Virus record (IMG/VR): IMGVR_UViG_3300031760_000343
Length of the DNA: 32,840 bases
Direction: 5' to 3' (one strand)
Source: a virus
In this document: one piece after another, positions 1 to 32,840 of the stretch
How the letters are laid out: every line of letters begins with the position of its first letter
Position numbering within the stretch: the first letter of the stretch is position 1
The notes under the pieces: generated by a model
The model's database searches: none
What the model was told of the DNA's origin: nothing
The model's input: only the letters and a program-made list of their open reading frames with translations
Made by a program: the position numbers and the translations under genes

Positions 1-127
1 GTTAACGAAACCCAGTCCAGGACGCAACAGGAAGAGATCCTCGCTGCCGGATTCCCACTGCATAAAGCTGTTGATTAGGCGGTGAGCATATGGATACACA
101 CACATATAGTACGCCGCCTATGGAGAA
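1..127. repeat. Terminal direct repeat, copy 1 (identical to 32714..32840); circular-assembly overlap
   Basis: Bases 1..127 recur exactly at 32714..32840. The repeat cuts through the 3' end of CDS 31874..32791 and the 5' end of CDS 90..2039; the second copy of that ATG is at 32803. Confidence 0.9.
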
Positions 128-2039
128 TCTGAGAGCCTCGGCATCGGTAGGGAGCTATGAGACATACGGAGTCAGCGGAGCGACGATCACAGAAAGCAAT
201 ACGTATCTGCTTTCCGACCTCATAGCGCTGGAAACGCCTGCAACAGGGATTAAGCTGAAGTGCAATATCCAGCAGTCAAAGGTCACTTACAATTCACAGA
301 CTCAGGCTTACAGCGAAGAGATAACAGATGTGAATGGCGGTACTAAGGCGGTGCGCTGGTACTATACAAGAGACGGACAGAATGTGCTGTTCCTCGGTCA
401 GACAACACTGACGTGTACGGTAGCGGATGATACAGACGAGGCTGACATTGCTGTAACTCCGGTAATGCCGAACGCAACACACTTCCGACTGATGATCTCG
501 GGTTCAGGCAGTAAGTTCTACTACGACTATGCTGACGTTCCGCGTGACAGAGCAGGAACGAACACCTTCCTTGTTGCCGCAGACCTTGATATCTACACTT
601 CATACTTCCTCAGTGACGAGGGAGAGTATAAGAACATCGGACACGAGGACGGACTTGCCGAAGCTGATCCGCCGATGCTTACCTCTATGCCGGACTCGGT
701 CTGGCGAGTTGACGGACTGACTGACGACGGTTATCAGTGGCATAAGCTGCTGCCTGATGTTACCCGATACAAAATGGATCCCCTCGAGCGTGACCATGTT
801 ATCAGGGTATACGATATTTCCGAGCCGCAGAACGGTTTCCGTCATAACGGCCTTGCTATTCTGGATCCTATAAGCTGTACCAGCTATCACGATAAGGACA
901 GGTGGGACATAGAGCTTGTGCATCCTTTGGACGACTGGGGGAAATGGAAGTTCCTGCTTGTGCAGAATATCCTTAAGATTGACGGTCAGCTCTTCCGCAT
1001 ATATGCTCAGGAGCCTTATATAGGTCCTTCGGGTGGTTCCATGAAAATCAATGCAAAGCACATATCAGGAGATATGGCAGATGATCTAATCGAGCACGGC
1101 ATCTTCAACGGCGGTACAGGTCAGCAGTTTATCAACTGGGCTTTTAATGCAAAAGTACCCTGGAATCCGCTTGATTACTATAATAAACCTTACGACTTCA
1201 CGGGCTATTCGGACTGCGACGAGATCGCAGGAGTGGACGAGTACGAGAACGTTACGCTTTGGGGCGCTATAGCAGGTGTGGATAACTGCATGATAAATCG
1301 TTTCGGCGGTGAGATCTACAGGGATAACTTTTACTTCTCGGTCTGCAAGCGTATGCAGTTTGCTAAGGACGACGCTTTTTATCTCAGGTACAGCCTCGAC
1401 ATGGTCGAGATACGCCAGAAGGTTGACTACACGGATTTCTGCACGAATCTGAACTGTTATGACAACTTCGGGAATTTCTTCGCGGTGTCTTATACTCCCA
1501 CATCAGCATGGGCAGTGCATCACGCTAAGCGCAGAATGATGAAGTTCAACTATGATCGGTTCGAGGGCTCAATGGAGCGCCTCGCAGCTGACGCTATGGC
1601 GTACTGGAATCAGGTGTGCGCTCCGAAGGTGACATATGAACTTAAGATCGCTAATCTGATGCACGATCCTCGATATGCTGATTTCCTTGACCTCCAGAAC
1701 TACAACTACGGAGACAGGGGAACGATATACTGTCCCGAGCTGGATATATCAACAGTGCAGCAGATAACAGCTGTAGAAAAGAACGAGATAACAGGCGACA
1801 TTATCAGCATGACTCTCGGAAACCTCTCTGCAAGTCTGTGCCGTCCGTCATACATGGGCAGCACAGTCAGCTCAGGCCACGATCCACAGGACAGAACAAT
1901 GGATATGCTGCAATCAGAATTGAAAGACATGAACCTCAGGCTGCTCAGCACATGGCGAGGAGCTGCGTCCTATAAGTGGAGCGATCTGAAAAAATACACA
2001 TGGAAGGAAGTAAAAAAGTATGGCAACAAGGACACCTAA
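90..2039 (+). CDS. Tail-associated (Tal-like) minor structural protein with an extra N-terminal domain of about 228 aa
   Basis: 649-aa ORF. From residue 229 (MDPLERDHVIRVYDISEPQNGFRHNGLAILDPISCT...GQLFRIY) it matches my memory of the N-terminus of phage minor structural protein / prophage tail endopeptidase (Tal) families. It lies downstream of the tape measure and Dit across the circular junction. Confidence 0.7.
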   Translation: MDTHTYSTPPMENLRASASVGSYETYGVSGATITESNTYLLSDLIALETPATGIKLKCNIQQSKVTYNSQTQAYSEEITDVNGGTKAVRWYYTRDGQNVLFLGQTTLTCTVADDTDEADIAVTPVMPNATHFRLMISGSGSKFYYDYADVPRDRAGTNTFLVAADLDIYTSYFLSDEGEYKNIGHEDGLAEADPPMLTSMPDSVWRVDGLTDDGYQWHKLLPDVTRYKMDPLERDHVIRVYDISEPQNGFRHNGLAILDPISCTSYHDKDRWDIELVHPLDDWGKWKFLLVQNILKIDGQLFRIYAQEPYIGPSGGSMKINAKHISGDMADDLIEHGIFNGGTGQQFINWAFNAKVPWNPLDYYNKPYDFTGYSDCDEIAGVDEYENVTLWGAIAGVDNCMINRFGGEIYRDNFYFSVCKRMQFAKDDAFYLRYSLDMVEIRQKVDYTDFCTNLNCYDNFGNFFAVSYTPTSAWAVHHAKRRMMKFNYDRFEGSMERLAADAMAYWNQVCAPKVTYELKIANLMHDPRYADFLDLQNYNYGDRGTIYCPELDISTVQQITAVEKNEITGDIISMTLGNLSASLCRPSYMGSTVSSGHDPQDRTMDMLQSELKDMNLRLLSTWRGAASYKWSDLKKYTWKEVKKYGNKDT

Positions 2040-2748
2040 TCTTTCACTCATCAAGCCGGGCCCGGATGATGCGGTCGATGTGGCTGATCTCAACGAAAAC
2101 TTTGACAAAATTGATAATTTTGCAGGGGGAGTGGGCGGAGATACATATACCAAATCCGAGATCGACGAAATGCTTACCGAAAAGGTCGATGCCGAGGAAG
2201 GGAAAGGGCTGAGCACCAATGACTATACCGACACAGAAAAATCAAGAGTGGCGTCAAGTACGGCAGGCGTTACTGCACTGGAACAAATGAACGGAAAAAA
2301 GAACTGGATAAATGTCAATGTTACTTCTCAGACGGTAAGCACGCTTGATTTCACTGTGAATGCAGACAATACAATCCTTGTCAACGGCAGCAAGCCCTCA
2401 TCATCTGTATCACTTACAATCAATGATGCAGTACAGCTCCCACAGGGGGATTATGTCCTTCTTGACGGTTCTGGAGTATCTTCATCAATCCTTAACGTTA
2501 CATTATTCAGAAATACAAGTACGTGGACAGGAACTACAGCAACGAACGGAAGATTTGAGTTTACAGCAAACGGTACAGATACATATTACTGTCGAATCTA
2601 TGTCAATACAGCTGCGGATAACGTGGTGTTTAAACCAATGATAATCCCGAAAGCCGCATATGATGCAGGATTTACAGATTATCAGCCATACGCACCCACC
2701 AACAGGGAGCTTTATGAGATGATATTAAGTTTACAGTCAGGCACGTAA
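2020..2748 (+). CDS. Tail fiber / receptor-binding protein
   Basis: 242-aa ORF overlapping the Tal-like gene by 20 nt. The N-terminus NLSLIKPGPDDAVDVADLNENFDKID and the motif GKGLSTNDYTDTEK are typical of Firmicutes phage tail fibers. It sits immediately before the lysis cassette. Confidence 0.65.
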   Translation: MATRTPNLSLIKPGPDDAVDVADLNENFDKIDNFAGGVGGDTYTKSEIDEMLTEKVDAEEGKGLSTNDYTDTEKSRVASSTAGVTALEQMNGKKNWINVNVTSQTVSTLDFTVNADNTILVNGSKPSSSVSLTINDAVQLPQGDYVLLDGSGVSSSILNVTLFRNTSTWTGTTATNGRFEFTANGTDTYYCRIYVNTAADNVVFKPMIIPKAAYDAGFTDYQPYAPTNRELYEMILSLQSGT

Positions 2749-2758
2749 GGAGGAGAAA

Positions 2759-3154
2759 ATGCAGTACATACTAATGCTTACTATAGTCCTCGGACTTGCC
2801 CTGTCTGACTTTATCACAGGTATCATCAAGGGATATATAACGGGTACGCTCAGCAGCTCCAAGATGCGCAAGGGCGGACTCAATAAGATCGGCGAGCTTA
2901 TCGTTATGGCAACAGCCTGCGGTCTGGAGATAGGCATCAAGGCACTCGGACACTACTACAGCGCCGCAGAGCTTGCAGGCGTTACGGGTACAGTCACCGC
3001 TATACTCGTCTTCGGCTATATAGTTATCATGGAGCTGATCTCAATACTCGAAAACTACGCGGAGATCAATCCGGATTCGGCAGGCTGGATCGCGTCGCTG
3101 CTGAAACGACTCAAAAATGTAAAGGAGGAAAAGGACGATGAAAAAAGGAATTGA
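2759..3154 (+). CDS. Holin (phage_holin_4 / TcdE-like)
   Basis: 131 aa with several hydrophobic helices. It has the LNKIGELIVMA and MELISILENY motifs and a charged C-terminal tail. The SD is AGGAGGAG and the gene lies directly upstream of the endolysin. Confidence 0.8.
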   Translation: MQYILMLTIVLGLALSDFITGIIKGYITGTLSSSKMRKGGLNKIGELIVMATACGLEIGIKALGHYYSAAELAGVTGTVTAILVFGYIVIMELISILENYAEINPDSAGWIASLLKRLKNVKEEKDDEKRN

Positions 3155-3842
3155 TGTATCAGAGTGGCAGGGTACGATCGACTGGGAGACTGTCAGGGCT
3201 TCGGGGGTAGAGTTTGCTATTCTCCGTGCAGGTTACGGCAGAGTGGCATCCCAGAAGGACAAGACCTTCGATGCAAATTATTTCGGCTGTAAAGCTGCGA
3301 ATATCCCTTGCGGAGCGTATTGGTACTCGTATGCTACAAGCGAGGACGAGGCACGTCAGGAGGCGGCAATTTGCCTCGATATACTCAAATACAATCAGCT
3401 CGAATACCCTGTCTATTACGATGTCGAGGAACAGCGCACACTCACTCTCGGAAAAGAAAAGGTGAGCGCTATCATAAAAGCTTTCTGCGACGTGCTCGAA
3501 AAAGCAGGATACTTTGTAGGTCTCTATATGTCTGCCTATCCTCTGGGGAATCTCGTGAGCGAGGAAGTGCGGAACAGATATGCCGTGTGGGTAGCTCATT
3601 ACGGCGTGACTAAGCCTGTTTATTCCGGGAAATACGGCATCTGGCAGAAATGCAGCACAGGGACAGTCCCCGGCATTGCAGGCGATGTTGACCTCAACGA
3701 AGCGTATGAGGATTACCCTGAGATCATAAAGGCAGCGGAACTCAACAACTGGAAAGCTGCGGAAGAAAAAAAGCACCGCCTGAGGGTGTACCTCGACGAT
3801 GCTCTCATAACCGACCACGAATTCAGCGGACTTATAGATTAA
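3138..3842 (+). CDS. Endolysin, GH25 muramidase
   Basis: The N-terminus MKKGIDVSEWQGTIDWETVRASGVEFAILRAGYG is the classic GH25 lysozyme signature. The gene overlaps the holin 3' end. Confidence 0.9.
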   Translation: MKKGIDVSEWQGTIDWETVRASGVEFAILRAGYGRVASQKDKTFDANYFGCKAANIPCGAYWYSYATSEDEARQEAAICLDILKYNQLEYPVYYDVEEQRTLTLGKEKVSAIIKAFCDVLEKAGYFVGLYMSAYPLGNLVSEEVRNRYAVWVAHYGVTKPVYSGKYGIWQKCSTGTVPGIAGDVDLNEAYEDYPEIIKAAELNNWKAAEEKKHRLRVYLDDALITDHEFSGLID

Positions 3843-3849
3843 TGCTTGT

Positions 3850-3883
3850 AGCCTCCTCTTACAAAAAGGGGAGGCTTTTTCTT
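3850..3883 (+). terminator. Intrinsic terminator after the lysis cassette
   Basis: 9-bp stem agcctcctc / ggggaggct (one G-U pair) with a 9-nt loop, followed by TTTTCTT. Confidence 0.8.
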
Positions 3884-4009
3884 ATATATCTTTGTGGAGT
3901 TAAGACCTCCAGTATAAGAAAAACCCCTGGGTTCGTCGCTTCCCTTATAGTGGGAGGATTACTGCCAGAGGTTTACTATCACATAAATGCAATATTTAAT
4001 TGCAATATT

Positions 4010-4038
4010 ATTATATGATATTTTCGGCAGTTTGTCAA
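4010..4038 (-). promoter_or_regulatory. Consensus sigma-A type promoter, leftward
   Basis: The minus strand reads TTGACA (4038..4033), a 17-nt spacer, then TATAAT (4015..4010). The site is intergenic, with no ORF of 60 aa or more downstream. Confidence 0.6.
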
Positions 4039-4108
4039 CTAAGAAAATATTAACAAAATTTAAAATTTTTAGTATTTATTCACATAATATATCCCTCCTT
4101 AGTGATAT

Positions 4109-4138
4109 CCCCTGCACGGAGCAGGGGTGCTTTTATTT
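4109..4138 (+). terminator. Hairpin with plus-strand T-tract at the 3' end of the lysogeny operon
   Basis: CCCCTGC-acgga-GCAGGGG followed by tgcTTTTaTTT on the plus strand. It overlaps the stop codon of minus-strand CDS 4133..4537. On the minus strand no U-tract follows the hairpin. Confidence 0.5.
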
Positions 4139-4537
4139 ATAGCTGTCGTTGCTCAGAACGTCCAGATGTCGCCTGTAGCGCTTCGGAATGTCGATGCCTA
4201 CAAGATAGCCAATAGAGTGCAGGAAGTCTGAAATAACGGCAAATCCGTCCTTGTAGAAAGCCTCTATGCGCTTATCCTTGAACTGTATGCCCTTGTAGTC
4301 AGGCGGACACACGAATGTCCAGTCAGCTCCGCTCTTGTCCAGAACGATGCGGAAGAACTTGTCGATATCGGTATCCTTGAAGCCTGCCTTCATCAGAAGT
4401 ATATGATGCTCCATAGCTTCATCTATCTGGCTCATAATGGCGGTCTTGCCGTCAAAGGATATCAGTACAAGCAACGGCTCATCTGCTGCCATAGCGGCGC
4501 GTACAGCTTCATCTGAGGGATATTTTATTATATTCAT
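4133..4537 (-). CDS. Hypothetical protein co-transcribed with the repressor
   Basis: 134-aa ORF. Its SD GAGGAGG overlaps the repressor stop codon, indicating a tightly coupled operon. I recognise no motif. Confidence 0.7.
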   Translation of the reverse strand: MNIIKYPSDEAVRAAMAADEPLLVLISFDGKTAIMSQIDEAMEHHILLMKAGFKDTDIDKFFRIVLDKSGADWTFVCPPDYKGIQFKDKRIEAFYKDGFAVISDFLHSIGYLVGIDIPKRYRRHLDVLSNDSYK

Positions 4538-4550
4538 ATTATTCCTCCTC

Positions 4551-5186
4551 TCAGTATCTCCGCTTAGACTCCACTACCTGCCCTACTACCGATACACGGT
4601 TCATTTCCTTATCTGCAAAGATACGGGGCGGATAGCAGGGATTCACGCTGTTAAGGGTTATCTTATGAGTATCTATATCAACATACTTGACCAGACCGTC
4701 TTCCTGGTCTACGGTAACGACTGCAAGGCATGGCGTTTCAAGGACGTTCTGAGCTCGGACGAGCACCAGATCACCCTCGAGGAGCGTCGGCTCCATGCTG
4801 TCTCCCTTGACTTTCAGCCAGAAATAATCGTAGCCGTCCTTAAGTATATCACTGTCAGTTAAGATATATTCAGATATATTCTCCTCTGCAAGACAGCTGT
4901 ACCCTGCCGCTACCCTGCCTATCAGCGGCACTCTCGAACAGTCTGCTTCGCTGTAGGGGATTTTTTTGATTTGTGGTTCTTGTGCCGGTGAATTGGTCCC
5001 GAGAAGGATGTCTGAAGAAATGTCAAGTGCTTTGCAAATACTTAAAAGTACAGCAGTACTAATATCTCTTTCTCCTCTTTCGTATGATGCATAGGTTCTT
5101 GCGTTCATTCCAAGCTTATCTGCAAACTCTTTTTGCGATAAGCCGCTTTTTTTTCGTTCGTTTTTTAGATTATCTGCAACAGTCAT
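4551..5186 (-). CDS. CI/LexA-type repressor (XRE HTH plus S24 peptidase)
   Basis: Start chosen at ATG 5186 with SD AGGAGG upstream. The N-terminus has the HTH segment LSQKEFADKLGMNARTYASYERGERDIS. The C-terminus has VPLIGRVAAG and GDSMEP, the S24 catalytic Ser motif. The longer track ORF (to 5363) runs through the promoter region. Confidence 0.85.
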   Translation of the reverse strand: MTVADNLKNERKKSGLSQKEFADKLGMNARTYASYERGERDISTAVLLSICKALDISSDILLGTNSPAQEPQIKKIPYSEADCSRVPLIGRVAAGYSCLAEENISEYILTDSDILKDGYDYFWLKVKGDSMEPTLLEGDLVLVRAQNVLETPCLAVVTVDQEDGLVKYVDIDTHKITLNSVNPCYPPRIFADKEMNRVSVVGQVVESKRRY

Positions 5187-5210
5187 TATTATGCACCTCC
5201 TATTGTGTAG

Positions 5211-5239
5211 ATTATAACACATAATGTGTAAATAGTCAA
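5211..5239 (-). promoter_or_regulatory. Repressor promoter (PRM-like)
   Basis: The minus strand reads TTGACT (5239..5234), a 17-nt spacer, then TATAAT (5216..5211), about 25 nt upstream of the repressor ATG. An operator dyad lies in the spacer. Confidence 0.65.
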
Positions 5240-5319
5240 GTAGAAAAAGAAACACATTGTGTGTGCAAGTTGCATAAAAACAGTGAACACTTTTTGTGTA
5301 GCTTTTTTCTCGTAAAGTA

Positions 5320-5347
5320 TTGACACTTACACAAAACGTGGTATAAT
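5320..5347 (+). promoter_or_regulatory. Early rightward promoter (PR-like)
   Basis: TTGACA (5320..5325), a 16-nt spacer, then the extended -10 TGgTATAAT (5339..5347). An operator 12-mer lies in the spacer and a second copy just downstream. Confidence 0.75.
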
Positions 5348-5389
5348 ATACACATGAACACAAAACGTGTTTGTGAAAGGAGTGATATC

Positions 5390-5608
5390 TTGGAATCAGT
5401 GTTCAAAACTATTCGCGCCGAATGTGCGAGAAATTCAATCAGTATCGAGGGCTTTTGCAAATTGTTAGATATTGAGCGCAAGACATTTTATAACTGGGAA
5501 AATAAAAAAGATTTTCCAGTAAGTTATCTTGTGAAAATGGCTGATATCTTCCATGTTACACCTGATGATATCCTCGGTATAAAACCAAGCACAAACAAAA
5601 CCACATGA
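5390..5608 (+). CDS. Cro-like XRE-family HTH regulator
   Basis: HTH-like segment ISIEGFCKLLDIERKTFYNWENKK. Start placed at TTG 5390, 7 nt after the SD AAAGGAG. The in-frame ATG at 5354 coincides with the predicted +1 of the promoter, so a leaderless start is an alternative. Confidence 0.7.
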   Translation: MESVFKTIRAECARNSISIEGFCKLLDIERKTFYNWENKKDFPVSYLVKMADIFHVTPDDILGIKPSTNKTT

Positions 5609-5623
5609 AAAGGAGGTGGAGAC

Positions 5624-5782
5624 ATGGAGCAGGAAAAAAAGAAAAGCCCCGAGACTAAGACCGGGGCGAGGGCAAGGCAGGCATACAAAAAGCAGGCGGT
5701 GTTAAGCTGGATCGCACTGGTATTATCAGTTTTATGCCTGATACCGCAGATAATCATACTTGTGGAGAATGTCAGGGTGTGA
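5624..5782 (+). CDS. Small membrane protein (52 aa)
   Basis: Strong SD AAAGGAGGTGGA. The protein has a basic N-terminus and one hydrophobic helix, AVLSWIALVLSVLCLIPQIIILV. It is below the ORF-track length cut-off. Confidence 0.5.
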   Translation: MEQEKKKSPETKTGARARQAYKKQAVLSWIALVLSVLCLIPQIIILVENVRV

Positions 5783-6092
5783 AATGAGACAGGTAAATAT
5801 TGATCGCTGTAAGTGTGATAGCTGCAACTGATATTAAGATCGCTATCCATGATCTTATTGAAGTCCACTTTACTGTTGAATGTGTAAATCGGTATTCTTC
5901 AAATGCAATGATGCCAGAATCAGTTATTTCATATTGATCTGAAAACTGGATTATTCCATTTTCCATTCCTGATACTTCAGCAGCGATGAGTTTTTTATTT
6001 AAAAGGCTTTCGCGTTCACGGCTTTCAGGCAATATCCGGCTTTTACGGTAAAGATTTTTTAATAATTGATATTCTTTTTTTGATATCTGCAT
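5772..6092 (-). CDS. Leftward hypothetical protein with C-terminal membrane anchor
   Basis: 106 aa from ATG 6092 (GTG 6101 is an alternative start). SD GGAGAGG. The C-terminus is WIAILISVAAITLTAINIYL. It has its own promoter at 6116..6144. Confidence 0.65.
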   Translation of the reverse strand: MQISKKEYQLLKNLYRKSRILPESRERESLLNKKLIAAEVSGMENGIIQFSDQYEITDSGIIAFEEYRFTHSTVKWTSIRSWIAILISVAAITLTAINIYLSHFTP

Positions 6093-6115
6093 GTTTTTCA
6101 CCTCTCCTCTCCTTT

Positions 6116-6144
6116 ATTATATCAAACGGAGCAGGTGAAATCAA
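6116..6144 (-). promoter_or_regulatory. Leftward promoter, copy A of a duplicated element
   Basis: The minus strand reads TTGATT (6144..6139), a 17-nt spacer, then TATAAT (6121..6116). The 37-nt block 6116..6152 recurs at 6717..6753 with 4 mismatches. Confidence 0.65.
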
Positions 6145-6163
6145 GAAAGGAGCGTAAACGAAA

Positions 6164-6313
6164 ATGAATGCACCCAAGGGAAAAAATATCATCAAGTTGA
6201 CTATCGACACAGGCGAAGCCGAAAAGCAGCTTGACAAGCTGATAGAGAAAGCAAATCAGCTGAAAGCGATACTTGCTGAGTGCCGACTTCCAGCTGATAA
6301 CAAAACTAAATGA
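6164..6313 (+). CDS. Hypothetical small protein (49 aa)
   Basis: ATG lies 11 nt after AAAGGAG. The product is helical and charged (EAEKQLDKLIEKANQLKAILAE). Below the track cut-off. Confidence 0.4.
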   Translation: MNAPKGKNIIKLTIDTGEAEKQLDKLIEKANQLKAILAECRLPADNKTK

Positions 6314-6330
6314 AAAGGAGGAAAACTGAA

Positions 6331-6498
6331 ATGAAGATTGTAATTGAAGGCAAAGAAGAACTGCTGAAAAAACTTGAAAGAATACAGGAACTTTCAAGAG
6401 AGCTTTACAAAGAAGCAAGCGGTGTACCCCTCATAAGTGTAAACTATACTCCTGATGAAGAAAAAGCCGCCTGCAATGAAGATACAGACGGCAAGTGA
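6331..6498 (+). CDS. Hypothetical small protein (55 aa)
   Basis: ATG 6331 is preceded by AAAGGAGGAAAA. This is the internal start of track ORF 6310..6498. Confidence 0.5.
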   Translation: MKIVIEGKEELLKKLERIQELSRELYKEASGVPLISVNYTPDEEKAACNEDTDGK

Positions 6499-6499
6499 A

Positions 6500-6694
6500 T
6501 TACTTAGCTTGTTTTAGATAGTCGATGATTGCTTCTTTGAAATCACGCATAGTTCCGTAGATTTCGTGTGCTAAAATCCCGATGTCTTGTTCTTTGGCGG
6601 GAACTTGTGAGTTTTCGGGGTATTCAGCTCGAATTTGTGAAGCAAAATCATCAGTAATCTTATCAAGCTTTATGCTGAGATCATCAATAGTCAT
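6500..6694 (-). CDS. Leftward hypothetical small protein (64 aa)
   Basis: ATG 6694 has the SD GGAGGTG. Promoter copy B lies directly upstream. The longer track ORF (to 6988) overlaps a plus-strand gene. Confidence 0.6.
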   Translation of the reverse strand: MTIDDLSIKLDKITDDFASQIRAEYPENSQVPAKEQDIGILAHEIYGTMRDFKEAIIDYLKQAK

Positions 6695-6716
6695 TATATC
6701 ACCTCCTTCCGCCTTA

Positions 6717-6745
6717 ATTATATCAGACGGAGCAGGAGGAATCAA
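6717..6745 (-). promoter_or_regulatory. Leftward promoter, copy B of a duplicated element
   Basis: The minus strand reads TTGATT (6745..6740), a 17-nt spacer, then TATAAT (6722..6717). The spacer CCTCCTGCTCCGTCTGA is nearly identical to that of copy A. Confidence 0.65.
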
Positions 6746-6760
6746 GAAAGGAGTAAAACC

Positions 6761-6973
6761 ATGGCAAAAGGTGTTGAAACATTCAAGGTCAAGAAGCACA
6801 GCGTAAAAGAGTACAAAGAGACCAAGGTTGTCAAGTGTACAAAGGAAGCTGCTGCAATGATCGAGACAGTAATGTCGATAACAAAAGAGTCGCAGATCAA
6901 GACCGTTTCTGATATGCTTACATATGCTTTCAGAAACATGGAGATCGTTGACGAAGAAGACGATGATGAGTAA
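6761..6973 (+). CDS. Hypothetical protein (70 aa) with acidic tail
   Basis: SD AAAGGAG with 7-nt spacing. The C-terminus is VDEEDDDE. Confidence 0.6.
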   Translation: MAKGVETFKVKKHSVKEYKETKVVKCTKEAAAMIETVMSITKESQIKTVSDMLTYAFRNMEIVDEEDDDE

Positions 6974-7021
6974 ATCCGTACAACCCATACCGCATACAAT
7001 TGACCGAAAGGAGATGTTATT

Positions 7022-7237
7022 ATGGCAAAACGTACAGAACTTAAATGTGTAAGCTACATATCGATCGGAGGAGCGCCCCCGGTGCGCTTCGACAGTCTTA
7101 CCCCCGAAAAGAGAGCGGAATGTGTTTCCAGAATGGCTGAAAACATAGGAAAGGCCCTCAGCTCATACTGCTCTGCACATCCTGAAGAGGCACGTCCGCT
7201 TATGAAGAATCAGGAAGAAAAGGAGGCATCACCTTGA
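7022..7237 (+). CDS. Hypothetical protein (71 aa)
   Basis: The SD AAAGGAG precedes the ATG. Confidence 0.6.
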   Translation: MAKRTELKCVSYISIGGAPPVRFDSLTPEKRAECVSRMAENIGKALSSYCSAHPEEARPLMKNQEEKEASP

Positions 7238-7456
7238 CCGACACAATAACAGTTCTGCACTACATAGCAAATAGCCGTCCTCGAAGCGTATCTCATCTAC
7301 AGCGAGGTCAGACTGTGGAAGATACTGGAACACCGCTCAGACGCACGCACGGACGCAAGAAGGGCGGTCTACCGTGCAAGGGCATACAGAGACCTTGACG
7401 AGCGCACGGCTCTGAAAAACGCCCGTCAGGAGCTGTGGAGAAGCATAAGGAAGTAA
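7234..7456 (+). pseudogene. Frame-disrupted or recoded small gene
   Basis: Excellent SD AAGGAGG, then 7 nt, then TTG 7234. This opens a frame that becomes Arg/Gly-rich and low-complexity after about 12 codons. The +1 frame from 7268 to 7456 encodes a protein-like helical sequence (AVLEAYLIYSEVRLWKILEH...ELWRSIRK) that contains no ATG, GTG or TTG. Confidence 0.4.
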
Positions 7457-7460
7457 ATGG

Positions 7461-7679
7461 ATGGAAGTATTCAAAATAATTCAAGGAGGAAGTTCGGAAA
7501 TGATAACACTGAGAGACATAGACGGCATTCTCTTCGACATCGACATCAGCGATATCGAGGAGATACAGCGCCAGGAGGACAAGTGCTGGCTCGTGACCAC
7601 GGACGGCAGACGGATCCAGATCAAGACTCCCTGCGAGACGGTCCTGAGCATGATAATGAGGGCGAAGCTATGCAGATGA
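7461..7679 (+). CDS. Hypothetical protein (72 aa; alternative start at 7500)
   Basis: ITLRDIDGILFDIDISDIEEIQRQEDKCWLVTTDGRRIQIKTP loosely resembles the FlbD/SwrD small-protein pattern (low certainty). The overlapping 120-aa track ORF is rejected for its first two thirds. Confidence 0.55.
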   Translation: MEVFKIIQGGSSEMITLRDIDGILFDIDISDIEEIQRQEDKCWLVTTDGRRIQIKTPCETVLSMIMRAKLCR

Positions 7680-7819
7680 AGAATCATGAAAAGGCCGCAG
7701 CCATTGCAGACAAGCTCCGCAACATCAGGCTTGAAGTAATCGTAACGGCTGAGGATGTGCTGCTGAAATGCCGTGACGATGCTGAACTGGATTTTTACTA
7801 CAGATACTTATGCAGATAG
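7670..7819 (+). CDS. Hypothetical small protein (49 aa)
   Basis: This is the C-terminal, protein-like part of track ORF 7457..7819, starting at the internal ATG 7670. Confidence 0.4.
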   Translation: MQMKNHEKAAAIADKLRNIRLEVIVTAEDVLLKCRDDAELDFYYRYLCR

Positions 7820-7834
7820 ACAGGAGGAAAATAG

Positions 7835-7972
7835 ATGAAAGCAATAAAGTTTGAAGGACGAAGAGTCGAGGAAATTGAAATTGACAATACTCTTGAAGCA
7901 CTACAGGCTGCTGAGGAATTCTGTGATATTCCCGAGGATATTAAAAGAAGAATCAAGGTGAGATTCCCATGA
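7835..7972 (+). CDS. Hypothetical small protein (45 aa)
   Basis: SD AGGAGGAAAA. There is an ATGA overlap with the next gene. Confidence 0.5.
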   Translation: MKAIKFEGRRVEEIEIDNTLEALQAAEEFCDIPEDIKRRIKVRFP

Positions 7973-8286
7973 AAACAAGTGATTTTTTCAATAAAATGCC
8001 TTGTATCGTTGATATGAATGCTTGTCATGAACCTCCGACCGTAAAGGACGATGATACAATAGTTCGCGTAGAATACGGCAAAACTGCCTACCCCTACTAT
8101 AAGGTCTATTTCCTCCGCCGGATCTATAATGATGACCGCGTTTATAAATGCAAGGCTACTTTCAAGCAGCTCCCAGAGACAGCTCAGAAATGGATCAGCA
8201 GGCGTGTCCCATGGGAGAACGGATTTCTCATCAGGTGGGAAGGTGACGAAGAAAACACTCAGCTCAGATTTGACATGAGGTGTTGA
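7969..8286 (+). CDS. Hypothetical protein (105 aa)
   Basis: ORF in the early operon, translationally coupled to its upstream neighbour. Confidence 0.65.
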   Translation: MKTSDFFNKMPCIVDMNACHEPPTVKDDDTIVRVEYGKTAYPYYKVYFLRRIYNDDRVYKCKATFKQLPETAQKWISRRVPWENGFLIRWEGDEENTQLRFDMRC

Positions 8287-8287
8287 A

Positions 8288-8554
8288 ATGAAAGTAAATG
8301 AAGATTATTTAGATGGCTACGGACGCAGCTGCTTAGTGTTCTCAGGTGTAAGAAAGTTCTCAGATGTTTACGACTGGCTTTTTGAACACTATAACGGATA
8401 TAAGTTCTGTATTGTTCTTGATTGCAGTACAAGCGAATACCCCGAGCCGGACAACAAGATATATGTTCATTTTATGGACGAGCTTCAGGAGGAGGTCAAT
8501 CTCGAAGCAGGATATATCCTCAGTAAAGACAAAAAAGCTTATGTCCATAGATAA
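8288..8554 (+). CDS. Hypothetical protein (88 aa)
   Basis: The ORF starts 2 nt after the preceding stop codon. Confidence 0.65.
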   Translation: MKVNEDYLDGYGRSCLVFSGVRKFSDVYDWLFEHYNGYKFCIVLDCSTSEYPEPDNKIYVHFMDELQEEVNLEAGYILSKDKKAYVHR

Positions 8555-8574
8555 AAAAGCTCCCCGAAGGGAGC
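8551..8574 (-). terminator. Minus-oriented intrinsic terminator in a plus-strand operon
   Basis: Hairpin GCTCCC-ttcg-GGGAGC (8574..8559) followed on the minus strand by TTTTTT. On the plus strand only A-tracts flank the hairpin. Confidence 0.5.
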
Positions 8575-8598
8575 AAGAAAAAAATATATACCACCAAA

Positions 8599-8627
8599 AT
8601 CATAACACAGAAAGGAAGAAATGTCAA
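8599..8627 (-). promoter_or_regulatory. Candidate leftward promoter
   Basis: The minus strand reads TTGACA (8627..8622), a 17-nt spacer, then TATGAT (8604..8599). It overlaps the SD and start region of the plus-strand gene at 8628. Confidence 0.4.
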
Positions 8628-8921
8628 ATGGAAACAGTCAAATGGGACGGCGTTACTGACTCGATCAAGATTCTGGAAGCCTTGCTGCTGTTCGTCGACG
8701 ATGAGGACTTAGCGATAGGCAAGGTCAAGTCTTATGGTGACTTCGGGCGTGACCTGAAGAAAAAGCACATGAACAACGGCATCAACAGGGACGGTTACGG
8801 TATTTTCGCACGGTCGGACAGAATCGAAGTGACAGTCAACGAGGTAAACAAGCGTTATACGCTGACATGGAACAAGGCAGCCAAGTTGCTGCATAAGTAT
8901 TTACATGAAGAAGGGAAGTAA
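8628..8921 (+). CDS. Hypothetical protein (97 aa)
   Basis: Internal ATG 8628 of track ORF 8364..8921, with the SD AAAGGAAG. The upstream part of the track ORF overlaps gene 8288..8554. Confidence 0.6.
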   Translation: METVKWDGVTDSIKILEALLLFVDDEDLAIGKVKSYGDFGRDLKKKHMNNGINRDGYGIFARSDRIEVTVNEVNKRYTLTWNKAAKLLHKYLHEEGK

Positions 8922-8924
8922 AAA

Positions 8925-9476
8925 ATGGAAAAAACACACTGGAAGAAAATGACCAATCCTAACTATATGGGTGACTACTCGATACCCGAGGGATGTGATC
9001 TGATAGCAACGATTGACTATGTGGCTCAGGAAAAAGTCACAGGTGTAGGCGGAAAGTCCGAGATAGAAGTAGTTGCACATTTTTCGGACGGCAACAAGCC
9101 GCTTATCCTCAACAAGACCAACATGAAAACGATCCAGAAGATCTATAAGACACCATACATAGAGGACTGGAAGGGACGCAAGATACAGATCTACTATGAT
9201 CCGACAGTCAAGTTCGGACGTGAGACGGTCGGCGGTCTGAGAATAAGACCATTCGTACCGGCACAGCAGCAGGTATCTCTTAAGTGCAGCGACTGCGGCA
9301 GTCCGATAACAGAAGCGTTCGGAAAGAGCGCGGAATGGGTATCAATGTATACTCACAAGACATACGGAAAGGAGCTCTGTGCCGAGTGTGCTCAGAAGCT
9401 CAAAGAAAAAATGGATCAGCAGAAAGCACCTGATCCGCTCGGAACATCAACAACAACGGAGGAAATTAAGATATGA
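8925..9476 (+). CDS. Hypothetical protein with C-terminal zinc ribbon
   Basis: 183 aa with CSDCGSP...CAECAQ (CxxC...CxxC). It is the first gene of the recombination/replication block. Confidence 0.7.
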   Translation: MEKTHWKKMTNPNYMGDYSIPEGCDLIATIDYVAQEKVTGVGGKSEIEVVAHFSDGNKPLILNKTNMKTIQKIYKTPYIEDWKGRKIQIYYDPTVKFGRETVGGLRIRPFVPAQQQVSLKCSDCGSPITEAFGKSAEWVSMYTHKTYGKELCAECAQKLKEKMDQQKAPDPLGTSTTTEEIKI

Positions 9477-10903
9477 GAACCACAAAAATCAAGATACGTA
9501 ACCTTTTCGGAATTACAGAGACGGAGCTGGACGGCCGCTCCGTCGAGATCACAGGAGCTAACGGAGTCGGAAAAACTTCGGTTATCGATGCATTCCGCTA
9601 TGCTCTCACAAATAAGAGCGACAGGAACATTATTGTCAGGCAGGGCGAGAAAGAGGGCGAGATCCTCATCGAGACTGATACAGGACTTACTATTGACCGC
9701 AAGAAGAGAACAGAGCAGTCCGATTATAAGTCGGTCAAGGAAAATGGACGTGAAGTTATGGCTCCTGAGAACTTCCTTAAGACGCTCTTCACGCCTTTGC
9801 AGCTGGATCCTGTTGCATTCACACTTATGGACGAAAAGGCGAAAAACAGAGCAATACTTGATCTTATAGACTTCTCATGGGACCTTAATTTCATCCGGGA
9901 CAAGTTCGGAGAGATCCCCTCCTGGGTAAACTACGAGCAGAACATTCTCCAGGTCCTCAGTGATATGCAGGCCGAAAACGGTGAGTGGTTCAAGGAACGT
10001 CAGGACGTAAACCGTGATATCCGTAATAAACAGGCATTTATCGAGAATATTGCCAAGGATATCCCTGCGAATTATCAGGCTGAGAAATGGGAGGCATACG
10101 ATCTCGGAGCAGCTTATAAGAAGCTTGAACAGATGAAGGAGCATAACAGCCGCATCGAGCGTGCGAAGCTCTTCCGCAGCAGCTACGACAGCAAGCTCAG
10201 GAAGCTCGAGGCGGACAGGATGATAGAAATATCCGCCGAGGAAAAAGCTGTTGCTGCCGAGCGTGAAACGCTGCTATCCGATATCGAACGCATGAAGGCT
10301 CAGATCAAGGCGAGCGAGGACAAGCTTGCAGGGCTGTCAGGAAAGCTCGAGGATAAGAAAGCACTTGCTGAGAGTCACTTTACCGCAGCTAAGACAAAGC
10401 TTGACGCTGATATGAGTGTAGCTGATGAATATATGGATAAGACTCCTATAGACTGCACTGAGCTCCAGACAGAGATAACCAATGCCGAGGATATGAGGCG
10501 GCATCTGAACGAGTACCAGCGTATGCAGGCAATGCAGCTTGATTTAGAGCAGCTCAAAATCAAGTCTGACGAATATACCCGAAAAATCGAGCTTGCACGA
10601 AGACTCCCAGGTGAGATATTATCTACAGCAACTATCCCGATAGAGGGATTCACGGTTGAGAACGGCATACCGCTGATACATGGTCTTCCGGTAGCGAACC
10701 TCTCCGAGGGTGAGCAGCTCAGCCTCTGCGTTGATGTGGCTCTCGCTAAGCCGAACGGACTCCGGGTCATACTCATCGACGGAACCGAGAAGCTGTCCTC
10801 TGAGAACCGCGATAAGCTGTATCACAAGTGCCATGAAAAGGGAATACAGTTCATAGCTACAAGGACAACAGACTCCTCTGAAATGGAGGTACATTACATA
10901 TGA
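9473..10903 (+). CDS. SMC/SbcC/Rad50-like AAA ATPase
   Basis: Walker A GANGVGKTS lies near the N-terminus. A long charged coiled-coil occupies the middle. The C-terminus has the ABC signature-like LSEGEQLSL and the Walker B VILIDGTEKL. Confidence 0.8.
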   Translation: MRTTKIKIRNLFGITETELDGRSVEITGANGVGKTSVIDAFRYALTNKSDRNIIVRQGEKEGEILIETDTGLTIDRKKRTEQSDYKSVKENGREVMAPENFLKTLFTPLQLDPVAFTLMDEKAKNRAILDLIDFSWDLNFIRDKFGEIPSWVNYEQNILQVLSDMQAENGEWFKERQDVNRDIRNKQAFIENIAKDIPANYQAEKWEAYDLGAAYKKLEQMKEHNSRIERAKLFRSSYDSKLRKLEADRMIEISAEEKAVAAERETLLSDIERMKAQIKASEDKLAGLSGKLEDKKALAESHFTAAKTKLDADMSVADEYMDKTPIDCTELQTEITNAEDMRRHLNEYQRMQAMQLDLEQLKIKSDEYTRKIELARRLPGEILSTATIPIEGFTVENGIPLIHGLPVANLSEGEQLSLCVDVALAKPNGLRVILIDGTEKLSSENRDKLYHKCHEKGIQFIATRTTDSSEMEVHYI

Positions 10904-11694
10904 AATCACATGCTCTTACTGCTGAGAACTACTTCGCCCCTGAAAACAACATGAAGTATATGGGCAGTTCACAGTTCAAGAGCTTCCTCAGCTGCGAGGC
11001 TGCCGCACTTGCGGAGCTTCGCGGTGAGTATCAGAGGAAGGTGACGGATGCGCTGCTGATTGGCTCCTATGTCGATGCTCACTACGAGGGTACACTTGAT
11101 ATTTTCAAAGCACAGCATCCTGAGATATTTACTCGTACCGGCGACCTGAAAGCGCAGTATCAGCACGCTGAGTATATGATACAGCGTGCGGAGCGTGACG
11201 AAGTATTTTCGAGGTACATGTCAGGCGAAAAACAGGTGATAATGGTAGGCGAGATAGCAGGCATCCCGTTCAAGATAAAGGTCGACAGCCTGCATCCGAG
11301 CTGTATCGTTGATCTTAAGTGTGTCAAGGACTTCGCTCCAATTTACAGCGCCGAAAAAGGCGCTAAGCTGCATTTTATAAACTACTGGGGATATGACATT
11401 CAGGGCGCTATCTATCGTGAGGTAGTGCGGCAGAACACAGGGAACGTGCTGCCGTTTACTATCGCAGGCATCACCAAGGAAGAGGAGCCGGATCTTGATG
11501 TGCTCTGGGTACCGGACGAGGATCTGGATGCAAGTCTGAGCGAGGTCGAGAGTCTTGCACCGAGGTTCCAGGCGATCAAGGAAGGACGAGTACAGCCGCA
11601 GAGATGCGGACACTGTCCGTACTGCCGATTTACTAAGGTCCTGACGGGACCGAGAAACTATCACGAGGATCTGGAGGTGTACGAGGTTGAGTAG
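10900..11694 (+). CDS. PD-(D/E)XK (RecB/Cas4-like) exonuclease
   Basis: Motifs IVDLKCVKD (D-x-K), YDIQGAIY (Q-h-x-x-Y) and a C-terminal CGHCPYC cysteine cluster. The gene is coupled to the ATPase gene. Confidence 0.7.
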   Translation: MKSHALTAENYFAPENNMKYMGSSQFKSFLSCEAAALAELRGEYQRKVTDALLIGSYVDAHYEGTLDIFKAQHPEIFTRTGDLKAQYQHAEYMIQRAERDEVFSRYMSGEKQVIMVGEIAGIPFKIKVDSLHPSCIVDLKCVKDFAPIYSAEKGAKLHFINYWGYDIQGAIYREVVRQNTGNVLPFTIAGITKEEEPDLDVLWVPDEDLDASLSEVESLAPRFQAIKEGRVQPQRCGHCPYCRFTKVLTGPRNYHEDLEVYEVE

Positions 11695-12241
11695 TGCTGA
11701 CGAAAAAAAGGAATTCATGAAGAAAGTAACGATTCTGATCGATACAAGAGAGCAGAAAAACGCTCATATCACTCAGGTGCTGAGTACCCTCGGGATAATG
11801 CACAAGTCTCAGAAGCTCGACTTCGGCGACTACAGCTTTTCTGTGGACGGGAAGGACTTTTCCCGTTCCTGCGTCATAGAGCGCAAGGCGGATGTTGATG
11901 AGGTCTACGGCAACGTCACAGCTGACCGTGAGCGCATCGAGAAGGAGCTGGACACTATTTCCCGAAATGCGAATCAGTGTGTATTTATGCTTGAAAACTG
12001 CACAGGCTGGACGCATCTGAAAGGCTTCGAGCTGTCGGAACAGCAGGCAGCCAAGCAGGGGCGCAAGGTCAAGAATATCGGCGCTACGGTATACAGTACG
12101 CTGCAATCATGGAAGTGTGGCAATCGATACAGCTTCAGCGTGGAATTCGTCCCAGATGTGAACCACTCTGCGCTGAAAATACTGGAAGTATTTTTCTGGT
12201 ATTACCACAACTACAAGAAGCAGACGGCTCCGCGCAAGTAG
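11687..12241 (+). CDS. ERCC4-type (XPF/Mus81-like) nuclease
   Basis: ILIDTREQKN ... LDFGDYSF ... VIERKADVDE matches the ERCC4 domain core pattern. The start is either TTG 11687 (SD GGAGGTG) or ATG 11717. Confidence 0.65.
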   Translation: MSSADEKKEFMKKVTILIDTREQKNAHITQVLSTLGIMHKSQKLDFGDYSFSVDGKDFSRSCVIERKADVDEVYGNVTADRERIEKELDTISRNANQCVFMLENCTGWTHLKGFELSEQQAAKQGRKVKNIGATVYSTLQSWKCGNRYSFSVEFVPDVNHSALKILEVFFWYYHNYKKQTAPRK

Positions 12242-12243
12242 CT

Positions 12244-12510
12244 ATGGGAAAGAAGATACCATACGACCAGGCTCTGAAGCTGGGGCGGACTGAGGTAAGT
12301 GATTCTATTTTCGCAAAAGAAAATCCATACGGCTATAAACTGAACGTTAATCATCCCGAGGTGCGGAAGTTCTACGATTTCTATAAGGCGAAGGTCGGGG
12401 AGTTCATCCTCTCCGATCATCAGCGCCGTACTTTCGAGATGCTGTTCCTACAGATGAGGGAGAAAAAGATACATGAACAAAGTGATACTGCTCGGACGGC
12501 TGACAGCTGA
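12244..12510 (+). CDS. Hypothetical protein (88 aa)
   Basis: ATG 12244 lies 3 nt after the preceding stop codon. This is the internal start of track ORF 12109..12510. Confidence 0.55.
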   Translation: MGKKIPYDQALKLGRTEVSDSIFAKENPYGYKLNVNHPEVRKFYDFYKAKVGEFILSDHQRRTFEMLFLQMREKKIHEQSDTARTADS

Positions 12511-12949
12511 TCCAGAGCTCAGAACAACACAAAGCGGCATTGCAAGCTGCCGTTTCACAGTCGCAGTAAACAGGAAATTTGCCGATAAAAGCACAGGTGA
12601 AAGACAGGCTGATTTCGTCAGCTGCATTGCCTGGAGACAGACCGCAGAGTTTGTTTCGAGGTACTTTTCCAAGGGCAAGATGATATGCCTCGAGGGCGAG
12701 CTGAGGAACAATAACTATCAGGACAGACATTATCCCGATGTTACTCACTACACTATGGATGTTATCGTCGATAATGTAGAGTTCGCAGGCAGCAAGAACG
12801 AGGGCGGAGGCGGAAATAATACCAACTATGCAGCAGCTGCTACACCTCCGCAGACGACCGCACAGCAGCCGCAGACTAACGATAATATGTCCTACGGTTC
12901 TCTCAGCGACTTCGAGGAGATACTCAGCGACGGTGATGTTCCGTTTTGA
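12473..12949 (+). CDS. ssb: Single-stranded DNA-binding protein
   Basis: The N-terminus MNKVILLGRLTADPELRTTQSGIASCRFTVAVNR is an OB fold. A Gly/Gln/Pro-rich linker follows, then the acidic tip DGDVPF. Confidence 0.9.
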   Translation: MNKVILLGRLTADPELRTTQSGIASCRFTVAVNRKFADKSTGERQADFVSCIAWRQTAEFVSRYFSKGKMICLEGELRNNNYQDRHYPDVTHYTMDVIVDNVEFAGSKNEGGGGNNTNYAAAATPPQTTAQQPQTNDNMSYGSLSDFEEILSDGDVPF

Positions 12950-12964
12950 TCGGGAGGTGATACT

Positions 12965-13723
12965 ATGGCAGATCCGCAGGTCAGGAACGGATATACACGA
13001 ATTGACAATGAACTGCTCGAAGCTATCTGTCGGCTGAATATCTCAGGGAACGAAATGCGGATCCTGCTTTATATCATCCGCAGAACATACGGTTTTAACA
13101 GGACGTATGCAGAGATGCCGCTTTCAGAAATATCTGCCGCTGTTGGAGTCAGACGAGAGCATATTCAAAAAGCATTGAAGCGACTATCAAATCAAAATAT
13201 CATCGAGCTGAGAACGAATCCGGGCGTTAAACCACAGACTATTTCTGTTGTGAAAAATTATGAAAAATGGGCTGTTGAAAGTTGTGCAAGTTTACTGTTG
13301 CAGAAAATTGCAACTGTTGCAGAAAACGGCAACACTACTGTTGCAGAAAATTGCAACACTACTGTTGCAGAAAATTGCAACACTACTGTTGCAGAAAATT
13401 GCAACAGTACATATAAAGAAAATAAAGAAAGTATTAAAGAAAGGGGAAAGAAAAACCCCACACCTAAAAAGGAAAATATAAAAACTAAATACGGCAATTA
13501 TGAAAATGTTTTACTTTCAGCAGATGAGTATTCTCAGCTCGTCTCAGACTACGGTGAGAGCAACATCAGGGAGTACATCAGACGGGTAGACGAGTATGTG
13601 CAGTCTTCTGGTAAGCGGTACTCGGACTATGCGGTTACTATCAGACGTTGGCTCGAAAAAGACAACGTGAAGAAGGACGACTTCGATATGGAAAAATACA
13701 GGTTCGTGATAAATAATATCTGA
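12965..13723 (+). CDS. Replication initiator / replisome organizer (lambda O-like N-terminal domain)
   Basis: GYTRIDNELLEAICRLNISGNEMRILLYIIRRTYGFNR fits the phage replication protein O N-terminal pattern. The gene contains the iteron array. Confidence 0.75.
   Translation: MADPQVRNGYTRIDNELLEAICRLNISGNEMRILLYIIRRTYGFNRTYAEMPLSEISAAVGVRREHIQKALKRLSNQNIIELRTNPGVKPQTISVVKNYEKWAVESCASLLLQKIATVAENGNTTVAENCNTTVAENCNTTVAENCNSTYKENKESIKERGKKNPTPKKENIKTKYGNYENVLLSADEYSQLVSDYGESNIREYIRRVDEYVQSSGKRYSDYAVTIRRWLEKDNVKKDDFDMEKYRFVINNI
13294..13408. repeat. Iteron array (candidate replication origin) inside the initiator gene
   Basis: There are five copies of TGTTGCAGAAAAnnGCAAC, starting at 13296, 13315, 13339, 13363 and 13387. 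The last four have 24-bp periodicity. Each copy contains the dyad TTGCA-N6-TGCAA. An A/T- and purine-rich tract follows (13410..13500). The protein shows the repeat TTVAENCN. Confidence 0.75.
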
Positions 13724-13736
13724 AAGGGTGATGAAT

Positions 13737-14042
13737 ATGACAGATATATATGCTGCACTCGCATTCATGGACATACTGATCGCTGCTGCATTGGTCACGG
13801 TAACAGAGCAGATCGTAACGGATGCAAGAGAGTGTTTCTCGGAATACAGGCTCATCGATAAGGCGAGCGGAAAGGAAAGAAATAATGTCGTGACGATAGA
13901 ATTCTACATAAGACTGTTCATCGTCGGACTGGTACCGCTTTTCAATCTGCTGATGCTTTATTCCTTCGTCTTCGACAAGGCTACCCAGATCGAGGACTGG
14001 ATAGAGATCATCGAAGAACGATTCTATCTGACAGGAAGGTGA
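13737..14042 (+). CDS. Hypothetical membrane protein
   Basis: Hydrophobic segments are present. Possible starts are 13728 (GTG), 13731 and 13737; the SD AAAGGG fits 13737 best. Confidence 0.55.
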   Translation: MTDIYAALAFMDILIAAALVTVTEQIVTDARECFSEYRLIDKASGKERNNVVTIEFYIRLFIVGLVPLFNLLMLYSFVFDKATQIEDWIEIIEERFYLTGR

Positions 14043-14047
14043 GGGAA

Positions 14048-14491
14048 ATGGATGAGTGTATCGGAACGATAATTTTCATGGCAGCACTGTTCGGCTATGT
14101 TATATGGGCGCTCTTCTTTCGGGGGAAGCCCAGGAAGCTGAAGTACACTGAGGAGATTTCCAACAGGATAGACAAGCTCTACTACATCAATCAGCAGATC
14201 AAGCAGATCGATAAGCTGAAAACCGATGCAGATCTTGCCGACAGAGATCACCACTACAGGTTCAGTCTCGAGCGTGAGACTATCCTCGGTGAGAACATTG
14301 CAGCTGACATCTGGGTGGACGGAAACAGTCCGCTCTCAGCTCAGACAGCCGCACTCCTGGACGCAAGGAAAAAGGAGCTTCTGAGATCCCTTTTCACAGA
14401 GATGTTCAAGCTTCCTCATCGTAAACGCCGTGACATAAACGTGATTCAAACGACGGATATTTATGGGGGAGGGGATGAGCTGAATGTATGA
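14048..14491 (+). CDS. Hypothetical protein with N-terminal TM helix
   Basis: GTIIFMAALFGYVIWALFF followed by a charged domain. ATG 14048 lies after GGTGAGGG. Confidence 0.6.
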   Translation: MDECIGTIIFMAALFGYVIWALFFRGKPRKLKYTEEISNRIDKLYYINQQIKQIDKLKTDADLADRDHHYRFSLERETILGENIAADIWVDGNSPLSAQTAALLDARKKELLRSLFTEMFKLPHRKRRDINVIQTTDIYGGGDELNV

Positions 14492-14774
14492 CGGAAAGAC
14501 CGGGACGATACTCTGCGACTGGTGCGGCGCTGTCCTCGGAAACATTAACGGCGACGGAAACTTCTTCGCTCTGATACGGACGAAATACTGTACTCAGTGC
14601 AGGCAGTTCGCAAGTGCGGAGAATCATCGTGCCGCTCAGCGTGCCTACCGACAGCGGAAGAAACTTGAAAAGAAATTGTGCATGGAGCGGCTTGACCTTA
14701 TGGCACAGGAGAACGAGCTGCTCCGACAAAAAATAAGAAGGATGAGTGAAGACAATGAGAGTGAGGGAACTTAA
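14484..14774 (+). CDS. Zinc-ribbon protein with bZIP-like basic region and leucine heptads
   Basis: CDWCG...YCTQC, then NHRAAQRAYRQRKK, then Leu at 7-residue spacing (LCMERLD LMAQENE LLRQKIR). Confidence 0.6.
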   Translation: MYDGKTGTILCDWCGAVLGNINGDGNFFALIRTKYCTQCRQFASAENHRAAQRAYRQRKKLEKKLCMERLDLMAQENELLRQKIRRMSEDNESEGT

Positions 14775-14797
14775 AAACAATCAGGAGGAATATTGAA

Positions 14798-14998
14798 ATG
14801 ATGAAAAACTACAGCACAGCCGCAGTTGCATTAGCACTCGGCATCAGTGAGAACGCTATTATCTCAGAGGATAGCAAGAAAGGACTTAACATTGCACAGA
14901 TTCTTATGCTTTCCGAGAACCAGAAGCTAAAGAAATACGATGAAGAAGCGGCAGTTATCCGCAAGCTTGTTTCTGACATAAAGGCACTGGAAAAATGA
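14798..14998 (+). CDS. Small HTH-like protein
   Basis: SD AGGAGGA. YSTAAVALALGISENAI resembles a helix-turn-helix. Confidence 0.55.
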   Translation: MMKNYSTAAVALALGISENAIISEDSKKGLNIAQILMLSENQKLKKYDEEAAVIRKLVSDIKALEK

Positions 14999-15912
14999 GG
15001 ATAGGGTTGATAGATGTTGACGGTCATAATTTTCCGAATTTAGCGTTAATGAGAATATCAGCATATCACAAGCAACAGGGCGATATCGTAGAGTGGTGGG
15101 CAACTGATTTTGAATACTATGACAAGGTTTATATGTCAAAGATATTTAGTAACCAATATTCACCTGATGTTCAAGACCCTATAAACTGTGGAGAGGTTAT
15201 AAAAGGTGGCACAGGGTATAATATTACTCTTGGTTCAGACGGTAAAGAACACTTTGACAAAGGCAATCATAAGAACTTACCGCCTGAGATAGAAAAGATG
15301 TTTCCTGACTACAGCATATATCCTCAGTTTGATTTTGCTGTAAGCATGACAAGTAGAGGATGCCCGAGAGGTTGTTCATTTTGTCATGTTGCTGCAAAAG
15401 AGGGAAGATGCTCTGTAAAGGTTGCAGATGTATCCGACTTCTGGAACGGGCAAAAAGAAATTAGAATCCTTGACCCGAATATCACAGCTTGCCGAGATAA
15501 ACGTGATCTGATGAAACAGTACATTGAAACAGGTGCAATTCTTGACTTTACGCAGGGTCTTGATATCAGATTGTTGAATAATGACGATATAGCTGATATC
15601 AATAAAATGCGCCTGCGAACATTACACTTTGCATGGGACAACCCCGAGGACGATCTTGAAAGTAAATTCACGAATTTTGCAAAGGAATTCAGACGTAAAT
15701 CGAATATCGGAATGGTGTACTGTCTGACAAACTACAATAGCACACTGGAACAGGATTTATACCGCATATATACTCTGCGTGATTTGGGGTATGATCCGTA
15801 TGTGATGATTTACAATAAACTAAATGCACCACAAACAATCAAGCGACTTCAACGATGGTGCAATAACAAAATTATATTCAAATCTTGCAGAAAGTTTGAG
15901 GATTACAAATGA
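14995..15912 (+). CDS. Radical SAM enzyme (B12-binding-like N-terminus)
   Basis: SRGCPRGCSFCHV contains the canonical CX3CX2C motif. The N-terminus is MRIGLIDVDGHNFPNLALMRISAYHKQQG. The gene looks more A/T-rich than its neighbours by eye. Confidence 0.8.
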   Translation: MRIGLIDVDGHNFPNLALMRISAYHKQQGDIVEWWATDFEYYDKVYMSKIFSNQYSPDVQDPINCGEVIKGGTGYNITLGSDGKEHFDKGNHKNLPPEIEKMFPDYSIYPQFDFAVSMTSRGCPRGCSFCHVAAKEGRCSVKVADVSDFWNGQKEIRILDPNITACRDKRDLMKQYIETGAILDFTQGLDIRLLNNDDIADINKMRLRTLHFAWDNPEDDLESKFTNFAKEFRRKSNIGMVYCLTNYNSTLEQDLYRIYTLRDLGYDPYVMIYNKLNAPQTIKRLQRWCNNKIIFKSCRKFEDYK

Positions 15913-16151
15913 GGAAGAAAAACACAAAGCGCAAGGGTGATAAGTACGAAGAACATTGTGCAAGAAAGCTCAGATTCAGAGGATGCATAGTCGAAAGAAT
16001 CGGGGCAAGCGGTGACTTCGGAGCTGACCTGATTATAAAGACTTTCTTCTTCCGCAGGCTTGCAATAGTCCAGTGTAAGTATCTCACAGGAGAGACAGCG
16101 AAAGTCGGAACGAAAGCGATGCAAGATCAGATAGGAGGAAGCTATGAATGA
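15909..16151 (+). CDS. Mini Mrr-cat-like PD-(D/E)XK nuclease domain protein (80 aa)
   Basis: GDKYEEHCARKL ... GASGDFGADLII ... AIVQCKYL ... VGTKAMQD fits the Mrr restriction endonuclease catalytic core, but the C-terminal half is missing. There is an ATGA overlap with the radical SAM gene. Confidence 0.55.
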   Translation: MRKKNTKRKGDKYEEHCARKLRFRGCIVERIGASGDFGADLIIKTFFFRRLAIVQCKYLTGETAKVGTKAMQDQIGGSYE

Positions 16152-16338
16152 TACGGAGATCATCAGAAAAGCAGTTGAGACTATTCAGAGGCTCGGCTCA
16201 TCAGCTCAGGACTGCAAGAGCTGCGCAAGACTTACGCTCTGCAATGCTTATCAGGACGGTGACAGCTTCCACGGCTGCGATTATAAGTGGATCCATGCAG
16301 ATGCTGCGGAGGGCCTGATAAATGGAGAGACTGACTGA
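16144..16338 (+). CDS. Hypothetical Cys-rich small protein
   Basis: SD AGGAGGA. Cysteine motifs CKSC...C...GC. Confidence 0.55.
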   Translation: MNDTEIIRKAVETIQRLGSSAQDCKSCARLTLCNAYQDGDSFHGCDYKWIHADAAEGLINGETD

Positions 16339-16510
16339 CAGGGACACGGCCGAAGCTCTGAGGGCGAACGCTGAGAAGCTGCTCTCAAAGGGTATGCAAG
16401 TCAATATATCAGATCTACGGTACATTAAGCTTGCAGGCTACGAAAACGAACAAGAACGAAGAGAAATGATTAACCCAGCCGTTGACGATATCGACGGCTG
16501 GTATGAGTAG
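16322..16510 (+). CDS. Hypothetical small protein
   Basis: 62-aa ORF overlapping its upstream neighbour by 17 nt. Confidence 0.5.
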   Translation: MERLTDRDTAEALRANAEKLLSKGMQVNISDLRYIKLAGYENEQERREMINPAVDDIDGWYE

Positions 16511-16521
16511 GAGGAATATAA

Positions 16522-16821
16522 ATGACACGTTTACAGGAAGTTGAACAACTGCTTGACAGTAATCTACAGCTTATCACAGATTACAGCAAGCGAATTGCAG
16601 AGCTTATAGGCAGCGTCAGAGTGCTCGAAAAAGAGCGTGATAAGCTGACAAAGAAAAACAGAGGAGTAGAGATCGTCCGCTGTAAGGACTGCGTGAAACT
16701 TAACCGTCACGACTGCCCTATGTGCTACATAGAAAATAAGACATTGCAGTTTGCTGAGGTCAAGCCGAATTTTTATTGCGGCAAAGGCAGCCTTAGTGAG
16801 GAGGTGAGAGAGAATGACTGA
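16522..16821 (+). CDS. Hypothetical protein (coiled-coil plus Cys cluster)
   Basis: SD AGGAGGAA. Cysteine motifs CKDC...CPMC...C. Confidence 0.6.
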   Translation: MTRLQEVEQLLDSNLQLITDYSKRIAELIGSVRVLEKERDKLTKKNRGVEIVRCKDCVKLNRHDCPMCYIENKTLQFAEVKPNFYCGKGSLSEEVREND

Positions 16822-17074
16822 CACAGATATGCTGTATATGGCAGCTCAGGAAAAGAGAATCAATGAACTGTCAGAGGAAAATAAAATACTGATGAGCGAA
16901 GCTGACAGACTCATCAAGGAAAAGGGACAGCTCATGAAAACTAATGAGGAAATGAAGCAGCTGCTCTGCAAGCTGAGGCCGATACTGCGGAAGGCGTTCT
17001 TTGCACATTATGAGCAGACCAACAAGGCTAATGAGCTGTATGATAAGATAACGGAGATCGTGGGGAAGGAGTAA
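16814..17074 (+). CDS. Hypothetical coiled-coil protein
   Basis: SD GAGGAGGTGAG. 86 aa, helical and charged. Confidence 0.6.
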   Translation: MTDTDMLYMAAQEKRINELSEENKILMSEADRLIKEKGQLMKTNEEMKQLLCKLRPILRKAFFAHYEQTNKANELYDKITEIVGKE

Positions 17075-17078
17075 AGCC

Positions 17079-17426
17079 ATGGATAATCTGAACATAATCA
17101 AAGATAGCGCGGAGCTGAGAAAACTGATAACCGAAAATCCTGAACTGCCTATTGTTGTTATGGTAGGCCAGGAAGCAGCAGCCTCAGAATGGTGCTGGAC
17201 ATACTGCACGGATGTACGCTGCGGAATTGGAGAGGTACTTGATCATGAGGTACCGTGGAACGATGAACAGATCTATGATGATAAGACAGAATTCGAGGAA
17301 GATCTATGGGACTATCTTTCCGATTTTGCGGACACAGTTCCCGAACTTGAAGAGGAGTTCAAGAGGAGCAAAGAGGATTATGCACAGCACTGGCACAAGG
17401 CTATTATAGTCAGAGCTGATAATTGA
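17079..17426 (+). CDS. Hypothetical acidic protein
   Basis: SD GAAGGAG. 115 aa. Confidence 0.6.
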   Translation: MDNLNIIKDSAELRKLITENPELPIVVMVGQEAAASEWCWTYCTDVRCGIGEVLDHEVPWNDEQIYDDKTEFEEDLWDYLSDFADTVPELEEEFKRSKEDYAQHWHKAIIVRADN

Positions 17427-17438
17427 GGAGGCTGAATC

Positions 17439-17561
17439 ATGAAAACAGTACGTGATTTAATTTTGATTTTACTTGATGTGGACTATTATCGGACTTTTTC
17501 GGATACCTTCTGGAATATGCAGCATTTATCTGCTGATATGATCCTCGGAGGTGAATACTGA
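17439..17561 (+). CDS. Micro-ORF (40 aa)
   Basis: SD GAGGAGG with 7-nt spacing. Its stop overlaps the next start (TGATG). Confidence 0.4.
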   Translation: MKTVRDLILILLDVDYYRTFSDTFWNMQHLSADMILGGEY

Positions 17562-17662
17562 TGCTGCTTAGAATAATTCTCGGCGGACTGTGTGCAATGG
17601 TCTGCTATTGGATGGGCTACTTTACGGCTGCTTTTTTTGCAGGAAGGGGTGACGATTCATGA
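17561..17662 (+). CDS. Micro-ORF (33 aa), hydrophobic
   Basis: SD GGAGGTG. Product LRIILGGLCAMVCYWMGYFTAAFFA. Its stop overlaps the next start (ATGA). Confidence 0.4.
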   Translation: MLLRIILGGLCAMVCYWMGYFTAAFFAGRGDDS

Positions 17663-17835
17663 TATGGGACGAGTACTTGAAAGACAGAAAGTATGCGATC
17701 CGAAACGCATACAACGGCACGTACATACACAAGACGCTGTTCCGGGTGCGAGTGTTCCACGACCGCAAGGACGCACTTAAGTACATCCGCAAGTGCGGCA
17801 TGAATGAGAAAATCTATGAGGTGGTGGAGATATGA
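17659..17835 (+). CDS. Hypothetical small protein (58 aa)
   Basis: The frame is coupled to both neighbours by ATGA overlaps. It is preferred over the out-of-frame track ORF 17592..17780. Confidence 0.45.
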   Translation: MIWDEYLKDRKYAIRNAYNGTYIHKTLFRVRVFHDRKDALKYIRKCGMNEKIYEVVEI

Positions 17836-18260
17836 CAGAGAAAGAACTTGATCTCAGGCACTGGCTGAACCGTGCCTTTTACGCAGACAAAAAAGCAAAG
17901 GCGCTCGATATGCTCGTATCGCAGTGCAGGGAACGCGCTACAGGGCTTGTGAGATATTCAGAGGGTAATGATACCGGTAAGAGCGGCACGTCAAAAAACG
18001 GCACTGAGAGCGCTCTGATGAAGCTTGCGGAAATGGAAGAGAAGGCAGAATGTCAGAAAGCCGAAGCGGTCAAGGTATCAGCTGAGATACAGGATGCGAT
18101 ATCGATGCTGCACGATGATGATCTCGAAGCTGTGCTGATTCACAGGTATCTTAACTTCCTGACTATTGAGCAGACTGCTGAGATAATGAACTATCATCCT
18201 AACACTGTGAAAGCAAAAGTTAAGACTGCGGTACAGAAAATATGTACCGAAATGTCTTGA
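17832..18260 (+). CDS. Late-gene transcriptional activator (sigma-70 region 4 / RinA-ArpU-like)
   Basis: The C-terminus LEAVLIHRYLNFLTIEQTAEIMNYHPNTVKAKVKTAVQKI resembles a sigma region 4 HTH. It is the last gene before the packaging module. Confidence 0.6.
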   Translation: MTEKELDLRHWLNRAFYADKKAKALDMLVSQCRERATGLVRYSEGNDTGKSGTSKNGTESALMKLAEMEEKAECQKAEAVKVSAEIQDAISMLHDDDLEAVLIHRYLNFLTIEQTAEIMNYHPNTVKAKVKTAVQKICTEMS

Positions 18261-18439
18261 AATGTCCTATTCCCATGAGTAAAATGGTAGTATAGAAAGC
18301 AGGCGGAAAGCAGTTGCACAGGGCTTTACTGCGGTAGCAATGCCGCAGTTCTCTCCGCCTTGCCTCTATGGTATTCCGACACTCTCATTTATTTTCCATC
18401 TTTTTCCCGACTGTCGCATCCCCACGGTCGGGGTTCCCT

Positions 18440-18517
18440 GGCAGAGTAGAGCAAGTGTGGCAGCTCGCGAGGTTCATACCCTCGAGGTTACGGGTTCGAG
18501 TCCTGTCTCTGCAACCA
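18440..18517 (+). tRNA. tRNA with CAT anticodon (Met, or Ile2 if lysidinylated), CCA encoded
   Basis: Hand-folded cloverleaf. The acceptor stem ggcagag/ctctgca has 6 of 7 pairs, with G1-A72 mismatched. The D stem is gagc/gctc. The anticodon stem is cgagg/cctcg with loop ttCATac. The variable loop is 5 nt. The T arm is acggg-ttcgagt-cctgt. The discriminator is A, followed by CCA. Confidence 0.7.
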
Positions 18518-18608
18518 CCGGAATCATGTAGTTGGACATACCTCGTTTGATTTTTTTCACAGATGTACCGTCTCGCTGAGGCGGTATTTCTGTTATAGGA
18601 GCATTCGT

Positions 18609-18998
18609 ATGAAAAAGGCGTGTGTTTATTGTGGGAAAGTCCACAGCAAGGGTGAGAACTGTGATAAGCGTCCTAAGAATACATACGGAGAACGCGGCAA
18701 CAGAGAAGATCTGTTTCGTTGGTCCTACGCTTGGAAGTGCAAGAGAGAGCATATTCTGAAAAGGGATATATATCTTTGCCGTGCTTGTTTTGAGAATCTG
18801 CCGTTTACTGTTCGCAGATTCAACAGCGAAGAGTTGTCAGTGCATCACATTCAGTCGCTGAAAACAAACTGGGAACTGCGTCTCGAAGATGAAAACCTTA
18901 TCACGCTGTGCAGAGCACATCACGAACTGGCGGAAAGCGGTGAGATACCTGCCGAAAAACTGTTAAAAATTGTAAAAAACACTCCCCCCAGGGGGTAG
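18609..18998 (+). CDS. HNH endonuclease (packaging-associated)
   Basis: CxxC pairs and HHIQSLKTNWELRLEDENLITLCRAHHELAE. The gene lies immediately upstream of the terminase genes. Confidence 0.85.
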   Translation: MKKACVYCGKVHSKGENCDKRPKNTYGERGNREDLFRWSYAWKCKREHILKRDIYLCRACFENLPFTVRRFNSEELSVHHIQSLKTNWELRLEDENLITLCRAHHELAESGEIPAEKLLKIVKNTPPRG

Positions 18999-19061
18999 CG
19001 GCTCTCAGGGGGAGGGCAGCTGTCCAACGACGCCCCCCTCTGAAAATAAAATATTCCCTAA

Positions 19062-19532
19062 ATGAAAGGACGTGAGAGCGTGGCAAGACCAGCGATGAGC
19101 CCAAAACTTACATCGAAGCACTTGACAAAGGCGGAGATTGAAGCGAAATCAACTACTGAGGACAAGCTGAAAGGCACGTCTGACGAGTTCATACCTCCCG
19201 AGTATCTCACGCCCTCTCAGATCAGTATATTTGATTACATCGTGAAGAATCTTGAAGCCTCAGGAATCCTCGGCAACCTCGATGTCTATGTTCTTGCCGA
19301 ATGCAGCATATGTATCGATCGCATGCAGGAGATTGAGCGGACTATCAATGAAGCCGGTTCGATTATTCCTTCGCTCGTTAGGCTCAAAGAGACGTACACG
19401 AAAGCGTTCTTCCGATACTGCAACGAGCTGAGTCTCAGCCCTCAGAGCAGGGCAAAGCTTGCAAATATCAACGCTCAGACAACAGCCGCGGACGAGAATC
19501 CGCTGCTTAAAATTCTTAGTGATGATGAATAA
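19062..19532 (+). CDS. terS: Terminase small subunit, P27 family
   Basis: The features PPEYLT, QISIFDYIVKNLEASGIL and YVLAECSICIDRMQE fit the P27-family pattern. The start is uncertain (ATG 19062, GTG 19080 or ATG 19095). Confidence 0.75.
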   Translation: MKGRESVARPAMSPKLTSKHLTKAEIEAKSTTEDKLKGTSDEFIPPEYLTPSQISIFDYIVKNLEASGILGNLDVYVLAECSICIDRMQEIERTINEAGSIIPSLVRLKETYTKAFFRYCNELSLSPQSRAKLANINAQTTAADENPLLKILSDDE

Positions 19533-21249
19533 AAAGGAGCTGACAGCAATTGACATAGTGAAGAAAAGCCGAGCCTATAAATATGCTCTTTGGGCTGCCG
19601 AACCCGATAATCATTATGTCGGCCGTTATGTAAAGCTCCAGGCGGTGCAATGGCTCGAGATCGCAGACGGTAAGAGCGAGGATGCTTACGTTTGTGAGAA
19701 GCACTGGAAGAAAATAACGAAGCTGCTGAAGATCATCATGCATCCTGATCTTGGTCATTCCATGTATGAGGGACTTGAAGACTACGCAGTTTTATTCATA
19801 TATGCCCTTTTCTGTACGAAACGACGTACTGACCGTCTCAGATACTACGAGACAGGGCTTTTAGAGATCGCGAGAAAGAACTTCAAGACGTTCACCTCAG
19901 CGGTCATTTTTATTATCGGACTGCTGACGGAACCGCAGTTCAGCCGCTTTTTCGGCGTGGCTCCAGACCTGAAGCTTTCAAGCGAGCTGCATATCGCAGT
20001 AAAGAAGATCATTAAGTCAAGCCCCTGTCTGGCTGATGAGAAGATATTCAAGCTCATGCGTAAGGAAATACGCTGCAAGCTGACTGAATCGGAGTACACT
20101 CCTCTCGCTTATTCACAGGACAGAATGGACGGCAAGCTTGCAAATATGTTCCTTGCGGACGAGTGCGGAGCTATGGACAACTACCCTATAGAAGCTATGC
20201 GGTCCTCTCAGATCGTACTCAGGGAAAAGCTTGGTATCATCATATCAACTCAGTATCCTAACGATAACAATGCTATGATCGAGGAGATAGATAATGCGAA
20301 GAAGATCCTCGACAAGCTTCGCAGCGGTAAGGTGTTTGCACTGCTGTACGAGCCTGATGATGAATACAAGACGGGAGACAAATGGAAGACCGAGGATATT
20401 GCTTTATATCAGGCTAATCCTGTAGCCTATGCTCATGAGTATATCATGGATGATCTCCGGCAGAAGCGTCAGGCGGCTATAGACTACGAAAATAAGCGTG
20501 AGAACTTTCTCTGCAAACACATGAATATCCTCTACAAGAGCCTTGGTGTTGAGGGATTTGTTGAAATAACCAAGGTCAGACTGTGCTCAGTTCCTGAGGA
20601 TGCAGAGTTCTGGAGGGGCAGACGGGTATATATCGGACTTGACCTATCGCAGACCGATGATAATACGTCCGTAGCAATAGCCACTTATGACGCTGACGAA
20701 GATCTGATATACGTAAAAGTCTGGGGATTTATCCCGGCTGAAAAGCTTGAAGAGAAGTCTGAACGAGAAAAAGTGGACTATAAGAAGCTTATTGAGGACG
20801 GCGAGTGCTTTGCCTGCGGTGACGAGGTCATTGATTACGGCTTTGTTGAGGCTTTTATACAGTCACTGCCAGAGAGATATGGAGTTGAGATAGTTCAGCT
20901 GGGTTTTGACCGGTACAATGCTATATCCACAGTCCAGAAGCTCGAAAGCAGCGAGGATCCTATCGAGTGCGTTGAGATCAAACAGCACAGCAGTGTGCTG
21001 CACCGTCCTACAAAGCTCCTCAGGGAACGGATACTCAGTCAGAAATTCAGATACGATAAAAATCATATGCTTGAGATAAACTTCCAGAATGCCCGATGCA
21101 CAAGGGACACAAACCTGAATCAGTACGTCAACAAGAAGAAGTCAGCTGGCAAGGTGGATATGGTCGTATCGATCATTAATGCGCTGTTCCTGCTGCAAGT
21201 GGACGTACTGGACAACATCGAGCAGAGCTTTGGATGTCAGATAATTTGA
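19522..21249 (+). CDS. terL: Terminase large subunit
   Basis: 575 aa from ATG 19522, overlapping the terS stop codon. The ATPase and nuclease halves are typical of Terminase_1-type proteins that partner P27 terS and HNH. The track start 19459 lies inside terS. Confidence 0.8.
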   Translation: MMNKKELTAIDIVKKSRAYKYALWAAEPDNHYVGRYVKLQAVQWLEIADGKSEDAYVCEKHWKKITKLLKIIMHPDLGHSMYEGLEDYAVLFIYALFCTKRRTDRLRYYETGLLEIARKNFKTFTSAVIFIIGLLTEPQFSRFFGVAPDLKLSSELHIAVKKIIKSSPCLADEKIFKLMRKEIRCKLTESEYTPLAYSQDRMDGKLANMFLADECGAMDNYPIEAMRSSQIVLREKLGIIISTQYPNDNNAMIEEIDNAKKILDKLRSGKVFALLYEPDDEYKTGDKWKTEDIALYQANPVAYAHEYIMDDLRQKRQAAIDYENKRENFLCKHMNILYKSLGVEGFVEITKVRLCSVPEDAEFWRGRRVYIGLDLSQTDDNTSVAIATYDADEDLIYVKVWGFIPAEKLEEKSEREKVDYKKLIEDGECFACGDEVIDYGFVEAFIQSLPERYGVEIVQLGFDRYNAISTVQKLESSEDPIECVEIKQHSSVLHRPTKLLRERILSQKFRYDKNHMLEINFQNARCTRDTNLNQYVNKKKSAGKVDMVVSIINALFLLQVDVLDNIEQSFGCQII

Positions 21250-21255
21250 AAGGAA

Positions 21256-22887
21256 GTGGTCACAATAGGACTTTTCAGACGTAAAAAGAAACAGGAAATA
21301 AGAGCAGATACTGTTCAGAATGCAGAGACATCTATACTGACGTTCTTCGGTATCACCGGGGAGCTTACTCGTGAAGCTGCTCTCAGTATACCAACAGTAT
21401 CAGCCTGCATCAACAAGGTCGGAGAGACAATATCACGGCTTCCTGTGAAGCTTTACCGCAAGGACGAAGAAGAAGTCACGGAAATATATGATGATCCGCG
21501 TATAAAGCTGCTGAACGGCAGCACCGGCGATACACTGAGCACTGTTGATATGTGGAAAGCAGCTGTCGAGGACTACTATCTCGGCCGCGGAGCCTGGATA
21601 TACGTCAACAGTGACAGCCTGAGCGTCAGGAGCCTGCACTATGTGGACAGCCGCAGTGTCAGTATACTCTGCAACACGGATCCGATATTCAAGGCTTTCC
21701 GAGTTCAGATAAACGCACAGACGTATTATGACTTCCAGTTCGTCAAGCTGCTGCGCAAAACTCGTGACGGATATACAAATATTCCGCTGCAAGAGGAAGC
21801 ATCATCGATACTATCAGCTGCATGGAACGCTCTGAAGCTCGAAAACATGATGAACTCCAACGGCGGATGCAAACCGGGCTTCCTGAAATCGAAGAACAGG
21901 CTCTCGGATGCGGCAATAGCTGCTATCAAGGAAGGATATCAGAAGGTCTATGACAACGAGGAGAAGCGTGATAAGATCGTCGTACTGAATGACGGTGTAG
22001 ACTTCGAGGCTATTTCTTCAACGGCGGCAGAGCTTCAGATGAACGAGAACAAGAAGACCAACAGTATTGAAATATGCAAGCTGTTTGGCTTCCCTCATAC
22101 GGTCATTGACGGCGGCGCTTCCGAGGACGACAACAAGAAGTTTATTTCTGCGGTCATATCCCTCCTGAATCAGATAGAAACGGAGCTTGACAACGTTCTG
22201 CTGCTTGAATCAGAGAAGGAGCAGGGCTATTACTGGGCATTTGATACGAAAGAACTGACACGCGGCAGCATGAAGGAGCGCTACGATGCTTATGAAGTCG
22301 CTGTCCGCAATAATATCCTTCAGATAGACGAGATACGCCGTGAAGAGGACTATGAACCGCTCGGCTTCAACTTCGTCAAACTGGGACTCCAGGACGTTCT
22401 CCTCAATCCTGAGACTATGGACGTATTCACACCGAATACAGGACAGACAAAGAACCTGAAAACAGGCGAAGAGAGAGCAAGAGGAGACAGCTGGACTAAA
22501 GGAGCACACGGTTACTTTACCGGAAGCAAAGGATCAGGCGGCAGTTCTTCCAGCGGAGCAGGTGGAAAATCCGGGAAAAGTGTTGACAAATCTCAGAAAA
22601 GTGGTATAATAAAAGCAACACCAGAGCAACGCAAAAAGTTTATAAAAGACATTAAAGGTACAAAAGCAGCAGACGGAACTGTTATTCAGTCAATGATACC
22701 GCATACTGCTGATCGTATGATTGAAAGAGGAATATCTTCCGGTACTGTAAAAGATGTTTTAAGCAATCCAACAAGTACATATCCTGGAAATAAGCCTAAT
22801 CGCAAGTGTGTCCAGAAGGGCAATATCAGATTAGTTTATGAAACTTCCGGTCTAATGATCACGGCTATACTCTTGGAGGGTGATTAA
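21256..22887 (+). CDS. Portal protein (HK97 family) with Gly/Ser linker and C-terminal DUF4258/BrnT-like domain
   Basis: 543 aa. The portal core runs to about residue 415. The linker GSKGSGGSSSSGAGGKSGKS follows, then IPHTADRMIERGISSGTVKDVLSNP...IRLVYETSGLMITAIL. The GTG start is poorly spaced from its SD. Confidence 0.8.
   Translation: MVTIGLFRRKKKQEIRADTVQNAETSILTFFGITGELTREAALSIPTVSACINKVGETISRLPVKLYRKDEEEVTEIYDDPRIKLLNGSTGDTLSTVDMWKAAVEDYYLGRGAWIYVNSDSLSVRSLHYVDSRSVSILCNTDPIFKAFRVQINAQTYYDFQFVKLLRKTRDGYTNIPLQEEASSILSAAWNALKLENMMNSNGGCKPGFLKSKNRLSDAAIAAIKEGYQKVYDNEEKRDKIVVLNDGVDFEAISSTAAELQMNENKKTNSIEICKLFGFPHTVIDGGASEDDNKKFISAVISLLNQIETELDNVLLLESEKEQGYYWAFDTKELTRGSMKERYDAYEVAVRNNILQIDEIRREEDYEPLGFNFVKLGLQDVLLNPETMDVFTPNTGQTKNLKTGEERARGDSWTKGAHGYFTGSKGSGGSSSSGAGGKSGKSVDKSQKSGIIKATPEQRKKFIKDIKGTKAADGTVIQSMIPHTADRMIERGISSGTVKDVLSNPTSTYPGNKPNRKCVQKGNIRLVYETSGLMITAILLEGD
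22583..22610 (+). promoter_or_regulatory. Consensus promoter embedded in the portal linker-coding region
   Basis: TTGACA (22583..22588), a 16-nt spacer, then the extended -10 TGgTATAAT (22602..22610). Confidence 0.55.
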
Positions 22888-23124
22888 ATGAAAACGTTGA
22901 ATTCAAAACAGCTTGAATTTCTGAAAAATGAATTCGGGATAACTGAAATAGATTATTCCGATAAGAAAGCAGTTGAAGAGATTCGTTTGAAGTGTTTTGA
23001 CATTGAAACAGATGAAAGCTATGAAAACTTTATGGCTGGCGATGATACTTCATCATCTATCGGCAAAAGAGGCGATATGGCTGTATCTATCATCGATGAT
23101 TTGTATAGCATTATTCACGCATAA
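22888..23124 (+). CDS. Small acidic protein, candidate immunity partner of the portal C-terminal domain
   Basis: 78 aa. SD GGAGGG with 7-nt spacing. The gene starts immediately after the portal stop codon. It is A/T-rich and is followed by a terminator. Confidence 0.6.
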   Translation: MKTLNSKQLEFLKNEFGITEIDYSDKKAVEEIRLKCFDIETDESYENFMAGDDTSSSIGKRGDMAVSIIDDLYSIIHA

Positions 23125-23134
23125 ATAACAAATT

Positions 23135-23164
23135 AACCGTTCACATTGTGAGCGGTTTTCTTAT
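23135..23164 (+). terminator. Intrinsic terminator inside the head module
   Basis: 10-bp stem aaccgttcac/gtgagcggtt (one G-U pair) with a 3-nt loop, running into TTTTCTT. Confidence 0.7.
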
Positions 23165-23188
23165 GCCCATTTGGAGGAGGTGAGAAGA

Positions 23189-23431
23189 ATGGACGAGAAG
23201 GCTTTACAGATAGTCAGAGACTACATCGAAGAGCACCTTGACAAGTCAGACCAGAAGCCTGAGTTTGAAGTATACACCGTCTGGAAGTGTAAGGCGTTGC
23301 AGAACTGGAAGTATTTGCTGTCAAGTTCGCTGCCTGATGGTATGTACTACGAGCTGACATACAACGGCGACAAGAAGGAATGGTATCTCGACGCTTACAA
23401 GAAGTTCGAGAATGTTGTCATAACTGAATAA
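23189..23431 (+). CDS. Hypothetical conserved phage protein (80 aa)
   Basis: ATG 23189 lies after GGAGGAGGTGAG. I recall the pattern YTVWKCKALQNWKYLL...YYELTYNGDKKEWYLDAYKK from small head-module proteins of Firmicutes phages. Confidence 0.65.
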   Translation: MDEKALQIVRDYIEEHLDKSDQKPEFEVYTVWKCKALQNWKYLLSSSLPDGMYYELTYNGDKKEWYLDAYKKFENVVITE

Positions 23432-23440
23432 CGCTTACAA

Positions 23441-23483
23441 GCATTTGCTAAGGACATAAACGTCCCTTGCAGGTGCATTTTTT
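23441..23483 (+). terminator. Candidate intrinsic terminator
   Basis: The outer stem gcatttgc/gcaggtgc has two G-U pairs and encloses an inner hairpin. ATTTTTTA follows. Confidence 0.45.
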
Positions 23484-23512
23484 ATACCCAAACCACGAAA
23501 GGAAGTGATAAA

Positions 23513-24088
23513 ATGCGTATAGAACTAAGAGCTGACGGCCTGCATATAAGCGGCTACGTCAATGTCACCGGCAAGCTGAGCAGGCCTGTGATAACTCCAA
23601 GGGGCAAAGTCCTTGAAACTATCGAGGAGAGGGCTTTTGCGGAGGCTATCAAGAAGAACGGTGATATAACCGTTACCCTCGATCACGATCAGGGACACGC
23701 CTATGCAAGTACCCGTGACGGCACTCTGACGCTGAAAGAGGACGCTATCGGACTCCACGCCGACGTACTCATCACCGATGAAACAGTCATTGAAATGGCA
23801 CGAAAAGGCAAGCTCAGAGGCTGGAGCTTCGGAATGTACAACGTACAGGACGAAATGGAGAAAAGGGGAGAGGATGAGCTCCCGATAAGGCACGTTAAAA
23901 GCCTTATGCTCGACCACATATCTCTTATCAAGGACAAGATCCCTTGTTATGCTGCTACTTCGGTGGAGTGCCGTGCCGGCGAAGCTGTCGACCTGGAACA
24001 GCGCGGTATGGATGTACCGCCTGAGTATATCACATACGAAAATAAACCCGATTACACTGATTACGAAAGAAGGATCAAAGAATTATGA
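23513..24088 (+). CDS. Prohead protease, HK97 family
   Basis: 191 aa between the portal and the capsid gene. The N-terminus MRIELRADGLHISGYVNVTGKLS is typical of the S78/U35 family. Confidence 0.8.
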   Translation: MRIELRADGLHISGYVNVTGKLSRPVITPRGKVLETIEERAFAEAIKKNGDITVTLDHDQGHAYASTRDGTLTLKEDAIGLHADVLITDETVIEMARKGKLRGWSFGMYNVQDEMEKRGEDELPIRHVKSLMLDHISLIKDKIPCYAATSVECRAGEAVDLEQRGMDVPPEYITYENKPDYTDYERRIKEL

Positions 24089-25242
24089 AAAAGCTTATTG
24101 AACTCAGAAACAAAAAGAAAGCAGAGCTTCAGTCCATGCTTGACACTGTAAAGGCTGAGGAGCGTGCGTTCAACGAGGAGGAGACTGCTGCATTTGATGC
24201 ACTCGAGGCAGAGATAAAGTCTCTCGATGCAACTATCGAGAAGGAAGAGAGAGCTAAAGGTATATCTGAGCTCCACGTCCCTCAGGCAGCACAGCAGACA
24301 GAGAAGCTCACACAGGAGCAGATCGAGGAGAGAGCTTTCACCGACTTCCTTAACGGTAAGATCACCGAGATGAGAGCAGGCGAGCAGAACGTTGACTGGA
24401 CTAACAACAACGGTGCAGTTATCCCGACTACTATTGCTAAGCGTATCATCGACGCTGTCGTTGATATCTGTCCTATCCTTGCAGGAGCTGACGTATACCA
24501 CGAAAAAGGCGTTCTTAAGATCCCGAAGTGGACAAAGGCAAACTCTACACATGATGTGACTGTAGGATATGCAACAGAGTTCACTCCTCTCACAGCAGAC
24601 AGCGGTAAATTCGCTTCTGTAGATCTTGGCGGTTATCTTGCAGGCGCTCTCGTACTTGTTGGCAAGAGCGTTATCAACAGCGCAGCAGTCAACGTTACAG
24701 AGTTCGTTATCCGCAAGATCGCTGAAAAGGCTGCACAGTTCCTCGAGGGAGAGCTCCTTAAGGGTAGCGGTTCAAGTGCTGCACAGGGCGCAGTTAAGAC
24801 AACAAATGTTGTTACTACAGGTACAGCACTTACCATTGGTCTTGATGATCTTATCGCACTCCAGTCGGCTGTTAAGCAGGCACACCAGAAGAAAGCTTGC
24901 TGGACTATGACTCCTGCAACATTCACAGTTATCAAGCAGCTTAAGGACGGAGACAACAGACCTCTGATTCAGCCTGATGTATCATCTGAGTTCCCTTACC
25001 GACTCCTCGGAAAGCCTGTATACCTCTCTGACAATATGGACGAGATTGGCGGCAACAAGCTTGCGGTGCTCTACGGTGACTACAGCGGTCTCTCTGTAAA
25101 CTTCCGCGAGGATATCGGTATTGAGGTGCTCAGAGAAGCATATCACACTCAGCACGCAATCGGCATCGACTGTTGGTTTGAGTTCGACAGCAAGGTCACA
25201 GACGAGCAGAAGCTTGCTGTTCTTAAGGTCAAGGCATCATAA
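24085..25242 (+). CDS. Major capsid protein, HK97 fold
   Basis: 385 aa with an N-terminal coiled-coil delta domain followed by a capsid core. The gene is coupled to the protease gene. Confidence 0.85.
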   Translation: MKKLIELRNKKKAELQSMLDTVKAEERAFNEEETAAFDALEAEIKSLDATIEKEERAKGISELHVPQAAQQTEKLTQEQIEERAFTDFLNGKITEMRAGEQNVDWTNNNGAVIPTTIAKRIIDAVVDICPILAGADVYHEKGVLKIPKWTKANSTHDVTVGYATEFTPLTADSGKFASVDLGGYLAGALVLVGKSVINSAAVNVTEFVIRKIAEKAAQFLEGELLKGSGSSAAQGAVKTTNVVTTGTALTIGLDDLIALQSAVKQAHQKKACWTMTPATFTVIKQLKDGDNRPLIQPDVSSEFPYRLLGKPVYLSDNMDEIGGNKLAVLYGDYSGLSVNFREDIGIEVLREAYHTQHAIGIDCWFEFDSKVTDEQKLAVLKVKAS

Positions 25243-25301
25243 TTATATCGGCGGACAGGTGAGAGCTTGTCCGCTGAAAATATCCGAAAGGCGGTGAGAG
25301 T

Positions 25302-25595
25302 ATGAAAATAAGTGAGCTTACATCTGAGATCGTCAAAGACTATACCGGTATTTCCGATGATGACAGCGATGATATTATAACCAGTCTGCTGATGCCTGCG
25401 GCAAAAGCCTATATCAAAGGCTATACAGGACTTGGCGATGCACAGATAGACGAGCATGAAGATCTTACTACAGCATTCTGCGTACTTGTGTATGACATGT
25501 ATACTCAGAGGGATTATACTCTCAGTCTGCATAAACAGGTATCACCTACAGTAAAAACGATACTCAGTATGTACGCAGTAAATCATCTGGGGTGA
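25302..25595 (+). CDS. Head-tail connector (gp6-like)
   Basis: The 97-aa sequence KDYTGISDDDSDDIITSLLMPAAKAYIKGYTG fits the Phage_connect_1 pattern. Confidence 0.7.
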   Translation: MKISELTSEIVKDYTGISDDDSDDIITSLLMPAAKAYIKGYTGLGDAQIDEHEDLTTAFCVLVYDMYTQRDYTLSLHKQVSPTVKTILSMYAVNHLG

Positions 25596-25599
25596 TATT

Positions 25600-25935
25600 A
25601 TGGCTTATACGAAAAAGATCGAGATACAGCATTATGCTGAGACTACTGATAATATCGGCAATCACAAGAAAGCATGGCAGACCTTATTCAGGCCCTGGGC
25701 GGAGATCAATGGTACAGGCGGACGTGAATACTATGCTGCTGCACAGGTCAATTCTGAGAATGATATGATATTCAAGATAAGGTATTCAAGGATCCTTGAA
25801 AGCAAGCTCACATCAGAGCTCCGCATCGTATACAAGGGCATTACCTACGATATCAAGCACATTGACGATTTCAAAGAGCAGCACATGGAGTTCGTGATCC
25901 GTGCCAGACAGCTTAACGGAGGAGTAAGAATATGA
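25600..25935 (+). CDS. Head closure / head-tail adaptor protein
   Basis: 111 aa. The sequence WAEINGTGGREYYAA...IFKIRYS...RIVYKGITYDIKHI fits the Phage_H_T_join pattern. Confidence 0.7.
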   Translation: MAYTKKIEIQHYAETTDNIGNHKKAWQTLFRPWAEINGTGGREYYAAAQVNSENDMIFKIRYSRILESKLTSELRIVYKGITYDIKHIDDFKEQHMEFVIRARQLNGGVRI

Positions 25936-26330
25936 ATGATACGATCACTGCCGATGAGCTTGTTACTACGCTTATGGACTACTGCAAGGGCTATACTGCC
26001 GAAGTCAGAGAAAAGGTCGGAGAATGCATAGAAACTGTCGGTGAAGAAGCGCTGGAGGAAGTAAAACGCCTTGCGCCTGTATATGCAGGCAGTGACAAGG
26101 GTGTTGCCAAAGGTGCATATCGCAGAAACTGGACATATCTCATTGAAAAAAGCAATGGTAATATAACCGTTACAGTCCACGTCAAAGGCAGACATTACCG
26201 GCTTACTCACTTACTTGAAAACGGACATCTTACACGTAACGGCATAACAAGGACCAGGCCTATCCCTCACATAAGTATTGCTAACGATCACGCTCAGCAG
26301 AAGGTGCTGAAGCTGCTGGAGGAAATATGA
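25932..26330 (+). CDS. HK97 gp10-like neck/tail attachment protein
   Basis: Assigned from size and from its position after the head closure protein. Confidence 0.55.
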   Translation: MNDTITADELVTTLMDYCKGYTAEVREKVGECIETVGEEALEEVKRLAPVYAGSDKGVAKGAYRRNWTYLIEKSNGNITVTVHVKGRHYRLTHLLENGHLTRNGITRTRPIPHISIANDHAQQKVLKLLEEI

Positions 26331-26683
26331 TACAACTTGAATTCGATGAGATATATCAGCGCCTTTGTTCTCTCAGCCTTCCTGTAGCTTACCTTCGATT
26401 CAATAAACCGCAGGAGCTTCCGTTCATTGCCTATCATGAGGCAGGTGCGGAAATAAAAGGCGCCGATAATTACAATCTTTACCGCGATTCCACTGTTATA
26501 GTAGAGCTTTATACCGAGGATAAGGATGTTTCTCTTGAAAGACAGCTTGAAGCATTATTTTTCGATACAGAGCTTGAAAAACAGGCGGATACCTATCTTG
26601 AAGATGAAGGGATGCACTTTACATCCTATTCGTTTAATACTATTCAGAAAACAGGAGGTCAAAATGGGACACACACAGACTAA
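26327..26683 (+). CDS. Tail completion / terminator-like protein
   Basis: Assigned from its position immediately upstream of the major tail protein. 118 aa. Confidence 0.5.
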   Translation: MIQLEFDEIYQRLCSLSLPVAYLRFNKPQELPFIAYHEAGAEIKGADNYNLYRDSTVIVELYTEDKDVSLERQLEALFFDTELEKQADTYLEDEGMHFTSYSFNTIQKTGGQNGTHTD

Positions 26684-27245
26684 AGAGCTCAATAAGATCC
26701 CACTGGGATCAATGGATTTCTACGTTGTGGAGTTTACGGGAACTATCCCCACTGATGAAGCACTGGAAGTCGAAGCTAATATGATAGGCCGTACAAAGAA
26801 CGGCGCAACTGTTAACTATACTACGACCTGGTATGTAGCCGAATCCGACGATGGCAAGGCTAAGAAGCGCAAGATCACAGGTGAAAATATGGCTATCAGC
26901 TACGGAAATATCACCTGGAACGGCAATACTCTCCAGAAGCTTATCGCTACTGCAAGAGTCACAGAGGCTAATAATAAGCGTACTGCTAAGATTGGCGGAA
27001 TTGACAATGATAACGGAAAGCGTTACCTGATCCGCGGCGTTCATAAGGATAAGGTAGACGGCGATATCCGTATCACAGGTGTAGGCGTTAATACTTCCGG
27101 CTGGGAAGCAGCGTTCTCACCTACTCAGGAAACTATCATAACTCCTACATTCGAGCTCGAGCCTAAGCTCGATTCAGACGGCACACTTCTGATCTATGAA
27201 GAGGAGATCATCGAGGCTGCTGCTGTTCAGAGCGGAGGTGCATGA
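26664..27245 (+). CDS. Major tail protein
   Basis: ATG 26664 lies after AGGAGG. 193 aa. A strong terminator lies one small gene downstream. The track start 26526 lies inside the previous gene. Confidence 0.7.
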   Translation: MGHTQTKELNKIPLGSMDFYVVEFTGTIPTDEALEVEANMIGRTKNGATVNYTTTWYVAESDDGKAKKRKITGENMAISYGNITWNGNTLQKLIATARVTEANNKRTAKIGGIDNDNGKRYLIRGVHKDKVDGDIRITGVGVNTSGWEAAFSPTQETIITPTFELEPKLDSDGTLLIYEEEIIEAAAVQSGGA

Positions 27246-27246
27246 T

Positions 27247-27414
27247 ATGTACAAGGTCATAGCAGCGTTTGAGGACCTTCAGGACGGCGGCTATCACTAT
27301 AATGAGGGCGACAACTACCCGAGAAAAGGCGGTGCCAAGCCTTCAAAAGAGCGTATCGCCGAGCTTTCGGGAAGCGATAACAAACGCGGTATTCCGCTGA
27401 TAGAGAAGAAATAA
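27247..27414 (+). CDS. Hypothetical small protein (55 aa)
   Basis: The internal ATG 27247 follows the major tail protein stop codon by 1 nt. Confidence 0.5.
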   Translation: MYKVIAAFEDLQDGGYHYNEGDNYPRKGGAKPSKERIAELSGSDNKRGIPLIEKK

Positions 27415-27418
27415 CAGA

Positions 27419-27448
27419 GGGGCAGGAGAGATCCTGCCCTGTTTTTGT
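27419..27448 (+). terminator. Intrinsic terminator after the major tail gene block
   Basis: Stem ggggcagga/tcctgcccc-like of 8-9 bp with loop gaga, followed by gTTTTTg. Confidence 0.75.
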
Positions 27449-27461
27449 AAAGGAGCATGGT

Positions 27462-27731
27462 ATGAGAAAATATGATCTGAAACTTGATAACGGTACACGT
27501 CTTACTGTGCATCAGCCTACTGTGCGAATGTGGTATGACGGATACAGGAACGCCAGAACGGACGAGGCTGTATATAAGGCTATAGCTGATATATGCAGCA
27601 GAAACGATGAGGGCATAGTAGTAGAACCAGACTACATCAAAGATAATTTCACTATGGACGACTTCAAACGCTTTGCTTCAGAGTTCCCGAAATGGATCGA
27701 GAATGAACTGTCAACGAACCCAAACTCATAA
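27462..27731 (+). CDS. Tail assembly chaperone (gpG-like)
   Basis: 89 aa between the major tail protein and the tape measure. It ends just after a slippery heptamer. Confidence 0.7.
   Translation: MRKYDLKLDNGTRLTVHQPTVRMWYDGYRNARTDEAVYKAIADICSRNDEGIVVEPDYIKDNFTMDDFKRFASEFPKWIENELSTNPNS
27719..27725 (+). promoter_or_regulatory. -1 programmed frameshift slippery site C_CCA_AAC
   Basis: The heptamer is in the X_XXY_YYZ phase of the gpG frame, 4 nt before its stop codon. The downstream ORF is in the -1 frame. Confidence 0.6.
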
Positions 27732-28003
27732 TGCCTTACTATCCTGAGGAAGGAAGTAAGGCACATTATCAGAATAACAGCTACTACAGAAAGGTCGTAT
27801 CCGACTATACAGGACTTACTTTTGTTGAAATAGACGGCATCGGTATCCTTGACTACTTCGGATATATCCACGATGCAGTGGTATGGAACTGTCAGAAAAG
27901 CGAATCAGGACGTGAATACCTTGAAAATGCATATTGCTACAGCCAGACTGAGCCTGACAGAGAAGCGCTGAGAAACAAGTTCGGAGGTAAAAATGGCAAA
28001 TAA
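27731..28003 (+). CDS. gpT-like segment of the tail assembly chaperone (probably made as a G-T fusion, 27462..28003)
   Basis: 90-aa ORF in the -1 frame relative to 27462..27731. It overlaps the tape measure start. Confidence 0.6.
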   Translation: MPYYPEEGSKAHYQNNSYYRKVVSDYTGLTFVEIDGIGILDYFGYIHDAVVWNCQKSESGREYLENAYCYSQTEPDREALRNKFGGKNGK

Positions 28004-31000
28004 GATAATAAAAGGCCTGACCATACAGATCGGAGCTGATACCGTCGGACTGGACAGCGCATTAAAGGGCATGGAAACTGCCACGAAAAGAGCGCAGTCC
28101 GAGCTGAAAGAAGTAGATAAGACTATCAGAGCAAGCGGTGATTCTGCTGTCCTCTGGGAGCAGAAGCAGAAGCTTATAAACACTGCCCTTGAAGAAAGCA
28201 AAAAAAAGCTTGGTACGCTGCTCGAAGCACAGTCACAAGTTAAGCAGCAGCTTGCAGATAAGACAATCAATGAAGAACAGTACAGAGTCTTTCAGCGTGA
28301 AATTGAATACACAAGAGCTGAAGTAAAAAAGTATGAGAATCAGTTATCCTCTGCGAATGATAAGCTCTGGGAACTTGGGCATGCATCCGATTCCGCAGCT
28401 GATGACGTAGATGAGCTCGGCAGAGAGACCGAGGAGGCAGGTGTACAGGCAGAACGTGCATCAAATGGCGGTTTTACTGTCATGAAAGGCGTGCTTGCCA
28501 ACCTTGTGACCGACGGCATACGTTTTGCCGCCCGTGAGTTTAAGGAACTGACTACGGACGTGATCGGGACAGGCGCCGCATTCGATGCCGCTATAGGTCA
28601 GGTCGCTGCTATCTCTCAGGCATCTGCTGAAGAAGTAGACCAGCTGAGAGAGAAAGCTATAGAAATGGGCTCGGCTACAAAGTTCACAGCAGAACAGTCC
28701 GCGGAAGCTTTCAACTACATGGCAATGGCAGGCTGGAAGACTGAGGATATGCTCAGCGGTATAGACGGTATCCTCGGACTTGCGGCAGCTTCGGGAGAGG
28801 ATCTCGGTATTACATCGGATATCGTTACCGATGCCCTTACTGCCTTCGGACTTAAAGCCGGGGACGCAGGACACTTCGCCGATGTGCTTGCGGCAGCGTC
28901 GTCAAACGCAAATACTAATGTCAGCATGATGGGCGAGACGTTTAAGTATGCAGCACCTATAGCAGGTGCTTTAGGCTACACTGCCGAAGATACTGCTCTT
29001 GCTATCGGACTTATGGCAAACAGCGGAATCAAGGCATCGCAGGCAGGTACAGCGCTCAGAACTATCATGAGCAACCTGACAAACGATTTTACTATATCAG
29101 GTGAAAAGATAGGCGACGTCACTATCAAGACGCAGAACGCTGACGGAACGATGAGAAGCTTTGCTGATATCATTGCTGATACAAGGGATGCATTTGAAGG
29201 ACTTACAGAGTCCGAAAAAGCTAATGAGGCTGAGACTCTTGTCGGCAAGAATGCAATGTCAGGCTTCCTGGCTCTTGTTAATGCAGCTCCTGCCGATGTG
29301 GAAAAGCTCTCCGGTGCTATAAAGAACTGCGACGGAGCAGCTCAGAACATGGCTGAAACAATGCAGGATAATCTTGCAGGTGATATTACAAAATTCCAAT
29401 CTGCTGTGGACGGCGCAAAGATACAGCTATCCAAAGGCTTGCAGCCTGTGTTGCGTGATGTAGTCCAGTATGCGACAGAGCAGGTCCCGAAGGTCGGGAG
29501 AGCTCTTGAACCGGTACTGAAAAAGGGTGCCGAAGCAGTTAAGTATGTGTTGAAAAATCTGCCTGACATCATTGAAAAAGGAAAAGATCTGTCTATAGTT
29601 GTTTCCGAAATAATAAAATACATTTCGTGGGGCGTTCCCGGTATAGCTGTTGCATTTGTAACAGCATCTAAAAGAATCGAGGAAGCACACCTTGAAAAAG
29701 TGTTTGAGGAAGCTGCTGCCGAGACCAACAGGCTGACTGACGAGCTCAACAATAACATATCGGTTATGGCTGATATGAAAGATAACGCTGACAAGCAGAT
29801 CCTTTCGGATAAACAGCTTATCGATCAGACCAAGATACTGTATGATGAGCTGAGAACACTTGTAGACACTAACGGTAAAGTCAAAAGCGGATATGAGGAC
29901 AGAGTTGAGTATATAGTCGGGGAGCTTTCTGAGGCTACAGGTATTGAGATAGAGTATATTGACGGTCAGATACAGAAATACGGTGAACTTAAGCAAAGTA
30001 TCGATGATGTTATTCAGAAAAAGAGAGCGGAATCAATGCTTAATGCCTATAACGATGTATATGATCAGGCTCTGTTGAGAACCGGTCAGGCAAACGCTGA
30101 ATTAGAGCAATTGAAGCATAATGCGGCTAAGAACAGAAGCGACATCGAACTGCTGAGGCAAAAGGCGGTGCAGAATGCCTATGCCGAGCATAAGAGTACT
30201 GCGGCGCTCGGTGAGTTTACATCGGCGAACTATGATGCATGGGCTCGATTTATGACTCAGGAGGATCTTCAGCGCCTGATCGCAGCTGAGCAGAACATAG
30301 CTGAAACTGAAAAAGCTATAGAAACCTTGAAGGAAGAGTTCAGGGACAATCAATCTATCGTTGAAAACTATGAATCTGCTGTCGAGCAGATGTGCAATAA
30401 CAACTACTATAACGTGCAGATGATGCTCTCGCATATCGGAGACCTGGAATATGCTGCTCTGCTCAATGCTAAAGGTAATACCGAAGATCTGAAAAAGAGC
30501 TTTATTGATGCTGTAAGAAGTGCAGAAAAAGAGTATGAAAACAATATTGAGCTCGGAGACAGAAATGCGAAAAAGACCTTTAAGTCTACTGTTGACGATA
30601 TTACACGGCAGGCAAAGGAAGGCGGCATCAGTGCAGGCGAGCTCCTCAGCACAGGAATAGTCAATGAGCTGTCTCAGATAGACGGTTTTGATACTCAGGC
30701 GCTTATGGACTTCTGCGAGGCGACAGGTATATCAATGGGTGAAGTCCTTGGTTCCATGACCAGAGACACAGCTGAACGGTACATTGCAGAGATACATGAC
30801 AGTATTGATATGATATCGAACTCCGGCGGCTTCGCAGGCAGATATATAGGCGGACAGCTTGAAGATGTGTTCAGGCACATCGGCTTATATGCAGAAGGCG
30901 GTACGCTCAGAGAAGGACAGGGAATAGTAGCGGAGGCAGGTCCCGAACTCATAAGCATCAATAACGGAACCGCCCGTATCACTCCGCTTACAGGCAGAGC

Positions 31001-31157
31001 TAAGAATACTCCTGTCGAGCTGAGCGGTGGCCATACAGTAATTAACAAGTATTACAACATCAAGGCGAACGTATCAAGCAGATATGATGTCTACAGGCTC
31101 GCCGAAGAACTGGCGAATGCAGAAAAAGTATATGAAGCAGGAATGGGGTTGATATAA
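27993..31157 (+). CDS. Tape measure protein (TP901-family core)
   Basis: 1054 aa. The sequence ATKFTAEQSAEAFNYMAMAGWKTEDMLSGIDGILGLAAASGEDLGITSDIVTDALTAFGL is the conserved tape measure core. Long coiled-coil regions are present. Confidence 0.9.
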   Translation: MANKIIKGLTIQIGADTVGLDSALKGMETATKRAQSELKEVDKTIRASGDSAVLWEQKQKLINTALEESKKKLGTLLEAQSQVKQQLADKTINEEQYRVFQREIEYTRAEVKKYENQLSSANDKLWELGHASDSAADDVDELGRETEEAGVQAERASNGGFTVMKGVLANLVTDGIRFAAREFKELTTDVIGTGAAFDAAIGQVAAISQASAEEVDQLREKAIEMGSATKFTAEQSAEAFNYMAMAGWKTEDMLSGIDGILGLAAASGEDLGITSDIVTDALTAFGLKAGDAGHFADVLAAASSNANTNVSMMGETFKYAAPIAGALGYTAEDTALAIGLMANSGIKASQAGTALRTIMSNLTNDFTISGEKIGDVTIKTQNADGTMRSFADIIADTRDAFEGLTESEKANEAETLVGKNAMSGFLALVNAAPADVEKLSGAIKNCDGAAQNMAETMQDNLAGDITKFQSAVDGAKIQLSKGLQPVLRDVVQYATEQVPKVGRALEPVLKKGAEAVKYVLKNLPDIIEKGKDLSIVVSEIIKYISWGVPGIAVAFVTASKRIEEAHLEKVFEEAAAETNRLTDELNNNISVMADMKDNADKQILSDKQLIDQTKILYDELRTLVDTNGKVKSGYEDRVEYIVGELSEATGIEIEYIDGQIQKYGELKQSIDDVIQKKRAESMLNAYNDVYDQALLRTGQANAELEQLKHNAAKNRSDIELLRQKAVQNAYAEHKSTAALGEFTSANYDAWARFMTQEDLQRLIAAEQNIAETEKAIETLKEEFRDNQSIVENYESAVEQMCNNNYYNVQMMLSHIGDLEYAALLNAKGNTEDLKKSFIDAVRSAEKEYENNIELGDRNAKKTFKSTVDDITRQAKEGGISAGELLSTGIVNELSQIDGFDTQALMDFCEATGISMGEVLGSMTRDTAERYIAEIHDSIDMISNSGGFAGRYIGGQLEDVFRHIGLYAEGGTLREGQGIVAEAGPELISINNGTARITPLTGRAKNTPVELSGGHTVINKYYNIKANVSSRYDVYRLAEELANAEKVYEAGMGLI

Positions 31158-31873
31158 TGAGCAGCTTCACCTTTAACGGGATCTCCTCCGATGATCTCGG
31201 AATAATGATAACTAAACCTATTGTACGGCCTACTTGGAGCAGGATAGTAAACGAGGAAACATCTGGTGCAATATCAAAGCTGATGCAGCAGCTGAAGACT
31301 TATGACAACTCCGAGTTCCCTGTATACGGTGTTATAACGGATGCGACTGAGGATAATATGAGACTGATATATCAGACTCTGAACGGCCGCGGAAGGATGA
31401 TAATATCTACAGCACCGCACGAGTATATGAATGTGTTCATCTCTCCTATAACTCCGCAGCCTGTTGCTTTGATGATGTCAGAAATTGTCCTCAGTATAGT
31501 TGCACAGCCCTTCGCCTACGCAGTCAATCCGACAGGGCAGGTGATAACACAGGACTTTGAGATAATCCGTAACGGCGGCACGATATTCGCGGCGCCTGAG
31601 ATAATGCTTAAGCCGAGGAGTGCCGGGGACATCAGCATCGATGTTAACGGAGCGTCGTTCGTGATAAAGGTACCATCCGAGCTGGTAGGCAAGACGATCA
31701 TAGTGGACTGCGAGGTACAGGTCGCATACTATCTCGGCGATAATAACGAGAAAATATCGATAACGCACATGACATACAACGATTTCCCACTGCTGAAAAC
31801 AGGGGAGAACTACATCAAGTACAGCGGCAGCGCTTCTGACGTTGTCTGCAACGTGAGAGAGAGGTGGTTATAA
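31157..31873 (+). CDS. Distal tail protein (Dit, Sipho_tail family)
   Basis: 238 aa. The N-terminus FTFNGISSDDLGIMI is typical. There is a TAATG overlap with the tape measure gene. Confidence 0.75.
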   Translation: MSSFTFNGISSDDLGIMITKPIVRPTWSRIVNEETSGAISKLMQQLKTYDNSEFPVYGVITDATEDNMRLIYQTLNGRGRMIISTAPHEYMNVFISPITPQPVALMMSEIVLSIVAQPFAYAVNPTGQVITQDFEIIRNGGTIFAAPEIMLKPRSAGDISIDVNGASFVIKVPSELVGKTIIVDCEVQVAYYLGDNNEKISITHMTYNDFPLLKTGENYIKYSGSASDVVCNVRERWL

Positions 31874-32791
31874 ATGGCTGCTACAGGCTCAGGAACACAG
31901 ATGGATCCGTATATCGTCGGTAACTGGGACGATTTTCTCACAGTCTGCAACATAAGCTCCACAACGTATATCGTATGGGACGATGCTGAGGATAAAGTTG
32001 TTGACTTTAACGAAATCAATCCACAAGGATTCACAGAAACCATAGCAATGAAAGGCATCATCGACTTCAACGGTTGGGAGTTGAGGAACTTTTACAGCAC
32101 AGCTCAAATAGCTTTTCAGCTCGGCAACGGCTATTCAGAAGCTGCACAAAGCCTGTCGAATCTGCGAATAACCAACGCAAGACATGATTCACAGAATACA
32201 AACCAGCATGAGTTTATCCGAATTTTTACAAATGACTATTCTGCACTTGACAACGTTACAATATCGCTGGAATTCAGCGCTGAAAACTACAGTTTCATTG
32301 TAACGCCCGGAAGAAAAGTAACGCTTAATCAATTCGGCTCGTACGTGTATGGTATAGCAAATACGTCATTTGTATATACACGTTCTCTGTCTAATTACGG
32401 TTCATTCGATATCAAGCATAGCAGACTACATATGGATGTGCAAGATAAGAGCACCGTGTCAAGCGATTCAGAGCATATGTTCAGAATGACCACACTCTAC
32501 AACAGCATCGTATCAGGTACATATCTGAGAGATGGCACAGGAGATGGCAAGCTCTTAATAGGCACAACGGCAAGCGCACTCAACGTCATAAGACTACAGA
32601 CGAACAAGGGCGTGAAATATAACGGTTCCGGGATATCTCTGAAAATCGACCGCGACTACACGGGAGACATAGTCCGCCCGAACATTGCGACATGGGACGA
32701 GCATGTTCTCGTCGTTAACGAAACCCAGTCCAGGACGCAACAGGAAGAGATCCTCGCTGCCGGATTCCCACTGCATAAAGCTGTTGATTAG
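31874..32791 (+). CDS. Beta-helix-like tail accessory protein between Dit and Tal
   Basis: 305 aa. The N-terminus GSGTQMDPYIVGNWDDF resembles the start of right-handed beta-helix/GLUG-type proteins. Short beta-strand periodicity follows. The gene is A/T-richer by eye. Its last 78 nt are duplicated at 1..78. Confidence 0.6.
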   Translation: MAATGSGTQMDPYIVGNWDDFLTVCNISSTTYIVWDDAEDKVVDFNEINPQGFTETIAMKGIIDFNGWELRNFYSTAQIAFQLGNGYSEAAQSLSNLRITNARHDSQNTNQHEFIRIFTNDYSALDNVTISLEFSAENYSFIVTPGRKVTLNQFGSYVYGIANTSFVYTRSLSNYGSFDIKHSRLHMDVQDKSTVSSDSEHMFRMTTLYNSIVSGTYLRDGTGDGKLLIGTTASALNVIRLQTNKGVKYNGSGISLKIDRDYTGDIVRPNIATWDEHVLVVNETQSRTQQEEILAAGFPLHKAVD

Positions 32792-32840
32792 GCGGTGAGC
32801 ATATGGATACACACACATATAGTACGCCGCCTATGGAGAA
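32714..32840. repeat. Terminal direct repeat, copy 2 (identical to 1..127)
   Basis: Exact 127-bp match to the start of the window. Confidence 0.9.

Follow-up and report, generated by a model that had tools for sequence, protein, structure and literature searches.

A candidate polymorphic toxin–immunity locus at the 3′ end of an HK97-type phage portal gene

In CDI and Rhs systems, a short conserved motif (VENN for CdiA, PxxxxDPxGL for Rhs) closes the constant region, and the variable CT and its immunity gene come after it; orphan CT/immunity pairs located further downstream retain a remnant of the constant region, through which recombination can occur. The T4 internal proteins and Alt are targeted to the capsid, cut by the gp21 prohead protease and ejected with the DNA. 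Temperate phages of Firmicutes are described as carrying polymorphic toxins on MuF proteins (Zhang et al. 2012, PMC3482391; Jamet et al. 2017, PMC5576092, which also cites T4 Alt), with experimental examples in Apk2 (PMC10083569) and Bxa (PMC11699363). In two further papers, BECR (PBECR) and 2H domains are fused to MuF and portal proteins (Iyer et al. 2017, PMC5512222) and Nudix domains to MuF, portal and capsid-processing peptidase (Iyer et al. 2022, PMC9503650). The first-pass annotation of the locus studied here had known of no described fusion of a toxin to a portal; this does not hold, because BECR–portal fusions already appear in the former paper. A search of a limited set of literature for portal-borne polymorphic toxins, orphan arrays and an E-x-R-A protease motif returned nothing explicit. 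BECR–portal fusions and MuF toxins are thus already known, while a swappable portal locus, an embedded promoter and a junction motif were not found in that literature.

The DNA analysed (the window) is the whole 32,840-nt stretch of the viral record IMGVR_UViG_3300031760_000343, with the gene order HNH-TerS-TerL-portal-[cassette]-DUF6275-protease-MCP. In our preferred reading, to which we give a probability of roughly two in three, its portal gene carries a toxin–immunity locus, in which an RNase tail would be delivered by the virion and immunity would be expressed in the lysogen from an embedded promoter (Table 1). The portal CDS (21256..22887) encodes 543 aa and is composed of an HK97-type core (TIGR01537 portal_HK97, 151 bits), a G/S linker and a tail module of ~86 aa. 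PF04860 matches residues 46-365, the extra C-terminal domain proposed in the first-pass annotation is present, and the G/S-rich stretch placed there at ~22522..22581 is seen on direct reading of the sequence. In the window portal, the peptide preceding the linker is ...TPNTGQTKNLKTGEERA, for which relatives give the consensus TPNTGQxKNLxTGEERA; the linker itself varies between relatives in length and sequence. On the basis of a CI/LexA-type repressor encoded in the window and of relatives that derive from Ruminococcus MAGs, the host phage is a predicted temperate Firmicute (Ruminococcus) phage. Megablast of window positions 21256-23500 against phage records gave zero matches. A MuF gene, already thought to be missing, was absent from the window by tblastn with three MuF proteins, by Pfam scans of head-module ORFs and by gene order, the sole tblastn match being the tail module of the portal.

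Table 1 Features of the portal locus in the window.
Feature	Position	Strand	Role and evidence
HK97-type portal core, residues 1-408	21256..22479	+	constant carrier; PF04860, TIGR01537
E405-E-R-A408 junction motif	22468..22479	+	candidate prohead-protease site, demarcates the variable tail; enrichment, homology break
Gly/Ser-rich linker, residues 409-442	22480..22582	+	variable; read from sequence
Sigma-A/sigma-70-type promoter TTGACA-16 nt-TGgTATAAT (extended -10)	22583..22610	+	12/12 match
DUF4258/Ntox49-like BECR-fold module, portal residues 458-543 + stop	22627..22887	+	Pfam, homologues, AlphaFold2, Foldseek
Shine-Dalgarno GGAGGG for the partner ORF	22875..22880	+	7 nt 5′ of ATG
78-aa acidic partner ORF	22888..23124	+	predicted cognate immunity protein; synteny, family, model
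Intrinsic-terminator-like hairpin (10-bp stem, 3-nt loop, T-rich tail)	23135..23166	+	terminator scan, RNA fold
Mobile block (promoter, module, partner ORF, terminator)	22575..23173	+	DNA homology, low GC

The portals of two related loci (L010 and L013) share 81% nucleotide identity with the window portal up to position 22478, where the homology of the DNA to L013 stops. Among close relatives, this one portal junction is occupied by five or more unrelated C-terminal modules, comprising a DUF4258-type tail, an Ntox50 tail (63.6 bits) and three others that are mutually unrelated, and every tail is followed by an ORF of its own. Comparison with homologous portals, suggested in the first-pass annotation as a way to see whether the extension varies, hence showed it to be variable and replaced by non-homologous tails at the junction. 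A further locus (L014) holds a tandem array in which 72 nt of the junction in the portal recur in two orphan modules; it has three tandem copies of the 72-nt junction repeat and a 58-nt promoter repeat, and its three modules diverge immediately after GEERA. Within the window itself, no orphan modules were seen. The marks of a polymorphic toxin were therefore found in sequence, namely a constant carrier with differing tails, a downstream ORF that changes with the tail, and orphan stubs (L014). Since tail/antidote pairs are swapped at one junction, the portal appears to carry a polymorphic toxin system; at the level of sequence, computation shows its 3′ end to be organised as a polymorphic toxin locus, with the core (residues 1-408) constant and the tail/partner pairs replaced at the junction.

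The tail is predicted to be a BECR/DUF4258-type domain acting as a metal-independent RNase. When isolated, it matched PF14076 (DUF4258) marginally, at 26.0 bits against a Pfam gathering threshold of 25 bits and over profile positions 4-46 of 71, and in the full-length portal the score fell below this cutoff (22.6 bits); homologues of the module scored 23.8, 20.8, 29.5, 29.8, 29.2, 26.4, 17.7 and 27.9 bits. The structure of the tail alone was modelled confidently by AlphaFold2 (pLDDT 93.5) as helices followed by a four-stranded sheet, and its best PDB matches in Foldseek were weak (E 0.02 or weaker, TM ~0.57) but of the BECR toxin type, namely the CdiA-CT NC101 tRNase, RelE1 and colicin D. Matches in BFVD were DUF4258 proteins (E down to 1e-3) and a MuF minor capsid protein, along with entries labelled ‘Colicin D’ and ‘Cytotoxic translational repressor’, while a profile search with the domain alignment against PDB sequences gave noise only. 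Searches that used the isolated tail or the domain alignment as query returned few matches, chiefly short fragments; an exhaustive search of representative sequences yielded 83 homologues, and the module is C-terminal in every one. Three candidates (P0013, P0043 and P0052) were judged spurious, as they showed many short matched stretches within large repetitive proteins. In an alignment of 27 diverse homologues, His483 (22702-22704) is invariant and Arg491 (22726-22728) is conserved in at least 90%, which fits the H,[KR] signature residues of Ntox49 (PMC3482391). DUF4258 overlaps Ntox49 and has been assigned to the colicin-like BECR branch (bioRxiv 10.64898/2026.08.28.747851), and it is catalogued among toxins of the RelE/ParE superfamily of TA systems, where BrnT (PF04365) is listed as a family apart (PMC11980606). 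The tail had initially been described as a BrnT-like DUF4258 toxin domain. Of this description, the toxin-type fold was borne out by the model and Foldseek and the DUF4258 assignment held marginally, whereas the BrnT identity was rejected because there was no PF04365 match at E <= 1. DUF4258 was also the lone family match at E <= 1 among the Pfam models scanned, so that the tail is not recognisable as a member of any of the six PBECR families of Iyer et al. 2017 in that set.

We predict that the 78-aa ORF behind the portal encodes the cognate immunity protein of the module, as its position had first suggested. It is acidic (pI 4.4; D+E 17 vs K+R 9), and the SD at 7-nt spacing noted for it in the first-pass annotation is present right where described; the portal TAA directly abuts its ATG, which suggests translational coupling. 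Small acidic ORFs homologous to it lie directly 3′ of the module in 13 fetched loci of five carrier/position kinds, that is, behind PF04860 portals, PF06381 portals, an S78 protease, free-standing genes and orphan modules. The family comprises 49 members, none with a Pfam domain, and it was found only behind DUF4258-type tails, the other tails being followed by other downstream ORFs; partner homologues without a toxin also occur, in non-phage contexts. The partner was modelled as a three-helix protein (pLDDT 94.5), for which no PDB fold match was found. Pfam and NCBIfam scans gave no significant match to a known immunity or defence family, Imm22, the usual immunity family beside DUF4258/Ntox49, had no Pfam match in the ORF, and the weak matches obtained were to PHROG phrog_7261 (2e-4) and PADLOC KwaB (0.004). 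The divergence of the module is correlated with that of the partner (rho 0.75, P = 0.002), as the linkage of adjacent genes alone would predict. The ORF downstream of the MuF tail in S. pyogenes 315.4 was considered as a partner homologue and rejected as non-homologous (BLASTP E = 0.8).

The module is not confined to one carrier. We found it fused to PF04860 portals, PF06381 portals, S78 prohead proteases and, in S. pyogenes prophages, MuF, whose tail is 33% identical to that of the window; in two PF06381 portals, a Nudix domain lies between portal and module. Every carrier found is a head-internal protein. At the DNA level, a block of ~600 bp is shared at 79-93% identity (blastn) with six loci (L002, L004, L005, L010, L011 and L013), where it follows other carriers or sits in the terS–terL interval, and partial matches were obtained with L003 (22576-23118 only) and L006 (22565-23050, up to the contig end). 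The edges of this block coincide with the promoter and the terminator, in keeping with the moron-like cassette originally proposed. The terminator was supported by both the terminator scan and the fold energy of its 10-bp-stem hairpin (stem-loop 23135..23157, -17.2 kcal/mol, z = -4.0), so the terminator first placed behind the partner ORF stands; the different cassette of L013 ends in a homologous hairpin that carries one compensatory pair. The A/T-richness that had been judged by eye was likewise confirmed by windowed GC, which is 0.35-0.39 over 22600-23100 vs 0.47-0.50 on both flanks. The cassette therefore has the attributes of a moron, namely its own promoter and terminator, atypical composition and a position inside the late operon, and computation shows the ~600-bp block to be one that moves between carriers, as judged from these homologies.

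The promoter is embedded in portal coding sequence, with TTGACA at 22583-22588 and TGgTATAAT at 22602-22610 lying within the codons V-D-K...G-I-I, and we confirmed the perfect match reported earlier for the linker-coding DNA. Three such 12/12 sites occur in the 32.8-kb window vs 0.04 expected from shuffles, and the PR-like promoter of the phage (5320-5347) has the same form. The TG is present in 17/17 instances of the promoter, of which 12 have perfect hexamers and the other 5 have hexamers with 1-2 changes. Spacers and encoded peptides nevertheless differ, with five overlying peptides across two portal families, and this conservation despite differing peptides indicates that the promoter is probably under selection at the DNA level. 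Assigning it to the DUF4258 module was considered and rejected, as the same promoter also precedes unrelated tails and thus belongs to the constant/variable junction. Reading of the sequence bore out that the toxin frame has no SD-preceded start 3′ of the promoter and is translated only within the portal, so that a lysogen would make the antitoxin only.

Portals normally remain in the capsid, so delivery of the tail would hinge on its cleavage from the core. The motif E-x-R-A occurs nine times in the plus-strand ORFs of the window and is confined there to portal, protease and MCP delta domain, against 0.32 expected (0/5000 shuffles attain 9), and one copy lies exactly at the tail junction. This enrichment, together with the placement of that copy, suggests release by the prohead protease, and we infer that E-E-R-A408 is its cleavage site. 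Neither the L007 portal nor the L015 portal has E-x-R-A at its junction.

Taken as a virion-delivered toxin with lysogen-expressed immunity, the locus would work as follows. During lytic growth, the tail would be synthesised as part of the portal, and the co-translated immunity protein would silence the RNase. The portal C-terminus would face the capsid interior, so that 12 tails would be incorporated per procapsid; cleavage by the S78 prohead protease at E-E-R-A408 would then set free a linker-toxin fragment of ~135 aa in the head, which would enter the next cell along with the DNA. In a lysogen, with the late operon silent, the embedded promoter would transcribe an untranslatable remnant of the tail and the immunity gene. 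Lysogens would thereby be guarded against the tails of sibling virions, while non-immune cells would be inhibited. An alternative explanation, which we consider unlikely, is that the infecting phage injects the tail for its own benefit, as an RNase for host takeover or anti-defence, with the partner only restraining it in the producer cell. Its targets might then be host mRNA, tRNA or defence RNAs, and the polymorphism would reflect an arms race and not bacterial competition. Such a role was proposed for PBECR–portal and PBECR–MuF fusions by Iyer et al. 2017 (PMC5512222), the module is joined in some relatives with Nudix, a typical counter-defence domain, and all its carriers are head-internal. 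However, an inhibitor for the producer cell needs no constitutive sigma-A promoter and terminator of its own in the late operon, an arrangement that points to expression in the lysogen, and orphan arrays as well as toxin-less partner homologues outside phages typify toxin–immunity competition. Takeover and competition are not mutually exclusive.

It is very unlikely that the cassette is an ordinary type II TA or abortive-infection moron that was fused in frame by chance and plays its part inside the lysogen, in addiction or defence, without ever being delivered by a virion. The cataloguing of DUF4258 with TA toxins would fit, as would the moron-like promoter, terminator and low GC, but the toxin frame offers no SD-preceded start 3′ of the promoter for independent translation, independent fusions are seen on two unrelated portal families, proteases and MuF, the same in-frame junction holds unrelated tails (Ntox50 included), and a PADLOC search gave no match beyond the weak KwaB hit. 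Other phages have portals with long C-terminal extensions, such as the P22 barrel. An inactive PBECR domain is described in the MuF of phage Mu (gp30) (Iyer et al. 2017, PMC5512222). That the tail extends the portal crown in a comparable, non-catalytic way, as a structural or nucleic-acid-binding element, and that the ORF beside it encodes an unrelated small protein of the head or of assembly, is nonetheless highly improbable given the conservation of His483 and Arg491, the related portal with an 81% identical core and a non-homologous tail, a swap that a structural element would not tolerate, and the partner that adjoins the module even when this is free-standing.

Returning to the virion-delivered toxin–immunity reading, we propose tentatively, and with rather less assurance than for the window itself, that portals, prohead proteases and MuF may be general carriers of virion-delivered polymorphic toxins. 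An E-x-R-A boundary would free 12 copies per capsid, and the linker promoter would express immunity in lysogens, orphans included, so that the system would serve kin discrimination and competition. If true, the scope of phage-borne toxins would widen from the accessory MuF to the essential 12-copy portal and the prohead protease. The protease motif at the demarcation offers a hypothesis for the release of capsid-tethered effectors, a question that MuF toxins also face, and a promoter in linker codons would explain immunity of the lysogen in the absence of late-operon expression. The combination of TPNTGQxKNLxTGEERA and TTGACA-N16-TGnTATAAT could serve as a marker for mining toxin/immunity pairs from rumen and gut phages; no named family could be assigned to at least three of the tails and one of the immunity families encountered in this work.

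Compared to MuF toxins, the locus is similar in its head-internal carrier, variable C-terminal toxin, small adjacent immunity ORF(s) and occurrence in temperate Firmicute phages; delivery with the DNA has been proposed for them too, and Ntox49/DUF4258 and Ntox50 are also found on MuF. It differs in that the carrier is the portal (PF04860/TIGR01537), an essential structural protein of 12 copies without a MuF domain (PF04233, PF06152, MuF3 or MuF4), and in its embedded junction promoter, orphan arrays and candidate protease motif, which are unreported in the MuF papers cited above. The polyvalent-protein fusions of Iyer et al. share with it a BECR-fold RNase on the portal C-terminus and the reading of head packaging and injection, and Nudix–portal and protease fusions occur both in that set and among the relatives here; the available portions of the two papers (PMC5512222, PMC9503650) describe no immunity partner, tail replacement among close relatives, orphans or promoter. 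Similar to CDI and Rhs, a demarcation motif is followed by a variable CT and an immunity gene, orphan stubs occur as in L014, and the best PDB fold match of the module, although weak (E 0.02), is a CdiA-CT tRNase. Delivery would use the phage virion instead of a secretion system, however, and GEERA resembles a prohead-protease site and not an autoproteolysis or entry motif. The proposal resembles T4 Alt and the internal proteins in that an effector would be tethered to a capsid-targeting part, released by protease and injected, whereas the targeting part here is the portal, a polymorphic cargo is accompanied by an immunity gene, and the cleavage is putative. Finally, the cassette matches morons of the Hendrix type in its atypical composition, its own promoter and terminator and its position inside the late operon. 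Unlike in those morons, its 5′ part continues the reading frame of an essential structural gene, its promoter lies within coding sequence, and translation of the moron transcript would be expected for the second gene only.

The portal tail (the C-terminal ~86 aa, residues 458-543) matched DUF4258 with 26.0 bits when the last 101 residues were searched alone (Pfam; cutoff 25) and with 22.6 bits within the full portal, the profile match covering the N-terminal two thirds only. Exhaustive searching of 1.84 billion representatives with phmmer (E <= 1e-3) returned 83 proteins with tail homology, nearly all carrying the domain at the extreme C-terminus. The histidine at portal residue 483 was invariant in the alignment, and Arg491, the YPG of the YPGN motif and several glycines were near-invariant. 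Modelled alone with AlphaFold2 on the homologue alignment, the tail formed helices followed by a four-stranded sheet (pLDDT 93.5, pTM 0.81), and its best PDB fold matches were toxins, led by the CdiA-CT tRNase of E. coli NC101 (prob 1.0, TM 0.57, E = 0.02) and including M. tuberculosis RelE1 and colicin D; the viral models resembling it included a MuF ‘minor capsid protein’, DUF4258 proteins and models labelled ‘Colicin D’ and ‘Cytotoxic translational repressor’. DUF4258 overlaps Ntox49 (signature H,[KR]), which is known on MuF carriers (PMC3482391), and is now assigned to the colicin-like BECR branch (bioRxiv 10.64898/2026.08.28.747851). Taken together, the profile match, the fold matches and this literature best fit a divergent DUF4258/Ntox49-like BECR module. 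The first-pass annotation had called it DUF4258/BrnT-like; the DUF4258 half of that assignment was kept on a marginal Pfam score, while BrnT was rejected because BrnT (PF04365) and DUF4258 are distinct families (PMC11980606).

The other elements read in that annotation, namely a portal with an extension, a Gly/Ser linker, an embedded promoter, a Shine-Dalgarno sequence and TAA|ATG junction before the partner ORF (a predicted immunity gene) and a terminator, were all found in the window. The proposed A/T-richness was also apparent when GC was computed (0.35-0.39 over 22600-23100 vs. 0.47-0.50 on either side).

Coordinates of the cassette, its neighbours and the associated motifs in the window, except where another locus is named
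Feature	Position	Evidence or remark
HK97-type portal CDS, 543 aa	21256..22887	PF04860 residues 46-365, TIGR01537 151 bits
Partner ORF, 78 aa	22888..23124	ORF map
DUF6275/phrog_918 ORF, 86 aa	23171..23431, likely true start ATG 23189	between cassette terminator and protease gene
S78 prohead protease, 191 aa	23513..24088	ORF map and domain scans
Major capsid protein (MCP), 385 aa	24085..25242	PF05065 in counterparts of relatives
Embedded promoter	TTGACA 22583-22588, 16 nt, TGgTATAAT ending 22610	sequence reading
Other perfect TTGACA-N16-18-TATAAT sites (only two)	5320-5347 (+); 4010-4038 (-)	
Shine-Dalgarno GGAGGG of partner ORF	22875-22880	sequence reading
Terminator hairpin	23135-23157	-17.2 kcal/mol, z = -4.0
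E-x-R-A in portal	21295-21306; 22468-22479	residues 14-17; residues 405-408
E-x-R-A in protease	23522-23533; 23624-23635; 23966-23977	three sites
E-x-R-A in MCP delta domain	24157-24168; 24244-24255; 24325-24336; 24367-24378	four sites in first 98 residues
Recurrent pre-toxin linker motifs	22480-22521 (SWTKGAHGYFTG); L014 1171-1220; L013 3130-3330	also in many homologues

The DUF6275 ORF is a separate insertion, since it is absent at the same position in three fetched related loci (L004, L005, L013), where the protease lies directly 3' of the terminator. Elsewhere in the window, a sigma-like protein (DUF1492, Sigma70_r4_2; 17832-18260), probably a phage late-gene regulator, lies just 5' of HNH-TerS-TerL. 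Tail and lysis genes (tail endopeptidase, GH25 lysin) occupy the left end (90-3842), and the right end (27993-32791) includes a 1054-aa ORF (27993-31157) that is probably the tape-measure protein, a call based solely on its length and place; with these genes at its two ends, the window has the look of a phage genome of ~32.8 kb in circularly permuted form. No integrase turned up among the scanned ORFs.

The edges of the cassette were defined by blastn with window positions 21000-24500. A ~600-bp block spanning ~22575..23173, with the -35 hexamer at one edge and the terminator end at the other, was shared with fetched loci at 79-93% identity behind different upstream sequences, with L003 and the truncated L006 contig matching it in part only. 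The portal of L010/L013 was 81% identical in nucleotides up to 22478; beyond this point similarity returned only at the linker/promoter (22550-22611) and the terminator (23123-23172), and between these flanks lay another ~75-aa portal tail and another 95-aa acidic ORF. The extension, which the first-pass annotation had proposed to compare between homologous portals, is thus variable beside a closely similar core. Across the loci, five unrelated tails followed the common junction TPNTGQxKNLxTGEERA, one being Ntox50 (63.6 bits, full-length match). In L014 (1-3737), an HK97-type portal ending in Ntox50 and a 66-aa ORF were followed by two orphan tail modules, one of unknown type and one DUF4258-type with its own partner, each opening with a 72-nt junction repeat (88-97% identical) and a promoter-bearing 58-nt repeat.

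The embedded promoter matched the consensus at 12/12 positions, as had been claimed, and the window contains only three such sites, where 0.04 would be expected. Members of the ‘VDKSxKSGII’ group retained the hexamers and TG as spacer and flanks varied, even in the protease fusion of L008, whose domain shares only 54% protein identity. Four other lineages had a promoter matching at 10-12/12 positions and bearing an extended -10 TG, 150-235 nt 5' of the catalytic His codon, under the differing peptides LTNDEESDIM, LTKDNPSAII, LQSEPKSDIM and LNSILESGII, and nearly all strict matches in the fetched loci fell at such junctions; this pattern indicates that the promoter is under selection. The plus-strand site outside the cassette has the same GTGGTATAAT and adjoins a divergent CI/LexA-type repressor gene (4551-5363, minus); it looks like an early lytic promoter, so the phage uses this form at an apparently genuine early promoter, and the sigma-like regulator suggests a different signal for late genes. 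As the first reading had noted, the toxin frame 3' of the promoter lacks any start codon with a Shine-Dalgarno sequence ahead of it; since the partner ORF does have one, a lysogen would be expected to make the partner protein only.

Homologues of the partner, 72-87-aa acidic ORFs with the motif L-x3-Q-x2-F-L-x2-E ... R-x2-C-[FY]-D-I, lay directly 3' of the module in five settings: HK97-type portals (window, L007, L012, L015), PF06381 portals (L009, L016), the protease fusion (L008), free-standing genes between terS and terL (L002, L010, L011, L013) and the orphan module (L014). A profile search gave a family of 49 members, none (0/49) with a Pfam domain; one has exactly the sequence of the window ORF, and one takes its name from a Ruminococcus MAG. 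The partner was modelled with confidence as three helices (pLDDT 94.5), and no PDB fold matched it. Toxin and partner identities co-varied over ten loci (Mantel rho 0.75, P = 0.002), which is partly expected from linkage alone. Two weak homologues stood without an upstream toxin in non-phage contexts (L017 1738-2764, one copy being fused to the end of a 276-aa protein, and L018 3501-3797), and two tandem partner-like ORFs followed the portal tail in L016 (3241-3734); these arrangements resemble orphan or poly-immunity loci.

In the long homologues, Pfam scans placed the module on PF04860 portals, on the unrelated PF06381 portals and on S78 prohead proteases, in each case as a fusion. Two PF06381 proteins (P0032, P0072) are small ‘polyvalent’ portal proteins with portal core, Nudix domain and DUF4258-type tail in that order. 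Among phage records, tblastn matched the tail only at the C-terminus of the MuF ‘minor capsid protein’ in S. pyogenes prophages (33% identity); the carriers are all proteins inside the procapsid. A separate short, toxin-less MuF was seen in addition to the tail-bearing PF06381 portal in L009 (4849-5742) and L016 (4032-4931), and because these phages encode both, the portal fusion is not merely a replacement of a missing MuF. The pre-toxin linkers of different carriers had the recurrent motifs ‘ELRGWITKxGxHILIGE’ and ‘HDPxTGRFTSG’, which could be docking or processing signals.

The ~9,100 aa encoded by plus-strand window ORFs contained nine copies of the tetrapeptide E-x-R-A, all in the portal, protease and capsid protein (0.32 expected by within-protein shuffles; at least nine in 0/5000), against none in all remaining plus-strand proteins (2.3 expected). 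Its positions were conserved in L003, L008, L013 and L014 and included the likely capsid delta/mature boundary E[MQ]RA|GEQN; the E405-A408 copy coincided with the homology break at 22478 and the divergence point of the L014 modules. We infer that E-x-R-A is a candidate recognition motif of the S78 prohead protease, in which case a cut after A408 would set a ~135-aa linker-toxin fragment free within the head, the portal would lose its N-terminal 17 residues and the mature capsid protein would begin at G99. The junctions of L007 and L015 have no E-x-R-A, so the release-site reading is not valid for all lineages.

Taken from sequence comparison and modelling, a portal-borne polymorphic toxin/immunity cassette has a probability of about 0.65. 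The tail would be packaged through being part of the portal, the maturation protease would then free it, and it would be delivered together with the DNA. Co-translation would supply the immunity protein in the lytic cycle, and in lysogens the embedded promoter would drive its expression. The main rival keeps the same architecture and makes the tail a host-takeover or anti-defence effector, a role that Iyer et al. 2017 (PMC5512222) already propose for PBECR-portal fusions; we consider it rather unlikely. A toxin-antitoxin moron fused by chance is improbable, as it fits poorly with the repeated in-frame fusion to head proteins, the invariant His and the tail swaps among close relatives. The same three observations make a non-catalytic structural extension highly improbable.

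The polymorphic toxin/immunity reading has precedents. Published surveys describe BECR, 2H, Nudix and ART domains as fusion partners of MuF, portal or capsid-processing protease (PMC5512222; PMC9503650), and these include BECR-portal fusions (PMC5512222), of which the first-pass annotation knew no described case; MuF polymorphic toxins with immunity genes are also published, two of them experimentally tested (PMC3482391; PMC5576092; PMC10083569; PMC11699363). No account was found in the searchable literature of the 3' end of a portal gene as a polymorphic locus where tail/immunity pairs are interchangeable and orphan arrays occur, of a conserved promoter within linker codons, of a protease motif demarcating a variable tail, or of the partner family. 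Polymorphic toxin loci with orphan cassettes are an architecture known from CDI and Rhs systems. With its swapped tails and orphan modules, the portal locus shares this defining architecture.
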